In this document: piece by piece, positions 1-64,000 of the stretch | Numbering within the stretch: position 1 is the stretch's first letter | Layout: each line of letters begins with the position of its first letter | DNA from: Burkholderiales bacterium | GTDB lineage: Bacteria; Pseudomonadota; Gammaproteobacteria; Burkholderiales; Usitatibacteraceae | Length of the DNA stretch: 64,000 nucleotides | Direction: 5' to 3' | NCBI GenBank assembly: GCA_033764435.1 | Contig: JANRIX010000010.1 | Coordinates: 163,220 to 227,219 of the forward strand | Notes under the pieces: model-generated | What the model was told of the DNA's origin: nothing | Database searches by the model: none | What the model saw: only the letters and a program-made list of their open reading frames with translations | Made by a program: the position numbers and the translations under genes

Positions 1-1015
1 ATTTCTGCTCGCCGCCCAGCACGAATGAACGGATTTTCTGCGTCTCCACCCGGGCTTTCAGTTCGCGCACCGCCTCGGCATCGCCCAGCTCGCCGCTGGC
101 CTGCGCGTCAGCAAACTCGATGGCATGGGCGTTGCGCACCTCGTCATCGCTGAATTTGCTCTGAAAGGCGCGCAGGAACCATTTGCTGTCGGTTGTCGGG
201 CGAAAATCCAGGTTTACCGAGAAAGCTTCGCGTTCGCGGGTGATTCGGTAGTCGCGACGCTCGAATTCCTCCAGTTTGCCGTCATCCCATGCGCCGCCGG
301 TCTCCACGTTCTCCGACCCGAACTTGCGCTTGTCGTAACTGGCGCCCAAGGCCACACCGAACTTGCCGTCCATCAGGCGGTCCGCGAACAGGGCGGTGGC
401 CTTCGGTCCGTTCTGCCTGGTGTTGTCATCGCGGCTGCCGCCGGCTTCGGCGTTGAACACGCGCCCGGGCAGGTCAAATGCGGAAAGGGTCTTCACTTCG
501 ATCGTGCCGCCCAGCGAGTTGGCGTCCTGATCGGGGGTCAGCGTCTTGCTGACCTCCAGCGAGCGAATGAGTCCGGCGGGCAGCACGTCGAGCATCACGC
601 CGCGGCGGCTGGATTCGGGCGCGGGGACCAGCGCGCCATTAATGGTCACACTGTTGAGATCGGCGCCCAGTCCGCGCACGCTCACATAGCGGCCCTCGCC
701 CTGATCACGCTCAACCGAGAGGCCGGGAATGCGCGCCAGCGCTTCGGCAGCGTTGGTGTCAGGCAGCTGGCCGATGTCGTCGCTGGACACCGCGCTCACG
801 ATGTTGTCCGCATCTTCCTGGATCTTCAGCGCCTTGCGAATATTCGCACGCTGACCCGTGACGACGATGCGCTCGATGGGTTGCGCTGTCTTCGCCGCAG
901 GTGCGCTGTTGCCGGTCGCCGGTGGCGGGGTCGTGGCCGGCGCGGGCGGGGTTGTCTGCGCGCCGACGCCCATCGCGGTCAATGCACTCAGCGTCGACAA
1001 GACACCGACAGCCAT
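1..1015 (-). CDS. TonB-dependent outer-membrane receptor, N-terminal part (gene continues beyond window start)
   Basis: Minus-strand translation from ATG at 1015 gives a Sec-type signal (MAVGVLSTLSALTAMGVGAQ). Plug-domain motifs follow: IERIVVTGQR, LARIPGLSVERDQGEGRYVSVRGLGADLNSVTINGA, GGTIEVKT. An in-frame alternative ATG lies at 1081. Absent from the ORF track because its stop lies outside the window. Confidence 0.75.
   Translation of the reverse strand, partial: MAVGVLSTLSALTAMGVGAQTTPPAPATTPPPATGNSAPAAKTAQPIERIVVTGQRANIRKALKIQEDADNIVSAVSSDDIGQLPDTNAAEALARIPGLSVERDQGEGRYVSVRGLGADLNSVTINGALVPAPESSRRGVMLDVLPAGLIRSLEVSKTLTPDQDANSLGGTIEVKTLSAFDLPGRVFNAEAGGSRDDNTRQNGPKATALFADRLMDGKFGVALGASYDKRKFGSENVETGGAWDDGKLEEFERRDYRITREREAFSVNLDFRPTTDSKWFLRAFQSKFSDDEVRNAHAIEFADAQASGELGDAEAVRELKARVETQKIRSFVLGGEQK
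836..847. repeat. GCGAATATTCGC palindrome copy (perfect)
   Basis: 12/12 match, extended form TGCGAATATTCGCA. Inside the TonB-receptor plug domain; reads ANIR on the coding strand. Confidence 0.95.
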
Positions 1016-1353
1016 GCTGGACAAGCGCGGCCGCAATGCGGCGCGAGGACAACGGGTGGAATTCTCTTTTTGGCGGCGCATGACGGACTCCCTTGATTTC
1101 GGAAAGCCCGGACTCTGGCGGCGCGACATTTCAACTCCGTTACGTGTGCTGTCACAGAGCCTCGAAGACACCCCATGCCGCGCGTCGGGAGCCGACATTT
1201 GAGCCCATTGCACCCACGCTCCGAGTCACGGAATGATCGTGGGATACCCATCGACGACCAAGCATGAGCCGTTTGCGCCCCCCTCGCGCCGGCTGACTTC
1301 GCGCTGTCATCCATTTTTCATAATCTGCCGCATCCCTTTCGATTGCCGCCGCC

Positions 1354-2268
1354 ATGCTTGCCCTGCACCGCACACCGCTCTGTATCACGCTGCTCGCTTT
1401 CGTCCTGATCACCGCACTGTTCGCCACGCTGGGCGCGACGAAAGGCGCGGCGGAATGGAAGTTCCTCGACATCGTCGGTGAAGGTGGCATCGCCCTGCTG
1501 GCGGGCATCTGCCTGGTGATGATGTGGGCCAGCCGTCCCGCCGGGCCGGTCACCTCGCTGCTCACGATCGGCCTTGCAGGGATCATGCTGGGTGCGTGGA
1601 CCGACTGCCTTGACGAGTTCTTCAAAGTGGGTGCCAACCAGAGCTGGGACAGCTGGCTGGAGGCGGTGCTCATGCTGGGCGGTGCCATCACGTTGACTGT
1701 CGGCCTCTACTTCTACCGCTTCGAACAGTTGAGTCTGAATGCGCATCTGGAGAAGCGCGAGCGCCTGTTCCGCGATCACCGCGCCTTCGACCGTGTCACC
1801 CAGGTGGCCAACGCCGACTACCTGCGTCGTCAACTGCGTGCGGAGACGGCGCCAGGGCGCGAGCCGGCCGCATTGGTGCTGCTTGACCTCGACCGCTTCC
1901 ACCTCGTGAATCGGGCGCACGGTCCGGCCGAAGGCGACCGCGTGCTGCAGGGCGTGACTCAATTGTTGCTGCTCAACGTGCGCACCGGCGACCTCGTGTG
2001 CCGCTATGCCGGCGACCGCTTCGCCGTGCTGCTCCCGGCGACGACGCCCCAGCGGGCCATGCGCCTTGCCGAGCATTTGCGGCGCGTCATCGAGCAGTGG
2101 CGCCACCATCCCCGAGACGGGACACCACCCCTCGCGCTGTGCGCGCGCCAGGCCAGCTGCCGCGTGGAGGGCGATGTCGATGCACTCCTCTCGAACCTGG
2201 ACCGAATGCTGGACGAATCAAGCAACACCCGCGTGCCCCATCGGGCCGTGCACTCCGCTCACGCCTGA
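1354..2268 (+). CDS. membrane-anchored GGDEF-domain protein with degenerate active-site motif (RYAGD)
   Basis: 304-aa ORF with N-terminal TM helices. GGDEF-like block LVLLDLDRFHLVNRAHGPAEGDRVL...CRYAGDRFAVLLP has the GG[DE]EF motif replaced by AGDRF. Confidence 0.7.
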   Translation: MLALHRTPLCITLLAFVLITALFATLGATKGAAEWKFLDIVGEGGIALLAGICLVMMWASRPAGPVTSLLTIGLAGIMLGAWTDCLDEFFKVGANQSWDSWLEAVLMLGGAITLTVGLYFYRFEQLSLNAHLEKRERLFRDHRAFDRVTQVANADYLRRQLRAETAPGREPAALVLLDLDRFHLVNRAHGPAEGDRVLQGVTQLLLLNVRTGDLVCRYAGDRFAVLLPATTPQRAMRLAEHLRRVIEQWRHHPRDGTPPLALCARQASCRVEGDVDALLSNLDRMLDESSNTRVPHRAVHSAHA

Positions 2269-2276
2269 TCTTCGTC

Positions 2277-3302
2277 GTGGAACCGCGCACCTATCGCCTG
2301 GCCGGCGAACGCTTCATCGCCGGCCTGCACCAGCCGGCGCTGGTGTACGAGTTCGGCTTGCGCTCGGAGGCCGACCCGGGACATCTGCTGCGGGATTGCG
2401 AGTTTGACCCTGCGGCGCTGCGCGATGCCGAATCCAGAGTGTCGCCGGCGGAATTGCTGAAGATGATCGGCAACACGGCACGCGCAGTCGCTCAGCCGGA
2501 CACGAGTTTTCTGCTCGGACAGCAATGGCTGCCCGGCCACTACGGGCCGGCGAGTCATGCCCTGGTTCACGCCGGCTCGCTGGGCGATGCACTGGCCATT
2601 CTCTGCCGCCACCACGCGACCTTGACGCCACTCTTGCGACCCCGCCTGCTGAACGAAGGCGATCACGCTGTCCTTTACTGGACCGACAGTTTCGGCTCGC
2701 CCGCCCTGCGTCCGCTGCTGGTCGAACTGCACATGAGCGCGGTCACGGCCATGTGCCGCTGGCTCGCGGGTGAACGGCTGCCCTGGCGCTTCTGCTTCAA
2801 TCGCGCCCGGCCGCGACATGCCGAACAGCATGCCGTGCATCTGGGCAGTGCGCTGCGCTTCGACTGCCAGCTTGATGCGCAAATCATTGACGCCGACTGG
2901 TTGCGCCGGCCGTGGCCCCGCGCGCAGATCGGTGCCATGCAGGCTTCACTGCATGGCGCCGAGGCTGATGCCGAGGCACGCGACAGCCTGCCCTCATGCC
3001 TCTATGACCACCTGTTGGCGAATATTCGCACGCCGCCCACGCTTGAAAGCACGGCAACCGACTTTGGCATCAGTCCGGCAACGTTGAAGCGCCATCTCAT
3101 GCAGCACGGCACGCACTTCCAGGCGGAGCTGGACCTGGTGCGCGCCCATGTCTCGATCTACCTCATGCAGATCAGGGGGCTCGACAACGAGGCTGTGGCG
3201 GATCATCTCGGCTTTCATGACGCCCGCAACTTCCGCCGCTCGTTCATCCGCTGGACCGGGCTCACGCCTCGCGGGATGCGCAACACGCTCTTGCCGGCCT
3301 AG
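2277..3302 (+). CDS. AraC-family transcriptional regulator
   Basis: C-terminal AraC HTH (ISPATLKRHLMQHGTHFQAELDLVRAHVSIYLMQ...ARNFRRSFIRWTGLTPRGMR). GTG at 2277 is the first start after the upstream stop at 2268; true start uncertain (next ATG is 2464). Confidence 0.55.
   Translation: MEPRTYRLAGERFIAGLHQPALVYEFGLRSEADPGHLLRDCEFDPAALRDAESRVSPAELLKMIGNTARAVAQPDTSFLLGQQWLPGHYGPASHALVHAGSLGDALAILCRHHATLTPLLRPRLLNEGDHAVLYWTDSFGSPALRPLLVELHMSAVTAMCRWLAGERLPWRFCFNRARPRHAEQHAVHLGSALRFDCQLDAQIIDADWLRRPWPRAQIGAMQASLHGAEADAEARDSLPSCLYDHLLANIRTPPTLESTATDFGISPATLKRHLMQHGTHFQAELDLVRAHVSIYLMQIRGLDNEAVADHLGFHDARNFRRSFIRWTGLTPRGMRNTLLPA
3018..3029. repeat. GCGAATATTCGC palindrome copy (perfect)
   Basis: 12/12; inside the AraC gene, frame ANIR (checked against ORF frame). 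Confidence 0.95.
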
Positions 3303-3340
3303 GCCCATCGGCCTGCAAAAAAAGTCCGCAAAATCCCCAA

Positions 3341-3371
3341 AACCCTACCAAGCATGGTGGGGTTTTTTTTC
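3341..3371 (+). terminator. rho-independent terminator downstream of the AraC gene
   Basis: 7-bp stem ccctacc/ggtgggg (one G-U pair), loop aagcat, followed by T8 (3363-3370). Confidence 0.55.
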
Positions 3372-3394
3372 TTGAACCGGTCCAGAATCGGGTC

Positions 3395-3832
3395 ATGATC
3401 GATGACACCCCCGTCCGCAGCACCCTGGTCCGCGAGTTGGTGGTCGGCGAAGCGTCCGGCCCCATTCCGGTGCTGGCACTGCTGCACTGGAACCCGTCAC
3501 GCATCCTCGCGCGGCCGGGCCAGCGCTTCCTCATCGAGGCCGACAACAGGGTCTGGACGGACGCCCACCTGCCTGCCACGGCAGCCGGTACAGGCGACCT
3601 CGGCTTGCAGCGGTTGTCCACTGCCATGTGCCGCCACCGGCAGGCCGCGCTCATGGAGTTGATCGGCACGCTCGGGCGCGAACACGATCATCAGTTCCGC
3701 ATCGGCAAGGGCACGGTGTGGGAGAACCACACTGGCATCGAGGCCGAGATCTTTTTCTACGCCAACGACGTCTACTTCATGTACTACAACAACGCCGGCA
3801 GCGTGATGGTGACGGTGACGCGGCTGGCATAG
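3395..3832 (+). CDS. hypothetical protein
   Basis: 145-aa ORF with no recognisable motifs; the terminator upstream implies an independent transcription unit. Confidence 0.4.
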   Translation: MIDDTPVRSTLVRELVVGEASGPIPVLALLHWNPSRILARPGQRFLIEADNRVWTDAHLPATAAGTGDLGLQRLSTAMCRHRQAALMELIGTLGREHDHQFRIGKGTVWENHTGIEAEIFFYANDVYFMYYNNAGSVMVTVTRLA

Positions 3833-3907
3833 TTGCGTGCGGCATGGATTTGCGTGCGGACGCGTCGCAACGACGCGCCGGGAACGATTTCCGCCACCGC
3901 AAATATT

Positions 3908-3919
3908 GCGAATATTCGC
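3908..3919. repeat. GCGAATATTCGC palindrome copy (perfect)
   Basis: 12/12. Intergenic, ~45 nt upstream of the DUF1428 start, preceded by a half copy (gcaaatattgcgaatattcgca). Confidence 0.95.
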
Positions 3920-3963
3920 AAGCCATCGGATACTCCGATCCACATAAGAAAGCGGAGAACAAC

Positions 3964-4326
3964 ATGGCCCTGTACGTCGATGGATTCCTGCTGCCCATCC
4001 CGAAGAAAAATGTGGACGCCTACAAGAAGCTCGCCCGCAAAGCCGGCAAGATCTGGCGCGAGCACGGCGCCCTGCATTACGTCGAGTGTATTGAAGACGA
4101 CGTGAAGCCCGGCAAGTGGACGTCGTTTCCCCAGGCCGTGAAGCTGAAGAAAGGCGAGACGGTGTGGTTCTCCTGGATCGTCTACAAGTCGCGCAAGCAC
4201 CGCGACCAGGTCAACGCCAAGGTCATGGCCGACCCGCGCATCAAGGCCATGGGCGGGCCGGAAGACATGCCCTTCGACGGCAAGCGAATGATGTGGGGCG
4301 GATTCAAGTCGATGGTCGAGCTGTAG
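3964..4326 (+). CDS. DUF1428 family protein
   Basis: MALYVDGFLLPIPKKNVDAYKKLARKAGKIWREHGALHYVECIEDDVKPGKW matches the DUF1428 N-terminus. RBS aagcggag upstream; in frame with ORF 3628..4326. Confidence 0.8.
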   Translation: MALYVDGFLLPIPKKNVDAYKKLARKAGKIWREHGALHYVECIEDDVKPGKWTSFPQAVKLKKGETVWFSWIVYKSRKHRDQVNAKVMADPRIKAMGGPEDMPFDGKRMMWGGFKSMVEL

Positions 4327-4364
4327 CCCAGCGAGACCACCCTGCCCGTCGCTGCGCATGCCCC

Positions 4365-4610
4365 ATGAACGATCCACTCCATAGCTTGCAGCGCTTCCTG
4401 GGCGAGCTGTTGTCCGGATTGCTGGCGGCGATGGGTCAGGTCGTCCTGACGCTGCTCGCGGTTGCGGGCACCATCACACTCATGATTGCAGCGACGATGG
4501 CCTTTGGCACAACGGGCCTGATGCTTGTCGCAGCCCCGTTGTGCATTGGCCTCTTCATCTGGGCGGTGATGCGCGCAGGCGGGGAAGGATCTGGCAGCGG
4601 CGACGAATAG
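4365..4610 (+). CDS. small membrane protein (2 predicted TM helices)
   Basis: 82-aa hydrophobic ORF MNDPLHSLQRFLGELLSGLLAAMGQVVLTLLAVAGTITLMIAATMAFGTTGLMLVAAPLCIGLFIWAVM, in frame within ORF 4116..4610. Confidence 0.4.
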   Translation: MNDPLHSLQRFLGELLSGLLAAMGQVVLTLLAVAGTITLMIAATMAFGTTGLMLVAAPLCIGLFIWAVMRAGGEGSGSGDE

Positions 4611-4614
4611 CGCC

Positions 4615-5913
4615 TTAGAGCTGCGGCCGTGCCGGCGCAGCGGGCGGCGCGGGCGGTACAGGCGGCAAAGGAAGCGCAGGTGGTGATGGCAGCGGTGGTG
4701 GGGATGGTGGCGTTGGCGGCAGCGCATCGGCCACCACCACGGCGACCGCAGCAGGCAGTCTGGGCGGCGGCGGTGCTGCAGGCGGTGCAGGCGCGGTGGT
4801 TGCACCCGGGAGCGGTGGCGGTGCCGGCGGCGCCGGTACGACGAGCGCGACATTGCCATCGGCCCATTGCGAATATTCGCCTTCCACACTGCGCGCGGCG
4901 AACTGGTTCGAACCTTCGCGCGGACGCTCCATGAGCACCATGCGCTTGCCCGGATAGTCGAACGTGACCACGTAGCGTTTCAACAGCGCGATGCCGATCG
5001 CGCCCTGGCGATTGCCCAGGCCGACCGCCTCTTTCTCTTCATACGACACCGCCACCTCGCGCGCCTGCAACACCGCCTCGCCGTGGCCCCGACTTTGACC
5101 AAACGCCACATTCACCGGCGCGCCCTTCAGCGTCTTCGACTTGCCGGACACATAGCACGCGGTCTGCGGCTCGCCCTGTTCCGGCATGCGGATTTCCGGC
5201 TTGCTGCCGGCGATGAGCGCCAGCGCGCTGTTCTTGCCAGTGTCCACATGAACATGCACTGGCACTGGCTTGTTGGCGAGATTCACGCTGAGATCTGTAT
5301 AGATGTGCCCGCTGCGAATCGAAAGCGGCAACACGGCGACGCCCGCACGCTCAGCCGGCGCGGTCCAGCGCTTCGGATCGAAGAGGCGCACCCGCCCGCG
5401 CTGATGGTCGATCTCCACCACGAACCGCTTGAAGAGATCTGCGCCGATCACGCCCTGGAAGTTGATCTTCTCGAACCGCTCCGGGCAGGGCATGGACTGT
5501 CCCGGGATGACGACAGCCGTGAGATCGGAAAACTTCACCCGGCCAAAATCGAATTCGAATCCCGGCGTGATGACGCCGGTCGGCGTTGCCGGGTTGTCGG
5601 CCGGCCCCAGCTTCCGCGCCTTCGAGGTATCGAGCTTCAGCGCCTTTGTCGCTGGCCCATCAATGATGACCGACACCGGCGCGCCCGTATCGAGGATGAA
5701 GTCGTAACGCCCGCCGCGGTTGACCGCGCCGGTCAGGATCACCAGCCCGCCCGGGCCCTCGCGAAACGCGAGCTCGATCGGCTCGTCGGCGCGGGCCGGA
5801 TCGAACTGCGCCTGCACCGTCGGCTCGGTGAAGCCCATCAGTGCGTATTGCAGGTTGCAGCCGGCCAGCACCTGCAGGAGCAGGGCGGCGAGCAGCAGCC
5901 TCGGAGCCCGCAT
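4615..5913 (-). CDS. retropepsin-like aspartic protease lipoprotein with Pro/Ala-rich C-terminal tail
   Basis: Lipobox LLQVLAGC. Two DTG motifs (FILDTGAPVSVI, VHVDTGKNSALAL). C-terminal PAPPAPPPLPG...PPVPPAPPAAPARP tail. Start at M80 (5913) or M76 (5925) of ORF 4615..6150. Confidence 0.7.
   Translation of the reverse strand: MRAPRLLLAALLLQVLAGCNLQYALMGFTEPTVQAQFDPARADEPIELAFREGPGGLVILTGAVNRGGRYDFILDTGAPVSVIIDGPATKALKLDTSKARKLGPADNPATPTGVITPGFEFDFGRVKFSDLTAVVIPGQSMPCPERFEKINFQGVIGADLFKRFVVEIDHQRGRVRLFDPKRWTAPAERAGVAVLPLSIRSGHIYTDLSVNLANKPVPVHVHVDTGKNSALALIAGSKPEIRMPEQGEPQTACYVSGKSKTLKGAPVNVAFGQSRGHGEAVLQAREVAVSYEEKEAVGLGNRQGAIGIALLKRYVVTFDYPGKRMVLMERPREGSNQFAARSVEGEYSQWADGNVALVVPAPPAPPPLPGATTAPAPPAAPPPPRLPAAVAVVVADALPPTPPSPPPLPSPPALPLPPVPPAPPAAPARPQL
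4869..4880. repeat. GCGAATATTCGC palindrome copy (perfect)
   Basis: 12/12; in the retropepsin-like gene (minus), reads EYS (frame checked). Confidence 0.95.
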
Positions 5914-5954
5914 GCTGCGCTGCATGCAATCAGGTTGGATGGACTTCCTGGACA

Positions 5955-5966
5955 GCGAATATTCGC
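5955..5966. repeat. GCGAATATTCGC palindrome copy (perfect)
   Basis: 12/12; in the 5' leader ~30-40 nt upstream of the retropepsin-like gene start. Confidence 0.95.
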
Positions 5967-6311
5967 GACGAGACATGGCGCACCTCAGCGGGTCGGCAAA
6001 GCGACGAGTGTCTGCCGCAGAGGCCAGCCGCTCAAGCGCGATTCGATGAAGCGGTGAAATCGCGGCGTGAAATGCAGGGCGGTCCTGCCGCGCCTGCCGA
6101 GCGATACAGAGCGTCACAAATCGGCACATTCGATACCAAATGCCGCTCAATTTTGCGCTGCGCTACGCGCGCGCGGCCATCGCCGCGCATGGCGACAAAC
6201 CGTTCGTCGCCTGATACAAAATTTCCGGCTTTCCCTATCAAGCATGGTGGGGACAAGCGCCTTCAGCCCTGCTAACGTCGAGAAGTTCCCGCCCAGGATG
6301 AAGGAGGCCCC

Positions 6312-8459
6312 ATGCCGTCACGCCAAGTCAACCTCACCCATGCCGGACTTCGCACGCTGGACGCCCGGCCAGACCGCCTCGATCTGCGCGACCGCCCGTA
6401 TCTGCCCCCGGTGCGATCGCTGCCGCATCGCTACCCCAGCGACGCCAATCTCCGGAAACTCCTTCCCGATTACCTGAAGAAAAAGATGGTGCTCGATCAG
6501 GGCCAGGAAGGCGCATGCACCGGCTTTGGTCTCGCGGCCGCCATCAACTTCATGCTCTGGTACAGGCATGTCGAAACCAAAGGTCGCTACCCCTACAAGC
6601 GGGTCAGCCCGTACATGCTCTACGACCTCGCGCGCTTCTACGACGAATGGCCGGGCGAGGACTACGACGGCTCCAGCTGCCGCGGCGCCATGAAGGGCTG
6701 GCACAAACATGGCGTCTGCGAATATTCGCACTGGACCAGCTCGGTGAAGCCCGGCGGAACCTCGGGAAAATCATCGAAGCCGTACAAACCCAATACCGGT
6801 TGGGCATTCGATGCGGCCAACTGTCCGGTCGGCATCTACTACCGGGTCAATCGCGAGTCTGTCACCGACATCCAGGCCGCCATCAACGAAATGGGCGCGG
6901 TCTACGTCGCGGCCACCGTCCACGCCGGCTGGGACAGCGTCAAGCTGGCGAATGCCCGCCTGAAAAGCCACGACGACATCCCGGTCATTCCGTGGACGAA
7001 GGACTATCAAGCCACTGGCGGTCACGCGTTTGCGCTGATGGGCTTCAACGAATCCGGCTTCGTCGTGCAGAACTCCTGGGGCGACCGATGGGGCAACCAG
7101 GGCTTCGCCGTGATCACCTACGCCGACTGGGTTGCCAACGGCTGCGACGCGTGGGTGTGCTCGCTGGGCGTGCCACAGGTCAAGCCCGGGTCGGCTGCCA
7201 ACGCGGCAACGGTGTCGCGCGTGCGCCAATTGAATTCGTCGGCTGTCACGCCGGCTGCGGCGCTCGCCTCGACAGCGCCTTCTGCCGCCGAGCCGTGGGA
7301 CGTGGACACCGCCTACGCGCACACGCTGGTCGCCGGCAACAACGGCGTCGTCCGCCACAACACCCCTGATATCGGCAGCGCAGCCGCCCAGGTCGAGAAG
7401 ATCCTCGTCGATGCGCCGCTGGCCTGGGCCAGGGAAACAAAGCTTGCCAAGTCCGGCAAGCCACTCAAGCTGATGCTCTACGCGCATGGCGGCCTCAATT
7501 CGGAAGACAGCTCGGTGAAGCGCATTCGCAAGCTGGGACCGTACTTCCTCGCCAACGGCGTGTACCCCGTGTTCTACACCTGGCGCACCGGGTTCATGGA
7601 AGTTGTGAAAAGCGCTCTCGGCGACGCATTTGCCCCGAGTGAAGCGCCCGCGTCGGGCAAGCTGGCCGACGCCAAGGACGCGCTGATTGAGGCGATCTGC
7701 CACGGCACGCGCGCCATCTGGAACGAAATGACGGAGAACGCCGCGCGCGGCGCCGACGCCGGACACGCGATCGACCTCGCGGCCGAGGCGATCGTCATGC
7801 TCGCCAGCAAAGTCGATCTTGAAGTGCATCTCGTTGGCCACTCCGCCGGATCGTTCGTCCACGGCCACCTCATGGACGCGCTCGCCAAGCGCAAGCTGCC
7901 GGTGCACTCGCTGACCCTCTACGCCCCCGCCTGCTCACTCGACTTTGCCAATGAACACTTCGTCCCGGCGGTGCAGAAGAAGCGGCTGGCCAAGGACGCG
8001 TTCTGGCTGCACGTCCTTTCCGACAAGCGCGAGCGTGCGGATTTCGTGGGGCCCGGCACGACCCGGGTCTACGGCAAATCCCTGCTCTATCTCGTCAGCC
8101 GAGGGTTCGAGAGCACGCGCAAGACGCCACTCGCGGGGCTTGAACACTGCCTCGATACGCGCGCCGACAACCCCGACGATGATCTGTGGACAAAGGCGCT
8201 CTACGAGAAGGATGTGCTGGCGTGGCGGAAGTTCGTTGCCACGCTGCCCGCGCAGGCGGATGGCAGGGCGGCGGTGGAGGTCACGGATGCCGATGTCGTC
8301 ACTGAGAAACTGAACGCCGACGGGACCATGTCGACCACCAAGGCCTCGCACGGCTCGTTCGACAACGATGTCGATGTTGTCACGCGCACGATCAATCGCG
8401 TGCTGGGGGTGGCCCCCGGCGCGAAGTTGGCGGTGCCGGTCGTGGATTTGAAGTATTGA
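6312..8459 (+). CDS. fusion protein: N-terminal papain-like (C1) cysteine peptidase domain + C-terminal alpha/beta-hydrolase domain
   Basis: RBS aaggagg before ATG 6312. C1 motifs: QGQEGACTGFGLAAAINF (Gln/Cys), GGHAFALMGF (His), VVQNSWGDRWGNQGF (Asn-Ser-Trp). Hydrolase motifs: LMLYAHGGLN (oxyanion HGG), LVGHSAGSFV (GxSxG nucleophile), C-terminal SHGSFDND. Confidence 0.8.
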   Translation: MPSRQVNLTHAGLRTLDARPDRLDLRDRPYLPPVRSLPHRYPSDANLRKLLPDYLKKKMVLDQGQEGACTGFGLAAAINFMLWYRHVETKGRYPYKRVSPYMLYDLARFYDEWPGEDYDGSSCRGAMKGWHKHGVCEYSHWTSSVKPGGTSGKSSKPYKPNTGWAFDAANCPVGIYYRVNRESVTDIQAAINEMGAVYVAATVHAGWDSVKLANARLKSHDDIPVIPWTKDYQATGGHAFALMGFNESGFVVQNSWGDRWGNQGFAVITYADWVANGCDAWVCSLGVPQVKPGSAANAATVSRVRQLNSSAVTPAAALASTAPSAAEPWDVDTAYAHTLVAGNNGVVRHNTPDIGSAAAQVEKILVDAPLAWARETKLAKSGKPLKLMLYAHGGLNSEDSSVKRIRKLGPYFLANGVYPVFYTWRTGFMEVVKSALGDAFAPSEAPASGKLADAKDALIEAICHGTRAIWNEMTENAARGADAGHAIDLAAEAIVMLASKVDLEVHLVGHSAGSFVHGHLMDALAKRKLPVHSLTLYAPACSLDFANEHFVPAVQKKRLAKDAFWLHVLSDKRERADFVGPGTTRVYGKSLLYLVSRGFESTRKTPLAGLEHCLDTRADNPDDDLWTKALYEKDVLAWRKFVATLPAQADGRAAVEVTDADVVTEKLNADGTMSTTKASHGSFDNDVDVVTRTINRVLGVAPGAKLAVPVVDLKY
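6718..6729. repeat. GCGAATATTCGC palindrome copy (perfect)
   Basis: 12/12, extended TGCGAATATTCGCA; in the C1 peptidase domain, reads CEYSH (frame checked). Confidence 0.95.
8139..8459. repeat. direct repeat copy A (3' end of the peptidase/hydrolase gene), paralogous to 14676-14993
   Basis: Encodes LEHCLDTRADNPDDDLW...AWRKFVATLPAQADGRAAVEVTDADVV...SHGSFDNDVDVVTRTINRVLGVAPGAKLAVPVVDLKY. About 70% aa identity to the downstream remnant. Confidence 0.75.
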
Positions 8460-8469
8460 TCGAGCGCAC

Positions 8470-9921
8470 ATGAACCACCCGGACACAACGCCAAAGGAGC
8501 GATTGGAAAAGGAAAAGCTCAGGCTTGAGATTGCCCGCCTTTATGGCCTGTCCAGTATCGAAACTGAGAAAGCCAAGACTGATCTGAAAATTGCATCGGA
8601 CTCATTCAGGCGTCAGATCACGATCGCCGTGGTCGGACTGCTGATTCCGGCGCTTTCACTCGTTTGGTCTGTGCACTCTTACACCGAGTCCCAACGGGCA
8701 CGATCCAGCGAAGCCGACTCAAGGGCAAAGGCCGAGCGTGAGGCCTCCCTTGAGAAGTCCAAGAGTGAACTGGCCATTCGCGAGCGCCAAATGTTGATCC
8801 AAGCGCTGGGCCTACTTTCGAAACCAGATGCGGCAGAAAGAATTGCGGGTGCGGTGGCGCTCTCCGCGGCCGTCACGCCAGGCAGCCCGGAAGCGAAAAT
8901 TGCCACAGGCGCACTCCTCGCCCGACTTGCGCACGAAACAGACATTCCCGTGATCGAGGCAGTCTCCAGATCAGTGGCAAATTTCGGGGTTTCAGCCGCA
9001 CCAGAAATTGTCTCGCTGAACCAGCGCTCTGCCTACTCAGTTGCAACAAGCGTCGCAGACTGGTCCGCAGTATCCGATCGGAGATTGACTGAACGGGAAC
9101 GAAAGGCAATCCACAAGTCGGAGGAGAGCGAAAGGGCTTGGCTTTGGAGTCACGTTGGTGCCGTACTTGAGCGATCAGGACTCCCTATGCAGCCGGATCT
9201 CGAAGGCATCAATAAGTCCAGCTCGATCGCGGAGCTCAACATCCTCGGATCGAAGAAGTTCTGGGCTGTCTACACAGACAGAAGAGAGTCACTGCTGAAG
9301 CGACAAGGCGCAGGTTCGGCGCCAGAACCTGAAGGAGAGCTGGCGCCGAATCACCGTCGACACATTGCCTTGATCGAATCTCAAATCAGCCGGCATGCTC
9401 GAACTCTGGCCGGCACAAGCCTCGCATTGGTTCAAATACTTCGCACATCAAGCCCGGAGGCCATTCAAAAGCTGGACCTGAGTGGCATTTCTCTCACCCG
9501 CGGCAACCTCGATGGCACGAACCTCATGCGTGCAAGACTGAAGAGTGCACTCGTCTACGCAAGCCTCAGAAACGCAAATCTCAGCGGGGCCGTGTTGAGC
9601 AACGCACACATAGAGGGGCCAATGGGGAGAGCCGACTTCAGAACGGCAAACTTGGAGGGCGCGCAGATCAGAGGCATTGGCCTGCTGCAGGTGCTCTTTT
9701 TCGGCCGAAGCTGCAAGGCGAGCGCCGACAGACGGTCACGGTTTCCGATCATGGATGAGAATGGACGCAAATTGCTACTGGATCACATTACCGGGGGCAT
9801 AAGTGCCGATGGATTCAAACTCCTTGGCAATCAAGAAAAACAAACTGTCACTGCGGATAGCTTCAAGCAGAATGTCGCTCGCTTGCTGGTTGATTGCCTG
9901 GCGCCTGAAGTGATCCCATGA
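8470..9921 (+). CDS. pentapeptide-repeat protein with N-terminal coiled-coil/TM anchor
   Basis: One TM helix (ITIAVVGLLIPALSLVWSV). C-terminal pentapeptide repeats (LSGISLTRGNLDGTNLMRARLKSALVYASLRNANLSGAVLSNAHIEG...ADFRTANLEGAQIRG). Starts 11 nt after the upstream stop. Confidence 0.7.
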   Translation: MNHPDTTPKERLEKEKLRLEIARLYGLSSIETEKAKTDLKIASDSFRRQITIAVVGLLIPALSLVWSVHSYTESQRARSSEADSRAKAEREASLEKSKSELAIRERQMLIQALGLLSKPDAAERIAGAVALSAAVTPGSPEAKIATGALLARLAHETDIPVIEAVSRSVANFGVSAAPEIVSLNQRSAYSVATSVADWSAVSDRRLTERERKAIHKSEESERAWLWSHVGAVLERSGLPMQPDLEGINKSSSIAELNILGSKKFWAVYTDRRESLLKRQGAGSAPEPEGELAPNHRRHIALIESQISRHARTLAGTSLALVQILRTSSPEAIQKLDLSGISLTRGNLDGTNLMRARLKSALVYASLRNANLSGAVLSNAHIEGPMGRADFRTANLEGAQIRGIGLLQVLFFGRSCKASADRRSRFPIMDENGRKLLLDHITGGISADGFKLLGNQEKQTVTADSFKQNVARLLVDCLAPEVIP

Positions 9922-9971
9922 AATTCGGGATCAGTCGTTGCCCGAATTGAATTTTCCGGAGCCACATAATC

Positions 9972-10907
9972 ATGCCACCCACCCGCATCGCCTTCACCTC
10001 CTGCGCCCGCATCGAGGACTTCCCTTCCCAGCCGCAGTGGAAGGAGATCCAGGATGCCGAACCGCACTACCTCCTCCTGCTGGGCGATCAGATCTACATG
10101 GACTACGGATTCAGCAGCGAGCCGAACGGTTCGCCTGCCGACTATCCGCTGGACAAGTTTCGGGACACGATGGCGGCAAAGTACGCGCGCCAGTGGTCGG
10201 AGACACATTTCAAGGACCTGCTTGAATACATGCGCGCCGAGGAGTCTCCAGACAAACCGCGAATATTCGGCACCTGGGACGACCATGACTTCGGCTGGAA
10301 CAATGCCTTCGGCCTGCAGCCGAAAATGACGCCCGACAAATACCAGGCCACGCTCGACCTCTTCCATCAATGGATGAATTGCTCGACCAACCGGCCGCAT
10401 GTGTACTGTCACGCGGACATCGGCGACTTGGCCCGGCTCATCATCCTCGATCAGCGCAGTCACGCTGAGCCCGCAAGCCCGACCAAGCCGACGGCGTCGT
10501 TGCTGGGCGCGGACCAATGGGCGTTTCTGCGGGACAAGCTCAACCACGACAAGCAATACACCCTACTCTGCGGCGGGCTCAGCCTCACCCGCGGCAAGGA
10601 CAACTGGGAGGAGTACCAAGACGAGTACCAGCAACTGCGCGATCTCATCGAGGATCGCGAAGGCGTGATCTATCTGGGCGGCGACATCCACAGCAACAAA
10701 TTCATGAAGCCCGGCGATGACCGGCCGTGCTACGAGATCATCTCATCCGGGCTGGCCGTCAACCTGCTCGCGCTGACGTCGCTGGGCATTGACGATCGCC
10801 ATAACTGGAGCTATCTCGACCTCTCCGAAGAGGGTGTAAAGGTGGTGCAATCCACGTCGGGAAAGCTCAAGCGGCACGCAATCCGATTTGACAATTGGTG
10901 GGGCTGA
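9972..10907 (+). CDS. PhoD-like / calcineurin-like metallophosphatase
   Basis: Metallophosphoesterase signature blocks ARIAFTSC, LLLGDQIYMDYG, WDDHDFGWNN, LGGDIHSNKF. Confidence 0.75.
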   Translation: MPPTRIAFTSCARIEDFPSQPQWKEIQDAEPHYLLLLGDQIYMDYGFSSEPNGSPADYPLDKFRDTMAAKYARQWSETHFKDLLEYMRAEESPDKPRIFGTWDDHDFGWNNAFGLQPKMTPDKYQATLDLFHQWMNCSTNRPHVYCHADIGDLARLIILDQRSHAEPASPTKPTASLLGADQWAFLRDKLNHDKQYTLLCGGLSLTRGKDNWEEYQDEYQQLRDLIEDREGVIYLGGDIHSNKFMKPGDDRPCYEIISSGLAVNLLALTSLGIDDRHNWSYLDLSEEGVKVVQSTSGKLKRHAIRFDNWWG

Positions 10908-10969
10908 CCTCGGCTACACATCAGGGGACTTTGCAGGGGATTGCTTGCAATCCGGAAAGGGGGCGAACG

Positions 10970-13306
10970 ATGAGTACCAAGCGGAAATCACGAGTGGCAT
11001 CCTCCAGAGCGCCAAAGGAAGAGATTGAGCTGTCGATCTGCGCCTTTGGTGTCGACCCTTTGACGATCACCCTGCCCGATCCGTCTTCGGACATGCAGTC
11101 GGTGAACATCAAGCAGCTCATCCTCAACTCGACTGCGGAACTCTGGACATACACGCTTCAGAACCGGATGCGCTGGCAAAGCGAAGATGGCATCTCGTCG
11201 AAGCTGACTCGGAAGGCCCGGGGCGCATTCGAAGAACTGGGAATCGCCCCGAGCGAGTGGTCCAAGCTGGCCTCCAGCAAGATCGCCCAGATTTCAATCC
11301 CCGTTGATCGGCTTGGCCAGAACGCGCTTCGACTCATGCCGTGGGAGTTCTTCATCGCCTCCGCGCTGGCCGCTGATCCACGAGTGCCCATCGTCCGCAA
11401 AGCTGTATTCACTCAGTCCGCAAAGCCTGCAACTCCAGAGCGCACCAACAAGACCATTCTCTTTATCCAGAGCGCGCCAGGCCGGTTGGGCACAGCGTAC
11501 GACTTTGATTCAGAGAAAAAGCTGGTCAGGTCAACGTTCAGCGACGCCACTGTCAAGATTCTGGAAAACCCTGACATCGCCGAGATCCGCAGGTGCGTTG
11601 TAGATCTGGATCCCGAGGTGATTCACTTCGCTGGCTTCGATTATCGGCAGGCGATGGCAGAGCTGTCGGCTGACGCCGCGGGCGAGTACCCCTCCGCGAT
11701 CCCGCGAGTGGGTGCGTGGCCAGAGGACTCGTTTGACGGCGTCGTTCTTGGTGACCCCGCTCAAGGTGTCGTCGCGCACCATTCCGCCGAGTTTGCCGAC
11801 GCCCTGTGTGCCGGCAAGCGGGGGCCGGTCATGGTTTGCCTCGCGTGCTGGCATGGCGCGACCGCGCTCGCGCCCGAGCTAGTGCTGGCCGGCGCGCGGA
11901 GTTGCTTCTGCTTTCAGGACATTCTGGATGATGAGTTCGCCGAGACGATCCTGTCGTCCTTCTACCGCTTCTGGCGCGACGAGAACTGGAAGCTCGGCCC
12001 CGCCTTCACCAACACACTTCGCCACTTGTGGAAGCAGCCCGGCGGCGTGCGCGGCACCGGCATCGTTCTTCTCACCACCGACGAGCTTGTCGCCCGGAAC
12101 ACACCGGAAACCGAGCCGCAGAAAACAGAGGCAGCTCCCCCGCTCAGGGGGAAGAAGTTGGCAGACGCGAACCTCCCGGCGTTGATCGGCTTCGACATTC
12201 GCCCGCACAACGAGCTCAACTACGCGATGCTCCATAACGCGCAGCCACTGTTCAAGAGCTTCCGCATCATTCGCCTGTCCGACGCAGAGTTCGAGGACTT
12301 GGAAATCACGGTCGACCTTTGCACAGGACCGGAAGGCAAGGCGTTCCGACGCACGACAGCATTGCGCGTTCAAACGCTTGATCTCACGCGTGAGATCGTC
12401 ATCCCCCTCAATGCGACCCTCTCCCGCCAGATCCGCGAAGCAGTGTCCAGCAGCCTGTTCGTCGAGATCGCCTGTGGCGGCAGAATCCTTCACCGAGAGA
12501 CCCATCGAGTCCGCCTGCTGCCAGCGGATCAATGGAAAGACAGCGCCAAGGACAGCCGCTGGCTGCCCAGCTTTGTGCTCCCGCGCGACCCGGCCGTCAC
12601 CCACGTCATCCGGGACGCGCACAAGTACGTCAAAGTCCTGCGCGATGATCCCGACGCCGGATTCGAGGGCTATCAGGTCTACTCCAGCATCGACGACGAG
12701 AGTGAGCACAGCGAGGACGAACAGATCGCCCTGGATCTGCAAGTTCAAGCCATCTGGGCCGCGATCGCACACGAATGCCGGTTGGTCTACATCAATCCGC
12801 CGCCCACCTACAGCGATGGCTTCGACTCACAGCGGCTGCGCACACCCAGCACGACAGTCAATGGTCAGATGGGCACCTGCATTGACCTCGCGCTCCTGTT
12901 TGCCGCCTGCCTGGAGTTCGTGGACATCTACCCCGTCATCTTCCTGCTGGATGGTCACGCACTTCCCGGCTATTGGCGCAGCGAGACCGCACACAGCCGA
13001 TTCGTCTGCATCGACAACCCCGGCGACGCGGCTGTCCGCCAGAGTCGAAGCAGTGCCCTCGCCGGTGGGTCGAAACTTGGGGACGGCTGGGTCTTTGACG
13101 AATCGATTTATGAGGAAATCAGAAAGGAAATCGAAATCGGCAATCTGGTGCCCGTCGAATCGACCCGACTGACCCAGGTCTCGTCATTCGCGCAGGCCGT
13201 CGAGCTCGGCACGCGCGCCCTGGCTTCCGCATCGGGCTTTCAATGCATGCTCGACATCCATATCGCGCGGCAATTGAACGTAACGCCGCTGCCCATACAG
13301 GAGTAA
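10970..13306 (+). CDS. CHAT (caspase-like) domain + C-terminal transglutaminase-like cysteine-protease domain protein
   Basis: RBS aaaggggg before ATG 10970 (M26 of ORF 10895). CHAT-like block VIHFAGFDY...VMVCLACWHGATALAPELVLAGARSCFCFQDILDDEFAETILSSFYRFW. C-terminal transglutaminase-core-like block GTCIDLALLFAACLEFVDIYPVIFLLDGHALPGYW (Cys..His..Asp). Confidence 0.65.
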   Translation: MSTKRKSRVASSRAPKEEIELSICAFGVDPLTITLPDPSSDMQSVNIKQLILNSTAELWTYTLQNRMRWQSEDGISSKLTRKARGAFEELGIAPSEWSKLASSKIAQISIPVDRLGQNALRLMPWEFFIASALAADPRVPIVRKAVFTQSAKPATPERTNKTILFIQSAPGRLGTAYDFDSEKKLVRSTFSDATVKILENPDIAEIRRCVVDLDPEVIHFAGFDYRQAMAELSADAAGEYPSAIPRVGAWPEDSFDGVVLGDPAQGVVAHHSAEFADALCAGKRGPVMVCLACWHGATALAPELVLAGARSCFCFQDILDDEFAETILSSFYRFWRDENWKLGPAFTNTLRHLWKQPGGVRGTGIVLLTTDELVARNTPETEPQKTEAAPPLRGKKLADANLPALIGFDIRPHNELNYAMLHNAQPLFKSFRIIRLSDAEFEDLEITVDLCTGPEGKAFRRTTALRVQTLDLTREIVIPLNATLSRQIREAVSSSLFVEIACGGRILHRETHRVRLLPADQWKDSAKDSRWLPSFVLPRDPAVTHVIRDAHKYVKVLRDDPDAGFEGYQVYSSIDDESEHSEDEQIALDLQVQAIWAAIAHECRLVYINPPPTYSDGFDSQRLRTPSTTVNGQMGTCIDLALLFAACLEFVDIYPVIFLLDGHALPGYWRSETAHSRFVCIDNPGDAAVRQSRSSALAGGSKLGDGWVFDESIYEEIRKEIEIGNLVPVESTRLTQVSSFAQAVELGTRALASASGFQCMLDIHIARQLNVTPLPIQE

Positions 13307-13310
13307 GGCC

Positions 13311-14660
13311 ATGAGCACGTTTAGCGCAGAAAACCGCAAGGATGTGGGCGAATGCATCAAGTCTTCCATCTCCTCCATGGAGAGCCTTTTTTCGGCGGAG
13401 CACATGGAAGCCTCGGAGCGGATGACCGGCCGCCGACGCAGCGGTGCGACGCTGCGACAGCAGCCGCGCCTGCAGCTGGTGGATGTCGACGGCGTGTTGC
13501 GCTGGCGATACCGGGATGTCGAGGCCGGACCGAGCGGGAGACGTTCGCTCCGCGCCATCGCTGCCACGGCCATGGGAGATGTCGTGGTCGACCTCCCCTT
13601 GAAGCCGTTGAACCGCAATCAAGTGCTGGCTGCGATGCAAAGCCTCGATGATTCCCTCACGCCCTCGCGCGGGCTGCGAGTGATTCACGAGGGTCAACTG
13701 GTCAAGGCACCGGAGATCGAGCACCCGGCAAAGGTTCTGCTCTTCATACACGGCACCTTCAGCAAGGGCGAGGCCCTCTACGACGAACTCAAGTCCACCG
13801 AGGACGGCCACAAGTTCCTGCATTGGGCGCATGAGCACTATGATCACGTGCTCTTCTTCGATCATCCCACGCTCGCCGTCAGCCCCATACTGAATGCCGT
13901 CGAGCTCAGCACACTTCTGGCGGGCCGCTGCAGCAGCATCGACATCATCGCCCACAGCCGCGGCGGCATCGTCGCCGCGTGGGCCGCCAAAGGCATGAAA
14001 CTGCCCCTCGGCATCGTGTGTACGCTGGGTAGTCCGCTCGATGGCACCAGCCTGGCCAGCCCCTACCGCCTGCGCGACACGCTGGACTACTTCGCCAACG
14101 TTGCCGCCGCTTGCAAGCTCGCCACCGGCGCACTCGGCGCTGTACCGTTTGCAGGTCCGCTGTTCGCAGCGACGGCCGGACTCATGTCTGTATTGCAAAC
14201 CGTCCTCTACGCCTCTGCCAAGACACCGCTCATCGACGCGGGCATTGCGATCGTGCCCGGCCTTGCAGCGCAATCACGTGTCGACAACAATCCGGAGCGG
14301 ATAGCGTTGCAGGATGACCGTACGGCGGCCCACGTATCCGGGACTTTCATCGGTGTCACCGCAAACTTCAGCCCGCAGCATATCGACGAGCCGATTTGGC
14401 AATTCTGGAAGCGGTGGCAGAGGCTGCCGTGGTCAGTGGCCAACAAGGTCACGGATGCCATCTTCGAGTCGGCCAACGATCTTGTCGTCGACTGCGACTC
14501 TGCAAAGAAATTCTGCGGCGCACCCGCAGCCGCCACGCAGATCTTCGACTTTGGTGACACCCATCTCGTGCATCACTGCAACTACCTGACGCAAAGCAGA
14601 ACGCTCGACTTCGTGAAGACGCATTTGACCGACCGGCATGCCGCAGCCGGGAGAACGTAA
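13311..14660 (+). CDS. alpha/beta-hydrolase (lipase/esterase-like) protein
   Basis: LLFIHGTFSKGEALY (oxyanion region) and IIAHSRGGIVAAW (GxSxG-type nucleophile elbow). Stop TAA 14658-14660 is in frame with the downstream remnant. Confidence 0.7.
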   Translation: MSTFSAENRKDVGECIKSSISSMESLFSAEHMEASERMTGRRRSGATLRQQPRLQLVDVDGVLRWRYRDVEAGPSGRRSLRAIAATAMGDVVVDLPLKPLNRNQVLAAMQSLDDSLTPSRGLRVIHEGQLVKAPEIEHPAKVLLFIHGTFSKGEALYDELKSTEDGHKFLHWAHEHYDHVLFFDHPTLAVSPILNAVELSTLLAGRCSSIDIIAHSRGGIVAAWAAKGMKLPLGIVCTLGSPLDGTSLASPYRLRDTLDYFANVAAACKLATGALGAVPFAGPLFAATAGLMSVLQTVLYASAKTPLIDAGIAIVPGLAAQSRVDNNPERIALQDDRTAAHVSGTFIGVTANFSPQHIDEPIWQFWKRWQRLPWSVANKVTDAIFESANDLVVDCDSAKKFCGAPAAATQIFDFGDTHLVHHCNYLTQSRTLDFVKTHLTDRHAAAGRT

Positions 14661-14675
14661 CGCAAGGTCGGCCGC

Positions 14676-14993
14676 CTCGCCCACTGCCTCGACCCGAAAG
14701 CGGACAACCACGACGACGACCTCTGGACACCACGCGAATATTCGCAAGTGGTCGCGTGGCGCGATTTCGTCCGCGCGCTGCCCGCGCAGGCCGACGGCCG
14801 CGACGCCGCGGAAGTCGTCACCATCGACGTCGTCCCCGCCAAGCTCGGCGCGGACGGCAGCGTGGTCACCATCGAGTCCACCCACGGCTCGTTCGACAAC
14901 GACCTCGAAACCATTTCGCGGACGATCAACCGGGTGTTAGGCAAGGTGCCGTCGGCGCCGCTGGAGGTGGGGGTGACGGATTTGAAGTATTGA
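14676..14993. repeat. direct repeat copy B (paralog of 8139-8459)
   Basis: See copy A. Contains a perfect GCGAATATTCGC copy that the upstream copy lacks. Confidence 0.75.
14734..14745. repeat. GCGAATATTCGC palindrome copy (perfect)
   Basis: 12/12; within the gene remnant, reads EYS. Confidence 0.95.
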
Positions 14994-15012
14994 GTAAGGG
15001 GTGGCAGAGAGT

Positions 15013-15024
15013 GCGAATATTCGC
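15013..15024. repeat. GCGAATATTCGC palindrome copy (perfect)
   Basis: 12/12, extended TGCGAATATTCGCA; intergenic. Confidence 0.95.
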
Positions 15025-15078
15025 AAGCGCCAGCGCGTCGGCGGCGACGGTTACGTAACGGAATGTCATGATTCTGCA

Positions 15079-15090
15079 GCGAATATTCGC
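15079..15090. repeat. GCGAATATTCGC palindrome copy (perfect)
   Basis: 12/12; intergenic. Confidence 0.95.
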
Positions 15091-15159
15091 AATTGGCAGC
15101 ATCAAACCGCCTCACAGCGCAATTCGCTGCCGGCGTCACAAAAAGCCACCAGAAAACAC

Positions 15160-15192
15160 CAGAACCCTACAAAGGTTGATGGGGTTTCTTCT
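15160..15192 (+). terminator. terminator-like hairpin + T-tract (member of the ccctaY..tgggg hairpin family)
   Basis: aaccctacaaaggttgatggggtttcttctc; related to the hairpins at 3343 and 6233. Confidence 0.35.
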
Positions 15193-15590
15193 CGCCAGCT
15201 TAGACATACTGTCTCGTAACGTTGCCTTCATCGATGCCCTGCGCAAGAATGACCCGTAAATGATTGACATCGTCCTGGACGACTTTGCCAATGCGCTGGC
15301 CGAACTGCTGACGACGAACGAGATGTCGATAACGCCCGATACACAATCAATCGCCGACGACGGCGAGCCGACTTGACCAGCGACGCAATGTGACTCGATC
15401 AATCCAAAGCCGAGCAAATGCGCATCACTCTCAGAACGAGGATGAAGAACCAGCTCGTCCAGGCTGTCGTGAAGGGGCGAGGGATGAGATGACAGAGGAA
15501 GAGGAGCGGCATGCGGGGCATGAAGACGTTAGGTCAAGAGCGGCGATTGTGATCGCCAAACCATAGTCCTACAAGGCATTTGACGGTATC

Positions 15591-16595
15591 TTGGCATTGC
15601 ATAGCCCAATGCCGCGCTCATTGAACCGACCGAAAGAAATCAAGGTCGTTGCAGGAAAGGGGAAATACTTGTTTAACTCGCAGATTGGTCCACTAGACGG
15701 CCCTTCCTGGGAGGCGCTGTGCCAAGAGGCCCTCAAGAGACGGCACCATTCCGAGGGATACCAAGAAATGAAAGCGTCCCCCGGCGACTATGGGATTGAT
15801 GGCTTCACACTGGATTCTGGACTTGCCTTTCAGTGCTATTGCCCGGAAAAACACTACTCTCGGCCAGAGCTGTATGAAAAGCAGAGAGACAAAATCACAG
15901 AAGACGTAGGGAAGCTACGGACGCATCAGAAGCCAATTCTCGACAGAGTTGGGAGCAATAAGTTCTCGAAATGGATATTCCTTACCCCTGAGTATGACAA
16001 GAATGATCTTCTCGCCCACGCAAGAAGCAAAGAAGTAGAAGTTCGAAGCTGGAACCTACCATTCCTAACTTCGGATTTTCAGATAGTAATAAGGGATGCC
16101 TCTGACTACAGAACTGAAATCAATGAGATCCGCGTCCTCAGTCTGGAGCCCCTCTACTTTGAGGATGAAGTCCCGACCCTAAAAACGATTCAGGGCGAGA
16201 AGGAAGAGCACGAAAAAAACATCGAGAGGAAGTCCAAGGCCCGACTTGCAGGGGCCGAACAAAGCCCTCGCTATTCAACTCGACTGGAGCAACTGCGTCA
16301 GAAGACTCTGGAGAGTTTTTTTGAGTACGAAGATTTCTTTCGAAAAATTAGTGACGACGCGCCGTTGATTTACGTCAGGCTAGTTCGACTAATAAATGAG
16401 TATGAAGAGATGGTGGTCGAGTCCTCCACCACATGGTCGGGAACAGCACAGGACCTAACTGAAAAAATTCGTGATGACCTAGCTTCTAGGATTTCTCAAG
16501 AGCTTGCGCCACAGATATCAGCGGCCACTGCAATGAAGATAGCCAGAATAATGACTGCGCGATGGATAGCTGTTTGCGAGTTGGACTATGGATAG
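15591..16595 (+). CDS. Lamassu/ABC-3C-like system, putative effector subunit (LmuA-like)
   Basis: 334-aa ORF in a ~45% GC block, first of three translationally coupled genes (overlaps 16588/17046). Weak PD-(D/E)xK-like pattern (GDYGIDGF...QCYCPEK). Assignment rests on position and architecture. Confidence 0.4.
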   Translation: MALHSPMPRSLNRPKEIKVVAGKGKYLFNSQIGPLDGPSWEALCQEALKRRHHSEGYQEMKASPGDYGIDGFTLDSGLAFQCYCPEKHYSRPELYEKQRDKITEDVGKLRTHQKPILDRVGSNKFSKWIFLTPEYDKNDLLAHARSKEVEVRSWNLPFLTSDFQIVIRDASDYRTEINEIRVLSLEPLYFEDEVPTLKTIQGEKEEHEKNIERKSKARLAGAEQSPRYSTRLEQLRQKTLESFFEYEDFFRKISDDAPLIYVRLVRLINEYEEMVVESSTTWSGTAQDLTEKIRDDLASRISQELAPQISAATAMKIARIMTARWIAVCELDYG

Positions 16596-17049
16596 CCCAA
16601 TCGTCGAACTTGTATTCCGGCGCCAGCCATCGGCGGTGATTCCAGAACACAGACCACTTTACAAGATCTCTCAGCTTGCGCTGATCCTAAATGTCTCATC
16701 CCGCGCTGGACGATCTAAAGTTTCGCGATTGCACTTATTGAACTGGGCGCTAAAGAAGAGATCGCGACAACTGTTGCTAGAACGTGCTGCTGAAAGCGGC
16801 ACACTTAGGATTCAAGCTTGGGGCTTCGATCCCATTCTTGCATTTGCAATTCGCTTTGCACTCGCTGACGGCATTGTTGCAGATACGTCGACCGGTTATG
16901 AGCTCACGGAGAAAGGAAGATCCTTTGCCATGGCCATTCTGAAAGATCCCACTTTGTTGGCGAGCGACAAAGTTTTTCTAGAAAGAATCGGAAAAGGCAT
17001 TACGGAAACAATGGTGGATGCTGTGGCAAATGACTGGGACATTAGATGA
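16588..17049 (+). CDS. Lamassu/ABC-3C-like system, small middle component (LmuC-like)
   Basis: 153-aa ORF overlapping both neighbours by 8 and 4 nt; no catalytic motifs. Confidence 0.4.
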   Translation: MDSPIVELVFRRQPSAVIPEHRPLYKISQLALILNVSSRAGRSKVSRLHLLNWALKKRSRQLLLERAAESGTLRIQAWGFDPILAFAIRFALADGIVADTSTGYELTEKGRSFAMAILKDPTLLASDKVFLERIGKGITETMVDAVANDWDIR

Positions 17050-19091
17050 AGATAAATGCGATTCGGGTCAAGATTTCGGCAACCGAAGGTGACTTTGGAT
17101 TTAATTTCCAGTTTGGTAAGAATCTGACAATCATTAGAGCCAACAACACAAGCGGTAAGAGCACTCTAATCAACTGCTTGCTATACGGCCTGGGCATGGA
17201 AGAGCTGATTGGGGGCAAGGGGGAAAGGACGCTCTCGTCCGCGGTCAAAGACGCGTTCGATCACGGCCAAAAGAAGATTCAGGTTCTTAGCTCTGAAGTA
17301 TGGCTTGAGATTGAAAACTCTCAAGGTGCAATAGTCACACTTCGGAGAGCCATCAAAGATAAATCCCGCGACTCAAAGCTAATCGAGATTTATCCCGTCG
17401 CATTTCTGACAGAGGGCGAAACGCCAATCACCTCAACTCCAACATATTTGCACGATCCCGGAAGCGCCAAGAACCAAGGGGGCTTCTATCATTACTTGGA
17501 ACAGTTCCTCCAACTCTCACTGCCGAGAGTACCCACAGTTTCTGGCTCCGAAACGAAGCTCTACATTCAATGCGTTTACACAGCTTGTGCTGTAGAACAA
17601 AAAAGAGGTTGGACTGACTACCTAGCAAACATGCCATTTTTTGGTATCAGAGATGCGAGAACCAGGGTTGTTGAATACATTTTGGGACTCGATGTATTTG
17701 AAACAAATTCTGAGAGAAATAGACTCAACCAAGAGTCAATTGAGATCGATAAGGACTGGAGATCATTGGTTGAGCAAATGAATTCGAAGGGGCTTCGAAT
17801 CGGCGCAAAGTTAGTCAACCTTCCAGCTACGCCGACAGTGTCGTTCGATCCCAATCTCGTGGCGTATGTCTTCCCACAGGGCCAAGCGACCATCACATTG
17901 TCAGAGCATCTCTCGGCGCTTCGATCGCGACACGCAAGTCTCGAGGCTCAAAGAGATCGATTCCGCTCGAACGCCAGCCAAGAATCCATACAAGCAGTCG
18001 ACTCCACAACAGAGGAGTTGAGCCAGCTGAATCTTTTTCACGGCCGCTCTCTTGCTTATGTCGAGCAACTAAAGATTTCACTCTCTCAGTATGGCGAGCA
18101 ACTGGAGGAGACAAACGAAGATCTGTCTAGGAATAAAACTGCCGGGAAGCTACAAGAGCTAGGTGCAAAATTCGAATTCAGCACCAGCTCCAACATCTGC
18201 CCAACTTGCGATCAACCGATCAATGAATCTCTGATACCAAAGGCAATCTCAGGACCGCAAATGGATCTTGCGTCGAACATTCGATATCTCGACAGTCAGA
18301 GGAAGATGCTCGAACGGCAGATTCTTGGAATACAACAGAGCTTAGCTGATGCCGAATCGAACACGAAGGCGTTTGAAGCTCAGATTCGGACCAAGACGCA
18401 GTTTCTTGCCAACCTAAGGGGAGACATTTCAACTGGAGCTGCAGAGTCTCGGGCTGTTGCCCGAGAGCAAGCCCAAATTGAACTTGAAATAGAAGCATTG
18501 GAGAGATTGGTTTCGGATCTCGCCCCGTCCTTAAATCGGATAAACGCACTAGCCCTGAAACTAAGAGAAAACCAAGCATTTCGCAACACTCTTCCTAAGT
18601 CGATCTACACGGAATCTGACGAAAGCAAGATTCGAATTTTTGAGAAGCAGTTTCGAGCAAATGCCGGCTCCTTTGGATACGAAAGCGCTCCAATCAATGA
18701 GATTGGCATTTCCTTTGAGAAACTTACTCCGAGTTGGGCAGACATCGAATTGCGCGAAGTGATTGACCGAGACATTCAAGCGGAATCAAGTGCCAGCGAT
18801 TTTATAAGATTGATCTGGAGCTACTTACTAGCACTTCACCAGACTTCGGCGCTGAGCGCGGTTGACGGTCGACATCTCGGCCAGCTAATTCTCGACGAGC
18901 CTGGACAGCACTCAATGGCTGCCCCGAGCCAGCACGCCCTACTTAAGCAATTAGCCGCTGAGAAAGAGCTTCAAAGCATTGTGTCAGCCTCGTTTGATGA
19001 GACCGAGGAGGTATTCCTGAAGGCAACCGCAGGCATTGCGTTTGAATTAATTCGCTGGGAGGGAAAGCTGATTCAACCACTCGATGCGTAA
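17046..19091 (+). CDS. SMC/Rad50-like ABC ATPase with coiled-coil and CxxC zinc-hook (LmuB-like)
   Basis: Walker A IIRANNTSGKST at the N-terminus. Long coiled-coil with ICPTCDQPINESLIP (CxxC hook) at its centre. C-terminal Walker B QLILDEPGQH. Confidence 0.7.
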   Translation: MKINAIRVKISATEGDFGFNFQFGKNLTIIRANNTSGKSTLINCLLYGLGMEELIGGKGERTLSSAVKDAFDHGQKKIQVLSSEVWLEIENSQGAIVTLRRAIKDKSRDSKLIEIYPVAFLTEGETPITSTPTYLHDPGSAKNQGGFYHYLEQFLQLSLPRVPTVSGSETKLYIQCVYTACAVEQKRGWTDYLANMPFFGIRDARTRVVEYILGLDVFETNSERNRLNQESIEIDKDWRSLVEQMNSKGLRIGAKLVNLPATPTVSFDPNLVAYVFPQGQATITLSEHLSALRSRHASLEAQRDRFRSNASQESIQAVDSTTEELSQLNLFHGRSLAYVEQLKISLSQYGEQLEETNEDLSRNKTAGKLQELGAKFEFSTSSNICPTCDQPINESLIPKAISGPQMDLASNIRYLDSQRKMLERQILGIQQSLADAESNTKAFEAQIRTKTQFLANLRGDISTGAAESRAVAREQAQIELEIEALERLVSDLAPSLNRINALALKLRENQAFRNTLPKSIYTESDESKIRIFEKQFRANAGSFGYESAPINEIGISFEKLTPSWADIELREVIDRDIQAESSASDFIRLIWSYLLALHQTSALSAVDGRHLGQLILDEPGQHSMAAPSQHALLKQLAAEKELQSIVSASFDETEEVFLKATAGIAFELIRWEGKLIQPLDA

Positions 19092-19097
19092 TTGCCT

Positions 19098-19826
19098 ATG
19101 CCGGTTTTTCGAGTAATTCTTGCTTCTCAACTCCGCCTCCTAACCTTCCGCGAATTCAAACCCAACCTGCGCGACCACTGGCGCGCGTATCTGGGCTGGG
19201 GGATGTTCTGGACGTGGGTGGCGGGCATGGGCCGGTATTGGGACAACCCCAAAGCCGAGTGGTGGCAGGCGCTGGGCCTGGGCTCGATCGCGTACATCTT
19301 CACGCTGGCGCTGGTGCTGTGGCTGATCATCCTACCGCTCAAGCCGAAAAACTGGACCTATCGCAACATCCTTATCTTCCTCTCGCTGACCTCGCTGCCG
19401 GCGGTGCTGTACGCGATCCCGGTGGAGCGCTTCATGCCGCTCGCCCAAGCGCAGGCGGCGAATGCGTGGTTCCTCGGCATCGTGGCGACGTGGCGGGTGC
19501 TGCTCTTGTGGTTCTTCATCCGCCGCGTGGCGCGGCTCTCCTGGCTGGACACGCTGGTGGCGTGCCTGCTGCCGCTCACGCTGATCGTCGTCGCGCTGAC
19601 GGCGCTGAACCTGGAGCACGTGGTGTTCAACATCATGGCGGGCAACACGCCTGAGCAGCAGTCCGGCAATGATCGGGCCTACGGGATTCTGTTTGTGATC
19701 ACGTTCTTTTCCATGATGCTCTCGCCGATTTTGGTGCTGGTCTATTTCGCGCGGGCAGGCATTCGGCTGCGGGAGGTGCGGGCGGAGCGGGATGCAGAAG
19801 AGGCTGGCCGACGCACGGGACAATAA
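19098..19826 (+). CDS. multi-pass membrane protein (6 predicted TM helices), hypothetical
   Basis: ATG 19098 lies 7 nt after the ATPase stop. GC returns to ~62%. Highly hydrophobic 243-aa product. Confidence 0.55.
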   Translation: MPVFRVILASQLRLLTFREFKPNLRDHWRAYLGWGMFWTWVAGMGRYWDNPKAEWWQALGLGSIAYIFTLALVLWLIILPLKPKNWTYRNILIFLSLTSLPAVLYAIPVERFMPLAQAQAANAWFLGIVATWRVLLLWFFIRRVARLSWLDTLVACLLPLTLIVVALTALNLEHVVFNIMAGNTPEQQSGNDRAYGILFVITFFSMMLSPILVLVYFARAGIRLREVRAERDAEEAGRRTGQ

Positions 19827-19884
19827 AGATGCGGTGAATTCATCATTGGTCTGAGAGTCGAAAGGCAGGCCAACCTTCCATGGG

Positions 19885-20724
19885 GTGACCAGATTGGGAT
19901 ATCAACGATGCAGCTTTGGGCTATTCGCAGGCGGATTGTTGGCCTCACTCTTTGTCGCAGCGCAAGAGTGCAGGCCGATTGAGAACCTGGAGAAGGTGGC
20001 TGACAAGAGATTGATCTTTGTTGGCGAGCTTCACGGCACAAAAGAATCCCCGCAATTCGTTTCCGACCTGACGTGCGGTTTGCTGCACATGAAGAAGCAG
20101 GTTGTTCTTGCAGTTGAGATGTCGAGTGACTTTCAGCCAGATTTGCAGTCAGCTATCAACGCGCCATCGGAACAGCAAGCTCTTGCCGAACTGGAGAAGC
20201 TTCGCTTTTGGGATGCGACGATGCAGGACGGGAAGCGCAGCTTGGCCTACATGAAACTGTTGAGGACGGCTTGGAGCTGGAAGCGGCAATTCCCTGACTT
20301 CGATGTTGCGGCAATCGATCTCTCGGGGTCCAGTTTCCCGTCTGCCAGAGCTGAGTTCATGGCAGGTGAGATCAGAAAGATTCTGAATCGCGACAGGCAG
20401 GTGGTGGTTGTCGCTTTTACTGGAAACATTCATGCTCGCAGACAGAAGGGAACACCCTGGAACAAGGCGTTTGTCCCAGCCGCCTCTCTGCTCAACGATG
20501 TTGAAATGGTCTCGCTGAATATGGACTACACGGCAGGGACAGCTTGGAACTGCGGGGGGCGCGGCTGCGGCATCAATCCAGTTTCCGACTTGCCAGTGAC
20601 TGGCAAGTCAACGAAGCCAAGCATTCAGATCAGTCAAGCGGACCCCTACTACGACGGCGTTTATCAACTCGGTGAAGTATCCGCCTCACCGCCTGTTCGA
20701 CAATCCCCAACAGCGAGTAAGTGA
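19885..20724 (+). CDS. hypothetical secreted protein (possible TraB/Tiki/ChaN-like fold)
   Basis: N-terminal signal (FGLFAGGLLASLFVAAQ); LIFVGELHGTKESPQF block; ~50% GC. Confidence 0.5.
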   Translation: MTRLGYQRCSFGLFAGGLLASLFVAAQECRPIENLEKVADKRLIFVGELHGTKESPQFVSDLTCGLLHMKKQVVLAVEMSSDFQPDLQSAINAPSEQQALAELEKLRFWDATMQDGKRSLAYMKLLRTAWSWKRQFPDFDVAAIDLSGSSFPSARAEFMAGEIRKILNRDRQVVVVAFTGNIHARRQKGTPWNKAFVPAASLLNDVEMVSLNMDYTAGTAWNCGGRGCGINPVSDLPVTGKSTKPSIQISQADPYYDGVYQLGEVSASPPVRQSPTASK

Positions 20725-20788
20725 GCTTGTCAGTTGGGCGTTTATTCAATTAGGGCGGGCTTAATCGTTTCGGCTGGTTTCGTGCACT

Positions 20789-20982
20789 CCGAATATTCGC
20801 AGTGCACGTTTGAGACGAACTTGGGCCCCGGCCCGTCATTCCCGCGAAGGCGGGAACGGGGCGACGGGGATGCGATTGCCATTGCGACTAAGTGGAGTCC
20901 GGGTGACTTCGATTGGACGCTGCAGGCGGTCCCGCAGGGATTCAGCAGTCGCCCCAAGCGACTGGTTAACAATATTCGCACT
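20789..20982. repeat. composite repeat element bounded by degenerate GCGAATATTCGC-like ends and containing a REP-like hairpin (20839-20856 ttcccgcgaaggcgggaa)
   Basis: Left end ccgaatattcgcagtgca (11/12); right end aacaatattcgcactgca (9/12); internal hairpin shared with the elements at 22283 and 33284. Confidence 0.5.
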
Positions 20983-21032
20983 GCAAGCGGGGCGCTGAAT
21001 CCCGGCTACGACATCGCAAGATCTTCGGCTCC

Positions 21033-21066
21033 AAAAAAATCGGCCGGCCCACTCAGTGGCCGGCCG
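21033..21066 (-). terminator. rho-independent terminator (minus strand)
   Basis: 8-bp GC stem ggccggcc/ggccggcc with loop cactcagt, followed on the minus strand by T7; lies just downstream of the small ORF 21140-21268. Confidence 0.5.
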
Positions 21067-21139
21067 CAATTCCCGTGTATCTGCTGCGGTGCTGCGGTTG
21101 CTGCGGTGCTTCCAAGTGATGGGGTGGCGGTGCGGGCGG

Positions 21140-21268
21140 TCAGGCGAGCACCGGAATGCTGGCGAGCGCGATGCCCGCGACGGCGATGATGACCGCGATG
21201 GCGGTCAGGATGATGCGGCGAACCGGGCCGGGGCGCGGTCGCTCGGGTGTGGCGCTGACGACGTACAT
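21140..21268 (-). CDS. small hydrophobic peptide (42 aa), hypothetical
   Basis: MYVVSATPERPRPGPVRRIILTAIAVIIAVAGIALASIPVLA with RBS aggaaagg and the terminator above; below ORF-track size cutoff. Confidence 0.3.
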   Translation of the reverse strand: MYVVSATPERPRPGPVRRIILTAIAVIIAVAGIALASIPVLA

Positions 21269-21530
21269 GAATGCCTTTCCTCGTGGTGACTGCGCTTGTT
21301 GCGATGATTACGTAGAGCCGCAACAGGCGCAGGCGAATCCTTGCAGATTTCATACGATTTGAAACCTACCAACCTTGATAGGTTTGGCGGATTTTTTCGA
21401 TGTTTCGACAGATAACCACGCAAATCCCGCATCGCGGGCGAGGGTTTGCGGAAGAATTGTGCCGGGCGTTGGTTACACTTTCGTTGTTCTGGCATTCGTT
21501 CAGCTTGCACGGTGCTTGCACTCGGGCCCG

Positions 21531-21580
21531 TTCATGCTTCGACACCTCAGCACGAACGGGAAGGGGGTTGGGGTGAATGC
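21531..21580. repeat. intergenic repeat family 2 (cttcgaYacctcagSacgaacggg), copy 1
   Basis: ~85% identical over ~40 bp to 31291-31340. Confidence 0.4.
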
Positions 21581-21670
21581 CTGGAATGCCTGGTTCGTTT
21601 CGCGCCGGCATGCATGCTTTTCTCATCAGCAAAAAATACAGCTGGCGCACTCGCGCCACATCCATACATC

Positions 21671-22198
21671 ATGAGCACGCTGAAATTCCGCCCCGCCACC
21701 GCCGCTGATGTTCCCGCCATCACGGCGCTGACCAACCTTGCCTATGCGGGCAACAATTCGGGAAAAGCCTGGACACACGAGGGCACGCTCTTCGACGAGG
21801 CGCGGACGAACGACGCGGAAATCGCCGGTCAACTCGCGGCACCGGGCGCGATGTTCCTGCTGGGCTTCGAGGGGGATCGTCTCGTCGCGAGCGCGCTGCT
21901 CAAGTTCAGTGACGCAGAGGGCTATCTCGGCATGCTGTCCGTGCACCCCGAGGCGCAGGCGGGCGGTGTGGGCAAGCAGATGCTGGCGGAGGCGGAGCGC
22001 ATGGCTATCGAGCGTGGCTGCATCAAGATGACGATGATGGTGATCGCCACGCATCGGCCGGAGCTGGTGAGCTATTACCAGCGGCGCGGTTATGTACTCA
22101 CTGGACGCTACGGACAGTTCTCGCGGCCGGCGGTGAAGGCTTATGCGGAAGAGATCGGGATGCGGCTGGAGTGGATGGAGAAGACATTGAGGTCGTAA
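21671..22198 (+). CDS. GNAT family N-acetyltransferase
   Basis: 175 aa; acetyl-CoA-binding block QAGGVGKQMLAEAERMAIERGC. Start at M76 of ORF 21446..22198. Confidence 0.85.
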   Translation: MSTLKFRPATAADVPAITALTNLAYAGNNSGKAWTHEGTLFDEARTNDAEIAGQLAAPGAMFLLGFEGDRLVASALLKFSDAEGYLGMLSVHPEAQAGGVGKQMLAEAERMAIERGCIKMTMMVIATHRPELVSYYQRRGYVLTGRYGQFSRPAVKAYAEEIGMRLEWMEKTLRS

Positions 22199-22249
22199 CG
22201 GAGTCGCCCTTTTTTAAGAAAGGGAGAAGTGCACAGGTCATCCTAGTTT

Positions 22250-22396
22250 GCAAATATTCGCACTGCCTACACAAATTGCTCCGTCGTTCCCGCGCAGGCG
22301 GGAACCTAAGTTGGTGGGAACAACTTGCTGAACTTGGGTTCCCGCCTGCGCGGGAACGACGAAGTCGGAGGCGGTTTCGCGGCTGCGAATATTCGC
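22250..22396. repeat. palindromic REP/MITE-like element (core 22283-22361) flanked by GCGAATATTCGC copies
   Basis: Left arm cgtcgttcccgcgcaggcgggaacctaagtt and right arm aacttgggttcccgcctgcgcgggaacgacg are reverse complements (1 mismatch). Each arm is itself a hairpin. Flanked by gcaaatattcgc (22250, 11/12) and gcgaatattcgc (22385). Confidence 0.6.
22385..22396. repeat. GCGAATATTCGC palindrome copy (perfect)
   Basis: 12/12, extended TGCGAATATTCGCA; intergenic, right end of the REP-like element. Confidence 0.95.
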
Positions 22397-22577
22397 ATTG
22401 CGAAAGTATTCACATCTCCCAATCCTCGGGGTGTTCCCGCAATCGCCATAGTGGCCGTAGCAATTTCGCTACATCAGCAATGACGATTGATCTGTACCGT
22501 TGACAGCCGCACCGGGCGGCTTGAATACTGCGATCACTTTCCCACCGCACGCACCCGACTCATCGGGGCACACAATC

Positions 22578-25500
22578 ATGACCCGCACACGTTCCGTCGC
22601 GGCCGCGCTGGCCGCGTTGCTGTTTGTTGCTTCCATTCACTCGCTGGCGCAGGATGCACCGAAAGACGCCGCTAAGCCGACAGGCGCTGACACTATACCG
22701 GCAGGCGCCGACACCAAACCGGCCACGCCCGAGAAAAAGAAATGGGACGTGAACAACCCGCCCGGCGAGAAGGCCACCGTGAAGCTGGACACGCGCACGG
22801 GCACGTGGATGACCGTGGACGTAAGCCCGGATGGCAAGCGCATCGTGTTCGATCTCCTGGGTGATCTCTATCTCCTGCCCATCGAAGGCGGTGACGCGAA
22901 GCCGCTCACCTCCACCATCGCGTGGGAGATGCAGGCGCGGTTCTCTCCGGACGGCAGGCGCATCACCTACATGTCCGACGCGGGTGGCGGGGACAACGTG
23001 TGGGTGATGGATGTTGAAGGAAGCGCGGTTGGCAAAAACGCACGTGAAGTGTCGAAAGAACCGTTCCGCCTGATGAACAACCCGGTGTGGCATCCCAACG
23101 GCCAGTACATCGCGGCGCGCAAGCACTACACCGGCACGCGCTCGGCGGGCTCGGGCGAGATCTGGCTCTTCCATGTGAGCGGCGCGGCCGATGGCGGCGG
23201 CGTGCAGCTGAACGAGAAGCCGAACTGGCAGAAGGATCTGGGCGAGCCGGCGTTCTCGCCGGACGGCCGCTATCTCTACTACTCGCAGGACACGACACCC
23301 GGCACGACATTCGAATACAACAAGGATTCGAACAAGCAGATCTATGTCATCCAGCGGCGCGATCTGGAGCGCGGCAAGACGGAGGTGTTCGTGAGCGGCC
23401 CCGGCGGCGCGGTGCGGCCCACACCTTCGCCCGACGGCAAGTGGCTGGCGTTTGTGCGCCGCGTGCGCGAGCAGACGACGCTCTTCCTGAAGAACCTCTC
23501 CACGGGTGAAGAGAAGCCGGTGTGGAGCGGGCTGGAGCGCGACATGCAGGAGGCGTGGGCCATGCACGGCGTGTATCCCGCGTTTGCGTGGATGCCGGGC
23601 TCGAAGGAAATCGTGGTGTGGGCGCAGGGTCGCATCTGGCGGCTGGATCTTTTCAGCGGCGCGGACGGCAAGGCGAAAGCGAAGGAGATTCCCTTCCGCG
23701 TGCAGCATGAGCGCGAGGTGCGCGTGCCGGTCCGCTTCGAGCAGACGGTGGCGCCGGACACGTTCAATGTGCATCAGCTGCGCTGGGTGAATGTGAGCCC
23801 GGCGGGCGACAAGGTGGTCTACTCCGCGCTGGGGCAGTTGTATGTGAAACCACTCGGCTCGCAAGGCGAAGCCAAGCGACTCACCACGCAGAACGAGCAT
23901 TTCGAATTCTTCCCGCGCTTCTCGCGCGATGGCAGCAAGGTCGTGTTCGCCACCTGGAATGACCAGGCGCTAGGCAGTGTCCGCGTGCTGGACCTGAAGA
24001 CCAACAAGGAAACAGTGGTCACGCGTGCGCCGGGCAAGTATCTGCAGCCGGTGTTCTCGCCGGACGGCACGAAGGTGCTGTACGTGAAGCAACGCGGCGG
24101 TTTCCTGACGTCACCCTGGCACGGCATCGAGAACGGCGTGTACGTGGTGTCGGCAGATGGCAAGGGAACGCCGAAGCTCTTGACCGAGGATGGCCTCTGG
24201 CCGCAATTCGGCAACTCGAATGAGCACTTCTATCTCACCCGCACGCGCATGACCAACGAAGTGGACCGCGAGGCCACCCTGGTGCGGCTGAAGCTGGACA
24301 TGTCTGAAGAGCCGCAGGTCATCGCCAAGGGCGACCAGACCTCCGACTTCGCCATCGCGCCCAATGGCGAGTGGCTCGGGTTTCGCGAACGCTATCGCAC
24401 GTATGTGATGCCGCTGCCGCTCGCCGGCCGCGCAGTCACCATCGGACCGAAGGCAAAGACGCTCCCGCTGAAGGGGCTGGACGTGAACGCGGGCGACTGG
24501 CTGCACTGGTCGGGCGATTCGTCGGCGGTGCATTTCGCGCTGGGCGATGAACTCTTCACCCGGCCGCTGAAGGACTCGTTCGACTGGCTGCCGGACTCGC
24601 CAAAGCCCTCGCCGAAGCTCTCGGAGAACGGCGTGAAGATCGGCTTCACCGCGAAGACCGATGCGCCGACGGCGACGGTGGTGATCTCGGGTGCCCGCAT
24701 CGTGACCATGAAAGGTGATGAAGTCATCGAGAACGGCCGCATCGTGGTGAAGGGATCGCGAATATTCGCAGTGGGCCGCGCGGCTGACATCGCGGTGCCG
24801 CCGGGTGCCACGCTGATCGACGCCACCGGCAAGACCATCATCCCCGGACTCATCGACGCGCACTGGCACGGCGGCATGAGCGAGGCCGGCATCATCCCGC
24901 AGCAGAGCTGGATCAACTACGCCTCGCTCGCGTTCGGCGTGACGGCGATGCACGACCCGTCCAACGACACGCCCAGCATCTTCACCCAGGCCGAGCTGCA
25001 GCGCGCGGGCAAGGTGGTGGGGCCGCGCATCTACTCGACGGGCCAGGTGATGTATGGCGCGAAGAGCCCGGGCACGGCGGAGATCAACAGTCTCGACGAC
25101 GCGCTCACACATCTCAAACGCTTGAAGGCGGCCGGCGCCATCTCGGTGAAAAGCTACAACCAGCCGCGCCGCGACCAGCGCCAGCAGGTGCTGGAGGCCG
25201 CTCGCCAGACGCGCATGATGGTGACGCCGGAAGGTGGCTCGCTCTTCCAGCACAACATGACCATGCTGATCGACGGCCACACCACGCTGGAACACGCGAT
25301 CCCGGTGGTGAAGTCGTATGACGACGTGAAGCAGCTCTGGACGCAGGCACGCGTGGCCTACACGCCCACCCTCGGCGTGGCCTACGGCGGGCTGGACGGC
25401 GAACACTACTGGTATGCGCGCACCGATGTCTGGCGCCACCCGCTGCTGAGCAAATACGTGCCGAAGACGACGCTGTGGAACCGCGCCGTGCGCCGCCCCA

Positions 25501-26027
25501 CCGCGCCGGAGGAAGATTTCAACGTGCTCAAGGTGGCCGCCAACGCGGTGGACCTGCAGCGCGGCGGCGTGCTGGTGAATATCGGCGCGCACGGCCAGCG
25601 CGAGGGCCTCGCCGCGCACTGGGAAATGTGGACGCTGGGCAAGGGCGGCGCAACACCTCTGGAAGCCATCCGCGCCGCGACCCTGAACCCGGCGCGCTCG
25701 CTCGGCATGGAGAAGGACATCGGCTCGATCGAGCCGGGCAAGCTAGCCGACCTCGTCATCATCGCGGGTGATGTGCTGAAGGACATCGAGCAATCCGACC
25801 GCATCACCCACGTGATGCAGAACGGGCGGGTGTATGACGTGGCGACGATGAATGAAGTGGGTGCCACGCCGAAGACGCGTAAGCCCTTCTTTTTCGAGCA
25901 GGCGTTTGCGTCAGCCGGGCGGAGCGCGCAGGGGCATACGCAGCTGCAAGCACAAGTCCACGCGCAGATTCCCGGACTGTCGGTGGATGACGGCTCGACG
26001 TTCCACGAGGGGTGCGGCTGCCATTGA
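22578..26027 (+). CDS. secreted TolB-like beta-propeller / amidohydrolase-family protein
   Basis: Signal peptide MTRTRSVAAALAALLFVASIHSLAQ. PD40/WD40-like repeats (DVSPDGKRIVFD, ARFSPDGRRITYMSD...). C-terminal amidohydrolase metal-binding motif IIPGLIDAHWHG. Confidence 0.85.
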   Translation: MTRTRSVAAALAALLFVASIHSLAQDAPKDAAKPTGADTIPAGADTKPATPEKKKWDVNNPPGEKATVKLDTRTGTWMTVDVSPDGKRIVFDLLGDLYLLPIEGGDAKPLTSTIAWEMQARFSPDGRRITYMSDAGGGDNVWVMDVEGSAVGKNAREVSKEPFRLMNNPVWHPNGQYIAARKHYTGTRSAGSGEIWLFHVSGAADGGGVQLNEKPNWQKDLGEPAFSPDGRYLYYSQDTTPGTTFEYNKDSNKQIYVIQRRDLERGKTEVFVSGPGGAVRPTPSPDGKWLAFVRRVREQTTLFLKNLSTGEEKPVWSGLERDMQEAWAMHGVYPAFAWMPGSKEIVVWAQGRIWRLDLFSGADGKAKAKEIPFRVQHEREVRVPVRFEQTVAPDTFNVHQLRWVNVSPAGDKVVYSALGQLYVKPLGSQGEAKRLTTQNEHFEFFPRFSRDGSKVVFATWNDQALGSVRVLDLKTNKETVVTRAPGKYLQPVFSPDGTKVLYVKQRGGFLTSPWHGIENGVYVVSADGKGTPKLLTEDGLWPQFGNSNEHFYLTRTRMTNEVDREATLVRLKLDMSEEPQVIAKGDQTSDFAIAPNGEWLGFRERYRTYVMPLPLAGRAVTIGPKAKTLPLKGLDVNAGDWLHWSGDSSAVHFALGDELFTRPLKDSFDWLPDSPKPSPKLSENGVKIGFTAKTDAPTATVVISGARIVTMKGDEVIENGRIVVKGSRIFAVGRAADIAVPPGATLIDATGKTIIPGLIDAHWHGGMSEAGIIPQQSWINYASLAFGVTAMHDPSNDTPSIFTQAELQRAGKVVGPRIYSTGQVMYGAKSPGTAEINSLDDALTHLKRLKAAGAISVKSYNQPRRDQRQQVLEAARQTRMMVTPEGGSLFQHNMTMLIDGHTTLEHAIPVVKSYDDVKQLWTQARVAYTPTLGVAYGGLDGEHYWYARTDVWRHPLLSKYVPKTTLWNRAVRRPTAPEEDFNVLKVAANAVDLQRGGVLVNIGAHGQREGLAAHWEMWTLGKGGATPLEAIRAATLNPARSLGMEKDIGSIEPGKLADLVIIAGDVLKDIEQSDRITHVMQNGRVYDVATMNEVGATPKTRKPFFFEQAFASAGRSAQGHTQLQAQVHAQIPGLSVDDGSTFHEGCGCH
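24758..24769. repeat. GCGAATATTCGC palindrome copy (perfect)
   Basis: 12/12; inside the TolB/amidohydrolase gene, reads RIFA (rare-codon frame; frame checked). Confidence 0.95.
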
Positions 26028-26028
26028 G

Positions 26029-26112
26029 TCTGCCACTGAGGCAGCCACTGGGGCTGCCACTGGGTCTTCCACCGGGTCTTCCACTTAGGCAGCCGCCGCG
26101 GCCGCCGCCGCG
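26029..26112. repeat. 7 x 12-bp tandem repeat (consensus gcWgccaCtggg) between convergent genes
   Basis: Units tctgccactgag, gcagccactggg, gctgccactggg, tcttccaccggg, tcttccacttag, gcagccgccgcg, gccgccgccgcg. Starts 2 nt after the peptidase stop and ends 5 nt before the kinase stop. Confidence 0.8.
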
Positions 26113-26116
26113 CGGA

Positions 26117-27517
26117 TCAGGCGCTGAGGTGGGTCACGGTGCGATCGCGCGGCAGGCGGAAGGTCAGCTGCGTTCCCCGGCCCGGGGCGGAATCGATTTC
26201 GAAGCTGCCCTCCAGCGCACGCATGCGCTCGCGCATGCCGATGAGGCCGTGCGACAGGGGATGCTGTTGCGTGGCCGGCTCGATGCCGGCGCCGTTGTCG
26301 GCGATGACCATCTCGACCCCGAACTCCAGCCGGCGCAGGACCACATCGACTTGCGTGGCCGAGGCATGGCGGGCGACATTGTCGAGCGCGTCCTGCAGCA
26401 CCCGGTACAACGCCAGCGAGTGCTGCTCGCCCAGGCGGATTTCCCGATCCGGCAGGCTGAGATTGCACACGCAGCCGCTCCGCTCGGTGAACTGGCCGCA
26501 GCACTCGCGAAACGCGGCCGCGTAACTGAAGTGGTCGGCCAGCACCGGGCGAAGATTGTCGATGATGTGGCGCTTCACCTTGATCGCCTCATCCAGCGCA
26601 GCGTGCGCGCGGGCAAGCCGAGTCTGCGCAGGCTCATCGGCGCGCGCGGCCGCCTCGTTCGCCGCCGCGCTCACGTCGAGCTTGATGGCCGCAAGCGGGC
26701 TGCCCAGCTTTTCGCGCAGCTCGCTTGCCAGGCGATGGCGCTCGATCTCCTGCGAATCCTGGAGGTGGATGGCAAATCCGCGGAGCTCGGCGGCGCGCTC
26801 GTTGGCCGACTGTTCGAGCGTGCGCCGTTGGGCGTCCCGGTCCGCGGCCTCGCGCTGGCGACGCTGGCGGTCATGCCGCAGCGCATAGGCGCCGGCGCCG
26901 ACGAGCAGGACGATGAGCGCAAGCAGCAGGAAGACCGCCCCGCGCGCGCGGGCGCCGAGCGCATCGCGCTCTGCCGCCTTGGCCGCGCGCATGGTCTCGA
27001 GCTGCGCCTCGATGCGGGTGATGAACGCGTCCAGCGTATTCCCCTCGGTTGATGCGGAGCGGGTGCGGGCGAATTCGGCAGTCAGGTCGGCGGTCTTGAG
27101 GTCGGCCAGCGCAAGGATTTTCTCGGCATCCCGCGTCCGCACGCCCGCCTGCGCAGCGATGCCCCGGACGAGATCATCGTAGCCCTCCAGGCTGCGGGCC
27201 TGCGTGCGAATATTCGTAACCGCTGCGTCAACAGCCTTGATCGTGCGCGGCAGCGGTTCCAGATAGGCGCGGTCGCGGGTGATCATGAAGCCCCGCTGGG
27301 CAATCTCCAATTGCTGCAGCAGCGAGCGCACCTGCTCCACCCCGGCCTGCATGAGTCGGCCCCGCTCGATCGTGGCCAGGTTTTCGGCAATGCCCCGCGC
27401 CGAGTGGTGGCTGATCCAGGCAGCAAGCCCGCCCAGCAACAGCGCAGCCGCCAGGCAGACAATGCCGGCCATGAAGAACGGATTGCGCGGTGGCGCGTCT
27501 TTATCTGTCCCGGACAT
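26117..27517 (-). CDS. sensor histidine kinase, HisKA_3 (NarX/UhpB-type) with 2 TM helices and periplasmic domain; no adjacent response regulator
   Basis: H-box EIERHRLASELREKLGSPLAAIKL. HATPase_c G-boxes VVLRRLEFGVEMVIADNGAGI...GLIGMRERMRALEGSFEI. Start at M40 (27517) of ORF 26117..27634. Confidence 0.8.
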   Translation of the reverse strand: MSGTDKDAPPRNPFFMAGIVCLAAALLLGGLAAWISHHSARGIAENLATIERGRLMQAGVEQVRSLLQQLEIAQRGFMITRDRAYLEPLPRTIKAVDAAVTNIRTQARSLEGYDDLVRGIAAQAGVRTRDAEKILALADLKTADLTAEFARTRSASTEGNTLDAFITRIEAQLETMRAAKAAERDALGARARGAVFLLLALIVLLVGAGAYALRHDRQRRQREAADRDAQRRTLEQSANERAAELRGFAIHLQDSQEIERHRLASELREKLGSPLAAIKLDVSAAANEAAARADEPAQTRLARAHAALDEAIKVKRHIIDNLRPVLADHFSYAAAFRECCGQFTERSGCVCNLSLPDREIRLGEQHSLALYRVLQDALDNVARHASATQVDVVLRRLEFGVEMVIADNGAGIEPATQQHPLSHGLIGMRERMRALEGSFEIDSAPGRGTQLTFRLPRDRTVTHLSA

Positions 27518-27556
27518 GCGGTGCGGAGATGCGGTGCGGAGATGCGGTGCGGAATG
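27518..27556. repeat. 3 x 13-bp tandem repeat (gcggtgcggagat) immediately upstream of the kinase start
   Basis: gcggtgcggagat gcggtgcggagat gcggtgcggaatg. Unit length is not a multiple of 3, so it is non-coding; sits in the 180-bp divergent promoter region. Confidence 0.75.
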
Positions 27557-27713
27557 GTGGTGGGTGTCGGAAGGTGCCGAGTGCGGCGAGTATGGCACGG
27601 CGGCGCTATGATGAGCCATCACGCGAAATTGCACCGGCAGACCCGCCCCGGCAGACCCGACCTACGAACTTGCATCATCACACACCCCTTCGCAACCCAT
27701 GGAGAACCGGCCG

Positions 27714-28829
27714 ATGACCGCGCTCACCGACACGCTCGCGGGCTCCTGGCGCACCACCTTTGGCCCGCTCACGCTCACGGCGTCCGGACGTCAATTCGGC
27801 GGGCACTACGGCGACCACGGAACGTTGCAGGGCACACTGGACGGCACGACGCTCCGCTTCGACTACGAGGAACCGGGTGAGCGCGGCACGGGGCATTTCA
27901 CCCTGAAGCGCGCGGGCCGGTTCGTGGGGCAATACCTCGCCGACGGCAGCGACACCCCGCGCCCCTGGATCGGCGAACGCGGGTGGGACGGGCTCTACAA
28001 CACGACGTTCGGGCGGCTGCGCCTGTTGCACACGACGAACGGCGTCGAAGGCTTCTACGAAGCCGCCGGCCCCGCCGCGCTGCAAGGCCGCGCCGAAGGT
28101 GACCGTCTGCACTTCCACTACGAGGAAAAGAGCGCCAATGGCGAGGGCTATTTCGTCCTCGCTGAAGACGGTGAATCGTTCACCGGCCAGTGGCGCGCGA
28201 GCGGCGACGAGGATTGGAGCGACTGGACCGGCACGCGCATGCACGCGGAGCGGGGCGTGCAGTGGCTGTTCGTCCTGGAGGCGCATTGGCAAAAGAGCCT
28301 CGCCGACAACGACTACGCATTCGGGGACATGCTTCGGGAAGTGTTCGCGCGGCTTGCGAATATTCGCGTGCGCCACCGCATCTTTCACGACGCGGACAGC
28401 CTGGCGCACTGGTGCCGCGAGCTGATGTATCTGGCCGAGCCATCGGTACTGGTCATCGCCAGTCACGGCACGGAGCGCGGGTTGTCGGTACACGGCGAGA
28501 TCATCAACACCACGCGCATCATGCAAAGCCTCGCCACGGCCGAGACGCTCAAGTATCTGCACTTCTCCGCCTGCCTCATCGCCAACGATGAGGAACGCAC
28601 GCTGAAGTCGCCACCCTTCCCCGTCTCCGGCTACACGACAAGCGTGGACTGGGGTGCATCCGCGATGATCGAGTTCACGTTGCTGGACATGGTGTTGAAC
28701 CGCGGCATGACGCCTGATGCGGCGGCGGCGATGCTGCCGAAGCTGGTGACGTATGCGCTGGATGATGCGCCGAAGGGGTCGCCTTATCCGGCAGCGGGTT
28801 TCCGCTTTTTTCCCGCAGCCGCCAAGTAG
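27714..28829 (+). CDS. caspase-like (C14/CHAT-type His-Cys dyad) protease-domain protein with duplicated N-terminal ~55-aa repeat
   Basis: RBS ggagaa before ATG 27714. N-terminal repeats FGGHYGDHGTLQGTLDGTTLRFDYEEPGERGTGHFTL.. and VEGFYEAAGPAALQGRAEGDRLHFHYEEKSANGEGYFVL... C-terminal VLVIASHGTERGLSVHG...LKYLHFSACLI (His-Gly ... Ala-Cys). Confidence 0.6.
   Translation: MTALTDTLAGSWRTTFGPLTLTASGRQFGGHYGDHGTLQGTLDGTTLRFDYEEPGERGTGHFTLKRAGRFVGQYLADGSDTPRPWIGERGWDGLYNTTFGRLRLLHTTNGVEGFYEAAGPAALQGRAEGDRLHFHYEEKSANGEGYFVLAEDGESFTGQWRASGDEDWSDWTGTRMHAERGVQWLFVLEAHWQKSLADNDYAFGDMLREVFARLANIRVRHRIFHDADSLAHWCRELMYLAEPSVLVIASHGTERGLSVHGEIINTTRIMQSLATAETLKYLHFSACLIANDEERTLKSPPFPVSGYTTSVDWGASAMIEFTLLDMVLNRGMTPDAAAAMLPKLVTYALDDAPKGSPYPAAGFRFFPAAAK
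28356..28367. repeat. GCGAATATTCGC palindrome copy (perfect)
   Basis: 12/12; in the caspase-like gene, reads ANIR (frame checked). Confidence 0.95.
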
Positions 28830-28831
28830 TT

Positions 28832-28843
28832 GCGAATATTCGC
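28832..28843. repeat. GCGAATATTCGC palindrome copy (perfect)
   Basis: 12/12, extended TGCGAATATTCGCA; ends 1 nt before the ATG at 28844. Confidence 0.95.
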
Positions 28844-29263
28844 ATGGACATTTCCTTCAGCCTGATATTCGGCGCCGCACAGACCGCGCTCGGTATCGCC
28901 TGGGTCATCGGCGCGCGCAATGATCGCCTGCGCCACAAGCAGAAGTTGGCCGCGATGAAACTCGTCGAGGCTGAGGTGACTCGGCACCGCAAGGAAGAAT
29001 GGTACGACCCGAACAGCGCGATCAGCACGACCACCGAGACGCTGGTGCCGATGGTTGAATATGTGGTCAACAACCATCGCTACACCGCTGCGATGCCGAA
29101 GGATCTTCCGCTTGGCGCCAAGCTGACGGTCGCCTACAACCCGGCCATGCCTTCGGACGCCATGCTGGCCGAGCCGCGTGGCAGGCATGCGGAGATCGCG
29201 GGCTGCGTCATCACGCTGGGCGGTATCGCGGTCGTGCTGGCAAGCCTGGGCATGTTTCACTGA
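28844..29263 (+). CDS. DUF3592-like membrane protein (TM - beta-rich domain - TM)
   Basis: 139 aa with N- and C-terminal TM helices bracketing a soluble core; 15 nt downstream of the caspase-like gene. Confidence 0.5.
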   Translation: MDISFSLIFGAAQTALGIAWVIGARNDRLRHKQKLAAMKLVEAEVTRHRKEEWYDPNSAISTTTETLVPMVEYVVNNHRYTAAMPKDLPLGAKLTVAYNPAMPSDAMLAEPRGRHAEIAGCVITLGGIAVVLASLGMFH

Positions 29264-29373
29264 CCCGCTCGCCGGGCTGAATTTCGCCAGCTTCGCGCCA
29301 GACCTCCGCCCGCGCCGCGGCCGCGCACGGACATCGCGCCGCATTCCAATGGTTCATCTCCAGCGGATGAACC

Positions 29374-30498
29374 ATGTACAGCAGCTATTCCCGAATCGAC
29401 AACGACGTCACCATTGTTGGTGCCAGCTTCGCCGGCCTCGCCTGCGCCCGCGCGTTGGCCAAGCGCGGCGCGCAGGTCACGCTGCTCGATCGCAAGTCCG
29501 ACGTGGGCGAGAAGCTGCACACGACCGGCATCCTGGTGAAGGAAGCGGCGGAGCAGGAAGAAATCCTGCGCGACATGCCGCCCTATCTAGTGCGGCGCGT
29601 GGAAGGCGTGCGACTTTACTCGCCCAATCTGCGCCAGATCGACCTCAATGCGCCGGGCTACTACTTTCTCGCCACCGACACACCCAATCTCATGCGCTGG
29701 CTGGCCAATCGGGCGCGCAGCGAAGGTGTACGCGTGGTGCTGGGGACAGCATTCCAGAACGCGGTGGAGCGGGACGATGGCTGGAAACTGGATGGCGCGG
29801 GCCGCGTGGGACACACGCGCTATCTGGTGGGCGCGGACGGGCCGTCGTCGCGCGTGGCACGCCTGCTCCATCTCGGCGTCAATCGGGAATTCCTGACCGG
29901 GGTCGAGTACGAATATTCGCTCTCAGATATCGACTTGGAAGGCCGGCTGCATTGCTTTATCGACAAGCAGCTCGCGCCCGGCTACATCGGCTGGGTGGTG
30001 CCGGGTGTGCATCACGTGCAGGTCGGGCTGGCGCGGCGTCAGAGCGCGGGTGGGCTCTCCGCCACGCAGGCGATGACGCAGTTTCTGGAAAAGATCGCAC
30101 CCATCGCGGACTTCCGCAATGCATCACCGGTGTCGGTGCGCGCAGGGCTCATTCCCTGCGGCGGGCTGGTGTCGCCGCTGGCGCGGTCATGCGCGCTGCT
30201 GGTGGGCGACGCGGCCGGCATGGTGTCGCCGGTGACAGCGGGCGGCATTCACACCGCGCTGAAGCATGGCCACGCGGCAGGCCACGCCATCGCGGATTTT
30301 CTGCAGGGCAAGGCGGGCGATCCCTGCGGTGAATTCACGCAGAGCTATCCCCGCTTTCGCACCAAGCGGGCGCTCCGCTGGCTGTTCGACCACGCGCAGA
30401 CCGACTGGGCGTTCAATCTGTTTCTCAACACCCCGCCGCTCCGCTGGGCGGCGGGAAAGGTTTACTTTCACCGAAAGGGCGTGTTCCGAGGGAAGTGA
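29374..30498 (+). CDS. FAD-dependent oxidoreductase (geranylgeranyl-reductase-like)
   Basis: Rossmann dinucleotide motif VTIVGASFAGLACARALAKRGAQVTLLDRK; C-terminal GDAAGMVSPVTAGGIHTAL typical of the FAD-binding family. Confidence 0.85.
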   Translation: MYSSYSRIDNDVTIVGASFAGLACARALAKRGAQVTLLDRKSDVGEKLHTTGILVKEAAEQEEILRDMPPYLVRRVEGVRLYSPNLRQIDLNAPGYYFLATDTPNLMRWLANRARSEGVRVVLGTAFQNAVERDDGWKLDGAGRVGHTRYLVGADGPSSRVARLLHLGVNREFLTGVEYEYSLSDIDLEGRLHCFIDKQLAPGYIGWVVPGVHHVQVGLARRQSAGGLSATQAMTQFLEKIAPIADFRNASPVSVRAGLIPCGGLVSPLARSCALLVGDAAGMVSPVTAGGIHTALKHGHAAGHAIADFLQGKAGDPCGEFTQSYPRFRTKRALRWLFDHAQTDWAFNLFLNTPPLRWAAGKVYFHRKGVFRGK

Positions 30499-31073
30499 TG
30501 CTGCACAATGCGGAGATGAACACACCCACCGACGACACCATCATCGCCGAGACCACCGACTGGCTCACTCGCGCCGTGATCGGCCTGAATCTATGTCCCT
30601 TCGCCAAAGCCGTCCACGTCAAGAAACAGATCCGCTATGTGGTGTCGCATGCGACCACGCCGGATGACCTCATGCAGGACCTGCTGCGCGAGCTCGACCA
30701 TCTGGCCGAAGCCCATCCCGAGACGACCGACACCACGCTGCTCATCCATCCTCATGTACTGAATGATTTCCTCGACTACAACGATTTCCTTGAAGTGGCC
30801 GATGCCGCCGTGGAGGAGCTCGACCTCGAGGGCATCCTGCAGGTGGCAAGTTTCCATCCGCAGTTCCAGTTTGCCGACACCGAGGCGGACGACATCACCA
30901 ACTACACCAACCGCTCGCCGTATCCGACGCTGCATCTGTTGCGCGAGGACAGCGTGAGCCGGGCGGTGGAGGCGTTTCCGGAGGCGGAGTCGATTTTCGA
31001 GAAGAACATCGCCACGCTGAGGAAGCTGGGGCATGCGGGGTGGAAGAAGGTGATTGCGGGAGAAGCGAGCTGA
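30495..31073 (+). CDS. DUF1415 family protein
   Basis: 192 aa; start overlaps the previous stop (ATGA); conserved LNLCPFAKAV block. Confidence 0.75.
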   Translation: MMLHNAEMNTPTDDTIIAETTDWLTRAVIGLNLCPFAKAVHVKKQIRYVVSHATTPDDLMQDLLRELDHLAEAHPETTDTTLLIHPHVLNDFLDYNDFLEVADAAVEELDLEGILQVASFHPQFQFADTEADDITNYTNRSPYPTLHLLREDSVSRAVEAFPEAESIFEKNIATLRKLGHAGWKKVIAGEAS

Positions 31074-31081
31074 ATACTGTT

Positions 31082-31093
31082 GCGAATATTCGC
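31082..31093. repeat. GCGAATATTCGC palindrome copy (perfect)
   Basis: 12/12, extended TGCGAATATTCGCA; 8 nt after the DUF1415 stop. Confidence 0.95.
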
Positions 31094-31290
31094 AATATCC
31101 CGATCAATGGGCAGCCCCCAATCGACCTCTCACAAATCAACCGTTCGCCCTGAGGTATCGAAGGGCGCGTGCTTCGATAAGTCTCACGCAACCTGCCCTG
31201 AGTCGGCTGAAGCCTCTTTTGCACTGCATGACTCATGTAGGCATTGCCCATTCGCTAGCTCATTGAGACCGGGAGCCGTTGCACCGTGAC

Positions 31291-31340
31291 CCGTTCATCC
31301 TTCGATACCTCAGGACGAACGGGGTTGGTCGTGTGATCAA
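31291..31340. repeat. intergenic repeat family 2, copy 2
   Basis: ccgttcatccttcgatacctcaggacgaacggggttgg; paralog of 21531-21580. Confidence 0.4.
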
Positions 31341-31364
31341 TTCGGGAAGTGTCTGCAGCTCTCT

Positions 31365-31400
31365 GAAAAAGAAAAGCCCGCCGACTTTCGTCGACGGGCT
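31365..31400 (-). terminator. rho-independent terminator of the SPFH gene (minus strand)
   Basis: Minus-strand stem gcccgtcgac/gtcggcgggc with loop gaaa, followed by ttttctttttc; 34 nt after the stop at 31434. Confidence 0.6.
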
Positions 31401-31433
31401 CAGGTTGAGGTTTATAAACACACTGGCGAAGCC

Positions 31434-32567
31434 CTAGCGGATCTTTACCAGATCCTTCAGCACGCCATCCAGGCCACCGAACACGGAGATCTTGTCGATC
31501 TTCTCGGTTACCTTTTCCAGCGTCTCCAGTTCCTTCAGGCGCAGTGCGGTCGGGTTGTCTTCCATCACCTTGGCGGTGTTCAGCAGGGAACGCGTTGCCG
31601 CGGTTTCCTCACGACGACGGATCACGTTGGCTTGCGCCACCTTCTCCGCCTCCACCACGCGCGCCAGGATGGTCTTCATCTCGCCGGGCAGGATGATGTC
31701 CTTCACACCCACCGACTCGACTTCCAGACCGAACCCGGCCACACGACGCTGGATGTGCTCGCTCACCACCTGGTCGATGACGTGCTTGTCTTCCAGCAGT
31801 TCATCCAGGGTGCGCGTACCCACCGCGGCGCGGAGCCCGAACTGGAGTTCCTTGTACAGGTAGTCCAGCGGCTTGGACTGCTTCGCGAACGCGACCAGCA
31901 CGTCGGTGATGCGGTAACCCGCCGTCAGGTTTACCCGCAGGGACACCTTGTCCTTGGTGAGGATTTCCTGACCGGCCACCTCCAGCACTTGCAGGCGGAG
32001 ATCCACCGGCAACGCCGAGAGTTCACGCGTGTACTGCCAGAAGCCATGCACACCAGCCTCCAGCACGCGATCCACCTTGCCATCCACGTACAGCACGGCC
32101 ACGTGGTACTGCGGCACGTGCATGATGAAGAGGCCTTCCAGACCGGCCACTTTCTTCACCTTGCCGGTGACAGGCGCCAGCTTGGCCAGGAGCTTCTTGT
32201 CCACGTCGAACGTGTCGGCAATGGAAAGCTTTTCCAGGCGGATGTCGATGAATCCCTTCCAGTACAGGCGGCGGGTGTTGGGTGCCAGCACTTCCACGAG
32301 CACGTTGTCCTCGAAACGCAGGCCGACTTCATCGGCACCGGTCTCCAGCACATGGAACTCGCGCTTGGCGATTTCCGGCTCCCACTTCAGCAGGTACTCG
32401 GCCAGCTTGTGATCGAACAGCGGCTTGGCCAGCGGGAACTTCTCGATCGACAGACGAAAGAACGGGTCGAAATGCGAATATTCGCCCGGCTCCAGGACTT
32501 GAACGAAATCTCCCTTGTTGAAGAGGAGAGCGCGTTCATCCTTCTTGATGTGAAACTTTTTCAGCAT
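31434..32567 (-). CDS. SPFH/band-7 (stomatin/prohibitin-like) domain protein
   Basis: 377 aa from M59 of ORF 31434..32741, RBS aggaagacg. SPFH core ...ILTKDKVSLRVNLTAGYRITDVLVAFAKQ...DIILPGEMKTILARVVEAEKVAQANVI. Confidence 0.85.
   Translation of the reverse strand: MLKKFHIKKDERALLFNKGDFVQVLEPGEYSHFDPFFRLSIEKFPLAKPLFDHKLAEYLLKWEPEIAKREFHVLETGADEVGLRFEDNVLVEVLAPNTRRLYWKGFIDIRLEKLSIADTFDVDKKLLAKLAPVTGKVKKVAGLEGLFIMHVPQYHVAVLYVDGKVDRVLEAGVHGFWQYTRELSALPVDLRLQVLEVAGQEILTKDKVSLRVNLTAGYRITDVLVAFAKQSKPLDYLYKELQFGLRAAVGTRTLDELLEDKHVIDQVVSEHIQRRVAGFGLEVESVGVKDIILPGEMKTILARVVEAEKVAQANVIRRREETAATRSLLNTAKVMEDNPTALRLKELETLEKVTEKIDKISVFGGLDGVLKDLVKIR
32474..32485. repeat. GCGAATATTCGC palindrome copy (perfect)
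   Basis: 12/12; in the SPFH gene (minus), reads EYS (frame checked). Confidence 0.95.
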
Positions 32568-32987
32568 GATGCGTCTTCCTTTCTTGGGTTGAAAAATGGC
32601 GGGGGGTTTGTGTCCACTGCCGGGGTGTTCACGCGGGCGCTCGGGAGCGCCCGGGTGAATCGGGTTGCCCCCACGTCTCGCGACGTGAGAACGAAATCGG
32701 GTGTGGGGCCACCTCCCGACCGGACGCGGGCTGTCGCGCAAACAGATGTCCCACGCGAAACGCTGCGTGACGACACCCGTGAGCGCGACCCGTGTTGCAC
32801 CGGCGGGAGACAGGCCGCGCCGCAGACGTGACCACGCATCCCCAGACTGCGGAACACGTCGTCGAATCGTTGGCTGTTGCCTGTTCGCGCCGGCACGCGA
32901 GCGGTGCCGTGGCGTCCGGAGCGGTGTGCAATGTTCCGCACATGAGATGGCCCCGGGTACTGCATGAAGTCCTGGTTAAGGACTGCT

Positions 32988-33058
32988 GATTTCCAGCGGG
33001 AGTCGAACCCGCACTGATCGATTACAAGTCGATTGCTCTACCAATAAGCTATGGATTG
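32988..33058 (-). tRNA. tRNA-Thr(TGT)-like gene with defective acceptor stem (possible pseudogene or partial copy)
   Basis: Minus-strand D-arm TAGCTTATTGGTAGAGC, anticodon arm ATCGA-CTTGTAA-TCGAT (anticodon TGT) and T-arm GCGGG-TTCGACT-CCCGC are canonical. The 5' strand CAATCCA pairs only 4/7 with the 3' strand TGGAAAT, and no CCA is encoded. Confidence 0.4.
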
Positions 33059-33130
33059 GCGATGATCGTGGGAGTCGAACCCACGACAGCCGGTGGGTAC
33101 CGGTGCTCTACCAGACTGAGCTAGATCATC
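33057..33130 (-). tRNA. tRNA-like gene (Trp-tRNA-like body) with a truncated 4-nt anticodon loop
   Basis: Perfect acceptor GATGATC/GATCATC, discriminator G and encoded CCA; D-arm GCTC-AGTCTGGTA-GAGC; T-arm GTGGG-TTCGACT-CCCAC. The anticodon region is CCGGT-ACCC-ACCGG, a 4-nt loop 3 nt shorter than canonical. Confidence 0.4.
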
Positions 33131-33254
33131 AGGTATTCAACACCGCCCGCATCGCGGCATACGGCGCACCAATTTTCAGGCGTGCCGCACCAGGGAGGCA
33201 TGCAGAACCTCGCCCGCTGTCGATGCGTTTGGAGAAGAATTGGGTTGGAGCGAT

Positions 33255-33266
33255 GCGAATATTCGC
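33255..33266. repeat. GCGAATATTCGC palindrome copy (perfect)
   Basis: 12/12, extended TGCGAATATTCGCA; intergenic, left flank of the REP-like element. Confidence 0.95.
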
Positions 33267-33283
33267 AACACTCCGAAGAGGAC

Positions 33284-33356
33284 CGTCGCTCCGGCGCAGG
33301 CGGGAGCCTAAGCTGAACTTGTATGAACTTGGGCTCCGGCCTGCGCCGGAGCGACG
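33284..33356. repeat. palindromic REP/MITE-like element (paralog of 22283-22361)
   Basis: Arms cgtcgctccggcgcaggcgggagcctaagct and aacttgggctccggcctgcgccggagcgacg are near reverse complements; ends 3 nt before the HNH gene stop. Confidence 0.55.
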
Positions 33357-33359
33357 GGT

Positions 33360-33917
33360 TTATCGGTGGCGTGAACTCGCCGGCAGCGCAGCGCGCAGAA
33401 ACTCCATCTGATCCGCCAACACGCGGCGGCCGGACAGAATCATCCACTCGTTCCGCACCGGTCGATACGGCACGTACAAGAGCGGCATGCGCGCTTCCTC
33501 CGGCGTGCGCGCACCCTTGCGCGTGTTGCAGCGACGACACGCGGTGACCAGGTTGGTCCACGAATACTCGCCACCGCGCGACTCGGGCAGGATGTGCTCG
33601 GCCGTCGGGTCCTCCGCATGCTTGCCGCAATAGGCGCACAGGCAGTGGTCACGACGGAACAGCGTGGCGCGCGTCGGGCGCGGCGCGAACAGCGGCGCCT
33701 TCAGCGCATGGCCGCGCACGAAAATGATGCTGCGCACTTCAATCTGCGAACGCAGACCCGACACGGCGTTCACACCGCCACGCAGCGTGGCGATGCGGGT
33801 GCCGGCCGAGTCGTCGATCACATGGCCGCCGGCATAGAAGCCGGCAGCCTCTTCCACCGTCAACCATGAGCGCGCGTGCCCATGGCTGTCGATGGCCAAA
33901 GCGTCCGGGTAAGACAT
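33360..33917 (-). CDS. HNH endonuclease
   Basis: HCLCAYCGK...EHILPESRGGEYSWTNLVTACRRCNTRKG (HNH beta-beta-alpha-Me motif with zinc-ligand cysteines); strong SD caggaggtgac upstream. Confidence 0.8.
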   Translation of the reverse strand: MSYPDALAIDSHGHARSWLTVEEAAGFYAGGHVIDDSAGTRIATLRGGVNAVSGLRSQIEVRSIIFVRGHALKAPLFAPRPTRATLFRRDHCLCAYCGKHAEDPTAEHILPESRGGEYSWTNLVTACRRCNTRKGARTPEEARMPLLYVPYRPVRNEWMILSGRRVLADQMEFLRAALPASSRHR

Positions 33918-34160
33918 TTGTCACCTCCTGTGGGCCTCGTCTGCCGTCAAAGCATCTGAGGAAGTTTGGAAAATGGAACAAGGCATCTCGCCTCATTCCG
34001 GAATGGGTGCCCCCGCATCCCGACAAGCGGGACACGGGGACGGGTACTACAGCCTCGGCCCCTTCACAGATTGGGCGTTGGCGATCGGGGTAGGCATGGA
34101 TCACCTCCTTTCAGTTGCGGGTAGCGCGTGCACCTCATCCCGATGATGAGGCTTGGGACG

Positions 34161-35360
34161 CTATCCCTTGACACAAAGCACTTGCTTCAACGTATGGACG
34201 ATTTCCACCAGGTCGGCCTGCGCGGCCATCACGGCGTCGATGTCCTTGTAGGCGGCGGGAATCTCGTCGATCACGCCACCATCCTTGCGGCACTCCACCC
34301 CGTCGGTCTGGCGCGCCAGATCCTCAACGGTGAAGTTCTTGCTCGCCGCGGTACGCGACATGCGACGTCCCGCACCGTGCGAACACGAGTTGTACGCCTC
34401 CGCATGTCCCTTCCCGCGCACGATGAAGCTCTTCGCCCCCATGCTGCCGGGGATGATGCCGAGCTGATCCTTGCGCGCCGAGACGGCACCCTTGCGGGTG
34501 ATCCACATCGAACGCCCGAAGTGGGTTTCCTTCTGCACGTAGTTGTGGTGACAGTTCACCGCTTCCTGCGTGATCGAGAACTCCTTCGGGATCACGTGAC
34601 GCAGGGACTTCATGACCAGATGCATCATGAGATCGCGGTTGGTGGCCGCATAGTCCTGCGCCCACAGTAGCGCCTCGACGTAGGCTTCAAACGGCTCGCT
34701 GCCTTCATCCAACCAGGCAAGATCCCGGTCCGGCAGATGCACGTCGCGCTTGGCCGCTTCGGTCTTGGCCATCTCGATGGCCAGCGTACCGATGGTGTTG
34801 CCGACGTTGCGCGAACCGGAGTGCAGCATCACCCACACCGACTGCGCCTCGTCGAGACACAGTTCGATGAAGTGGTTGCCGCCACCGAGCGTACCCAGCT
34901 GGGTACCGAGACGCGTCTTGTTGAAGCGTCCCAGGCGGTCCAGCAGACGCAGCTTCCAGAAGCGCTCATCAAGTGCGTCGATGCGGCGCTTCAGTGCAAT
35001 GCCTTCCAGCCCGTCATGCGTGGGGTCCAGCGTTTCCTTGTGCGCATGAACGCCGACAGGGACCGAGCGCTCGATCGCATGGCGAATATTCGCAAGCGAG
35101 TCCGGCAGGTCGGACGCCTTCAGCGACAGGCGCACAGCGCACATGCCGCAACCGATATCCACGCCGACGGCGGCGGGAATGATGGCAGCCTCGGTGGGGA
35201 TGATGGTCCCGACGGTTGCGCCCTTGCCCAGGTGCACGTCCGGCATGATGGCGACGTGCCCAGCGAGAATGGGCAGCGATGCCATGTTGCGAATCTGGGC
35301 GAGCGCCGCGTCCTCCACGGGCACACCGCTCACCCACATTCGGGTGTTTTGAACTTCCAT
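34161..35360 (-). CDS. rtcB: RNA-splicing ligase RtcB
   Basis: GHVAIMPDVHLGKGATVGTII, NHFIELC, HSGSRNVG, HNYV, SCSHGAGRRMSR (RtcB metal/GTP-binding signature blocks). Start at M41 of ORF 34161..35480, RBS aaggag. Confidence 0.9.
   Translation of the reverse strand: MEVQNTRMWVSGVPVEDAALAQIRNMASLPILAGHVAIMPDVHLGKGATVGTIIPTEAAIIPAAVGVDIGCGMCAVRLSLKASDLPDSLANIRHAIERSVPVGVHAHKETLDPTHDGLEGIALKRRIDALDERFWKLRLLDRLGRFNKTRLGTQLGTLGGGNHFIELCLDEAQSVWVMLHSGSRNVGNTIGTLAIEMAKTEAAKRDVHLPDRDLAWLDEGSEPFEAYVEALLWAQDYAATNRDLMMHLVMKSLRHVIPKEFSITQEAVNCHHNYVQKETHFGRSMWITRKGAVSARKDQLGIIPGSMGAKSFIVRGKGHAEAYNSCSHGAGRRMSRTAASKNFTVEDLARQTDGVECRKDGGVIDEIPAAYKDIDAVMAAQADLVEIVHTLKQVLCVKG
35082..35093. repeat. GCGAATATTCGC palindrome copy (perfect)
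   Basis: 12/12; in rtcB (minus), reads ANIR (frame checked). Confidence 0.95.
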
Positions 35361-35450
35361 GGTTTTTCTCCTTGGTGTGATTGTGAAGCAGATTGCGGGC
35401 GCGCTTGTAGACAAGTAGGCCGCGCGCTTCATCGCGGCCCCGCATGTAAG

Positions 35451-35537
35451 TGGTACCCACCGTCCGATTCGAACGGACATGCCCTTGCGGGCGCCTGCTT
35501 CTGAGGCAGGGACGTCTACCTATTCCGCCAGGTGGGT
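35451..35537 (-). tRNA. tRNA-Leu(CAG)
   Basis: Manual fold: acceptor ACCCACC/GGTGGGT; anticodon arm CCTGC-CTCAGAA-GCAGG; long variable arm; T-arm GTCCG-TTCGAAT-CGGAC; discriminator A; CCA encoded. Confidence 0.8.
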
Positions 35538-35549
35538 GTTGATGGGTGA

Positions 35550-35626
35550 TGGCAAGGGTGGTGAGATTCGAACTCACGATGACTGGCTTCAAAGGCCAGT
35601 GCCTTCGGCCGCTTGGCGACACCCCT
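35550..35626 (-). tRNA. tRNA-Gln(TTG)
   Basis: Acceptor AGGGGTG/CACCCTT (one G-U pair); anticodon arm CTGGC-CTTTGAA-GCCAG; T-arm GTGAG-TTCGAAT-CTCAC; discriminator G; CCA encoded. Confidence 0.8.
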
Positions 35627-35637
35627 GGTTGCAACTT

Positions 35638-35712
35638 GGTGGACCCGGCAAGACTTGAACTTGCGACCTCGTGGGTAAGAGCCACTTGCTCTGACGACTG
35701 AGCTACGAGTCC
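35638..35712 (-). tRNA. tRNA-Lys(CTT)
   Basis: Acceptor GGACTCG/CGGGTCC; D-arm GCTC-AGTCGTCA-GAGC; anticodon arm AGTGG-CTCTTAC-CCACG; T-arm GCAAG-TTCAAGT-CTTGC; CCA encoded. Confidence 0.8.
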
Positions 35713-35718
35713 GATGAA

Positions 35719-35872
35719 TGGCAGGACATAGGGGACTCAAACCCCTGACATCCGGATAGAAAATTTGCAGCCTCATCGCAAATTTCAGTGGAGGCTAACT
35801 TGCGAAGCAAGTTAAGCGCCATGGCGCGGCCGAAACTACAATCCGGCGCTCTATCGGCTGAGCTAATGTCCC
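35719..35872 (-). tRNA. tRNA-Tyr(GTA)-like gene interrupted by an ~70-nt hairpin-rich insertion between the anticodon arm and T-arm (probable pseudogene or unusual variant)
   Basis: 5' part GGGACAT-TA-GCTC-AGCCGATA-GAGC-G-CCGGA-TTGTAGT-TTCGG. Then 84 nt containing the palindromes gcgccatggcgc, aacttgcttcgcaagtt and gcctc..gaggc. Then T-arm AGGGG-TTTGAGT-CCCCT (non-canonical T-loop), 3' acceptor ATGTCCT, discriminator G and CCA. Confidence 0.35.
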
Positions 35873-35873
35873 A

Positions 35874-35952
35874 TGGCCTCGCATGATGGAATCGAACCAC
35901 CGACCTCCGCGTTCGTAGCGCGGCGCTCTCATATCCACTGAGCTAATGCGAG
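35874..35952 (-). tRNA. tRNA-Arg(ACG)
   Basis: Acceptor CTCGCAT/ATGCGAG; D-arm GCTC-AGTGGATATGA-GAGC; anticodon arm CCGCG-CTACGAA-CGCGG; T-arm GGTGG-TTCGATT-CCATC; discriminator G; CCA encoded. Abuts the Tyr-like gene with a 1-nt spacer. Confidence 0.75.
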
Positions 35953-35960
35953 ATGAAAGT

Positions 35961-36050
35961 TGGTAGTCGGAACGCGCGAGTTTGGCAAAATCGTGAACGC
36001 GTGACCTCCCGGTTATCAACCGGGTGCTCTCCCCGCTGAGCTATCCGACA
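35961..36050 (-). tRNA. tRNA-Ile(GAT)-like gene with an expanded ~21-nt T-loop (probable pseudogene or variant)
   Basis: TGTCGGA-TA-GCTC-AGCGGGGA-GAGC-A-CCCGG-TTGATAA-CCGGG-AGGTC is canonical to the variable loop. The T-stem ACGCG/CGCGT encloses TTCACGATTTTGCCAAACTCG instead of a 7-nt loop. Confidence 0.4.
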
Positions 36051-36176
36051 CTTGATCGAAAGTCTGGCTCTGCACTCCGACAACCGGATCCAGGCGACGC
36101 GAGTCGCGGTAATCCCATGGACGGTGCGCGCCGCCCAAGTGGTCGCCGAAGTGCAGAGTGAGACAGACGAATGAAG

Positions 36177-36253
36177 TGGGGTGAACGACCGGACTCGAAC
36201 CGGTATCTGCCTGGGTCACATCCAGGGGCTCTGCCAATTGAGCTACGTCCTCC
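36177..36253 (-). tRNA. tRNA-His(GTG) with G-1
   Basis: G-1 pairs with discriminator C. Acceptor GAGGACG/CGTTCAC has one A-A mismatch. Anticodon arm CCTGG-ATGTGAC-CCAGG; T-arm ACCGG-TTCGAGT-CCGGT; CCA encoded. Confidence 0.75.
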
Positions 36254-36256
36254 ATT

Positions 36257-36268
36257 GCGAATATTCGC
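36257..36268. repeat. GCGAATATTCGC palindrome copy (perfect)
   Basis: 12/12; 4 nt upstream of the tRNA-His 5' end (minus strand). Confidence 0.95.
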
Positions 36269-36547
36269 CGCGCGCCGGGGCCAAACGGCCCCGGGCCCGA
36301 CTGTTGACCGCTTTCCGCTGCGCGTGCGGAAGAGCGGAGGCATGCCCGCAAATTCGGTGAGGTGCGCCGCGTACAGCGCACGAACATGCCTGCAACGAAC
36401 CCGCTGTCGCCGCCGGGCAGGCCAACGCCTGCCCGGCACGACATCCGGTGAGGGGTTCCAATCTGACTTCACCGGGTTCTTCCCCGACCGGGGTCTTCTT
36501 TCATCGCTGCAACCATCTGCGCAGCAACAATCGCGGCCGGGAGAATG

Positions 36548-36622
36548 TGGCGTCCCCATGCGGAGTTGAACCGCAGTTGCCGGGCTGAAAACCCGGAGTC
36601 CTGACCGCTAGACGATGGAGAC
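36548..36622 (-). tRNA. tRNA-Glu(TTC)
   Basis: Acceptor GTCTCCA/TGGGGAC; anticodon arm CCGGG-TTTTCAG-CCCGG; T-arm TGCGG-TTCAACT-CCGCA; ends GGGGACGCCA as in enterobacterial tRNA-Glu. Confidence 0.8.
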
Positions 36623-36632
36623 AAAAAAGGGG

Positions 36633-36703
36633 AACACGTGGGTGGAATCGAACCACCAATGCCGGATTTGCAGTCCGGTGCCTTGCCGTTCGGCCACACG
36701 TGT
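36633..36703 (-). tRNA. tRNA-Cys(GCA)
   Basis: Acceptor ACACGTG/CACGTGT; 3-bp D-stem; anticodon arm CCGGA-CTGCAAA-TCCGG; T-arm GGTGG-TTCGATT-CCACC; discriminator T; CCA not encoded. Confidence 0.7.
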
Positions 36704-37880
36704 GTTGAATAAAACCGGCCTGAGACTACAGCCGGATCACCGAACCCTTCGCGGCATCATCAGCGCGTTGCAACACGCGCCGTTCTCCGCTTGTCCACCT
36801 GCCCCGGCTGTGCGCCACGAGCAGGTCGATCGGCATGTCTGCGTTTGTTGACGGAGCCGCATTGCTCCGGTCACGTCCGACTACTCGACGATTCACCTAC
36901 CGTGAACCTTGCGGGCTCCAAAGGGGGATTACCCCACCGTGCGGCTTGGCATCGACACCGGCAACCTTGCGGGTCGCCCGGCATGCCTGCATTCGTGTTG
37001 CCACGTGCAGGATTAAGACATTTGTTCATCGGACGCCGGCAGCGTCTTTGCGTTGTTCATGGTTTCGGAATGATTCTCAGGCCATTCCTCCTGCACGACG
37101 TGCGCTGCCAGCGGTTGCCATCACCTTTTGGATGACGGAATGCCGCACGCCGCATGACGTTCCTTGCGGTACTTGTCGGTGTTTCGCGATCCGGGCTCGG
37201 CATGACTACCAGTGACGGCGCATGCGCGGCCCGTGCCGCTGACACTGCGGCAAAGCCCTTCCTTGCGGGTCGGACCCTGCCACTACCTTTCACCTTCCAC
37301 GTTCGCGATCGGGTTTGTGCGGAGGACGGCACCACCCGTTTCCTTCCCGCGCCACCGTTTCCCCGGCAGTTGCCCACCGGAGCGGTTCGACACAGTCACC
37401 GCACGATCACTTCACGCTTCGCGCCGGCCGGAATCGGACGACGCACCCTTCAACGAGGGCAGGTTCGGCTTGCCTGGATTGACCACGGGTTACCCCGTGG
37501 CGCCGGTGTGCAGTACACCGGCTTTGCGCGTGTCGCCACGCGTTGTCGGCGCCAAGCCGCCATCACCTCTGCCGGCCGAAGCCGGAATCGATGAGTTTCT
37601 TCGGTGCGAATGTTTGCACCATGCCCCAGTTTCCTCGTCGTGAAGAAACTCGAACATGGCGCCTCCGCCGGACGAGTCCGGCGAAGGCACCGACACACAC
37701 ATCGGCTGCGCGGCCGATGCGCGTGTTGAACCAGACGAGTGGCAGTCATCGAGAGCCGCGCGCACAGCTGGCGATGATTGCCTGTTCGTCATCAAAAAAT
37801 CACTTCCCGAATTGTTAAAGAGCAGGCTGTTTCCCGATGGACACAGCGGTGTTGCGGGTGAAACGGTTGAAAAAGACAAC

Positions 37881-37910
37881 AAAAAACCCGGAGTCTTTCG
37901 ACATCCGGGT
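37881..37910 (-). terminator. terminator-like hairpin with flanking A/T runs
   Basis: cccggagtctttcgacatccggg, preceded on the plus strand by aaaaaa (T-run on the minus strand, downstream of small ORF 37943-38116). Confidence 0.4.
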
Positions 37911-37942
37911 TCTTGGTGGTGCTGCTTTGCTGAGAGCTGGCG

Positions 37943-38116
37943 CTACGCGCTCACACTCTCCCACTCGGAACCCGGATTCTGCGGATCAAGGCCATAGCCC
38001 ATGCGCTTGCCAAATGCGGACTGTTCAAGACCGAACAGGACGCAAATGGACAGGGCCATGGCCGGGGCTTTTGCCCGTGCCGCGGAGGTCCAGTTATGTG
38101 TCGTGTTGAAGGTCAT
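37943..38116 (-). CDS. small ORF (57 aa), hypothetical
   Basis: MTFNTTHNWTSAARAKAPAMALSICVLFGLEQSAFGKRMGYGLDPQNPGSEWESVSA with RBS agga 10 nt upstream and a terminator-like hairpin downstream; below ORF-track cutoff; weak. Confidence 0.25.
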   Translation of the reverse strand: MTFNTTHNWTSAARAKAPAMALSICVLFGLEQSAFGKRMGYGLDPQNPGSEWESVSA

Positions 38117-38286
38117 TGAAATCGGGTTCCTGAAAAATTGGTTTGGGTGTTTCTTTTTTTAGGATGCCAAGAAATTTGCGAAGTCGTCAACACCTTTCTC
38201 AAAAAATTTTCGCGCGAGGTCTTGTTTTCCTCGCGCGAACGATTGAAAACGCGATGCGTTGACGCCGACTTCCTTGTGTCTCGAAA

Positions 38287-39744
38287 TCACCCGCCCCAGC
38301 TCTGCAGATTGAGCAACTCGCGCAGGGTTTTCGGGCCATAGGTGACGAACGATGGATCGGGCCGTTCACGATAATTCTCGCGATCCTTCGCAACCTTGTC
38401 GGTACGAAGGTGCTTGTCGAGGATGTCCTTCGGCACCGGATAGATCTTCAGCGCATTGAGCCCGAACACCTTGGCGCGGAGCGCCGGTGTGATTTCGGGA
38501 TAGCCATGCTTGTCGCGCAGCGCCGCTGAAATCTGGAACGTGCGGAACGCCTGGATCTGGTCCTGTGGCGAGCCGTACCAGATCGAATCGGTGCCCCAGA
38601 CAACGTTGTCGGGCCCACAGAATTTGAACAGCTTGCCCAGCCCGTGTGCAGCCGAGTCAGGGTTGCGCATCATGATTCGCCAGGTCGAACCCAGCTCTGC
38701 GTAGACATTGCTGCCCGGTTTGATGCCATTCGCAACAAGGCTGGTGCAGAGGCTGTCGATGCCGTCGCTGCGCTTTTCGTCATACGGGCCCTCCGCCTTG
38801 TCCGCGACCAAGCCGGAGTGGTAGATGAGGAAGTTCATGTCGGGAAAGCGCTTGGCGATTCGACCGACGTCGGCACAGGTCGAGTGTTCGTAGGAACGCG
38901 GGCCGAAGGCGAGTCCCTTGTGAATCGCGATGTTCTTCACGCCGAGCTTCTTCGCCTTCTCGACGAACTTGATGCCGATGTCGTCATCCAGCCAGAAGCC
39001 TTTGCCGTCCGGCCCCCACTGCGTGTAGGTCTTCCACGCGGCGATGGGATATTTCGCGGCCATCTCGTCCATGGCTTCCAGATCACCCGGCGAATTGGGA
39101 TTCACCCGGCCGTGGATGTAGAGGCGGTGCGTGCCGTTCAGCTTCTCCACGATGCGGGAGGTCGCAAACGCTTCCTCGATGGTGAGCGGCTCGCGCTCCT
39201 TGGTGGACGGAACGAAGGAGAGCACCATCAAGTCCGTGTCCGAATCCATGAACACTTCCTTGATGAATTCGTCCTGGCCGATGCAGTTGAGATAGTCGAG
39301 CTGGCCCGGACCCTTGGTGGGTCCGCAGGCCTGCGTCTTCGGCATCTGCAACGGTTTCGCACCCGGCGGCAGCAGCTTGGTCCAGGCACCCGTCGGATTC
39401 ACGAAGTGGCCCTGCACGTCGAAGATGAACTCGTTGCCCCCAACGGTCTTCTGCGCCAGTGCATTGTCGAGTGCGGCGGTCTTGTCGATGTCGTAGAAGC
39501 CGCCCGTCTTGCCGGCTGCGGCATAAGCGGCGTTCATGCCGAGCAGCGTGCTGGCGGCGCCGGCGGCACTCACCAGGAAACTGCGCCGATCCAGGCCGAG
39601 GCGTTTCGCGTTGGCGCTCGCAGCGTCATACGCCAGTTGATTGGCGTGATGATGCTCGCGCTCCAGCGGCAGGGGCGAGTATTCGCCATTGCTGGTGGTG
39701 TCGAGCTTGATGGGCAGGCGCGTGCCGTGCGGGTCGTGGGCCAT
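38287..39744 (-). CDS. Tat-exported amidohydrolase-2 (TIM-barrel metal-dependent hydrolase) family protein
   Basis: Perfect SD aggagg before ATG 39744 (M36 of ORF). Tat motif RRSFLVSAAGAASTLLG. Amidohydrolase_2-like blocks FIFDVQGHF...IHGRVNP...AIHKGL...LIYHSG. Confidence 0.85.
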   Translation of the reverse strand: MAHDPHGTRLPIKLDTTSNGEYSPLPLEREHHHANQLAYDAASANAKRLGLDRRSFLVSAAGAASTLLGMNAAYAAAGKTGGFYDIDKTAALDNALAQKTVGGNEFIFDVQGHFVNPTGAWTKLLPPGAKPLQMPKTQACGPTKGPGQLDYLNCIGQDEFIKEVFMDSDTDLMVLSFVPSTKEREPLTIEEAFATSRIVEKLNGTHRLYIHGRVNPNSPGDLEAMDEMAAKYPIAAWKTYTQWGPDGKGFWLDDDIGIKFVEKAKKLGVKNIAIHKGLAFGPRSYEHSTCADVGRIAKRFPDMNFLIYHSGLVADKAEGPYDEKRSDGIDSLCTSLVANGIKPGSNVYAELGSTWRIMMRNPDSAAHGLGKLFKFCGPDNVVWGTDSIWYGSPQDQIQAFRTFQISAALRDKHGYPEITPALRAKVFGLNALKIYPVPKDILDKHLRTDKVAKDRENYRERPDPSFVTYGPKTLRELLNLQSWGG

Positions 39745-39835
39745 TGCGACATCCTCCTGAAACAAAGCGCTTACATTACGCCGATAGGATGCGCACTGCA
39801 TAAGGTGCCTTCGCACCGGGAAGCCGGGAGACAAC

Positions 39836-40366
39836 ATGATTCTGCACACGCTTCATTCACGCTGGATACTCGCTTTCGCGTTGCTGTTCTTTTGTGGCGC
39901 CGCGCTTGCGCAAATGCCGGGCGGCGGCGGTGATCGCCGCGGCCGCGGTCCGGGCGGCATGGGCGAGATGCCGCGCCGCGAAGCCGGCCCGCGGCCCGGT
40001 CCGCCGGCAGCACCGGTGACCGACCCGCTCTCGGCGTTCGAGCGCGAGCTGCCGTCACTGCGCATGGATCTCCGCCTCGCGCCGGAACAGGTTGCGAACT
40101 GGGATGCCCTCGCCCGCGCCATTCGCGATGCGGCTGAAGCCAACCGTGGCGTCGCCCGCATGGCCGCCAGTCTGCGCCTGGGCGAAGAAGTCCCGCCACT
40201 GGGCAAGGCGCTGGACGCATTGGGTGCGCTCGCAAACCAGCGCGCCGCCGCTCTCGCAGAAGCCAACCGCGCCCATGCCGCGTTGGACACACAGCTCTCG
40301 ACCGAACAGAAAAGCAATCTGACCCGACGCTTCCGGCAGGCGCTGATGGAGCCGTTGGGACCCTGA
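39836..40366 (+). CDS. periplasmic Spy/CpxP-like (LTxxQ motif) protein
   Basis: Signal peptide MILHTLHSRWILAFALLFFCGAALA; Gly/Pro-rich linker; two LxxEQ motifs (LAPEQVANW, LSTEQKSNL). Confidence 0.65.
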   Translation: MILHTLHSRWILAFALLFFCGAALAQMPGGGGDRRGRGPGGMGEMPRREAGPRPGPPAAPVTDPLSAFERELPSLRMDLRLAPEQVANWDALARAIRDAAEANRGVARMAASLRLGEEVPPLGKALDALGALANQRAAALAEANRAHAALDTQLSTEQKSNLTRRFRQALMEPLGP

Positions 40367-40499
40367 TCTTGCCGGCATCAGGGCGGCGCACGCACACACC
40401 ACCCATCGGAAGTACTGAGCGCCGGTGCCCGTTCGGCAGTACGTGGATTTTCCTCTATGCTTCTGGTGCGACGTTCGCCACCCACCCACTGGAGCACCC

Positions 40500-41045
40500 A
40501 TGTTCATCCGCGCCTTTGCCGCTGCCCTGCTGCTGATTCCCGTTCTGGCCCTCGCCCAGCGCCCGCCTTCGGCGCCGCAGCCCGCCAACCCGGCGATTCT
40601 CAAGGCCATTGATGCCGACGTGTGGGTGCCGTACAGCAAGGCGTTCGCCGATGGCAGAGCCAATGACTACATCGCCCTGCATTCGAAGTCGCTGCTCAGA
40701 GTGATGGGGGATGTGAAGTATGTCGATCCCTATGACGGCTTCGCCCGCAACATGACCGAGATGTTCGACAGCCTGAAGAAACAGAACGTCAAGGTGACGA
40801 TCCAGTTCCGTTTCACCGAGCGTATCGCCAGCGCCGACACGGCGTCGGAGCGCGGCATCTACGAATTCGTGATGACGGATGCCAAAGGCAAGGTGACCAA
40901 AAATTACTCCCGCTTTCACAACTTCCTGAAGAAGGAAGGCGGCAAGTGGAAGATCGTCATGGACTATGACAATGGCGAAAAAGGTGCGGTGACCGAGGCG
41001 ACCTACAAGGCCGCTTTCGCCCGCGACGACTACGCCAAGTATTGA
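40500..41045 (+). CDS. secreted SnoaL/NTF2-like (DUF4440-like) protein
   Basis: Signal MFIRAFAAALLLIPVLALA; 181 aa from M26 of ORF 40425..41045. Confidence 0.65.
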   Translation: MFIRAFAAALLLIPVLALAQRPPSAPQPANPAILKAIDADVWVPYSKAFADGRANDYIALHSKSLLRVMGDVKYVDPYDGFARNMTEMFDSLKKQNVKVTIQFRFTERIASADTASERGIYEFVMTDAKGKVTKNYSRFHNFLKKEGGKWKIVMDYDNGEKGAVTEATYKAAFARDDYAKY

Positions 41046-41051
41046 CGCCCC

Positions 41052-42353
41052 TCAGGCCAGCGGCAGACGATAGCGGGTCACGCGGCGCACCGCGTGGCTC
41101 ACATCCTTGCCGCGTTGCACCCCTCGCTCGACCTCGGTGACTTCCAGCGTCACCGCATCCTGTTGCACCACCGGCACCGCGATCAGTGCCTCATAAGGAT
41201 TGATGCCGGCATCCAGCGGCAGCGGTGCGTCAATCCGGCGCAAGGGCTCGCCGCCATGCGAGAACTCGGCCCAGGTGAGCCGCACCGTGCCGGCATCGAT
41301 GCGCTCCGCGTGGCGCCAGACCAGCAGCAGCGCGAAGCCGCGCGCCGTCGGAAACTTCCAGGGCGGGTGATCGAAGATGGCCCCGGTGCGCATGCCGTCG
41401 CTGATCCACGGCTGCGGCACGGCGCGCAGCCCATCGCCCACCGGGAGATTCAACGTCCAATCGCCTTCAATGCTGACGAGGCCGATGCGTGGCAGCGCCT
41501 CACTTCGCGCCTGCAGCATCGCGTTCTTCTGGCGCCAGTCGATGCTCCCGCCCGGCGTGGTGCGCGAAACCTGGTCAAGTGTCGCGGCCTTCTCCTCGGG
41601 AAACGTCTTCACCGGCTTCACCTTCTGCAAGGCGGACGCCCGCGCCCTTGACGGCTCGGCCGGCTGGATAAAGTCGCTCACCAGTCGCGCAACCTCCTTG
41701 CGTCGATTGCAGCCATTCACCGGATTGCCCGACACGGTGACCTGATAGGTGAGCGTGACACTGCGAATATTCGCCAGCTCGTTGCCATGCTCCACGTCTT
41801 TCATGATCGCCTGCACCCTCACATCCCGGCGGCCGGTGAGCCCGTCGATCCAGTTGTTGCGCGGCGGCGAGTGATTGACCAACTCGATCCGGTAGCGCGA
41901 GGTGGGCGCGGCAATCGGCGTCTCGGCGATGCACTCGCCCGGCTTCAACCCCAGGCCGGCCAGTTGCTGATCAAGCAGCGTCCGTTGCTGCGGATTCATC
42001 GCGTCGAGGCGCCGCGTCAGCGCGGCACAGGCCTTTTCATCCGTGGAGAGCTCGTAGCGCCGGAAGCCGCCACCGGCGCGATCGGTTTCCACATAGCGGA
42101 AGCCCCGCTTGAGCAGCAGCTCGGCCGGCCAGGGCGCGCCCTGCTGGGGCATCCAGTAGCTGGCCACGAAGAAACCATCGGCCGTGACCGGCGCCTGGGG
42201 AAGGCGCGGCGGATGCGCGGCACATTCGCGCTCGATCTCCGCCACCGGGGTGCAGGCGGAGAGCGCAATCAGCAGAAGCAGGGGCAGCGCAGGCTGGGCA
42301 AGTCGTGAGCAGTTCAAGTCGTTGGCAGCGATGCGGGAAGATGGGTCGAGCAT
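41052..42353 (-). CDS. lipoprotein, hypothetical
   Basis: Lipobox LLLIALSACT after M11 of ORF 41052..42383; 433 aa with no recognisable domain. Confidence 0.55.
   Translation of the reverse strand: MLDPSSRIAANDLNCSRLAQPALPLLLLIALSACTPVAEIERECAAHPPRLPQAPVTADGFFVASYWMPQQGAPWPAELLLKRGFRYVETDRAGGGFRRYELSTDEKACAALTRRLDAMNPQQRTLLDQQLAGLGLKPGECIAETPIAAPTSRYRIELVNHSPPRNNWIDGLTGRRDVRVQAIMKDVEHGNELANIRSVTLTYQVTVSGNPVNGCNRRKEVARLVSDFIQPAEPSRARASALQKVKPVKTFPEEKAATLDQVSRTTPGGSIDWRQKNAMLQARSEALPRIGLVSIEGDWTLNLPVGDGLRAVPQPWISDGMRTGAIFDHPPWKFPTARGFALLLVWRHAERIDAGTVRLTWAEFSHGGEPLRRIDAPLPLDAGINPYEALIAVPVVQQDAVTLEVTEVERGVQRGKDVSHAVRRVTRYRLPLA
41763..41774. repeat. GCGAATATTCGC palindrome copy (perfect)
   Basis: 12/12; in the lipoprotein gene (minus), reads ANIR (frame checked). 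Confidence 0.95.
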
Positions 42354-42396
42354 AGCACCCACCCGCAACCGAACAACCCCCACCCTGAACGCTGAA

Positions 42397-42963
42397 TCAG
42401 CGCTTCGGCGCCGGCACCACGGCCCGCGGTGCGGCGAGCGATGCCTTCAGCATCCAGTCCAGCCACGCTTCCTGATTCCTGAGCGCATCCACGCCGAGCG
42501 AATCCAGCGCAACCGGCGGAAGCTCCAGCCAGGCATCCGCCTCCCCGGATTCGGTCGTCACCTTCATCCCCGCCTTCCGCGCGATGTGCAGGATGGCGTC
42601 GTTCTGCGCGAGGCAATGCATGAACAGACGTGAGAGTCCCAGATTGCGAGCGCGCATCACCGCGCGGGCGAAGAGCAGGCTGCCCACACCCTGGCCGCGC
42701 GCGGCCGGCAGCACGGAGAGCCCCAACTCGGCCGGATCGGCACGGGAGGCCAGGTGCGCCACCGCCAGCAGGGTGAGGTCATCGGCATACACGCCGAACA
42801 GGGAATCCGAACCGTACGGGATGTCCGCCACATACTTGCGCAAGGAATCATCCGACAGCACCAGGCCGAAACGCAGCCGGCGGTCTTCCGCGTTCAGGGC
42901 AAGAAAGTGATCGGTGATCGCCGCCTGTTGGGCGCGACCGAGTTCATGGACGACGAGGCTCAT
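42397..42963 (-). CDS. GNAT family N-acetyltransferase
   Basis: 188 aa from M38 of ORF 42397..43074; acetyl-CoA motif RGQGVGSLLFARAVMRARNLGLSRL. Confidence 0.75.
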   Translation of the reverse strand: MSLVVHELGRAQQAAITDHFLALNAEDRRLRFGLVLSDDSLRKYVADIPYGSDSLFGVYADDLTLLAVAHLASRADPAELGLSVLPAARGQGVGSLLFARAVMRARNLGLSRLFMHCLAQNDAILHIARKAGMKVTTESGEADAWLELPPVALDSLGVDALRNQEAWLDWMLKASLAAPRAVVPAPKR

Positions 42964-43140
42964 GGCGCTCTCCTGTGTGCGGTATGGCCGCGGGGATCGC
43001 CCGCGCCACAGTTGCACTATCGGGTCGCCGCTATCGAAAAGCCAATCACCAATTTGGATGCCTGCCATCACCACCGCTTATGGCTCGCGCGGCGGGGCGG
43101 TACACTTTTGCTTCTTGCCGAATCAAGCAGGAGCGCCACC

Positions 43141-43740
43141 ATGTCGCATGCCGAAGTCGATGCCTACATCGCCAAGTCCGCGCCGTTTGCCCAGCCCATC
43201 CTCAACGAGCTGCGTGCCCGGGTGCACAAGGCCTGCCCGCAAGTGGAAGAAGCCATCAAGTGGGGCATGCCCTCCTTCCAGTACAACGGAAAGATCCTGT
43301 GCGGCATGGCGGCATTCAAGCAGCACGCCACATTCGGCTTCTGGCGGCGCGAGGTGGCAGCCGGCACAGCCGGCAGCGAGCACGACGCCATGGGCCAGTT
43401 CGGCAAGCTGACCGACGTGAAGCAGCTGCCGACCAAAACCGAATTCACGCGCATGGTGAAGGCCGCGATGGCGTTGATCGACAGCCACGCGCCCGCCACA
43501 CCCGCGACGCGCAAACATCCACGCCCGGCGCTGGCCATGCCGGATGATTTTCAGGCGGGCCTGAAACGGAACAAGGCCGCGCTGAAGACATTCGACGCGT
43601 TCAGCCCCAGCCACCGGCGCGAGTACATCGAATGGATCGTCGAAGCCAAGCGCGACGAGACACGCGCCAGGCACATCGCCCAGGCCATCGAATGGCTGGC
43701 CGAAGGCAAGGCACGCAACTGGAAGTATCAGAACTGCTGA
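43141..43740 (+). CDS. DUF1801 (YdhG/YdeI-like) domain protein
   Basis: MSHAEVDAYIAKSAPFAQPILNELRARVHKACPQVEEAIKWGMPSFQYNGKILCGMAAFKQHATFGFW...; overlaps the convergent phnN fusion by 13 nt. Confidence 0.8.
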   Translation: MSHAEVDAYIAKSAPFAQPILNELRARVHKACPQVEEAIKWGMPSFQYNGKILCGMAAFKQHATFGFWRREVAAGTAGSEHDAMGQFGKLTDVKQLPTKTEFTRMVKAAMALIDSHAPATPATRKHPRPALAMPDDFQAGLKRNKAALKTFDAFSPSHRREYIEWIVEAKRDETRARHIAQAIEWLAEGKARNWKYQNC

Positions 43741-45053
43741 AGATTCAACCGGACGACGACTTGAGCGTGCGCACGGGCTGAAGGTGGCGGCATCGCACCC
43801 ACGCTGTCGCCCGGTCTCGCCAGCCACTGCAGCAGGGCGAGGCCTGCTATGGGCAGGGGCCCATCGTTGACGATTTCCAGATCCACATGATCGGGCGTGA
43901 ACGCGTCCGCGCGAGCCAGCCGCTCGCCCATGGCTTCGCGATCCTCGCGACCGCGACTCTCGATACGCCGCGCCAACGCCTCGCGCGGCGCAGTGATATG
44001 CACCACCTCCAGCTCCGGATACTTGCGCCGCGCCACGGGAAGATGTTCGCGCGAACCGTTGATGACCACGGTCATGCCAGATTGGCGCAAGGCCAGTGTC
44101 TCCTTGCGGATGGCATAGCGGCATTCGTGCGCCGACCACTGGAAGGCGAAGGCATCCCGCGCCTGCAAGCGGGCGAACACCGCTTGCGACACCGACTCAT
44201 GCTGCTCGCCGCCCGGAACTGCCGGCCGGGTGATGACGCGGCGCGCGAAGACGATGTCGCGCTGCAACGCCAGATGATCGCGCGCCCAGGCAATGACGCT
44301 GTCCTTGCCGGCACCCGACGGACCGACCACATACACGAGGCGACCGGGCTTTCCGAACGGCATGCGCGCGATCAGCTCGAAGTCGGCACCGGGCCGCGCC
44401 TCCTCGAACACTGACAGGGCATCGAATGGCTGGGGGCGCTCCAGTTCGTCTGCGAATATTCGCAAGGCCTCGGCGCGGACCTGATCGATGAAGCGGGGAT
44501 GCGCACCCGTGAACGAGTCGGTCAGCGTGAAGTGAAGCCGGAACGCATCCAGCACATGCGGGTAACCCCAGCGCACCAGCATTGCATCCTCAAGCGGCGT
44601 GAGCGGCTTGGCCCGACGGCGCGCCAGATCCGCATCCGACAGCGGTCGGCGATGGGCGTCGAAGTGCGTGACGCAGCGCCGCTCCAAATCTGCGAGCCGC
44701 TCGCTGCCATGCATCGGCGTGAGCGCGAGAAAGTCGTCCAGCTCGGCCAGCTTGAGCCCCGGCAGGGCGAAGCAGGATTCGCGCGCAGCGAACTGCTCGA
44801 CATCTTCCAGCAGTTCATCGAGGCCGCCCGGATCGGCCAGATGAAACGGTGCCTTCAGCGTGGCATGAAAACCGTAACGCCGCGGATGCTGGGTGAAGGC
44901 GCGCAGCGTATCTTCGCGAATATTCGCAAGTGGCGGCGCCGGCAGCGCGCAATGCCGCCAGGCATCGCGGCCCAGCCAGGCGGAGCCCAGTTGCCACAGT
45001 GCCGAGTCTGGTCCGGGCGCGAAGTAGATGGCGTAGCGCGGTTCGCCCGTCAT
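43728..45053 (-). CDS. phnN: fusion of DUF1045 (phosphonate-metabolism, 2H-phosphoesterase-like) and PhnN ribose-1,5-bisphosphate phosphokinase
   Basis: N-terminal RYAIYFAPGPDSALW...FHATLKAPFHL (DUF1045). C-terminal LVYVVGPSGAGKDSVIAWARDHL P-loop (PhnN/guanylate-kinase-like). Confidence 0.8.
   Translation of the reverse strand: MTGEPRYAIYFAPGPDSALWQLGSAWLGRDAWRHCALPAPPLANIREDTLRAFTQHPRRYGFHATLKAPFHLADPGGLDELLEDVEQFAARESCFALPGLKLAELDDFLALTPMHGSERLADLERRCVTHFDAHRRPLSDADLARRRAKPLTPLEDAMLVRWGYPHVLDAFRLHFTLTDSFTGAHPRFIDQVRAEALRIFADELERPQPFDALSVFEEARPGADFELIARMPFGKPGRLVYVVGPSGAGKDSVIAWARDHLALQRDIVFARRVITRPAVPGGEQHESVSQAVFARLQARDAFAFQWSAHECRYAIRKETLALRQSGMTVVINGSREHLPVARRKYPELEVVHITAPREALARRIESRGREDREAMGERLARADAFTPDHVDLEIVNDGPLPIAGLALLQWLARPGDSVGAMPPPSARAHAQVVVRLNLQQF
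44452..44463. repeat. GCGAATATTCGC palindrome copy (perfect)
   Basis: 12/12, extended TGCGAATATTCGCA; in the phnN fusion (minus), reads RIFA (position set from ORF frame). Confidence 0.9.
44916..44927. repeat. GCGAATATTCGC palindrome copy (perfect)
   Basis: 12/12; in the phnN fusion (minus), reads ANIR (frame checked). Confidence 0.95.
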
Positions 45054-45751
45054 GATTGCTCGGCATCCACGATGAGCTGGACCAGATCGCCTGCGAACCA
45101 GGTGCGGCCAAACTCCACCGGCGCACCGGCACTGTCCACGTTGACCCCTTCCACGAGCAGAACCGGACGGCGCGCATCCTGATCGAGATGCTGCGCCACC
45201 TCACGGCCGGGCAGTCGCGCGCTCACGGCGCTGCGCCGCCGGATGAAATCCTGGACGCCGAATTCGGCCAGCGCGGCGGAAATGGAGCCGGTGCGGGCAA
45301 AGACGGCATCCAATCCCTTGAAGCGGCGTGCGCTGAAATGATGTTCGCCCAGCGTGATCGGCCGGTCGTTGGCTTCGCCCACGGCGAGAACACGCAGCAC
45401 CGATGCGCCCGGCCTCAAGTCCAGCGCGGCGGCCACACCTTTCGAAGCCTTGATCACCTCTGACGAGACGAAGCGATGCCGCCCGCGCAGTCCTGCAGCG
45501 GACAGGTTCTCGGAAAAGCGCGTGCGCCGCCCGAGCACATAGTCGACGGCGAGATCAGTGACAAATGTCCCAAGCCCCTGACGTACCTGCACCAGACCCT
45601 TTGCGGCGAGTGCGGCCAGCGCCTGGCGCACCGTATGGCGATTCACGCCGAACCGGCCCGCCAGCGCGTGCTCGCCCGGCAGGCGCACGCCGGCAGCCAG
45701 CCGGCCGGCCGCAATGTCGGCAGCGAGTTCGCGTTCGATGAGCGACCACAT
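45050..45751 (-). CDS. phnF: GntR-family regulator PhnF
   Basis: wHTH RLPGEHALAGRFGVNRHTVRQALAALAAKGLVQVRQGLGTFV plus a UTRA-like C-terminus. Start at MWSLIERE (45751); the ORF track extends to 45910 with an acidic 53-aa N-terminal extension of uncertain reality. Confidence 0.7.
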   Translation of the reverse strand: MWSLIERELAADIAAGRLAAGVRLPGEHALAGRFGVNRHTVRQALAALAAKGLVQVRQGLGTFVTDLAVDYVLGRRTRFSENLSAAGLRGRHRFVSSEVIKASKGVAAALDLRPGASVLRVLAVGEANDRPITLGEHHFSARRFKGLDAVFARTGSISAALAEFGVQDFIRRRSAVSARLPGREVAQHLDQDARRPVLLVEGVNVDSAGAPVEFGRTWFAGDLVQLIVDAEQS

Positions 45752-46012
45752 CGGCTCGGCTTCACTTGCGCTCGCGGTCCAGCCATCTTCCTGAAACGGG
45801 GTCAGCGCATCCTCTTCGATGCGGCCGATCTGGCCTGCGCCATCGGCATCGCTTTCAGCGCCATCTTCCAACGTGTTTTGCGGTTCTGCGTTTGTGACAG
45901 TCATTGTCATGGGGTCGTCACCGGATGTTCATATTGGCTGCGTAGATTCCCGCCCATTGCCGGGATGTCTAGACAAGCTCTGGACCCGGATTCTCGATGG
46001 GAGCTGTGACAC

Positions 46013-46459
46013 GTGCATGACAACCCGACCGCGGAGCGCCAGGACTGGATGCGACTGTTGTCCACCGCGCCGCTGGCCATGCTGGAAGCCTGGGGCGGCA
46101 CACGCCAGGACGCGCACACCTGGTTGCGCCGGCCGGAGACCGGGCTGGTCATGGTTCGCGGACGCATCGGTGCCACCGGCAATCGCTTCAATCTGGGCGA
46201 GATGACGCTGACCCGTTGCACCTTGCGCCTTGTGAGCGGGGAGCACGGTGTAGCCTATGTGCAGGGCCGCTCTTCGCGCAAGGCGGAACTGGCCGCGCTG
46301 GCGGACGCGCTGCTGCAAAGCGCTGCGGCGCGTGCCGAAGTGGAACGCGATCTTCTGCAACCGCTGCGCGCGCGCCGCGCAGTCGATGCCGCACGCCGGG
46401 CGCAGGCAGCGCGCAATACCAAGGTCGACTTTCTCACCATCGCACGGGGTGACGAATGA
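46013..46459 (+). CDS. phnG: C-P lyase subunit PhnG
   Basis: 148 aa; divergent from phnF; typical PhnG length and position. Confidence 0.8.
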   Translation: MHDNPTAERQDWMRLLSTAPLAMLEAWGGTRQDAHTWLRRPETGLVMVRGRIGATGNRFNLGEMTLTRCTLRLVSGEHGVAYVQGRSSRKAELAALADALLQSAAARAEVERDLLQPLRARRAVDAARRAQAARNTKVDFLTIARGDE

Positions 46460-47085
46460 GCCTCGTGAACACGGTCGATCTCGCCGACATCGGACCCGGA
46501 TTCGCCAACCCTGTGCATGCGGCCCAGCAGGTCTTTCGGGTGGTGCTGGATGCACTGGCGCGCCCCGGACGCATCCTCACCGTGGAGGCGGATTCGCCGC
46601 CGCCTGCGGGTGTCGGGCACGCCGCCAACGCGGCGCTGCTGGCCCTCCTCGATCAGGACACCACGCTGTACGTATCGCCCAACATCGGCGAGGCCGCCGC
46701 GCGGCACTTCCGCTTTCACACCGGCTGCCGTGCGACGCCGCGGATCGAGGATGCGGACTTCATTCTCCTCGCCGCGGGCGACGCGTGGCCCGGCAGCACG
46801 GCACTGAAGCTGGGCAGCGAATATTCGCCGGAGCAAGGTGCCACCGTCGTGCGCGAGGTCGGCGGCTTCGACAGCGGATTGCCGCTGGTGCTGACCGGCC
46901 CCGGCATCGCGGACACGCAAGCGTTGCAGTCGCCGGCGCTCGACGGCGATTTCGTCGCCGACTGGCAGGCGCTGCGCGGTCAATTTCCGCGTGGCGTCGA
47001 TCTGATCCTGACCTCTGGCGCGACCCTCGTCGGACTGCCGCGCAGCACCCGCATCCGCGCCGTCACGGAGGTCGCATGTACGTAG
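46456..47085 (+). CDS. phnH: C-P lyase subunit PhnH
   Basis: ANPVHAAQQVFRVVLDALARPGRI...; 4-nt start/stop overlap with phnG. Confidence 0.85.
   Translation: MSLVNTVDLADIGPGFANPVHAAQQVFRVVLDALARPGRILTVEADSPPPAGVGHAANAALLALLDQDTTLYVSPNIGEAAARHFRFHTGCRATPRIEDADFILLAAGDAWPGSTALKLGSEYSPEQGATVVREVGGFDSGLPLVLTGPGIADTQALQSPALDGDFVADWQALRGQFPRGVDLILTSGATLVGLPRSTRIRAVTEVACT
46817..46828. repeat. GCGAATATTCGC palindrome copy (perfect)
   Basis: 12/12; in phnH, reads EYS (frame checked). Confidence 0.95.
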
Positions 47086-48194
47086 CCGTCAAAGGGGGCG
47101 AGCGCGCCATTGCCGCATCGCATGACGAGATTGCCCGCGCGCGGCGCGGCGATCCGGCTGTGCCCGAGTTGAGTGTCGAGCAGATTCAGGAGCAGCTCAG
47201 GCTCGCCGTCGATCGCGTGATGACCGAAGGCAGCGTGTACGACCGCGAGCTCGCCGCACTCGCCATCAAGCAGGCGGCGGGTGATCTGGTCGAAGCCATC
47301 TTTCTCTTGCGCGCCTATCGCGCCACGCTGCCCCGTCTGGGCTACACAGAAGCCATCGACACCACGCGCATGCAGATGACGCGGCGCATCTCGGCCACGT
47401 TCAAAGATCTGCCGGGCGGGCAGGTGCTGGGGCCGACGTATGACTACACCCAGCGCCTGCTCGACTTTTCGCTGGCGGCGGGCACGCCTGTGGCTGCGAG
47501 CGATGACGCTGCGCATGGCGAATATTCGCAACCGGACGCTGCCGATCATGCCTACGCTTCCGTCGTCGAACTGCTCGGCAACGAAGGCCTGATCGAGCGC
47601 CACGAGCCTGACGCCGGTGACCCAGAACCCGCCGACCTCACCCGCGAGCCGCTGTCGTTTCCGGCCGACCGCGCGTTGCGCCTGCAGAACCTGGCACGCG
47701 GCGACGAAGGCTATCTGCTGGCCATGGGTTACTCCACCCAGCGCGGCTATGCGCACACCCATCCGTTTGCGGGCGAAATCCGCTTTGGCACGGTGGAGGT
47801 GGAAATCGTGCCCGAGGAACTGGGCTTCCCCATCGTCGTGGGCGAGATCGACGTGACCGAGTGCCAGATGGTCAACCAGTTCGCCGGCTCGAAGACTGCG
47901 CCGCCTCAGTTCACCCGCGGCTACGGCCTCACCTTTGGTCACGGCGAGCGCAAGGCCATGGCCATGGCGCTGGTGGATCGCGCGCTGCGCGCCGACGAGC
48001 TGGGCGAGATCGCCAGTCACACCAGCCGGGCGCCGGCGCAGATGCAGGAGTTTGTGCTCTCGCACTCCGACAACCTGGAAGCGTCGGGCTTCGTTCAACA
48101 CTTGAAGCTGCCGCATTACGTGGATTTCCAATCCGAACTGGAGCTGGTGCGCAAGATGCGCAAGGCCCACGCCCGCACGGAGGCCGCTGAATGA
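47076..48194 (+). CDS. phnI: C-P lyase subunit PhnI
   Basis: MYVAVKGGERAIAASHDEIARARRGDP...; ATG 47076 is in frame with ORF 46257..48194 and overlaps the phnH end. Confidence 0.85.
   Translation: MYVAVKGGERAIAASHDEIARARRGDPAVPELSVEQIQEQLRLAVDRVMTEGSVYDRELAALAIKQAAGDLVEAIFLLRAYRATLPRLGYTEAIDTTRMQMTRRISATFKDLPGGQVLGPTYDYTQRLLDFSLAAGTPVAASDDAAHGEYSQPDAADHAYASVVELLGNEGLIERHEPDAGDPEPADLTREPLSFPADRALRLQNLARGDEGYLLAMGYSTQRGYAHTHPFAGEIRFGTVEVEIVPEELGFPIVVGEIDVTECQMVNQFAGSKTAPPQFTRGYGLTFGHGERKAMAMALVDRALRADELGEIASHTSRAPAQMQEFVLSHSDNLEASGFVQHLKLPHYVDFQSELELVRKMRKAHARTEAAE
47518..47529. repeat. GCGAATATTCGC palindrome copy (perfect)
   Basis: 12/12; in phnI, reads EYS (frame checked). Confidence 0.95.
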
Positions 48195-49078
48195 ATGCGC
48201 GCAGCGAAATCACCCCAACAGTGGTGGAGGCCGGCTACAACTTCGCCTACCTCGACGAGCGCACCAAACGCATGATCCGCCGTGCATTGCTGAAGGCCGT
48301 GGCCATCCCCGGCTACCAGGTGCCGTTCGGTTCGCGCGAGATGCCGCTCCCCTATGGCTGGGGTACCGGCGGCATCCAGGTCACGGCGTCGGTCATCGGC
48401 GCGGACGACACGCTCAAGGTCATCGACCAGGGCGCGGACGACACGGTGAACGCGGTGAACATCCGCCGCTTCTTTCAGCGCACCACCGGCGTGGCGACGA
48501 CGGAACGCACCGTGGAAGCCACGCTCATCCAGACCCGTCACCGCATTCCGGAAACGCCGCTTCGCGAAGACCAGATCATCGTCTACCAGGTGCCGATTCC
48601 CGAGCCGCTGGCCCACCTCGAACCGCGCGAGGCGGAAACCAAGGTGCTGCATGGCCTTGCGGAGTACGGGCTCATGCACGTGAAGCTCTACGAGGACATC
48701 GCGCGTCATGGCCACATCGCCGACACCTACGACTATCCGGTCATGGTGGACGGCCGCTTCCTGATGTCGCCCTCACCGATCCCCAAATTCGACAACCCGA
48801 AGATGCATCGCAATCCCGCCCTGCAACTCTTCGGCGCGGGCCGCGAGAAGCGCATCTACGCCATCCCGCCCCACACCACCGTGGAAAGCCTCGCCTTCGA
48901 GGACCATCCGTTCGAAGTGCAGAAGTGGGATCAGGCCTGCGCACTGTGCGGCTCGACGGAAAGCTTCCTCGACGAAATGATCACCGACGACAAGGGCGGA
49001 CGCATGTTCATCTGTTCCGACACCGACTACTGCGGCGAGCGCCGTGCCGCGGCCGCCGACCGGAAGGAAGCCGCATGA
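48191..49078 (+). CDS. phnJ: C-P lyase PhnJ (alpha-D-ribose 1-methylphosphonate 5-phosphate C-P lyase)
   Basis: PGYQVPFGSREMPLPYGWGTGGIQVTA and C-terminal CALCGSTESFLDEMITDDKGGRMFICSDTDYC (Fe-S cysteine cluster). Confidence 0.9.
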   Translation: MNARSEITPTVVEAGYNFAYLDERTKRMIRRALLKAVAIPGYQVPFGSREMPLPYGWGTGGIQVTASVIGADDTLKVIDQGADDTVNAVNIRRFFQRTTGVATTERTVEATLIQTRHRIPETPLREDQIIVYQVPIPEPLAHLEPREAETKVLHGLAEYGLMHVKLYEDIARHGHIADTYDYPVMVDGRFLMSPSPIPKFDNPKMHRNPALQLFGAGREKRIYAIPPHTTVESLAFEDHPFEVQKWDQACALCGSTESFLDEMITDDKGGRMFICSDTDYCGERRAAAADRKEAA

Positions 49079-49857
49079 CCGAACTCGACCAACCCATCCT
49101 GCAGATCACGGGCGTATCCAAGCGCTACGGCGACAGGCTGGCCATCGACGACATTCACTTCGCGCTGTGGCCCGGGGAGGTGCTGGCCGTGGTCGGCGAG
49201 TCCGGCTCCGGCAAGACAACGTTGCTCAATTGTGTGTCCGCGCGCCTGAAACCTGACGGTGGCAGCGTGCAGTTCCGCACCCGCCATGAAGGCGTGGTGG
49301 ACATCTACACGCTCTCCGAAGCATCGCGCCGGCTGCTGGCACGCACCGATTGGGGCTATGTCCACCAGAACCCGGCGGACGGACTGCGCATGGATGTTTC
49401 GGCCGGCGCCAACGTGGGCGAGCGGCTCATGGCGCTGGGTGAACGGCACTACGGTCGCATCCGCAGCGAAGCGCTGCAGTGGATGACCCGGGTGGAGATG
49501 CAGGAAGACCGTATCGACGATTCGCCCGCCACGTTCTCCGGCGGCATGCGCCAGCGCCTGCAGATCGCGCGCAATCTGGTCACCAAGCCAAGGCTGGTGT
49601 TCATGGATGAACCCACATCCGGGCTGGATGTGTCGGTGCAAGCGCGACTGCTCGATCTGTTGCGCACGCTGACCCGGCAGATGCATCTCGCCTCGATCAT
49701 CGTGACCCACGATCTGGCCGTCGCCCGGTTGCTGGCCCACCGCATGATCGTGATGAAGGACGGCCGCATCGTCGAGCAGGGCCTCACCGATCAGGTGCTG
49801 GACGACCCGCAACATCCCTACACCCAATTGCTCGTGAGCTCGGTGCTGCAACCATGA
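49075..49857 (+). CDS. phnK: phosphonate C-P lyase system ATP-binding protein PhnK
   Basis: Walker A GESGSGKTT, ABC signature FSGGMRQRLQIA, Walker B VFMDEPTSGLD; start at M51 of ORF 48925..49857. Confidence 0.85.
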   Translation: MTELDQPILQITGVSKRYGDRLAIDDIHFALWPGEVLAVVGESGSGKTTLLNCVSARLKPDGGSVQFRTRHEGVVDIYTLSEASRRLLARTDWGYVHQNPADGLRMDVSAGANVGERLMALGERHYGRIRSEALQWMTRVEMQEDRIDDSPATFSGGMRQRLQIARNLVTKPRLVFMDEPTSGLDVSVQARLLDLLRTLTRQMHLASIIVTHDLAVARLLAHRMIVMKDGRIVEQGLTDQVLDDPQHPYTQLLVSSVLQP

Positions 49858-50600
49858 CATCTCCCAATTTCTCCAGCACTGTGCCGCGGCAAGCGGTCGT
49901 CGAACCCGCCATCCGCATCCGCAATCTGGCGAAGACCTTCACCCTGCACAATCAGGGCGGCGCCGAGCTCGCTGTGCTGCGCAACGTCGACCTCGATGTC
50001 GCGCCCGGTGAATGCGTGGCCCTCGACGGCCCCTCCGGCATGGGCAAGAGCACCTTGCTGAAGTGCATCTACGCCAACTACCGCGCCAGCAGCGGGTCGC
50101 TCGTCGTGCGCGACGGCAACGAGGCCTTCGATCTCACCACCAGCAATCCGCGCGAGCTGATCCGGCTCAGGCGCGACACGATGGGCTACGTGAGCCAGTT
50201 CCTGCGCGCCATTCCGCGCGTGCCGGCGCTGGACATCGTGGCCGAGCCGCTGCTGGACGGCGTCGACGCCACACCCGAGCGGCTGGCCGATGCGCGCCGG
50301 CAGGCCGAGGCGTTGCTGCTGCGGCTGCGAATTCCTGTGAGGCTCTGGAGCGTGGCCCCGGCGACGTTTTCCGGTGGCGAGCAGCAGCGCATCAACATCG
50401 CCCGCGGCCTCATCCGCCAGCGGCCGGTGCTGCTGCTGGATGAGCCCACCGCCTCGCTGGATGCGGACAACCGCGTCACCGTCATGGCGATGATCAACGA
50501 GGCGCGCGAGGCCGGTGCCGCCATCGTCGGCATCTTCCATGACCAGCGCGTGCGGGAAAACGTTGCCACGCGGGTGGTCGACATGCGGGAGTTCATCTGA
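49854..50600 (+). CDS. phnL: phosphonate C-P lyase system ATP-binding protein PhnL
   Basis: Walker A GPSGMGKST, signature FSGGEQQRINIA, Walker B LLLDEPTASLD. Confidence 0.85.
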   Translation: MTSPNFSSTVPRQAVVEPAIRIRNLAKTFTLHNQGGAELAVLRNVDLDVAPGECVALDGPSGMGKSTLLKCIYANYRASSGSLVVRDGNEAFDLTTSNPRELIRLRRDTMGYVSQFLRAIPRVPALDIVAEPLLDGVDATPERLADARRQAEALLLRLRIPVRLWSVAPATFSGGEQQRINIARGLIRQRPVLLLDEPTASLDADNRVTVMAMINEAREAGAAIVGIFHDQRVRENVATRVVDMREFI

Positions 50601-51736
50601 TGGAGCTGATTCTGAGAAATGCCCGCGTGGTGCTGGGTGACGAAGTCGTCACGGGCTCGGTTGCGGTGAAGGACGGCCTGATCGCCGACATCGCCAGCAA
50701 CGGGTCCGCGCTGTCCACCGGCCAGGATCTGGACGGCGACTACCTCATGCCCGGCTTCATCGAGCTGCACACCGACAATTTCGAGCGCCACCTCATGCCG
50801 CGGCCCAAGGTGCGCTGGCCGGAGATGCCCGCGCTGCTCGCCCATGACGCCGAGTGCGCAGCGGCCGGCATCACCACTGTCTACGACGCACTGGGCGTGG
50901 GCGACGCCGATCCCGAAGCCATGCGCGGCCAGGACATGGCACCGATCATCACCGCACTACGCCAGGCGCGTGCCGATGGACTCTTGCGGGCGGATCACCT
51001 GCTGCACATCCGCTGCGAGCTGCCTGCCCCCAACGCGCTCACCCTGTTCGAGCCCTTCCAGCAGGACCCGCTGGTGCGGCTGATTTCGCTCATGGATCAC
51101 ACGCCGGGTCAGCGCCAGTGGACCAACATCGAACAGGCCCGCGTTTACTACACCGGCAAGAAGGGCTGGTCGGACGAGAAGTTCGCGCGCTCGGTGGCGC
51201 AGTCGATGGAAATGCAGGAGAAGTACGCGCTGCCGCATCGCCGCTTCTTCACCGAATATTCGCAGTCCAAAAACATTCCGCTGGCGAGTCACGACGACAC
51301 GCTGCCCGAGCACGTGCGCGAAGCGCATGCGGAAGGCGTGCGCATCAGCGAATTCCCGACCACGGTCGACGCCGCCCGCGAAGCGAAGACGCTGGGCATG
51401 AGTACCGTCATGGGCGCACCCAATGTCATTCGCGGCGGCTCGCATTCGGGCAACGTCGCCGCGGTCGAGCTGGCACGGCTGGGATTGCTGGACACGCTGT
51501 CTTCCGACTATGTGCCGGCCAGCCTGATGGGTGCCGCACTGCAGCTCACCCGCGACGTCGGCTTCACCCTGCCGCAGGCAGTCGCGACCATTTCGCGCAA
51601 CCCGGCCAGGGCATTGGCGCTCGGCGACCGGGGGGAGATCGTGACCGGCAAGCGCGCCGACCTCGTTCAGGTGCGTATCGCCAACGGCCAACCCGTGGTG
51701 CGCGCCGTCTGGCGCGAAGGCGTACGGGTCATCTGA
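50600..51736 (+). CDS. phnM: PhnM (alpha-D-ribose 1-methylphosphonate 5-triphosphate diphosphatase), amidohydrolase fold
   Basis: MPGFIELHTDNFERHLMPRP, SHDDTLPEHV, GAPNVIRGGSHSGN; contains one 11/12 palindrome copy at 51252. Confidence 0.85.
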   Translation: MELILRNARVVLGDEVVTGSVAVKDGLIADIASNGSALSTGQDLDGDYLMPGFIELHTDNFERHLMPRPKVRWPEMPALLAHDAECAAAGITTVYDALGVGDADPEAMRGQDMAPIITALRQARADGLLRADHLLHIRCELPAPNALTLFEPFQQDPLVRLISLMDHTPGQRQWTNIEQARVYYTGKKGWSDEKFARSVAQSMEMQEKYALPHRRFFTEYSQSKNIPLASHDDTLPEHVREAHAEGVRISEFPTTVDAAREAKTLGMSTVMGAPNVIRGGSHSGNVAAVELARLGLLDTLSSDYVPASLMGAALQLTRDVGFTLPQAVATISRNPARALALGDRGEIVTGKRADLVQVRIANGQPVVRAVWREGVRVI

Positions 51737-51807
51737 GGGCGTCATCTGCCTGTCACCCGCACTTTCTACACTGCGACCCACTTATCTAGACAACCTTGAC
51801 CGCAACC

Positions 51808-52689
51808 ATGCAACCCGCCATCCGCGTCACCGAACTGACCAAGTCCTTTGGCAGCCATGCCGCGCAGCGCAGCGTGGCGCTGGACAAGGTCACGCTGGAA
51901 ATCATGCCCGGCGAGATGGTGGCCCTCATCGGCGCCTCGGGCTCCGGCAAATCCACACTGCTGCGCCATCTGGCCGGGCTGATCGTGGCGGATCGCGGCA
52001 CGTCTGGCGAAATCGTGGTCAACGGCCGCGTGGTGCAGAAGAACGGTGTGCTGGCCGCGAATATTCGCGAAGTGCGCGAAGGCATCGGCTTCGTGTTCCA
52101 GCAGTTCAATCTGGTGGGCCGGCTGCCCGTGATCACCAATGTCATGGCCGGCATGCTCACCCGCGTGCCGCTCTGGCGCAGCCTCACCCGCTGGTTCCAC
52201 ACCCGCGAATATTCGCAAGGGCTGGAAGCGCTGGCGCGCGTGGGCATGGCTGAACGTGCGGCCCAGCGCGCGTCGACACTCTCCGGCGGCCAGCAGCAGC
52301 GCGCCGCCATCGCCCGCACGCTGGTGCAGCAGGCCAAGGTGGTGCTGGCCGATGAGCCCATCGCATCGCTTGATCCGGAGTCCTCGCGCCGGGTCATGGA
52401 TATTCTCGCCACCATCAACCGCGAGGACCACTGCACGGTCGTGGTCTCGCTGCACCAGGTCAACGTCGCCATCAAGTATTGCCCGCGCACGATCGCGCTC
52501 CGCCGCGGCCAGGTGGTGTACGACGGCCCGTCCGAACGTTTGACGCCGGCCTTGCTGCGCGATCTCTACGGCGCTGAGGCCGACGAGATTCTCGATCTGC
52601 CCGACCACATCTCGCTGCTGCAGGACCGTCGCGAGAGCGCCGCGAACGTTGCCGCCCTGCCTTCCATCCAGGCTGCCCAGGCAGGCTGA
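51808..52689 (+). CDS. phnC: phosphonate ABC transporter ATP-binding protein PhnC
   Basis: Walker [10 protein letters not shown], signature [12 protein letters not shown], Walker [15 protein letters not shown] 51808 is in frame with ORF 51796 (which begins at TTG). Confidence 0.85.
52057..52068. repeat. GCGAATATTCGC palindrome copy (perfect)
   Basis: 12/12; in phnC, reads ANIR (frame checked). Confidence 0.95.
52205..52216. repeat. GCGAATATTCGC palindrome copy (perfect)
   Basis: 12/12; in phnC, reads EYS (frame checked); 148 bp from the previous copy. Confidence 0.95.
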
Positions 52690-52733
52690 CCCGAATCAAC
52701 CACCCCATCCGCATCAACCTACCGGAGACCACC

Positions 52734-53714
52734 ATGATCCGCAAACTCGCCATCACCGCCTTGACCGCGCTGGCCGTCGCCAGCGCGAACAGCGCCCTCG
52801 CCGACACCACCAAGGAGATCGTGCTCGGCATCATCTCCACCGAAGCCACCCAGAACCTGAAGCAGAACTGGGATCCGGTCGTGGCTGACATGCAGAAGAA
52901 GACCGGCCTCAAGGTCACCGCCTTCTTCGCGCCCGACTACGCGGGCATCATCGAAGGCATGCGCTTCAACAAGGTGCATGTCGCCTGGTACGGCAACAAA
53001 TCGGCCATCGAGGCCGTGGACCGCGCTTCGGGCGAGGTCTTCACCCAGATGGTCAATGCCGATGGCACGCAGGGCTACTACTCGCATCTCATCGTGCACA
53101 AGGACAGCCCGATCAATTCGCTGGATGACGTGCTGAAGAATGGCAAGAACTATTCGTTCTCCAACGGCGATCCCAACTCCACCTCCGGTTTCCTCGTGCC
53201 GTCCTACTACGTCTTCGCCCAGAACAAGATCGACGCCAAGACCCACTTCAAGATCACCCGCAGCGCCAATCACGAGACCAACGCGCTGGCCGTGGCCAAC
53301 AAGCAGGTCGACATCGCCACCAACAACAGCGAGAACCTGGACAAGATCAAGGAGCGCTTCCCCGACAAGTTCAAGGACATCAAGATTGTCTGGTCCTCGC
53401 CCCTGATTCCGCTGGATCCGCTGGTGATGAGGAAGGACCTGCCGGAAGCCACCAAGACCAAGGTGAAAGACTTCTTCTACACCTACGGCAAGACCGAGAG
53501 CGAGAAGAAAGTGCTGTGGAACCTGTCCAAGCTGTCCGGTTTCAAGCCTTCCTCGAACGCGCAGTTGGTCCCCATCCGCCAACTGGAACTCTTCCGTGAC
53601 AAGACCAAGATCGAGTCCGACACCAAGCTGACCGATGCCGAGAAGAAGGTCAAAGTCGCCGAGATCGACAAGAAGCTGGCCGAGCTGAATCAGCAGCTCG
53701 CGATGGCGAAGTAA
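52734..53714 (+). CDS. phnD: phosphonate ABC transporter substrate-binding protein PhnD
   Basis: Signal MIRKLAITALTALAVASANSALA; PhnD-like periplasmic binding-protein blocks. Confidence 0.85.
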   Translation: MIRKLAITALTALAVASANSALADTTKEIVLGIISTEATQNLKQNWDPVVADMQKKTGLKVTAFFAPDYAGIIEGMRFNKVHVAWYGNKSAIEAVDRASGEVFTQMVNADGTQGYYSHLIVHKDSPINSLDDVLKNGKNYSFSNGDPNSTSGFLVPSYYVFAQNKIDAKTHFKITRSANHETNALAVANKQVDIATNNSENLDKIKERFPDKFKDIKIVWSSPLIPLDPLVMRKDLPEATKTKVKDFFYTYGKTESEKKVLWNLSKLSGFKPSSNAQLVPIRQLELFRDKTKIESDTKLTDAEKKVKVAEIDKKLAELNQQLAMAK

Positions 53715-53723
53715 GGACATCCC

Positions 53724-54527
53724 ATGGCCGCCACCGCCCCCCTACCGCCACTCTCCACCCAGGCCAATCTGCCCAAGACTGAGTGGACCACGCTCATCAT
53801 GTGGGGCGTGGTGCTCGGGCTGCTGGCATTGTCCTGGCAGGGCGCGGACATGCGGCCGGCGGACCTGGTCCGCGATTCCGGCAACATGGCCAAGTACGCG
53901 GCCGACTTTTTTCCGCCCAACTTCGCCAACTGGCAGCTCTATCTGAAAGAGATGCTGGTCACGCTGCAGATCGCGCTGTGGGGCACGGCGCTTGCCGTGC
54001 TGTGTTCCATCCCGCTCGGCCTGCTCGCCGCCTCCAACATCACGCCCTGGTGGATTCACCAGCCGGTGCGCCGCCTGATGGATGCCTTCCGTGCCATCAA
54101 CGAGATGGTGTTCGCGATGCTCTTCGTGGTGGCCGTGGGGCTGGGCCCCTTTGCGGGTGTGCTGGCGCTCTGGGTGCACACCACCGGTACGCTGGCGAAG
54201 CTCTTCTCCGAGGCCGTGGAGGCGATCGACCCGCAGCCGGTGGAGGGCATCCGCGCGACCGGCGCGCACAAGCTGGAGGAAATCGCCTACGGCGTGATTC
54301 CGCAGGTAATGCCGCTGTGGGTGTCGTACACGCTGTACCGCTTCGAAGCCAACGTGCGCTCGGCCTCGGTCGTCGGCATGGTGGGCGCCGGCGGCATCGG
54401 CGTGGTGCTGTGGGAAATCATCCGCGGCTTCTACTACGCGGAGACGGCAGCGGTTCTGCTCATCATCATCGTCACCGTCACCCTGATCGACTTTGCCTCA
54501 GGCCGCCTGAGAAGGACGCTCATATGA
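53724..54527 (+). CDS. phnE: phosphonate ABC transporter permease PhnE
   Basis: 267 aa with ~6 TM helices and an EAA-like loop ...[19 protein letters not shown]. Confidence 0.85.
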
Positions 54528-55078
54528 ACACCATCGAGGACATCCTGGCCGTGATTGATGGTCAGGGTTCGCGCCAATACGGCCGCGAAGCGGTGAGCCA
54601 GCGTGAGCACGCGCTGCAGTGCGCGCAACTGGCCGAACAGGCGGGCGCGCCGGATACGCTGGTGGTTGCGGCACTGCTTCATGACTTCGGCCATCTGGTG
54701 AACAGTACGGCCGACACGGATGGCCCGGATGTGGACGATGTGCATCAGTACATCGCGATTCCTTTTCTCCGTCCGTTCTTCCCGCCGGCGGTGCTCGAAC
54801 CCATCCGCATGCATGTCGAGGCGAAGCGGTATCTGTGCCGCGTGGACCCGGCATATTGGGCCGGCCTGTCCGATTGCTCCAAGCACACCCTCAAGCTGCA
54901 GGGCGGCATCTTCTCCGAGGAGGAGGCGGCGCAGTTCATTCAGCGTCCCTTCGCCGCCGATGCGGTCAAGCTGCGCATTTGGGATGACCGCGCCAAAACC
55001 CCGGGGCTCGAGACGCGACCCACGCGCCACTATGCCGCCGTGATGGCGCGCTGCCTGACGGCAGAATCCGTGATCTGA
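54524..55078 (+). CDS. HD-domain phosphohydrolase/oxygenase-like protein (PhnZ-like position at end of phn cluster)
   Basis: [15 protein letters not shown]...AALLHDFGH (His..HD..His metal ligands); start overlaps the phnE stop; in frame within ORF 53783..55078. Confidence 0.65.
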
Positions 55079-55168
55079 TACCCGGTTTCACCAGGGCTTT
55101 GCGTGCACGACGGCGCAAACCGGCCGCGCTGGCGTTAACATCGGGCACTCGACTCACGATGGTGCCCC

Positions 55169-55591
55169 ATGACAACACTGACCCCTTTCCACATCGCCTT
55201 CCCCGTCAACGATCTCGCCGCCGCCCGCAACTTCTACGGCAGCGTGCTGGGCTGCCCGGAGGGCCGCTCGTCCGATGAGTGGATCGACTTCGATCTTTTC
55301 GGCCATCAGATCGTGGCGCATCTGTCGAAAGAGACATCAACGCGCATCCACAATCCCGTGGACGGGCATGACGTGCCGGTGCCGCACTTCGGTGTGGTGC
55401 TGAAATGGGACGACTTCCATGCGCTGGCCGATCGCATCCGCGCGGCCGGAATCAAGTTCGCCATCGAGCCCTATATCCGCTTTGCCGGGCTGCCGGGCGA
55501 GCAGGCGACCATGTTCTTCTACGACCCGGCCGGCAATGCGCTGGAGTTCAAGTCGTTCAAGGATTTCGGCCAGATCTTCGCCAAGCAGTAA
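55169..55591 (+). CDS. VOC (glyoxalase/bleomycin-resistance/dioxygenase) family protein
   Basis: [23 protein letters not shown]...HFGVVL...[12 protein letters not shown]. Confidence 0.85.
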
Positions 55592-55597
55592 GCGGCG

Positions 55598-56533
55598 ATG
55601 ACTGTTCCCGCCCTCGCTGTCTGGGCCGGCCCGAAGACGACGGAGTACCGCTCGCTTTTTCGCGCGGCCGCACCCGACATAGCTGTCGCGGCGGCGGACG
55701 ACATCGCGGATACATCGTCTGTCGAATGGCTGGCCGGCTGGCGACTGCCGCCCGGATACTTCGCCCGCTTTCCCCGACTCAAGGTGTTCTTCGGGCTCGG
55801 CGCCGGCGTGGACGCGGTGCTGACGCGCGACGACCTAGCGCCCCATGTGCAGGTGGTGAAGCTGGCCGATGCCGGCATGGCGCCACAAATGGCCGAGTTC
55901 GCACTCATGGGTGTGCTCCACTGGCAGCGGCGCATGGGCGAATATTCGCAACAGCAGGCGGCATGCGAATGGAAGCCCCTGCCGCCGCGACTGCGTGCCA
56001 ATGTGCGCGTGACCGTGCTGGGACTGGGTGCCATTGGCGGTGAAGTGGCGCGCACGCTGGCCGACTTCGGCTATCGCGTGAGCGGGTGGAGCCGTTCGCA
56101 GAAATCCATTGCCGGTGTGCGCTGCCTGCACGGGCGCGACGCGTTGCAGGCGCTGCTCGCGGACACCGATGTGCTGGTCAACATGCTGCCCTCGACCCGG
56201 GAGACGCGCGGCCTCATCAATCATGCCGTGCTGTCCGCGCTTCCCGCCGGCGCGTATGTCGTCAACGGTTCACGCGGCGATCAGCTGGATGCGGACGCAT
56301 TGCTCCAGCTGCTGGAGAGCGATCATCTCTCCGGCGCGCTGCTGGATGTGTTCGCCACTGAGCCATTGCCTGCGGACAGCCCGCTCTGGCACCACGCGAA
56401 TATTCGCATCACGCCGCATGTGGCCGCGGTCACCCTTCCGGGCGAAGCGGTCGAGCAGATCGTGGCGAATATTCGCAGGCTGCAAAGGCACGAACCGATG
56501 ACCGGCTTGGTGGAACGCGGCAGGGGCTACTAA
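55598..56533 (+). CDS. D-isomer-specific 2-hydroxyacid dehydrogenase family (GhrA-like glyoxylate/hydroxypyruvate reductase)
   Basis: NAD-binding VTVLGLGAIGGEVARTLADFGYRVSGWSRS; catalytic region NGSRGDQLD...DVFATEPLP...HHANIRITPHVA. Contains three perfect palindrome copies. Confidence 0.85.
   Translation: MTVPALAVWAGPKTTEYRSLFRAAAPDIAVAAADDIADTSSVEWLAGWRLPPGYFARFPRLKVFFGLGAGVDAVLTRDDLAPHVQVVKLADAGMAPQMAEFALMGVLHWQRRMGEYSQQQAACEWKPLPPRLRANVRVTVLGLGAIGGEVARTLADFGYRVSGWSRSQKSIAGVRCLHGRDALQALLADTDVLVNMLPSTRETRGLINHAVLSALPAGAYVVNGSRGDQLDADALLQLLESDHLSGALLDVFATEPLPADSPLWHHANIRITPHVAAVTLPGEAVEQIVANIRRLQRHEPMTGLVERGRGY
55938..55949. repeat. GCGAATATTCGC palindrome copy (perfect)
   Basis: 12/12; in the 2-HADH gene, reads EYS (frame checked). 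Confidence 0.95.
56396..56407. repeat. GCGAATATTCGC palindrome copy (perfect)
   Basis: 12/12; in the 2-HADH gene, reads ANIR (frame checked). Confidence 0.95.
56465..56476. repeat. GCGAATATTCGC palindrome copy (perfect)
   Basis: 12/12; in the 2-HADH gene, reads ANIR; 69 bp from the previous copy. Confidence 0.95.
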
Positions 56534-56715
56534 CGCCGCACGCCGCACTGCGCTTGACCGCGACGGTGCTTCATGGTGTCATGCGCGCACTTAATTCATT
56601 GGTGCCGCAGGTCGCGGCACTGACCCGCCCTCGAGAGGCGCTGCAGCGGAGCCCCTCCGCCACGCTCGATGCCGGGAATTCTGATTAAGGGCGCCTTCTA
56701 CCAAGGAGGCTGCCC

Positions 56716-57456
56716 ATGCAGAACCCGCGTTCCCCCGTTTCTTCTCCCATCACCGTTGGCCGTGTCGTCGGACTCTGGCGCTATCCGGTCAAATCCATGG
56801 CGGCGGAAGCGCTCACCACAGTTGACGTGAACTGGCACGGTCTGGCTGGCGACCGGCGCTGGGCGTTCATCCGCAATGGCGTCCCCAACAGCGGATTTCC
56901 CTGGTTCACGCTGCGGGAGCGCCGAGACTTGAATCACTTCATCCCCCGATTTCTGGATCGTGCAGTGCCGGACAAGTCGCTGGTAGTGGTTCGCGCACCA
57001 TCAGGCGTCGAGTACGAGGTGGCAGATCCGGCGCTGGGAAGGCTGCTCGATGTGAGCGGACTGCGCGCAATCAAGCAAGATCGCGGCATCTTCGACACGT
57101 TCCCGATTTCGCTCGTCACGACTCGGTCGATTGCATCTCTCGTGGCCACGATGGGCAGCCCGTTGGATCCGCTGAGATTCCGGCCCAACATTCTGGTCGA
57201 GACGATCGGGCCCGCCCCGTTTCAGGAGGATGAGTGGGTGGGACGAATTCTTCGGATCGGCGAGCTGCACCTGCGCGTGGACAAGCGTGACGGACGTTGC
57301 GCTGTCATCACCATCGACCCCGTCACCACGGAAGCCAATCCGGAGATCCTGCGTACGGTTGCGGAGACAAGGGAGGGATGTGTCGGCGTCTACGGTTCGA
57401 CCGTGGTCCCGGGACGGGTGACTTTGAATGATGCAGTGGTGATCCAAACCACCTGA
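56716..57456 (+). CDS. MOSC domain-containing protein
   Basis: VGLWRYPVKSMAAEAL (MOSC N-terminal beta-barrel) and ...GDRRWAF...RFRPNILVE...GRCAVITIDP. Confidence 0.85.
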   Translation: MQNPRSPVSSPITVGRVVGLWRYPVKSMAAEALTTVDVNWHGLAGDRRWAFIRNGVPNSGFPWFTLRERRDLNHFIPRFLDRAVPDKSLVVVRAPSGVEYEVADPALGRLLDVSGLRAIKQDRGIFDTFPISLVTTRSIASLVATMGSPLDPLRFRPNILVETIGPAPFQEDEWVGRILRIGELHLRVDKRDGRCAVITIDPVTTEANPEILRTVAETREGCVGVYGSTVVPGRVTLNDAVVIQTT

Positions 57457-57471
57457 TCATCCTGACGCAGA

Positions 57472-57504
57472 CCGGTCGGGGACTGGACATACAGTCCCCG
57501 GACC
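57472..57504 (+). terminator. strong GC hairpin downstream of the MOSC gene (no U-tract)
   Basis: ccggtcggggactg-gacata-cagtccccggacc, 12-bp stem with one bulge, 16 nt after the stop. Confidence 0.35.
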
Positions 57505-57724
57505 AGCACAGCCGCGTGCAATGCTCGTGGGCAATGGCGATTGAATCTGGAAGGCATGATCCGCGTGCGGCGCCGCGCAAGATGGTTTCCGCAAGTGTCG
57601 CAGTGTCGAGTGCTGCAACTATTCGCAATGTCCATCAAGTGATTCACCGCATTGCCGAATTCTGCCAAACTCCCCCCACCAGTCCGGCGCCCGACTCCGG
57701 CCAAACCATTCAGGGAGACAAACC

Positions 57725-58081
57725 ATGAACCTCGAAGACCTGCTGCCGTATCAGACCGATCTCAAGGTTGTGCCCGTGGGCCACACGCTGTTCAGCGAGG
57801 GCGACAGCGGCCAGGACATGTATGTCTTGGTGACTGGGCGCATGGACATCCGCATCAAGGACACCATCGTGGAGTCGGCCGCACCGGGGGCCATCATCGG
57901 CGAGATGTCGCTGATCGACGGCGCGCCGCGCTCGGCCACGGCGGTTGCGCGCGAGGAATGCACGCTCATCGCCATTGACCGGATGCGCTTTCGCCAGATG
58001 ACGCGAGAGATTCCGGACTTCGCGCTGGACGTGATGAAGGGCATGGCCGACCGCCTGCGCCGGCTGGGTAAGTTGCTCTGA
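57725..58081 (+). CDS. cyclic-nucleotide-binding (cNMP/Crp-type) domain protein, stand-alone
   Basis: LFSEGDSGQDMYVLVTGRMDI...GEMSLIDGAPRSATAVA (beta-roll phosphate-binding cassette); 118 aa with no DNA-binding domain. Confidence 0.8.
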   Translation: MNLEDLLPYQTDLKVVPVGHTLFSEGDSGQDMYVLVTGRMDIRIKDTIVESAAPGAIIGEMSLIDGAPRSATAVAREECTLIAIDRMRFRQMTREIPDFALDVMKGMADRLRRLGKLL

Positions 58082-58108
58082 CGATCTCTCGTTGCCGGTG
58101 ACCCGGCG

Positions 58109-58750
58109 TCACTCGACGCGGGTCACTTCCTGCAGCATTTCATTGCGGCGCAGGAACCACGGCACCATCGGCGCGTTGTAGCGCGCCATTTCCGGACGGC
58201 CGACCGCGCGGAGGCCGGACTGCTTCACCCACGTTGCGAGCTCCGCTTCATATTGCGGCACATCGCCCAGACCCCACGCACCGCTGAAATCGCGCACGGC
58301 CACGAGGCGCGCAGGCACTTCGCGCAGGCGCACCGCCGGATCGCGCGGCGCCGGTGCATTGGCCAGCGTGAAGCGCGCAGGGAGCACGAAGGCAACGACA
58401 TGGCGGCCGGTCGCGCTGGCCTCGCGCTGGGTCACCGGCACGGTCATCTCGATTTTTTCCCCGACCGCTGACTGGGTCACGGGCACGGTCATTTCGATCT
58501 TCGTTGCACCCGTGTTCTCGCCCGAGATGTAGCGGAAGAGCGGACGGAATGCGCGGTTGCCGGCTTCGGTGAAGTCGGCTTCGACTTCGATCTCGGCGAC
58601 GACATAGGGCGAATATTCGCGAAGCTCGTAGCGGCCGTCCTTCTTCACCACCTTGAACACGGGTTCTTCAATGGCCATGGCGGCGAGGCTGGTGAACGTT
58701 GCCAGCAGGAACGCGGCAAGGCTTGCGATGAGGGAAATGGCGGCGCGCAT
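58109..58750 (-). CDS. SOUL/HBP heme-binding family protein with an in-frame 45-bp tandem duplication
   Basis: Signal MRAAISLIASLAAFLLATFTSLAAMA; SOUL-like blocks; KIEMTVPVTQ occurs twice 15 aa apart. Confidence 0.8.
   Translation of the reverse strand: MRAAISLIASLAAFLLATFTSLAAMAIEEPVFKVVKKDGRYELREYSPYVVAEIEVEADFTEAGNRAFRPLFRYISGENTGATKIEMTVPVTQSAVGEKIEMTVPVTQREASATGRHVVAFVLPARFTLANAPAPRDPAVRLREVPARLVAVRDFSGAWGLGDVPQYEAELATWVKQSGLRAVGRPEMARYNAPMVPWFLRRNEMLQEVTRVE
58427..58501. repeat. 45-bp tandem duplication inside the SOUL gene
   Basis: ctgggtcaccggcacggtcatctcgatttt... and ctgggtcacgggcacggtcatttcgatctt... at 45-bp spacing, encoding the duplicated KIEMTVPVTQ. Confidence 0.7.
58609..58620. 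repeat. GCGAATATTCGC palindrome copy (perfect)
   Basis: 12/12; in the SOUL gene (minus), reads EYS (frame checked). Confidence 0.95.
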
Positions 58751-58848
58751 TGATGGGTCTCTCCAGGAAAAAAGGCCCGCCCCATGCAGGGCGGGCATTC
58801 AAGCACCGATTACTACAAAACAAAATGCTGCGTCCGGGTCGTCTGGAA

Positions 58849-59307
58849 TCAGGGCAGCACGACCGTGTCGATCACGTGGATCACGCCATTCGTGGTCTCG
58901 ATGTCGGTCTTGACCACTTTGGCGTTGTTCACCGTGACGCCACCGGTGGTGCCGATCTTGAACGTCTTGCCGTTGACGGTCTTCACGTCACCGGCCTTCA
59001 CATCCTTGGCCATGACCTTGCCCGCGACGACGTGGTACTTCAGCACGGCGGCCAGCTTTTCCTTGTCCTTCAGCAGCGCATCGAGCTGGGCCTTCGGAAT
59101 CTTGGCGAAGGCTTCATCGGTGGGCGCGAACACAGTGAACGGGCCCGGTCCCTTCAGCGTGTCGACCAGACCCGCGGCCTGCACAGCGGTCACCAGCGTA
59201 TTGAACATGCCGGCAGATTTGGCCGTGTCGACGATGTCCGACTTGGCAAAGGCAAATGAAGACACGGTAAGTGCGGCGGCAGCGACAGCGGCTTGAAACA
59301 GTTTCAT
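58849..59307 (-). CDS. fasciclin (FAS1) domain protein, secreted
   Basis: Signal [21 protein letters not shown]; FAS1 blocks [31 protein letters not shown]...[13 protein letters not shown]. Start at M175 of ORF 58849..59829, RBS ggaga. Confidence 0.85.
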
Positions 59308-59824
59308 CAGGATCTCCATGCAGTCTGAGTGAAGAGGTTGAAATGCAAGCAGGTGGTCGGGAAACAGCGCACCTTCGGACCTGGCCGACCTCACAGACTC
59401 ATCAGGCGCGACGGACTCGCCACGGGCTTGCACGCCACCGGTTCGGTGGCTGCCGCATCGGTCGCCGACCAGACCGGCCGGCAGAAGCGACCCTCGGCCG
59501 TGCTGACGCCACGATGGGCGACAGCCCCTGCAGACGACGACGCAGCCGATGCGACCACGGCACGATCCTGATGAACTGCGGGCGCGGCCAGTGCGCGAGT
59601 GCTGCGCTCTCCTGCCAACCCGACGTCGAGACCGATCAGACCTGCGAGCAGAGCCGGTACCCACCCAACCCACACACCCGTTCCCGTTGACTTGCTGTGC
59701 ATGACCATCCCCTGTTGTCCAGAACTGCGTGGAACCCGGGCAATCCATGCCGGCCCGGCTGCAGGAGACGTCTCGGCACCTCGAAAACGGTGGCGGAAGC
59801 CCGTGGACCGGTGGCACAATGCCT

Positions 59825-59865
59825 GTCACGTAGTCTTCTCAGTCAAAACGTGACTGATTAGTCAC
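59825..59865. promoter_or_regulatory. putative TetR operator: imperfect 16-bp palindrome gtgactgattagtcac plus upstream gtcacgtagtc half-sites
   Basis: Located 40-80 bp upstream of the TetR start in the divergent fasciclin/TetR intergenic region. Confidence 0.4.
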
Positions 59866-59902
59866 GAATTGAACTTCAAAGTTCATTGCAAGTCAATCAT
59901 TC

Positions 59903-60523
59903 ATGCTCGATATAAAAATTCCCTTTAGAAAACAGCAATTTGAGGCGCGCGAAGAAGCCATCCTCGATGCCGTGAACCGGCTCCTGAGCGAAAAAGGCTT
60001 CGACCTCATGACCATGGATGACGTGGCCGAAGCGGTTGGCGTGGCCAAGGGCAGCCTCTATAAACACTTCTCCTCCAAGGAAAAGCTGGCGGCAGCCACG
60101 CTGACCCGGCTGCTCAACCAGACCCTGGAAATACTCGACGCCATGCCGGCCGACTGGACGCCGGGACGGCGGCTGGAAGGGATCCTGCGCTGGTCGATCC
60201 AGCACCGTCTGCGCGGTGGCGTACCGCATTTGCCGTCCACTCGTGGTGCGCTGCAGCGCGCGCTGATGATGAGCCTTGATTACCTCGCCGTGGCAATCAA
60301 GGTGAACAAGCGGTTCTACGGACTGGTGAAGGATGCGAAGGCCGCGGGCGAACTCAACGCCGCCATGCCGGATGACGTCATCGTCTACACCTTGTACTCG
60401 CGCTCCTGCGATCCGACGGTGGAATTCCTGCGCCGCGACGGCAAACTGAGCCACGAGGAGATCGTCGAGGCCATGGTCACGGCGACCTTTGCCGGACTGA
60501 ACGCACGGCCGAAGGCAGACTGA
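59903..60523 (+). CDS. TetR/AcrR-family transcriptional regulator
   Basis: N-terminal HTH LTMDDVAEAVGVAKGSLYKHFSSKEKL. Confidence 0.85.
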   Translation: MLDIKIPFRKQQFEAREEAILDAVNRLLSEKGFDLMTMDDVAEAVGVAKGSLYKHFSSKEKLAAATLTRLLNQTLEILDAMPADWTPGRRLEGILRWSIQHRLRGGVPHLPSTRGALQRALMMSLDYLAVAIKVNKRFYGLVKDAKAAGELNAAMPDDVIVYTLYSRSCDPTVEFLRRDGKLSHEEIVEAMVTATFAGLNARPKAD

Positions 60524-60566
60524 GCGTCCGCGTCGCCCGAGCCGCGCGCACGGGCGACGCAAACCT

Positions 60567-60578
60567 GCGAATATTCGC
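60567..60578. repeat. GCGAATATTCGC palindrome copy (perfect)
   Basis: 12/12, extended TGCGAATATTCGCA; ends 2 nt before the GTG start of the KefG-like gene. Confidence 0.95.
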
Positions 60579-60580
60579 AG

Positions 60581-61123
60581 GTGATCCTGCTCCTCCACGC
60601 CCACCCCTATCCCTCACGCTCGCGGGCGTGCAAAGCGCTGCTCCACGCGGCGCGCGAGGTGGCGAATATTCGCATCCACAGCCTGTATGAGCGGTATCCG
60701 GACTTCGACATTGATGTGACCGGGGAACAAGCCCTGCTGCGCGAAGCGGCGCGCATCGTGGCGTTGCACCCCATCTACTGGTACGCCCCGCCCGGCCTCT
60801 TCAAGCATTGGCTGGACAAGGTGCTGGTGCGCGGCTTCGCCTACGGACCCGGTGGCGACGCGCTGGTCGGCAAGTCCTTCCTGTGGGCTCCCACGACCGG
60901 TGGCGATGACCACGCCTATTCGGCGGCCGGCATGCATGAACATCCGTTCACCGCCTTCATGGGACCGATGCAGCAGACCGCGCGCTATTGCCGCATGCAC
61001 TGGGAAGAGCCCTTCGTGCTGCATGGCGCGCATGTGATGGACGACGCCACGCTGGCCGCGCAGGCGGCAGCGTTCGCGGCACGCCTCGCCCATCCGCCCG
61101 GACAGGCCAGCCATGCTGTTTGA
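60581..61123 (+). CDS. kefG: NAD(P)H-dependent oxidoreductase, KefG/KefF-type ancillary subunit of the K+ efflux system
   Basis: [22 protein letters not shown]... flavodoxin-like NAD(P)H-quinone-oxidoreductase fold; overlaps kefC start by 11 nt; GTG start. Confidence 0.7.
60662..60673. repeat. GCGAATATTCGC palindrome copy (perfect)
   Basis: 12/12; in the KefG-like gene, reads ANIR (frame checked). Confidence 0.95.
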
Positions 61124-62972
61124 CGCCTTCATCTATCTCGCCGCCGCAGTGCTGTGTGTCCCGCTGGCCAAGCGCTTCGGCCTGGGCGCCGTGCTGGGCT
61201 ATCTGATCGCCGGCGCCCTCATTGGTCCGTGGGGGCTCAAGTTCGTGAGCGACGTGGAGAGCATCCTGCACTTCTCCGAGTTTGGCGTGGTGCTGATGCT
61301 GTTTGTGATCGGCCTTGAACTGGAGCCGCAACGGCTCACCTCGATGAAGAAGGAAGTGTTCGGCGGCGGCAGCCTGCAGATGGCGCTCTCGGGTGGCGCG
61401 CTCATGCTGGCCGGCCTCGCGCTGGGCCTGGACTGGCGCGCGGCATTCGCCGCCGGTTTCGCGCTGGCACTCTCCTCGACCGCCATCGCCATGGCCACCA
61501 TGGATGAACGCAACTTCACCCAGACACCAACCGGCCGCTCTGCATTCGCCGTGCTGCTCTTCCAGGACATCGCCGCCATTCCGCTGCTGGCGGTGGTGCC
61601 GCTCCTCGCTGTGGCGGGCGCCGGTGCTGATGCCGCGAGCGCAACGCCGGTGTGGCAACGCGCGGCGATCGCCTTTGCCGCGATCGCGGGCGTCATCGTC
61701 ATCGGGCGCTACCTCACCCGCCCGGCGCTCGCCATCATCGCGGGCACCCATCTGCGCGAGGTGTTCACGGCCTTCGCGTTGCTGCTGGTGATCGGCATTG
61801 CGCTCCTCATGTCGGCGGCCGGTCTCTCCATGGCGCTGGGTGCCTTCCTCGCCGGTGTACTGCTCGCCGGATCGGAATACCGCCACGCGCTGGAAACCGA
61901 CATCGAGCCGTTCAAGGGCCTGCTGCTCGGGCTCTTCTTCATCTCGGTCGGCATGAGCATCGACTTTGGTCTTCTCAAGTCGCAGCCGCTCATGGTGGCG
62001 GGGCTGGTGGTGGGCCTTCTCGTCCTGAAGCTCGTCACGCTGTGGCTGGTCGCGCGCATTCTCGGCGTCACCACGCGCCAGCGCTGGCTCTTCGCTGTAC
62101 TGCTCTCGCAAGGTGGCGAGTTCGCGTTTGTTGTGCTGGCAGCAGCCAAGACCAGCGCGGTCATCGCGCCGGAATGGAATGCGCTCCTCACCATTGCCGT
62201 GGCACTTTCGATGGCCACGACACCACTGCTGCTCATCGCTCACGACCGCTGGGTGTGCCGCGAGGCGGCCGCGCAGCGCGAGGCGGATGCCATCGATCAG
62301 TCCGGCGACGTCATCATCGCGGGCTTCGGCCGCTTCGGCCAGATCATCGGCCGCCTTCTCATCGCAAATGGCATCCGCCCGGTGGTGCTGGACCAGGACC
62401 CCGACCAGATCGAGATGCTGCGCCGCTTCGGCTACCAGGTGTTCTATGGCGATGCGACGCGGCTGGATCTGCTCGAAGCCGCCGGGGCTGCGCGAGCCAG
62501 ACTGCTGGTCAACGCCATCGACGATGTCGACGCCAATCTGGCGCTCACCGATCTCGTGCGCGAGTCCTTTCCGAATATTCGCATCCTGTCCCGCGCACGC
62601 AACGTCTCGCACTACGTCGCGTTGCGGACACGCAAAGTCGAGGTCGTCGAACGCGAGACCTTTGAGGCCGCGCTCCGTCTGGGTCGCCATGCACTGGAGG
62701 CGCTGGGCCTTGATCGCTATCGCGCCCGCGAGCTGGCCGACCAGTTCCGCCGCCACAACATCGCGACCATGGATGCGCTCATTCCCCACTTCAACGACGA
62801 AGCCAAGCTGCTCAGCGCATCCAAGGCGGGGCGACAGGAGCTCGAAGAGCAGTTCGCGCAAGACCGCCAGGCCTTTGACGCGGCACATGGGAGTGAAGAT
62901 TGGCACGCGAATCGCACTGACAGCGACGCCCGTGCCCACACAGTGCGCGATTCGACGGCGGGACAGGCGTAG
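61113..62972 (+). CDS. kefC: glutathione-regulated potassium-efflux antiporter KefB/KefC (CPA2 + TrkA-N domain)
   Basis: 12-13 TM Na+/H+ exchanger core; C-terminal Rossmann [19 protein letters not shown] (TrkA-N); one 11/12 palindrome copy at 62572. Confidence 0.9.
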
Positions 62973-63019
62973 GCCCACGCCGGACGCACTGATTTTGTGG
63001 CCGGCTTCAGTGGCCGGCT

Positions 63020-64000
63020 TCAGTTGCCGGCCATCAGCTCCCGGCGCAACCTCTCCAGGAACCCCGCCGCCATCTGCCGTCCGGATTCGAACTGCACCTG
63101 CTCGGTAAGCGTGCGTTGCCGCCATCCATCGGCCGCCGCTGCGGCGCCGCGCTCGGCTTCCACGACGGCCAGGGCCGCACACAACTCGGCGATGCGGAAG
63201 GTGGGGCGAAGCAACTCGGCCGCCTGCAAGCCGCGCTGCAGGACATCGAACGCTTCGCCCAGGCGACCCCGCTGACGCAGCATTTCGCCCAGCCGCAGCG
63301 CCTGCGGCGGCAGACTCGCGTGCTGGCGGCTCTGCGACGCCATCTCCATCGCTTGCGCCGCCTGCACGATGCCGATCTCGGTATCGCCGAGGAGTGCATG
63401 CACTTCGCTCATCAAACTGGTGAGCATCATGTCCTGCGAGTGGAGCTGCTGCGCCCGCGTGCGCTCGAGCAAGGTGGCCGCATCCGCCAGCGCCTGCTGT
63501 CCCGCGCGACGCAGACCGACCTCATCGCCCTGTGACGCATGCTGCCTCGCTTCCTTGCGCGCGACATTGACCAGATTGCTCTCCACGCGCAGCAGCAACG
63601 CCGCGCGGCCATCCTTGCGCGCGGCCGCCACGGCTGCGTTGAGCTGAGTGCGCGCCTCGTCGAAGCGTCCGAGATCGCCCAGCAGCACACCGTAGGACTG
63701 ACGCGCCCGGCTTTCCAGATCGGCGTCGCCGTGATTCAGCGCCTCATCAATGGCGCGCAGCACGAAAGGCTCGCACTCTGCCAGCAGCTTGAGCGTGAAG
63801 GAGGTGTTGGCAATCGCGCACAAGGCATGGCCCAACGCGACGCCATCGCCCAGGATTCGCGCCAGCGCTGCCGCGTCAGTTCCCGCAGCGAGTGAGCTGA
63901 TCGAGTCATTGCGCAGGCTATGGCAGCGCGCCGCAGCGTTCAATGCGGCGAGCTCCGCCCGCCTGTCCCCGGACGCTCGCGCCCGCGCATTCGCTTCCTG
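63020..64000 (-). CDS. helical TPR-like repeat protein, C-terminal part (gene continues beyond window end)
   Basis: Alanine/leucine-rich helical repeats with no catalytic motif; ORF runs to the window edge. Confidence 0.4.
   Translation of the reverse strand, partial: QEANARARASGDRRAELAALNAAARCHSLRNDSISSLAAGTDAAALARILGDGVALGHALCAIANTSFTLKLLAECEPFVLRAIDEALNHGDADLESRARQSYGVLLGDLGRFDEARTQLNAAVAAARKDGRAALLLRVESNLVNVARKEARQHASQGDEVGLRRAGQQALADAATLLERTRAQQLHSQDMMLTSLMSEVHALLGDTEIGIVQAAQAMEMASQSRQHASLPPQALRLGEMLRQRGRLGEAFDVLQRGLQAAELLRPTFRIAELCAALAVVEAERGAAAAADGWRQRTLTEQVQFESGRQMAAGFLERLRRELMAGN

What the first reader, a model, noticed from the sequence alone, without database searches (positions are those of the whole stretch)
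8470..14660. Candidate undescribed conflict/effector module: pentapeptide-repeat membrane protein + PhoD-like metallophosphatase + CHAT-transglutaminase fusion protease + alpha/beta hydrolase
Four co-oriented, tightly spaced genes form the cargo between the direct repeats. The gaps are 11, 50, 62 and 4 nt. The enzymatic domains are a caspase-like CHAT domain fused to a transglutaminase-like Cys-His-Asp protease core, a calcineurin/PhoD-like phosphoesterase and a GxSxG hydrolase. These are typical of toxin/effector or defence-system effectors. They sit beside a membrane-anchored pentapeptide-repeat protein that could act as sensor or scaffold. The cargo lies inside another two-protease-domain gene (C1 peptidase + hydrolase). 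I do not recognise this gene combination as a named defence or secretion-effector system.
Basis: partly seen in the sequence, partly recalled or inferred. Interest (0 to 1): 0.75.

Follow-up and report, generated by a model that had tools for sequence, protein, structure and literature searches.

The report
Pseudo-caspase/transglutaminase protein with lipase partner
The four genes are real but are not one system: only the last two, a caspase-like/transglutaminase-like protein and a lipase-like hydrolase, travel together in hundreds of bacterial species, forming an uncharacterised, fast-evolving pair that is probably a conflict or defence module.

Summary
The four co-oriented genes are present with the stated spacing, and every fold call holds. 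One correction: the canonical catalytic Cys of the CHAT domain is an aromatic residue across the family, so that domain is probably not a canonical protease.

The cassette lies between a C1-peptidase gene and a diverged, host-like copy of that gene's last about 315 nt. It sits in a stretch free of the host's iterated palindrome and next to a low-GC Lamassu system. It is therefore an acquired insertion.

The four genes are not a conserved unit. In 80 loci from many phyla, the DUF7379 hydrolase follows the CHAT-like/TGase gene in 69, often with a 4-nt overlap. The pentapeptide, PhoD-like and C1 genes are found in none.

The pair co-diverges (r = 0.91). It evolves far faster than a syntenic housekeeping neighbour (45% against 82-98% identity). 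Its partner is sometimes replaced by a protease-like gene. Its beta-sandwich plus TGase module is shared with the anti-phage protein ProA. DUF7379 is fused to canonical CHAT domains elsewhere.

The best reading is an undescribed two-gene conflict module with a lipolytic effector. The function is inferred, not shown. Neighbours in other genomes are mostly housekeeping genes.

The parts
6312..8459 (+). 715-aa C1-family (papain-like) peptidase with a C-terminal alpha/beta-hydrolase-like half. It is the target gene of the insertion and is not part of the conserved module.
   Evidence: Pfam Peptidase_C1 scores 23 bits. Homologues are stand-alone 'C1 family peptidase' genes in Ideonella and Sinorhizobium replicons. 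Its composition is host-like (GC3 0.825), and it carries one host palindrome at 6718.
8145..8459 (+). Direct repeat copy 1: the 3' end of the intact C1-peptidase gene.
   Evidence: It aligns with 14682-14993, and both copies end at the stop codon.
8470..9921 (+). 483-aa pentapeptide-repeat protein with a single transmembrane segment. It is an orphan cargo gene.
   Evidence: Pfam Pentapeptide, E 2e-9. A hydrophobic segment lies at aa 50-68. GC is 0.56 and GC3 0.60, unlike its neighbours. No relatives were found in plasmids, metagenome contigs or the 80 loci.
9972..10907 (+). 311-aa PhoD-like metallophosphatase without a signal peptide. It is a cargo gene with no conserved link to the others.
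   Evidence: Pfam PhoD scores 57.5 bits. Only distant relatives (29% identity or less) were found, in unrelated contexts. It is absent from the 80 loci.
10970..13306 (+). 778-aa core protein A with three domains. The first is a CHAT-like (clan CD fold) domain at aa ~50-375, with invariant His219 but no canonical Cys. The second is an Ig-like beta-sandwich at aa ~400-523. The third is a transglutaminase-fold domain at aa ~526-778, with invariant Cys637, His663 and Glu730.
13311..14660 (+). 449-aa core protein B, a DUF7379 lipase-like alpha/beta hydrolase. It has the HG147-148 oxyanion motif and Ser216, Asp390 and His422. Its N-terminal ~135 aa form a separate domain carrying a conserved poly-Arg motif.
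   Evidence: Pfam DUF7379 scores 98 bits. Invariant residues are shown. The AF2 model has pLDDT 83. The best PDB matches are family I bacterial lipases and the phospholipase A PlaF. The gene lies immediately downstream of A in 69 of 80 loci.
14682..14993 (+). Direct repeat copy 2: a displaced, host-like 3' remnant of a C1-peptidase gene, in frame and ending at a stop codon.
   Evidence: GC3 is 0.874, and a host palindrome lies at 14734.
15591..19091 (+). Adjacent Lamassu system (LmuA, LmuC, LmuB) at GC 0.48. It is a separate neighbour, not part of the module.
   Evidence: PADLOC gives LmuA 8e-38, LmuC 9.5e-21 and LmuB 4e-105.

Best explanation
The region is a composite, horizontally acquired insertion at the 3' end of a C1-peptidase gene. 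Its only conserved functional unit is a translationally coupled two-gene operon.

Protein A (778 aa) joins three domains. The first is a caspase-like CHAT domain that has lost the canonical catalytic Cys. It is probably a scaffold, a docking domain or an oligomerisation domain. The second is an Ig-like beta-sandwich. The third is a catalytically intact transglutaminase-fold Cys-His-Glu enzyme.

Protein B (449 aa) is a cytoplasmic lipase-like serine hydrolase with an N-terminal regulatory domain.

I propose that the pair is a conflict module of the anti-phage, abortive-infection type. A would sense a trigger and use its TGase-fold active site, by cleavage or modification, and/or its CHAT-like platform to release B's activity. 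A candidate site is the conserved poly-Arg loop in B's N-terminal domain. B would then hydrolyse membrane lipids.

Shown here: the gene pair, its conservation, the folds, the catalytic residues and the rapid co-divergence.
Inferred: the conflict role, the direction of control (A controls B) and lipid as the substrate.

The pentapeptide and PhoD-like genes are unrelated passengers.
For: - Pair conservation. DUF7379 lies directly downstream of A in 69 of 80 loci from Acidobacteriota, Gemmatimonadota, Burkholderiales, Planctomycetota and others. Five of the remaining 11 are contig ends.
- Translational coupling. The stop and start codons overlap by 4 nt in at least 20 loci.
- Co-divergence. A and B give r = 0.91 over 1035 locus pairs.
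- Family size. There are 385 clusters (50% identity) at E<1e-30 and 437 hits among species-representative genomes.
- Catalytic residues. TGase Cys637 and His663 are present in 148 of 148 relatives and Glu730 in 147 of 148. CHAT His219 is present in 148 of 148, but the canonical Cys position is aromatic. B keeps an invariant Ser, Asp, His and HG motif.
- Fold of B. It matches lipases.
- Conflict signatures:
  - Lamassu is adjacent, and the host palindrome is absent from 6730-14733.
  - The beta-sandwich plus TGase module, triad included, is homologous to the N-terminus of NCBIfam 'anti-phage protein ProA', a Hhe-like helicase-nuclease.
  - The partner is replaced by caspase-like or M36-like peptidase genes in four loci (these are weak hits).
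  - In 16 syntenic Roseateles/Pelomonas-type loci the upstream dehydrogenase is 82-98% identical, while A falls to 44-47%.
  - DUF7379 is fused to canonical CHAT domains in Ruegeria, beside an AAA ATPase and an IS5 element, and in Burkholderia sp. YI23.
Against: - No PADLOC model hits A or B.
- 135 neighbours at 46 loci gave only generic PADLOC domain hits (MotB, DinG and similar), and flanking genes are mostly housekeeping.
- The pair was not found in viral contigs, and close copies were not found on plasmids.
- The ProA link covers one shared module, not the whole protein, and I could not find the primary paper on ProA.
- No experiment bears on any of this.
- Activation through the poly-Arg loop is speculation. 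No model of the A:B complex could be made.
Confidence: 0.45

Rival explanations
1. One reading: the four genes (or five, with the C1 peptidase) act together as one conflict or effector system. The membrane pentapeptide protein would be the sensor or scaffold, and the phosphatase, protease and hydrolase the effectors.
For: The genes are co-oriented with gaps of 10 to 62 nt, and the terminator scan found no more hits than chance. All four lie within one insertion bracketed by the duplicated 3' end of the gene.
Against: None of 80 loci with the A gene has a pentapeptide, PhoD-like or C1-peptidase homologue within 10 kb. The pentapeptide gene differs in composition from the rest. Relatives of the PhoD-like gene and homologues of the C1 gene sit in unrelated, stand-alone contexts.
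Confidence: 0.07
2. The pair has a cellular, non-defence role. It would be an intracellular lipase or esterase with a dedicated regulator or maturation factor. This would be analogous in gene arrangement to lipase-foldase operons. Possible roles are membrane-lipid remodelling, storage-lipid turnover or stress-induced self-lysis.
For: Neighbours in other genomes are mostly housekeeping genes. The pair keeps the same locus across Roseateles/Pelomonas-type genomes. The best structural matches of B are lipases, and some of those are encoded beside specific foldases (one search lists the LipA:LipB and lipase-foldase complexes).
Against: Sequence turnover is extreme compared with the syntenic neighbour. 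Distribution is patchy: 437 of 185,579 species genomes. The partner is swapped for protease-like genes. The module is shared with ProA, and DUF7379-CHAT fusions sit next to an AAA ATPase and IS elements. In this window the pair lies in an acquired segment beside Lamassu.
Confidence: 0.3
3. B is an exported anti-bacterial or anti-eukaryotic phospholipase toxin of the Tle type, and A is an accessory, adaptor or immunity-like factor.
For: B has a lipase or phospholipase-like fold. One locus (L089) has PAAR-like and DUF2169 genes about 6 to 10 kb away.
Against: Neither protein has a signal peptide or a transmembrane segment. There is no recurrent link to secretion-system genes at the neighbours examined. 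A is far larger than known immunity proteins and carries its own conserved active site.
Confidence: 0.08

Closest known systems
Anti-phage protein ProA (NCBIfam NF058533), a Hhe-like DUF4011/SF1-helicase/REase/DUF3320 protein of about 1900-2000 aa
   Same: ProA's N-terminal ~330 aa form the same beta-sandwich plus transglutaminase-fold module as aa ~420-778 of protein A. Identity is 25-28% over the whole module. The LPSF..P.DPAV, TC.D, GHA and E motifs are conserved.
   Different: Protein A has no helicase, nuclease, DUF4011 or DUF3320 part. It scores 186 bits against a cut-off of 1500. It carries a CHAT-like domain instead and works with a separate hydrolase gene.
CHAT proteases of immune systems: SAVED-CHAT, the type III-E Craspase TPR-CHAT (Csx29) and the DdvA anti-sigma factor
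   Different: The canonical catalytic Cys is replaced by Trp, Tyr or Phe. There is no SAVED or TPR sensor domain, and no CRISPR or cyclase partner lies nearby. A TGase-fold enzyme is fused instead.
DUF7379-CHAT fusion proteins (Ruegeria pomeroyi SPO_RS20450, 966 aa; Burkholderia sp. YI23 BYI23_D015510, 1857 aa)
   Same: The same hydrolase family is physically joined to a CHAT domain that shares the family's 'PWE' motif (hhalign probabilities 99.9 and 89). The settings are rich in mobile elements.
   Different: In the fusions the CHAT domain keeps the canonical Cys (LNACDTG). No TGase module was detected. In Ruegeria an AAA ATPase gene follows the fusion gene.
Family I bacterial lipases and phospholipase A PlaF
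   Same: They are the best structural matches of B, with a Ser-Asp-His triad and a helical lid.
   Different: Sequence identity is about 10-17%. B has no signal peptide and has an extra N-terminal domain of ~135 aa. TM-scores are modest (0.3-0.5).

Membership tests
ProA anti-phage protein (NF058533) | Full-length match above the curated cut-off (1500 bits), with the DUF4011, SF1 helicase, MTES_1575 nuclease and DUF3320 domains | tested here: not met
   The score is 186 bits. Only profile positions 1-248 of 1903 match. A true ProA (L083) scores 2222 bits and has all the domains.
CHAT domain (PF12770, clan CD peptidases) | Caspase-like fold | tested here: met
CHAT domain (PF12770, clan CD peptidases) | Catalytic His-Cys dyad | tested here: not met
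   His219 is present in 148 of 148. The canonical Cys position (294, fixed by alignment to the Ruegeria 'LNACDTG' motif) is Trp here and Tyr, Trp or Phe in 121 of 148.
Transglutaminase-like / papain-fold Cys enzymes (PF01841, PF04473) | TGase core fold with a Cys-His-acid triad | tested here: met
DUF7379 alpha/beta hydrolase (PF24096) | HMM match above the cut-off and an intact Ser-Asp-His triad | tested here: met
   The score is 98.4 bits against a cut-off of 33. HG147-148, Ser216, Asp390 and His422 are invariant.
PhoD-like phosphatase (PF09423) | HMM match above the cut-off | tested here: met
   The score is 57.5 bits against a cut-off of 27, covering profile positions 2-268 of 343.
Any defence system in PADLOC-DB v2 | An HMM match of any of the four genes to a system component | tested here: not met
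   There were no hits at E<=0.01 for the genes between 6312 and 14660. Only the neighbouring Lamassu genes match.
Lamassu | LmuA, LmuB and LmuC genes together | tested here: met
   This applies to 15591-19091 only. It is a separate adjacent system with a different GC content (0.48).
Anti-phage defence system (general) | Protection against phage; enrichment next to known defence genes | tested here: inconclusive
   Protection cannot be tested here. The pair is adjacent to Lamassu in this window, but 135 neighbours at 46 other loci gave only generic PADLOC hits.

The most novel reading that the evidence does not exclude
The CHAT-like/TGase protein and the DUF7379 lipase form a previously undescribed, widespread two-gene immune system. 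A transglutaminase-fold enzyme, the same module that heads ProA, would sense or process a phage cue. It would then unleash a membrane-destroying lipase from a pseudo-caspase platform. The beta-sandwich plus TGase cassette would then be a portable sensor or activator module shared between otherwise unrelated defence proteins.
Probability: 0.3. Interest if true: 0.75.

Novelty: new variant of a known kind. Interest (0 to 1): 0.5.

Why it matters
If the pair is a defence or cell-suicide module, it adds a system found in hundreds of soil and freshwater species. These include Acidobacteriota, Gemmatimonadota, Planctomycetota and Burkholderiales, groups in which immunity is little studied.

It would also link three themes:
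- a caspase-like domain that has lost its nucleophile;
- a transglutaminase-fold enzyme shared with the helicase-nuclease ProA;
- a lipase effector.

It would give a handle on what the unexplained N-terminal module of ProA does.

If it is instead a cellular lipase-regulator pair, the very fast evolution at a fixed locus still needs explaining.

Tried and rejected
- Word-indexed protein searches with the 803-aa ORF and with the family alignment returned none and one hit respectively. The exhaustive HMMER scan was needed.
- Megablast of the cassette against plasmids found nothing.
- The exact-product look-up of the DUF7379 protein found no contig.
- Five of the ten literature searches looked for 'ProA' as an anti-phage protein. 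Further searches covered 'ProAB', DUF7379, the TGase-like plus CHAT combination, anti-phage plus transglutaminase-like, and DUF3320/DUF4011. None found a description of ProA or of this pair.
- Metagenome scans for relatives of the PhoD-like and pentapeptide proteins found none. Their co-occurrence elsewhere therefore remains untested beyond the 80 loci and the plasmid collection.
- The afdb50 fold library was unavailable.
- I considered a conserved third gene and rejected it. Upstream and downstream neighbours are variable housekeeping genes. A Peptidase_M4 gene follows the pair in only one set of near-identical contigs.
- I considered that the C-terminal hydrolase half of the 715-aa protein is a DUF7379 paralogue and rejected it. 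The hhalign probability is 2%.
- I considered a tRNA-targeted island and rejected it. The nearest tRNAs are about 18 kb away.
Full report
**Observation.**
The + strand carries five closely spaced ORFs.
- 6312-8459: 715 aa.
- 8470-9921: 483 aa.
- 9972-10907: 311 aa.
- 10970-13306: 778 aa. The ATG is preceded by GGAAAGGGGG. A longer TTG ORF starts at 10895.
- 13311-14660: 449 aa.

The gaps between them are 10, 50, 62 and 4 nt.

Pfam confirms a weak Peptidase_C1 hit, Pentapeptide, PhoD and DUF7379. The pentapeptide protein has one hydrophobic segment at aa 50-68. The other proteins have no signal peptide or membrane segment. Promoter-like and terminator-like motifs are no more frequent than chance in 6000-15700.

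**The insertion.**
The last ~315 nt of the 715-aa gene (8145-8459) recur at 14682-14993. The two copies are about 70-75% identical and both end exactly at the stop codon. The second copy is an in-frame C-terminal fragment that starts 21 nt after the DUF7379 stop codon.

The remnant is host-like in composition (GC3 0.874). It contains the 12-nt palindrome GCGAATATTCGC. That palindrome occurs 31 times in the window against 0.01 expected. It is absent from 6730-14733 and from 15091-22384.

GC3 differs from gene to gene:

| Gene or region | GC3 |
|---|---|
| Host genes | about 0.83 |
| Pentapeptide | 0.60 |
| PhoD-like | 0.81 |
| CHAT-like/TGase | 0.755 |
| DUF7379 | 0.77 |
| Lamassu (15591-19091) | about 0.50 |

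These values come, and the Lamassu assignment.

The cargo is compositionally mosaic. It holds no integrase, and the nearest tRNAs are about 18 kb away.

The window is from an NCBI MAG of a Burkholderiales bacterium (MDX2218042-50). Each of the five window proteins found by exact look-up is alone in its 90%-identity cluster; the 778-aa protein and LmuA were not found.

**Protein A (778 aa).**
It has no Pfam hit of its own. Its only NCBIfam hit is to 'anti-phage protein ProA', at 8e-55 over aa 442-706 of the 803-aa TTG ORF (aa 417-681 of the 778-aa protein), against profile positions 1-248 of 1903. That score is far below the cut-off.

An exhaustive HMMER scan found 2581 clusters (50% identity) at E<=1e-3 and 385 at E<=1e-30. 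Most of the top 150 matches span nearly the full length, and the best identity is 42%. Of 37 relatives, 22 hit CHAT and 7 hit a TGase-like family.

An AF2 model (pLDDT 79, pTM 0.78) shows three domains:
- an Ig-like beta-sandwich at aa ~400-523;

Across 148 relatives, the CHAT His219 is invariant. The canonical Cys position is Trp294 here and Tyr, Trp or Phe in 121 of 148. I fixed that position by profile alignment to a canonical 'LNACDTG' CHAT domain. In 89 of 148 relatives there is no Cys anywhere in 290-294.

The TGase-fold residues are conserved throughout. Cys637 and His663 are present in 148 of 148 and Glu730 in 147 of 148.

The conserved catalytic centre is therefore the TGase-fold one. 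The CHAT half looks like a pseudo-enzyme or a non-canonical enzyme. The window protein also departs from the family motif N292..N295-S296. It reads A292-C293-W294-H295-G296, and I cannot explain this.

**Protein B (449 aa).**
It is a DUF7379 protein. HG147-148, Ser216 (within CHSRGG), Asp390 and His422 are invariant. Its AF2 model has pLDDT 83.

The best PDB matches are family I lipases from Proteus, P. aeruginosa and Burkholderia, and the phospholipase A PlaF. TM-scores are modest.

The N-terminal ~135 aa form an extra domain. It carries a conserved RRRR motif (aa 41-44) in a low-confidence loop, and a second basic motif.

**Gene-neighbourhood test.**
A scan of one genome per species found 437 relatives of A, and 80 loci were fetched. 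tblastn with the window's genes gave the following:
- DUF7379 lies directly downstream in 69 of 80 loci.
- Five of the other 11 loci are contig ends.
- The pentapeptide, PhoD-like, C1-peptidase and Lamassu genes appear in 0 of 80.

The B start codon overlaps the A stop codon by 4 nt in at least 20 loci, and also in independently called contigs. A and B co-diverge, with r = 0.91 over 1035 locus pairs.

Where B is missing, the downstream gene is one of the following:
- caspase-like (L044, L056);
- M36-like metallopeptidase (L067, L079);
- unrelated (L010, L075).

The caspase-like and M36-like assignments rest on weak Pfam hits.

There is no conserved third gene. Upstream and downstream neighbours are variable and mostly housekeeping.

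**Signals for and against a conflict role.**

For:
1. The pair sits in an acquired segment next to Lamassu.
2. The whole beta-sandwich plus TGase module, triad included, is homologous to the N-terminus of ProA. Identity is 25-28% over ~330 aa. In a Raoultella IncF plasmid, ProA is a 1963-aa Hhe-like protein with DUF4011, an SF1 helicase, an MTES_1575 nuclease and DUF3320.
3. The partner is sometimes swapped for a protease-like gene.
4. Sixteen Roseateles/Pelomonas-type loci share an upstream semialdehyde dehydrogenase. That gene is 82-98% identical among them, while A drops to 44-47% between two subgroups.
5. DUF7379 is fused to canonical CHAT domains in Ruegeria pomeroyi and in Burkholderia sp. 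YI23. The Ruegeria protein has 966 aa and lies beside an AAA ATPase and an IS5 element. The Burkholderia protein has 1857 aa.

Against:
1. There is no PADLOC hit for A or B.
2. 135 neighbours at 46 loci gave only generic PADLOC hits.
3. The pair is absent from viral contigs. The single hit in the phage collection is an unverified contig encoding a 2018-aa ProA-like ORF.
4. There is no experimental evidence. I found no paper describing ProA or this pair.

**The other two genes.**
The pentapeptide protein has no detectable relatives in plasmids or, by exact-peptide scan, in metagenome contigs. The PhoD-like protein has only distant relatives, in phosphate-type or unrelated contexts. Homologues of the 715-aa gene are stand-alone. 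Nothing ties these genes functionally to A and B except adjacency in this one genome.

**Verdict.**
The four-gene system is not supported.

What is there is a divergent member of a widespread, unnamed two-gene family. It is at most 42% identical to anything found. Protein A is a pseudo-CHAT, beta-sandwich and TGase-fold protein. Protein B is a lipase-like DUF7379 hydrolase.

My best mechanistic reading, at about 0.45, is a conflict or abortive-infection module in which A controls a lipolytic effector B. A cellular lipase-regulator role is the main rival, at about 0.3.

In terms of novelty it is a new variant of a known kind: a two-gene module of a protease-like regulator and a hydrolytic effector. 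Interest is moderate.

Noticed in passing
window, whole; e.g. 836, 3018, 4869, 6718, 14734, 15013, 15079, 22385: The 12-nt palindrome GCGAATATTCGC occurs 31 times in 64 kb, against 0.01 expected. It behaves like a highly iterated palindrome of the host genome. It is absent from 6730-14733 and 15091-22384, which marks both blocks as foreign.
   Followed up: partly
window 15591-19091: A complete Lamassu system (LmuA 334 aa, LmuC 153 aa, LmuB 681 aa) at GC 0.48, in a host genome of GC 0.65. The LmuA effector domain has no Pfam hit.
   Followed up: partly
window 14661-14993 and 8145-8459: An in-frame, host-like 3' remnant of a C1-peptidase gene lies directly after the cassette. This is the signature of an insertion that brought its own replacement 3' end, yet no integrase lies between the repeats.
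   Followed up: partly
L093:5383-8283 (Ruegeria pomeroyi megaplasmid) and L094:5395-10968 (Burkholderia sp. YI23 plasmid): Single proteins fuse a DUF7379 hydrolase to a canonical, Cys-bearing CHAT domain. The Ruegeria gene is followed by a 986-aa AAA ATPase and preceded by an IS5 transposase.
   Followed up: partly
L083:8947-14838 (Raoultella IncF plasmid); L095:27-6083 (MT836269, unverified 'phage' contig): ProA-type Hhe-like helicase-nucleases begin with a beta-sandwich plus TGase-fold module that keeps the Cys-His-Glu triad. This was checked in the Raoultella copy; the MT836269 copy was checked only by tblastn. The role of this module in ProA appears to be undescribed in the literature I could search.
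   Followed up: partly
L015-L078, a subset of 16 loci (Roseateles/Pelomonas-type genomes): All share the same chromosomal site, downstream of a semialdehyde dehydrogenase. The CHAT-like/TGase alleles fall into two groups that are only 44-47% identical, while the neighbouring gene stays at 82-98%. This points to allelic replacement or very fast evolution.
   Followed up: yes
window 11837-11860 (aa 290-297 of the 778-aa protein): The window protein reads C-L-A-C-W-H-G-A where 133-139 of 148 relatives have N292 and S296. It has an adjacent Cys293 and lacks the family's near-invariant Ser. The meaning is unknown.
   Followed up: partly
L084-L088 (ENA and Logan metagenome contigs): In one set of near-identical contigs, a Peptidase_M4 (thermolysin-like) gene with an FTP propeptide follows the pair after 25 nt. 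M36-like genes replace DUF7379 in L067 and L079. This may indicate a recurrent metallopeptidase association.
   Followed up: partly
window 33057-36703: A cluster of seven tRNA genes (Leu, Gln, Lys, Arg, His, Glu, Cys) lies on the - strand. ARAGORN also calls one tRNA of undetermined identity at 33057-33130.
   Followed up: no

What the first reader, a model, noticed from the sequence alone, without database searches (positions are those of the whole stretch)
15591..19091. Low-GC three-gene cassette resembling a Lamassu/ABC-3C anti-phage system (effector - small subunit - SMC/Rad50-like ATPase with zinc hook)
GC drops to ~45% exactly over three translationally coupled genes (overlaps of 8 and 4 nt). 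The third gene encodes Walker A (NNTSGKST), a long coiled-coil with central CPTC zinc hook, and Walker B (QLILDEP), i.e. a Rad50/SMC-like ABC ATPase as in LmuB/DdmC. The first (334 aa) and second (153 aa) match the sizes and order of LmuA-like effector and LmuC-like middle subunit. The LmuA-like protein lacks a recognisable Cap4/Sir2/hydrolase effector domain; it has only a weak PD-(D/E)xK-like pattern, so it may carry a novel effector.
Basis: partly seen in the sequence, partly recalled or inferred. Interest (0 to 1): 0.65.

Follow-up and report, generated by a model that had tools for sequence, protein, structure and literature searches.

The report
Lamassu anti-phage system, nuclease-type effector
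The low-GC three-gene cassette is an intact, horizontally acquired Lamassu (ABC-3C) anti-phage system, a kind that current defence-gene catalogues already detect; its effector has a restriction-endonuclease fold, so it is an ordinary find with one small unusual feature in the predicted active site.

Summary
Three translationally coupled + strand genes (overlaps of 8 and 4 nt) occupy a 48.4% GC block in a 63% GC genome.

All three best-match PADLOC's Lamassu profiles: LmuA 8e-38, LmuC 9.5e-21, LmuB 4e-105. The experimentally validated Lamassu-Mrr systems of E. coli SE15 and B. cereus 172560W best-match the same three profiles.

- **LmuB:** conserved Walker A, a central CPxC zinc hook, a signature-like SSASDF motif and a Walker B ending in DE.

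The A-C-B operon recurs in 20 of 23 related genome loci, including Clostridia and an archaeon, and it also occurs on plasmids.

The suggestion of a novel effector is not supported. However, this LmuA family has no Pfam model (766 clusters at 50% identity). It is not significantly similar by profile to canonical Mrr-type LmuA, and it carries Q-C-Y where those have Q-C-K.

Verdict: a new member of a known kind, of low to moderate interest.

The parts
15100..19091 (.). Low-GC block, probably acquired horizontally, that carries the cassette. The left edge is gradual (about 15,100-15,600). The right edge is sharp, at the LmuB stop codon.
   Evidence: GC profiles. The host's repeated 12-mer GCGAATATTCGC occurs at 14734, 15013 and 15079, then not again (even with one mismatch) until 20789. 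No flanking direct repeats and no integrase were found.
15672..16595 (+). lmuA, the effector subunit. The likely product is 307 aa starting at TTG 15672. The longest ORF starts at 15591, and ATG 15609 is also in frame.
   Evidence: PADLOC LmuA PDLC03852, 8e-38, nearly full length. The start is inferred from the AGGAAAGGGG at 15653-15662 and from homologues. The NCBI record starts it at M60 (275 aa), which removes conserved residues G37, W40 and E41.
15672..16139 (+). LmuA N-terminal effector domain with a restriction-endonuclease (PD-(D/E)xK, Mrr-like) fold. Conserved residues in the 334-aa numbering: W40-E41, G65-D66-x-G68-x-(E/D)70, Q81-C82-Y83, K101, D105, K108.
16206..16574 (+). LmuA C-terminal all-helical domain, presumed to dock on LmuB/LmuC and to drive oligomerisation. 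Invariant K214, W325 and C329.
   Evidence: AF2 secondary structure and conservation. The PADLOC LmuA profile alignment covers it. No Pfam ABC-3C C-terminal-domain model matches, so its role is inferred by analogy with solved LmuA (PMC12663957).
16588..17049 (+). lmuC, the small winged-helix middle component (153 aa). It overlaps lmuA by 8 nt.
17046..19091 (+). lmuB, the Rad50/SMC-like coiled-coil ABC ATPase (681 aa). It overlaps lmuC by 4 nt.
   Evidence: PADLOC LmuB PDLC03863, 4.1e-105, residues 1-671. Pfam AAA_23, 7.5e-8. Coiled-coil region 285-515 matches SMC/Rad50 models well below their cut-offs.
17142..17165 (+). LmuB Walker A (NNTSGKST, residues 33-40)
   Evidence: N34, G37, K38, S39 and T40 are at least 95% conserved in 18 orthologues.
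18198..18209 (+). LmuB zinc hook CPTC (residues 385-388), in the middle of the coiled coil
   Evidence: C385, P386 and C388 are at least 95% conserved. It is the only CxxC in the protein.
18786..18803 (+). LmuB signature-like motif SSASDF (residues 581-586)
   Evidence: All six residues are at least 95% conserved in 18 orthologues. Equating it with the ABC signature motif is an inference from its position.
18882..18902 (+). LmuB Walker B QLILDEP (residues 613-619). The catalytic Glu is retained.
   Evidence: D617, E618 and P619 are at least 95% conserved. The hhhhD[Q/S/T/E] form is that of 'short' Lamassu (PMC12663957).

Best explanation
This is a complete type II ('short') Lamassu / ABC-3C abortive-infection defence system, acquired horizontally by a Burkholderiales genome.

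What the sequence and models show:
- lmuA, lmuC and lmuB form one translationally coupled operon.
- LmuB is a Rad50-like coiled-coil ABC ATPase with intact Walker A, Walker B (DE) and a CPxC zinc hook.
- LmuC is a small winged-helix protein with the fold of solved LmuC.
- LmuA combines an N-terminal restriction-endonuclease-fold domain with a helical C-terminal domain.

What is inferred by homology with the solved Vibrio, Salmonella and Bacillus Lamassu complexes and with the validated E. coli SE15 Lamassu-Mrr system:
1. An LmuB dimer, joined through the hook, together with LmuC holds a single LmuA in an inactive monomeric state through the LmuA C-terminal domain.
2. LmuB and LmuC bind DNA ends or the replication intermediates of a phage or plasmid.
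3. ATP hydrolysis releases LmuA.
4. LmuA oligomerises through its C-terminal domain, which brings the nuclease domains together.
5. The active nuclease degrades DNA indiscriminately, and the infected cell dies before the phage spreads.
For: - **Profile matches.** PADLOC: LmuA 8e-38 (residues 30-319 against profile positions 13-326 of 336), LmuC 9.5e-21, LmuB 4.1e-105. The 'Mrr nuclease' LmuA, LmuC and LmuB of E. coli SE15 (scored as defending) and B. cereus 172560W (Millman 2022, Table S2) best-match the same three profiles, PDLC03852, PDLC03871 and PDLC03863.
- **LmuB motifs.** They are at least 95% conserved in 18 orthologues.
- **Operon conservation.** The A-C-B order with all three genes occurs in 20 of 23 related genome loci, and identities of the three proteins fall together. 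The loci include beta- and gammaproteobacteria, Clostridia, a Brocadiia MAG and a Nitrososphaeraceae archaeon.
- **Mobility.** Copies lie on plasmids of several phyla.
- **Defence context.** A Polaromonas plasmid copy lies beside BREX genes. Flanking ORFs of relatives hit PARIS AriA, SspE, NsnB, HEC and MADS models.
- **Composition.** GC is 48.4% against 63.6%, and the host 12-mer is absent from the cassette.
- **Mechanism.** Taken from PMC12663957, 10.1101/2025.06.23.660979 and 10.1101/2022.05.11.491447.
Against: - No experiment exists for this family.
- The LmuA family is not significantly similar to canonical Mrr-type LmuA by HMM or profile-profile comparison. Only a non-significant greedy alignment puts the motifs in register. 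The shared PADLOC profile may therefore be a composite.
- No Pfam ABC-3C C-terminal-domain model matches the LmuA C-terminal domain.
- The canonical Lys of the Q-x-K motif is Tyr in 97% of the family, so nuclease chemistry is not assured.
- No defence genes were recognised next to the cassette in this window.
- All solved Lamassu complexes carry Cap4 effectors, so release and oligomerisation are extrapolated to this effector.
Confidence: 0.82

Rival explanations
1. The scaffold is Lamassu, but the LmuA N-terminal domain is not a conventional DNA endonuclease. With Tyr in place of the catalytic Lys (Q-C-Y), it might cut a different substrate, use a rearranged active site built on K101, D105 and K108, or act non-catalytically.
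For: - Q81-C82-Y83 is conserved in 97-100% of 118 diverse representatives.
- K87, the nearest downstream Lys, is not conserved, whereas K101 is invariant.
- No Pfam or NCBIfam model matches.
- There is no significant profile similarity to canonical Mrr-type LmuA.
Against: - The fold is clearly that of a restriction endonuclease.
- The acidic residues (E41, D66, E/D70) and Q81 are in the expected places, in the same register as GDKGRD...YQCK of validated Mrr-type LmuA.
- From my own knowledge, bona fide PD-(D/E)xK nucleases tolerate other residues at the Lys position (BamHI has Glu, BglII has Gln).
- Strong purifying conservation implies an active enzyme.
Confidence: 0.1
2. The ATPase is a housekeeping SbcC/Rad50/RecN-type DNA-repair protein, and the two upstream genes are unrelated.
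For: Weak matches to Rad50, SMC and an archaeal SMC-related model in the coiled-coil region. Lamassu is thought to derive from SbcCD (PMC12663957).
Against: - Those matches score 18-49 bits against cut-offs of 300-1087 bits.
- No sbcD/Mre11 gene is adjacent.
- The protein has 681 aa, within the 600-800 aa range reported for LmuB and shorter than E. coli SbcC (about 1,050 aa, from my own knowledge).
- The gene is foreign in composition.
- It is strictly co-inherited with LmuA and LmuC.
- It matches the LmuB profile at 4e-105.
Confidence: 0.02
3. The cassette is a decaying, non-functional remnant of a Lamassu system.
For: - Decayed copies exist elsewhere: lone or truncated lmuA in L017, L018 and L023, and an apparently split lmuB on the Polaromonas plasmid.
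- No sigma-70-like promoter was found upstream of lmuA by the simple scan.
Against: - All three ORFs are full length and still coupled.
- Every family-invariant residue checked is present in the window proteins.
- The one visible departure, D for E at position 70, is shared by 15% of the family.
Confidence: 0.04
4. It is a different ABC-ATPase defence system, such as PARIS, Septu, Gabija, Wadjet or PbeABCD.
For: Weak PADLOC hits of the ATPase N-terminus to PtuA, PbeC and PDC-M46B (2e-7 to 3e-3).
Against: - Those hits mostly cover only the P-loop region or the coiled coil, and they are about 100 orders of magnitude weaker than the LmuB hit.
- The partner genes match LmuA and LmuC, not AriB, PtuB, GajB or JetABD.
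Confidence: 0.02

Closest known systems
Lamassu-Mrr of E. coli O150:H5 SE15 (system SG108 in Millman et al. 2022, 10.1101/2022.05.11.491447), experimentally validated as an abortive-infection system
   Same: - The gene order is the same: lmuA, lmuC, lmuB.
- All three proteins best-match the same PADLOC profiles (PDLC03852, PDLC03871, PDLC03863) as the window proteins.
- LmuB has a single CxxC hook.
- LmuC is a winged-helix protein.
- The LmuA motifs read (F/W)E ... GDxGx(D/E) ... QC in the same order.
   Different: - SE15 LmuA has 379 aa, carries the Pfam ABC-3C C-terminal domain PF20282 and has Q-C-K.
- The window family has about 307 aa, no Pfam domain, and Q-C-Y with an invariant K101 downstream.
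- The two LmuA families are not significantly similar by profile comparison.
- LmuB has 681 aa against 620.
Vibrio cholerae DdmABC / Lamassu Vc-Cap4 (PDB 9NY5, 9NYG, 9NXX) and Salmonella LmuACB (9HQX)
   Same: - Three-component architecture.
- The mechanism presumably follows the same steps: sequestration, sensing of DNA ends, release, oligomerisation.
   Different: - The effector there is a Cap4 (DUF4297) nuclease.
- Vc LmuB lacks a zinc hook, and Lamassu LmuB Walker B generally carries Gln in place of the catalytic Glu. This LmuB has a hook and DE.
- There is no sequence-level match to these chains.
SbcCD / Rad50-Mre11 DNA-repair complex
   Same: A coiled-coil ABC ATPase with a CxxC zinc hook that senses DNA ends. 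It is the proposed evolutionary ancestor of Lamassu.
   Different: - There is no Mre11/SbcD nuclease partner here.
- The coiled coil is shorter.
- The partners are LmuA and LmuC.
- The gene is foreign in composition and found on mobile elements.
Mrr-type PD-(D/E)xK nuclease domains (Mrr_cat; the N-terminal nuclease domains of Avs4 and LlaBIII)
   Different: Pfam Mrr_cat (PF04471) does not match. The motif Lys is replaced by Tyr.

Membership tests
Lamassu (ABC-3C) defence systems | LmuB: an SMC/Rad50-like ABC ATPase with Walker A and Walker B separated by a coiled coil | tested here: met
   PADLOC LmuB 4.1e-105 over residues 1-671. Pfam AAA_23. The coiled-coil region matches SMC/Rad50 models. 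Walker A, Walker B and the signature-like motif are conserved in 18 orthologues.
Lamassu (ABC-3C) defence systems | LmuC: a small middle component encoded between lmuA and lmuB (type II) | tested here: met
Lamassu (ABC-3C) defence systems | LmuA: an N-terminal effector domain followed by a C-terminal domain that docks on LmuB/LmuC | tested here: inconclusive
Lamassu (ABC-3C) defence systems | The three genes form one conserved, co-inherited operon | tested here: met
   Overlaps of 8 and 4 nt. The A-C-B order with all three genes occurs in 20 of 23 related loci across bacterial phyla and an archaeon.
Lamassu (ABC-3C) defence systems | Protection against phage or plasmids that depends on the ATPase, the effector and LmuC | not testable with these tools
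   This needs cloning and plaque or plasmid-stability assays. Only context is available: copies on plasmids, a copy next to BREX, and defence genes in the flanks of relatives.
'Short' Lamassu (Haudiquet et al. 2025) | Walker B of the form hhhhD[Q/S/T/E] (long forms have hhhhDD); LmuB of about 600 aa; zero, one or two CxxC motifs | tested here: met
   LILDE with one CPTC. The length of 681 aa lies between the reported means of 600 and 800. No LmuB phylogeny was run.
Lamassu-Mrr subtype | Matches the same LmuA, LmuC and LmuB profiles as validated Lamassu-Mrr systems | tested here: met
   PDLC03852, PDLC03871 and PDLC03863 are the best hits for the window proteins and for the SE15 and B. cereus 172560W proteins.
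Lamassu-Mrr subtype | LmuA is homologous to canonical Mrr-type LmuA, with the D...Q-x-K catalytic motif and the PF20282 C-terminal domain | tested here: not met
   Profile-profile and HMM comparisons are not significant. The motif is Q-C-Y. PF20282 is absent. The fold and motif register are nevertheless Mrr-like.
SbcCD / Rad50-Mre11 repair complex | An adjacent SbcD/Mre11 phosphoesterase, and an ATPase that reaches the family cut-offs | tested here: not met
   No such neighbour is present. Rad50 and SMC models score 18-49 bits against cut-offs of 300-1087 bits.

The most novel reading that the evidence does not exclude
This roughly 307-aa LmuA family is large: 766 clusters at 50% identity. It has no Pfam model for either domain and has never been tested. 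It may be a distinct Lamassu effector class in which the Mrr-type catalytic Lys is replaced by an invariant Tyr (Q-C-Y) and an invariant Lys, Asp and Lys (K101, D105, K108) on the next helix complete the site. That would mean different chemistry or a different substrate from the characterised Cap4 and Mrr effectors. The PADLOC 'Mrr' LmuA profile would then be lumping two unrelated protein families.
Probability: 0.12. Interest if true: 0.5.

Novelty: new member of a known kind. Interest (0 to 1): 0.25.

Why it matters
The result annotates three 'hypothetical proteins' of a Burkholderiales MAG as a complete Lamassu defence system. It also corrects the start of lmuA, which the public record truncates by about 32 residues and so removes conserved residues.

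More generally, it shows that a widespread LmuA family, found in proteobacteria, Firmicutes, Actinobacteria, Bacteroidota and archaea and on plasmids, is detected by defence-finder profiles yet has no Pfam coverage and no experimental characterisation. That family has a Tyr-for-Lys variant of the Mrr-like active site.

All solved Lamassu complexes carry Cap4 effectors. A hook-bearing system with a DE Walker B and this compact effector would be a reasonable second model for testing whether activation by release and oligomerisation is general.

Tried and rejected
- **Sequence searches of PDB.** Neither the single proteins nor the LmuA family profile gave meaningful hits. The uL6 hits to LmuB are low-complexity or coiled-coil noise.
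- **Pfam and NCBIfam.** Nothing matched LmuA or LmuC, even with all 28 family members scanned at E ≤ 10.
- **K87 as a shifted catalytic Lys.** I considered that K87 in 'QCYCPEKHY' could be the Lys displaced by a 4-residue insertion relative to 'QCKHY'. I rejected this because K87 is not conserved across the wider family.
- **Linking the family to canonical Mrr-type LmuA.** hhalign and hmmsearch were not significant.
- **Subtype label in Millman Table S7.** The stored file is cut and sorted with Cap4 systems first, so the label could not be recovered.
- **E. coli genomes and phage records.** No match in either.
- **Island borders by comparison.**
  - The metagenome scan with the DUF7379 neighbour found nothing.
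  - Eighty loci anchored on the downstream 1175-aa gene shared no other neighbour.
  - The exact-protein look-up for LmuC found no record.
  - No flanking direct or inverted repeats were convincing.
- **Promoter and terminator scan.** It was uninformative.
- **SMEK or Clade O assignment.** I considered whether this is the 'SMEK' effector class or the effector-less 'Clade O' of Haudiquet et al. An N-terminal domain is clearly present, so it is not Clade O. No library model of any kind matched LmuA, so SMEK could not be tested directly.
Full report
**Observation**

They overlap by 8 nt and 4 nt.

The cassette has 48.4% GC. Other 3.4-kb windows of the same 64 kb average 63.6 ± 2.3% and never fall below 57.8%. 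GC3 is about 0.50 in the three genes and 0.84 in the gene immediately downstream. The drop is therefore real and far outside the local range.

The palindromic 12-mer GCGAATATTCGC occurs 31 times exactly in the window, and 39 times if one mismatch is allowed, against 0.22 expected. There are three copies just upstream of the cassette and none between 15,091 and 20,788. This fits a foreign origin for the block.

The left edge of the low-GC segment is gradual (about 15,100-15,600). The right edge lies within about 100 nt of the LmuB stop codon. I found no integrase, no tRNA near the cassette, and no convincing flanking repeats.

**Gene model correction**

The first gene most likely starts at TTG 15672, giving 307 aa.
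- AGGAAAGGGG lies at 15653-15662.
- Most full-length homologues are 300-310 aa and begin at the equivalent 'M-F/L-x-T/S' position.
- The public record calls it 275 aa from Met60. The source is a MAG labelled Burkholderiales bacterium, locus tag SF172_03375. That start would delete residues conserved across the family, namely G37, W40 and E41.
- ATG 15609 cannot be excluded.

**Identity of the three genes**

Pfam and NCBIfam recognise only a generic AAA_23 / SMC-N P-loop in the third protein and nothing in the first two. PADLOC assigns all three to Lamassu:
- LmuA PDLC03852, 8e-38, residues 30-319 against profile positions 13-326 of 336.
- LmuC PDLC03871, 9.5e-21.
- LmuB PDLC03863, 4.1e-105, residues 1-671.

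To learn what these profiles represent, I took the sequences of two Lamassu systems labelled 'Mrr nuclease' in Table S2 of Millman et al. 2022. These are E. coli O150:H5 SE15, scored as defending, and B. cereus 172560W. Their LmuA proteins (1e-105 and 1e-112), the SE15 LmuC (4e-57) and the N-terminal halves of their LmuB proteins (3e-105 and 2e-101) best-match the same three profiles. By the criteria of current defence-system finders, the cassette is therefore a Lamassu system of the 'Mrr' subtype.

**LmuB**

Across 18 orthologues recovered from related loci, the following are at least 95% conserved:
- Walker A (N34, G37-K38-S39-T40).
- A single central C385-P386-x-C388 hook.
- A signature-like S581-S-A-S-D-F586 motif.
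- Walker B ending in D617-E618-P619.

The hhhhDE form of Walker B is the one Haudiquet et al. (PMC12663957) describe for 'short' Lamassu; long forms have DD. Walker B of Lamassu LmuB generally carries Gln in place of this Glu, whereas this clade keeps the catalytic Glu. Matches to Rad50/SMC equivalog models cover only the coiled coil and score 18-49 bits against cut-offs of 300-1087 bits. No sbcD-like gene is nearby.

**LmuC**

**LmuA, the effector**

The AF2 model (mean pLDDT 76.6) has two domains:
- An alpha/beta N-terminal domain, residues 28-183 in the 334-aa numbering, with block-mean pLDDT about 74-95 across most of it.
- An all-helical C-terminal domain, residues 206-328.

Family-wide conservation was measured on 118 representatives, 22-47% identical to the window protein. 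It highlights W40-E41 on the first helix, G65-D66-x-G68-x-(E/D)70 before the second strand, Q81-C82-Y83 on the third strand, and K101, D105 and K108 on the following helix.

This layout matches that of the validated Mrr-type LmuAs ('FE ... GAGDKGRD ... YQCKHY'). The exception is that the motif Lys is Tyr in 97% of the family. A greedy hhalign puts the three motifs in the same register, but the alignment is not statistically significant (E 0.098).

The suggestion of a novel effector is not supported.

**A caveat on the Mrr label**

The window's LmuA family and the canonical Mrr-type LmuA family are not detectably homologous by HMM or profile-profile comparison.
- The canonical proteins have about 375 aa and carry the Pfam ABC-3C C-terminal domain PF20282.
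- The window family has about 307 aa and matches no Pfam model in either domain.

That both score strongly and over their full length on PDLC03852 suggests the profile was built from a mixed set. I therefore file the cassette under Lamassu with a restriction-endonuclease (Mrr-like) effector. I do not claim orthology of its LmuA with the SE15 LmuA.

The family is large: 766 clusters at 50% identity at E ≤ 1e-3, and 602 at E ≤ 1e-10.

**Distribution and context**

The A-C-B operon with all three genes is present in 20 of 23 related genome loci. These are beta- and gammaproteobacteria, two Clostridia MAGs, a Brocadiia MAG and a Nitrososphaeraceae archaeon, and identities of the three proteins fall in parallel. 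The other three loci hold only lone or truncated lmuA remnants.

Twenty-nine plasmids carry a homologue, from Proteobacteria, Bacteroidota, Firmicutes and Actinobacteria. No phage record and no complete E. coli genome does.

On a Polaromonas plasmid the copy sits a few kilobases from brxL and pglZ of a BREX system. Flanking ORFs of related loci hit PADLOC models for PARIS AriA, SspE, NsnB, HEC systems and MADS. In this window, the immediate neighbours have no PADLOC match. They are a DUF7379 hydrolase-like protein, an 803-aa protein of unknown function, a Yip1-like membrane protein and a ChaN-like protein.

**Mechanism**

Shown here:
- A coupled three-gene operon.
- An intact ATPase with a hook.
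- An LmuC with the fold of solved LmuC.
- An LmuA with a restriction-endonuclease fold.

Inferred from the cryo-EM and biochemical work on the Vibrio, Salmonella and Bacillus systems (PMC12663957; 10.1101/2025.06.23.660979) and from the genetics of Lamassu-family systems (10.1101/2022.05.11.491447):
1. LmuB2-LmuC sequesters one monomeric LmuA through the LmuA C-terminal domain.
2. The complex recognises DNA ends or the replication intermediates of a phage or plasmid.
3. ATP hydrolysis releases LmuA.
4. LmuA oligomerises and cuts DNA non-specifically, aborting the infection.

All solved complexes carry Cap4 effectors, so steps 3 and 4 are extrapolations for this effector.

**Rivals**

| Rival | Probability | Main point |
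|---|---|---|
| Lamassu scaffold with an effector of altered chemistry or substrate | about 0.10 | Rests on Q-C-Y and the lack of profile similarity to Mrr-type LmuA |
| Decayed, non-functional copy | about 0.04 | Intact ORFs and the presence of every family-invariant residue argue against it |
| Housekeeping SbcC/RecN | about 0.02 | Excluded |
| Another ABC-ATPase defence system | about 0.02 | Excluded |

**Verdict**

The cassette is a correctly spotted, intact Lamassu type II system with a short, hook-bearing LmuB and a restriction-endonuclease-fold effector. It is already detectable with existing defence-finder profiles, so it is a new member of a known kind.

The only mildly unusual feature is the uncharacterised, Pfam-invisible LmuA family with Tyr in place of the motif Lys. 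Interest is 0.25.

Noticed in passing
window 836-62582 (for example 14734, 15013, 15079, 22385): The palindromic 12-mer GCGAATATTCGC occurs 31 times exactly, or 39 times with up to one mismatch, in 64 kb against 0.22 expected. It is often followed by A-A-G. It is spread across the window, apparently both within and between ORFs, and is absent from the Lamassu cassette (15,091-20,788). It looks like a genome-wide uptake-signal-like or REP-like word, or a regulator site.
   Followed up: partly
window 6312-14660, + strand: Five same-strand genes lie just upstream of the cassette, most with short gaps or overlaps:
- a 715-aa protein with a weak papain-like C1 peptidase match;
- a 483-aa pentapeptide-repeat protein;
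- a 311-aa PhoD-like phosphatase;
- an 803-aa protein with no family match;
- a 449-aa DUF7379 protein with a GxSxG-like AHSRGG motif.

The two genes next to the cassette (803 aa and DUF7379) have no PADLOC match; the other three were not scanned against PADLOC. The cluster could be an uncharacterised conflict or secreted-enzyme cluster.
   Followed up: partly
window 15768 (Met60 of the long ORF) versus 15672: The public annotation of the effector gene (SF172_03375, 275 aa) appears to start too far downstream. That start removes about 32 conserved N-terminal residues, including the W40-E41 helix of the nuclease domain.
   Followed up: yes
L017 8001-8921; L018 8001-8390; L023 8001-8192: Three related genomes (Paraburkholderia sp. 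DGU8, Massilia sp. PDC64, Ottowia sp. VDI28) keep only a frame-broken or truncated lmuA, with no lmuC or lmuB. These are decayed remnants of the same system.
   Followed up: partly
L104 (Polaromonas sp. P1-6 plasmid CP087967.1) 5998-9436 and 10802-12918: On this plasmid copy all genes are annotated 'hypothetical protein'. lmuB looks split into two ORFs, and the system lies next to BREX brxL and pglZ, a defence-island context.
   Followed up: no
window 33057-36703, - strand: A cluster of seven tRNA genes (Leu-CAG, Gln-TTG, Lys-CTT, Arg-ACG, His-GTG, Glu-TTC, Cys-GCA) at 35451-36703, plus one odd ARAGORN call with a two-base anticodon at 33057-33130.
   Followed up: no
L007 and L012: Two loci attributed to very different organisms (a Clostridiales MAG and a Pseudescherichia MAG) have almost identical flanking ORF layouts. 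This suggests a binning or contamination problem in one of the MAGs, or very recent transfer.
   Followed up: no

Follow-up and report, generated by a model that had tools for sequence, protein, structure and literature searches.

Do the short hairpin elements that lie between genes in this DNA of a Burkholderiales bacterium, together with the palindrome GCGAATATTCGC found beside them, form one mobile unit, or are they two separate features of the genome? The stretch analysed here (64,000 nucleotides, the window) raises the question at three loci, where a sequence-only reading had suggested a small non-autonomous element family with the palindrome as its terminal repeat or duplicated target. 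The first part, a REP-like non-autonomous family, holds. The second does not, given the unrelated spacers, the origin of palindrome copies by substitution and the REP loci free of the palindrome.

The window contained three REP elements, all of them intergenic and 3' of genes, and two of the three were dimers. REPIN-1 (22279-22364, core 22283-22361), which starts 81 nt past the stop codon of a GNAT acetyltransferase gene (21671-22198), is a tag-outward CGTC-1 REP dimer made of the arm CGTCGTTCCCGCGCAGGCGGGAACCTAAGTT and its inverted copy. Its 34-nt arms (22279-22312 and 22331-22364) are 94% complementary with 18 nt between them, and gave nhmmer E-values of 2.6e-9 and 5.6e-9. REPIN-2 (33283-33357) is a second tag-outward CGTC-1 dimer, with the stem variant GCTCCGGC, and abuts the stop codon of an HNH gene (33360-33857, minus strand); its arms (33283-33312 and 33328-33357) are 30 nt long, 93% complementary and 15 nt apart. 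These are the two nested inverted elements of about 80 bp described by the sequence-only reading, and its single-hairpin relative was likewise present at 20834-20857. Arms of the two dimers are 86-88% identical, and every arm carries its own hairpin (TTCCCGC-GCAG-GCGGGAA or TCCGGC-GCAG-GCSGGA). Folded as single-stranded DNA, REPIN-1 and REPIN-2 gave -55.2 and -45.2 kcal/mol (z = -10.4 and -10.2 against shuffles), and the palindrome copies flanking REPIN-1 paired in the fold, lengthening its hairpin. Both REPINs lacked T-runs, and neither coincided with a called terminator-like site.

The third element, the REP complex E1 (20817-20866), was delimited by direct comparison and nhmmer. It holds the CGTC-1 monomer CGTCATTCCCGCGAAGGCGGGAAC on the plus strand (20834-20857; CGTC, ATTCCCGC, GAAG, GCGGGAAC; nhmmer E = 1.4e-7); the complex, both dimers and the palindrome copies are given without strand. 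Around the monomer lie a tail GAACTTGGG (20817-20825), CCCC/GGGG and a tag CGACG (20862-20866), and comparison with the arm AACTTGGGTTCCCGCCTGCGCGGGAACGACG suggests that the monomer is nested inside the remnants of an oppositely oriented REP. Six-frame ORFs spanning the elements (20734-21189, 22171-22503 and 33103-33411) had a GC3 of 0.50-0.62, far below the 0.81 ± 0.04 of the window genes; they are therefore artefacts, as had been proposed, and their annotation is unwarranted.

Judged by sequence, the three elements are CGTC-tagged REPs of the CGTC-1 type (Neisseria dRS3/REPIN family), namely two REPINs and one monomer in a decayed partner. CGTC-1 was defined by the CGTC tag, an 8-bp stem, a 4-nt loop and a CCA-type tail, and was equated with Neisseria dRS3 (PMC3733652). 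The CGTC tag starts all five arms of the window (20834, 22283, 33284 and, as reverse complement, 22361 and 33356). An 8-bp stem with a 4-nt loop was found in all of them: GTTCCCGC-GCAG-GCGGGAAC in REPIN-1, GCTCCGGC-GCAG-GCSGGAGC in REPIN-2 (one mismatch in one arm) and ATTCCCGC-GAAG-GCGGGAAC in E1 (terminal A.C mismatch). The first two stem positions are AT in E1 only, GT in REPIN-1 and GC in REPIN-2. In both dimers the tail is CCA in the right arm and CTA in the left, and CCA was dominant among the 122 distinct pattern matches listed.

Like CGTC-1, dRS3 and the NIMEs (PMC3733652, PMC1797815), the elements have a CGTC tag, a G+C-rich 8-bp stem of the RTTCCCGC type, a GCAG or GAAG loop and a CCA-type tail; they are also mostly inverted dimers, intergenic and spread over many phyla. 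The E1 monomer is one or two bases off the Neisseria consensus, and a Neisseria REPIN master 21-mer, ATTCCCGCGCAGGCGGGAATC, has been reported with its Group-2 RAYT (bioRxiv 10.1101/2021.07.10.451892). The first stem pair is often G-C here (GTTCCCGC, GCTCCGGC), whereas it is A-T in CGTC-1/dRS3. The window has no large mosaic arrays of the NIME kind, and its REPs are bracketed cargo, while the dRS3 copies of NIMEs are themselves the brackets around other repeats. With REPIN-RAYT systems (Bertels and Rainey; bioRxiv 10.1101/2021.07.10.451892) the elements share an inverted REP pair less than 130 bp apart that forms one long hairpin, a REP type matching the Neisseria REPIN tied to a Group-2 RAYT, and rapid gain and loss between close relatives. 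They differ in that no RAYT was seen in the available sequence and that there are just two dimers, about 88% identical to each other, which are too few to show a master-sequence population. MITEs are similarly small and non-coding, with an inverted-repeat layout and variation in copy number and presence; here, however, neither a target-site duplication nor a related insertion sequence is present, and the conserved parts are 5'-tagged hairpins as in REPs rather than transposase-binding terminal repeats.

The sequence-only reading had named duplicated target sites and a RAYT/IS200-like transposase as things to look for. No flanking direct repeats were visible at the REPIN edges, and neither tblastn with an E. 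coli YafM query nor a HUH...Y motif scan found a RAYT or other transposase in the window or among 174 further loci. For CGTC REPs in general no dedicated transposase was found (PMC3733652). By analogy with other REPINs, these non-autonomous hairpins presumably depend on a RAYT-type HUH tyrosine transposase acting in trans, which would copy them in single-stranded form; the window has no such gene.

The pattern CGTCRYTCCSGCGMAGGCSGGARC matched at least 120 loci (907 kb) from many phyla, and the matches listed include Massilia, Duganella, Sphingomonas, Cupriavidus, Lysobacter, Hyphomicrobiaceae, Dehalococcoidia, Acidobacteria, Bacteroidales and others. Among the matches listed (907 kb) there were 51 tag-outward dimers, 56-166 nt long with a median of 90, and 218 distinct hairpins, of which 70 had the stem ATTCCCGC, 59 had GTTCCCGC and 7 had GCTCCCGC. 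The elements themselves fall within an already described, cosmopolitan REP family as unremarkable members, and so we do not report them as a new mobile element. In REP-bearing loci outside the clade, GCGAATATTCGC was found 0 times among the matches listed (at least 120 loci, 907 kb).

The palindrome itself behaved differently from the REPs, of which the window has three in 64 kb. With at most one mismatch, GCGAATATTCGC occurred 39 times in 64 kb (about 0.6 copies per kb) against 0.22 expected. About 27 of the 39 copies are coding, in all three frames and with no REP nearby, and 12 are intergenic. Gene-internal copies arose by base substitution without indels, as two genes show (GEHSH to GEYSH in one, NRIxA to SRIFA in the other). 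Copies were retained at 12 of 13, 7 of 7, 8 of 8 and 3 of 4 orthologous sites of relatives, and identity to the relatives was 96-99% in the palindrome columns against 79-87% in the flanks, a comparison with some bias from conditioning on window copies. GCGAATATTCGC is a separate feature of a narrow clade, older and much more abundant than the REPs, and is not a REP end. Taken alone, it resembles HIP1 (GCGATCGC) of cyanobacteria (PMC5861425, PMC4390886), which is also hyper-abundant, short, present in coding and noncoding DNA, conserved more than its surroundings and not spread by transposition. It differs from HIP1 as a palindrome of 12-16 bp with an A+T core in a betaproteobacterial clade of 63% G+C. 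Its copies arise by point substitution and probably persist at orthologous positions through selection or a conversion-like drive, much as in HIP1. We know of no cognate methyltransferase for GCGAATATTCGC, and to our knowledge no link between HIP1 and REPs has been described. The same palindrome also occurs in unrelated contigs, where it stands on both sides of promoters in an operator-like manner.

All three window elements had palindrome copies close by, as the sequence-only reading had it. The 20789-20982 unit is bounded by the copy CCGAATATTCGC (20789-20800, one mismatch), 16 nt left of the E1 complex, and by AACAATATTCGC (20968-20979, three mismatches), which is a decayed true copy because a perfect copy aligned with it in the relative L121, at position 841. 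The 22250-22396 unit is bounded by GCAAATATTCGC (22250-22261, one mismatch), 17 nt left of REPIN-1, and by a perfect copy (22385-22396), 20 nt to its right, which MAFFT aligned with the L121 palindrome at 1857. A perfect copy (33255-33266) flanks REPIN-2 16 nt to its left, and L168 and L170 have a copy at the same site.

In the window and the relative L122, 9 of 16 REP sides had a palindrome within 35 nt. Random placement of the intergenic palindromes in noncoding DNA predicted 0.76 such sides, and 0 of 200,000 permutations reached nine; shuffling palindromes inside the same intergenic spacers predicted 2.97, and 0 of 100,000 shuffles reached nine. The adjacency is real. The proposed link between element and palindrome therefore holds statistically and recurs in a relative, and the elements are not unique to the three loci. 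Spacers between palindrome and REP were 10-23 nt long and unrelated in sequence, and the palindrome was found on the tag side or the tail side at variable distance. Three elements (REPIN-1 and R1 and R2 of L122) were flanked on both sides. L122 carries an array of palindrome, REP, palindrome, other hairpin, palindrome, REP and palindrome, and its REP monomers are followed by T-runs and then a palindrome; a second small hairpin repeat family was also bracketed by palindromes. About 11 independent REP elements were examined in the palindrome-bearing clade, and four had no palindrome nearby (R3 and R5 of L122, the tRNA-Cys-adjacent REP of L168/L169 and the L162 element). Intergenic palindromes were not generally beside stable hairpins (Mann-Whitney p = 0.21), and therefore no simple structural rule explains the pairing. 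Split palindromes were not enriched (1 versus 3 in the reversed-order control).

Presence or absence among relatives, a comparison proposed earlier, showed that the cargo varies at orthologous sites (L121, L122, L168, L170 and L162). At the E1 site, the palindromes of L121 enclose a CCCCCTTTGCCAGAGGGGG hairpin instead of the REP complex of the window. The REPIN-1 site lacks a REPIN in L121, where two palindromes stand 15 nt apart, and in L122 it holds a different REP monomer and lacks the palindrome. At the REPIN-2 site, the palindrome with a homologous spacer is present in the window, in L168 and in L170, next to a dimer in the window and to a decayed monomer only in the two relatives. In L162, a relative with 99% identity, a REP takes the place of another hairpin of the window. 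From these alignments, the palindrome appears as the older, more stable partner, and the adjacent cargo as the part that turns over. The retention of the palindrome-REP pair at the REPIN-2 site in three lineages fits a selected module as well as an insertion hot spot.

We consider it probable that a known REP/REPIN family has been preferentially inserted or retained beside a clade-specific, HIP1-like palindrome. REPs, together with at least one further family of small hairpin repeats, sit preferentially 10-23 nt from a palindrome, often flanked on both sides, and intergenic spots marked by the palindrome would be preferred landing or retention sites. Comparable cases are known from other species, where REPs lie within 'target palindromes' of which unlinked copies exist as well, namely A. 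variabilis GTAG-15, H. neapolitanus CGTC-1 and T. roseum GTAG-23 (PMC3733652). In those cases, too, a REP family is regularly tied to a specific short palindrome, and T. roseum has its palindrome hundreds of times without REPs, as there are unlinked copies here. There, however, the REP interrupts a single palindrome and leaves two halves; here the 12-bp palindromes are complete and lie 10-23 nt away on one or both sides. A wider proposal, that GCGAATATTCGC is a HIP1-like palindrome outside cyanobacteria which also marks where REP/REPIN and other small repeats insert, exchange or persist, is tentative, and we regard it as doubtful at present.

Less likely still, the palindrome may be a recombination or uptake signal, as now proposed for HIP1, with crossovers at palindromes swapping intergenic cassettes as palindrome-bounded tracts. 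This resembles the recombination hypothesis for the Neisseria NIMEs (PMC1797815), with the palindrome in the role proposed there for dRS3. The HIP-like traits of the palindrome, the different cargo between conserved palindromes at three orthologous sites and the L122 array are consistent with it, and part of the HIP1 literature ties HIP1 to transformation and horizontal transfer; however, it leaves the initial landing of a REP 10-23 nt from a palindrome unexplained. We think it improbable that selection, and not insertion preference, accounts for the pairing of palindrome and REP hairpin as a functional module at the ends of genes, such as a binding site for a protein next to a hairpin that stabilises mRNA or terminates transcription. 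The 3' position of 3/3 window elements, the T-runs in L122, the palindrome-spacer-REP layout kept at the REPIN-2 site and the operator-like bracketing in unrelated contigs favour such a module, but the variable side and distance, the location of most palindromes inside genes, the lack of general enrichment beside stable hairpins and the REPINs without T-runs or a called terminator argue against it. The remaining explanation, a mobile palindrome-cargo-palindrome MITE with GCGAATATTCGC as terminal inverted repeats or duplicated target and the genome-wide palindromes as its footprints, is largely refuted and very improbable: the doubly flanked elements, copies that are direct and inverted repeats at once and extend the REPIN-1 hairpin, the bracketed second family and the highly significant association speak for it, but the unrelated spacers have no fixed position or conserved inner stretch, most palindromes are substitution-born within genes, they persist in relatives whose orthologous sites hold another element or lack one, the REP family occurs world-wide without them, and split palindromes were no commoner than in the control.

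With insertion or retention beside the palindrome as the preferred explanation, the unusual part lies in the context of the elements: a selectively maintained, clade-specific 12-bp palindrome that stands 10-23 nt from REPs far beyond chance and persists longer than they do at orthologous sites. What guides REPs to their sites and what purpose highly iterated palindromes serve are two open questions, and their physical coupling here, with natural presence/absence variants, would make both testable. If the palindrome does mark REP sites, the clade would be a tractable system in which to connect two kinds of bacterial repeat that have long gone unexplained.

Repeat search and folding bore out the nested inverted-repeat elements of the sequence-only reading. 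REPIN-1, a tag-outward dimer of hairpin repeats (REPs), has 34-nt arms at 22279-22312 and 22331-22364 (94% complementary), and REPIN-2 has 30-nt arms at 33283-33312 and 33328-33357 (93% complementary). A single related hairpin, CGTCATTCCCGCGAAGGCGGGAAC, is located at 20834-20857 within the REP complex 20817-20866. Each arm of both inverted repeats contains its own hairpin, and the single-strand fold energies of the two elements are -55.2 and -45.2 kcal/mol (z about -10 compared with dinucleotide shuffles). Every arm is composed of CGTC, an 8-bp stem, a 4-nt loop and a CCA or CTA tail, and the dimer cores are 79 and 73 nt long. REPs usually lie downstream of genes, as do all three window elements. 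The ORFs spanning them, earlier called artefacts, are indeed so, with a GC3 of 0.50-0.62 versus 0.81 +/- 0.04 in real genes. Rfam assigned the elements to no family at gathering score; its sole hits, all below threshold, were to generic long hairpins (miRNA precursors).

The same arm anatomy defines the CGTC-1 family of tagged REPs, which includes the Neisseria dRS3 repeats, where inverted dimers predominate (Di Nocera et al. 2013, PMC3733652); dRS3 is ATTCCC-N8-GGGAAT (Bentley et al., PMC1797815). The Neisseria REP master 21-mer is ATTCCCGCGCAGGCGGGAATC, and its inverted doublets are treated as REPINs of Group-2 RAYT, to which Neisseria REPs are linked (Bertels and Rainey, bioRxiv 10.1101/2021.07.10.451892). 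For CGTC REPs, no dedicated transposase was found by Di Nocera et al. (PMC3733652). Scanning one genome per species with the pattern CGTCRYTCCSGCGMAGGCSGGARC returned at least 120 loci, and the matches listed came from Massilia, Duganella, Sphingomonas, Cupriavidus, Lysobacter, Hyphomicrobiaceae, Dehalococcoidia, Acidobacteria, Bacteroidales and others. Among these listed matches (907 kb) were 51 tag-outward dimers of 56-166 nt (median 90), a range that includes both window dimers, and 118 unpaired monomers. Because they share the CGTC-1 anatomy and an architecture present in many other genomes, the window elements belong, as a new instance, to a known cosmopolitan REP/REPIN family, of which they are ordinary members. 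No RAYT was detected in the window or any other locus by tblastn (approximate E. coli YafM query) or an HUH...Y regular expression, a result that is uninformative since one gene per genome is expected.

Counting copies with up to one mismatch, the 12-base palindrome GCGAATATTCGC (extended 16-mer consensus TTGCGAATATTCGCAA) is present at 39 sites in the 64 kb (31 exact; 0.22 expected), or about 0.6 per kb, for example at 24758, 28356, 44452 and 52057. Nearly every AATATT in the window belongs to it. Homology searches placed the host in Oxalobacteraceae; at the amino-acid level its proteins are about 68-72% identical to those of Undibacterium and Massilia. Sequences of close relatives occur in the Logan runs SRR12898367, SRR36041646 and SRR31327517. 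The palindrome is shared, with a density of about 0.5 per kb, by a narrow set of uncultured relatives (L-numbers denote compared loci): L162 and L163 (99% protein identity), L168 (94%), L121 (90%), L122 (84%), L169 and L170 (76%, MAG GCA_016791265.1) and L172 (73%, MAG GCA_031394355.1). Apart from one copy with a single mismatch, in the slipin gene of L165, sister lineages L165-L167 and L174 are palindrome-free; outgroup L174, whose amidohydrolase is 75% identical, lacks REPs at the locus as well. At L166 9375-9400, in an outgroup without the iterated palindrome and orthologous to window 33255-33266, the palindrome halves stand 14 nt apart (GCGAAT-N14-ATTCGC); either an ancestral hairpin may have collapsed to give the palindrome, or a former copy may have received a small insertion.

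A gene call self-trained on coding potential puts about 27 of the 39 window copies within genes, where all three frames are used (ANIR, RIFA, EYS), and leaves about 12 in intergenic DNA. Copies within genes originated through base substitutions that left the length unaltered, as in the slipin gene (GGCGAACACTCTCAC to GGCGAATATTCGCA) and in the amidohydrolase, where SRIFA or QRIFA replaced the widespread NRIxA motif; such point substitutions can alter amino acids. At alignable orthologous sites window copies are kept in 12/13 cases in L168, 7/7 in L169, 8/8 in L172 and 3/4 in L122, and palindrome columns are 96-99% identical versus 79-87% for the 60-nt flanks, a retention far beyond neutral expectation. 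From its substitutional origin and this retention, therefore, the palindrome behaves like cyanobacterial HIP1 and not like a mobile-element footprint. Like HIP1 it is highly iterated, and here about two-thirds of the copies are in genes. A literature search returned no published report of this 12-mer as an iterated repeat.

One metagenome scan for palindrome pairs 50-80 nt apart gave 39 contigs, almost all from unrelated taxa, with a G+C of 0.30-0.48 or just the two selected copies, and they were unsuitable as a sample for the association test. These contigs carry tandem arrays or operator-like TAGCGAATATTCGCTA pairs around promoters. In L124, L134, L141, L145-L147, L151, L154 and L159, two TAGCGAATATTCGCTA copies lie on either side of a TTGACA...TATACT promoter, about 95 nt in width. 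The pairs resemble an operator pair for a putative repressor, and the 12-mer elsewhere would therefore be a conventional, putative protein-binding site.

The palindrome had been proposed as the terminal repeat or target site of a small non-autonomous element. Window copies at 20789, 22250, 22385 and 33255 do lie 16-20 nt from element edges, and a relative has a perfect copy aligned with the "degenerate" right boundary, 20968-20979, which carries 3 mismatches. The palindrome is nevertheless independent of the elements and is neither their end nor their target, because it was found in 0 of the at least 120 REP-bearing loci from other genomes among the matches listed, the palindrome-REP spacers (10-23 nt) are unrelated in sequence, no direct repeats were seen at either REPIN edge, and split GCGAAT...ATTCGC pairs show no enrichment, which speaks against REP insertion into the palindrome centre. 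It may face either the tag or the tail of a REP. Upstream of 55 Massilia/Duganella REPs no consistent motif was found except neighbouring REPs.

The link between elements and palindrome is nonetheless non-random, and was also seen in L122, where a different REP stem variant (CGTCGCCCCGGCGAAGGCCGGGG) is likewise bracketed by palindromes. The L122 array at 6509-6796 reads palindrome-REP-palindrome-other hairpin-palindrome-REP-palindrome. The same set of REPs came out of an HMM search that covered 172 kb of the clade and was blind to the palindrome. A palindrome lies within 35 nt of 9 of the 16 REP sides (8 elements, window plus L122). Random noncoding placement of intergenic palindromes gives 0.76 sides, with 0 of 200,000 permutations reaching 9; shuffling within the same intergenic spacers gives 2.97 sides, with 0 of 100,000 reaching 9, so that adjacency as a by-product of shared spacers is rejected. 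The association is real. Stable hairpins in general are not the neighbours of intergenic palindromes: folding energies alongside these do not differ from those at random intergenic positions (p = 0.21), and the coupling is therefore with REP-type repeats rather than secondary structure in itself.

A second small hairpin repeat family, CCCCCTTTGYCARAGGGGG, lies between palindrome pairs at L121 753-852 and L122 6617-6715; a third copy, at about 8670-8720 in L122, has no palindrome nearby. Just upstream of the L122 array is a CBASS-like pair (2006-6444; DncV-like nucleotidyltransferase and patatin phospholipase), with no counterpart at that position in the window. Two palindrome copies (15013 and 15079) lie at the left edge of a low-G+C island at about 15200-19900 (0.48-0.54 versus about 0.63-0.65 elsewhere), which is almost geneless by the codon-usage caller and is probably horizontally acquired DNA. 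A further intergenic repeat has copies at 21516-21592 and 31279-31355 (71% identity), along with the inverted repeat CCGTTCGCCCTGAGGTATCGAAGG (31141-31164 and 31299-31322; 24 nt, 96% complementary). Tandem repeats lie at or near gene ends at 26013-26072 (12 nt, about 5 copies, TGAGGCAGCCAC-like) and 27511-27562 (13 nt, about 4 copies, CGGAGATGCGGTG). A tRNA gene array (window 32992-36703; L168 16785-20538) adjoins RtcB (34161-35333, minus strand) and an HNH protein (33360-33857, minus strand). Its set in the window is Cys, Glu, His, Arg, Lys, Gln and Leu, unlike that of L168 (Ala, Pro, Phe, Cys, His, Ile, Arg, Asp, Gln, Leu). It includes two tRNA-like genes with abnormal anticodon loops and a weak sub-threshold YrlA match at 32992-33130, and a tRNA match of 151 nt at 35722-35872.

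Three orthologous comparisons show stable palindromes with changing cargo beside or between them. At the REPIN-2 site, the palindrome and a homologous spacer are common to the window, L168 and L170; the latter two have only a decayed monomer (GTCCCCGC stem) adjoining the HNH stop codon, and the window has a full dimer with an unlike stem. Hence the dimer is derived, and the neighbourhood of palindrome and REP ancestral. At the 20.8-kb site, the place of the window's REP complex is taken in L121 by a CCCCCTTTGCCAGAGGGGG hairpin with a palindrome on each side. The REPIN-1 site in L121 consists of two palindromes 15 nt apart without the REPIN, and in L122 of a REP monomer and other repeats without the palindrome. 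L162 (99% identical) also has a REP at the place of another hairpin in the window. The palindromes are old, and REP turnover is fast.

A RAYT-type HUH transposase would presumably mobilise the REPs as single-stranded hairpins. For the adjacency, we favour the reading that REPs would be preferentially inserted or retained at palindrome-marked spots. There is precedent in REP families lodged inside "target palindromes"; in Thermomicrobium roseum these palindromes are also present as hundreds of unlinked copies (PMC3733652). Alternatively, recombination hot spots at palindromes could bound exchanged cassettes, like the Neisseria NIME repeats, or palindrome and hairpin could form a selected module at gene ends. 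The spacer, split-copy, direct-repeat and orthologous-site evidence counts against the composite MITE of the sequence-only reading. The regular placement of REPs next to a HIP-like palindrome varies a known theme in a way not yet described, and the palindrome itself is a more surprising object than the elements.
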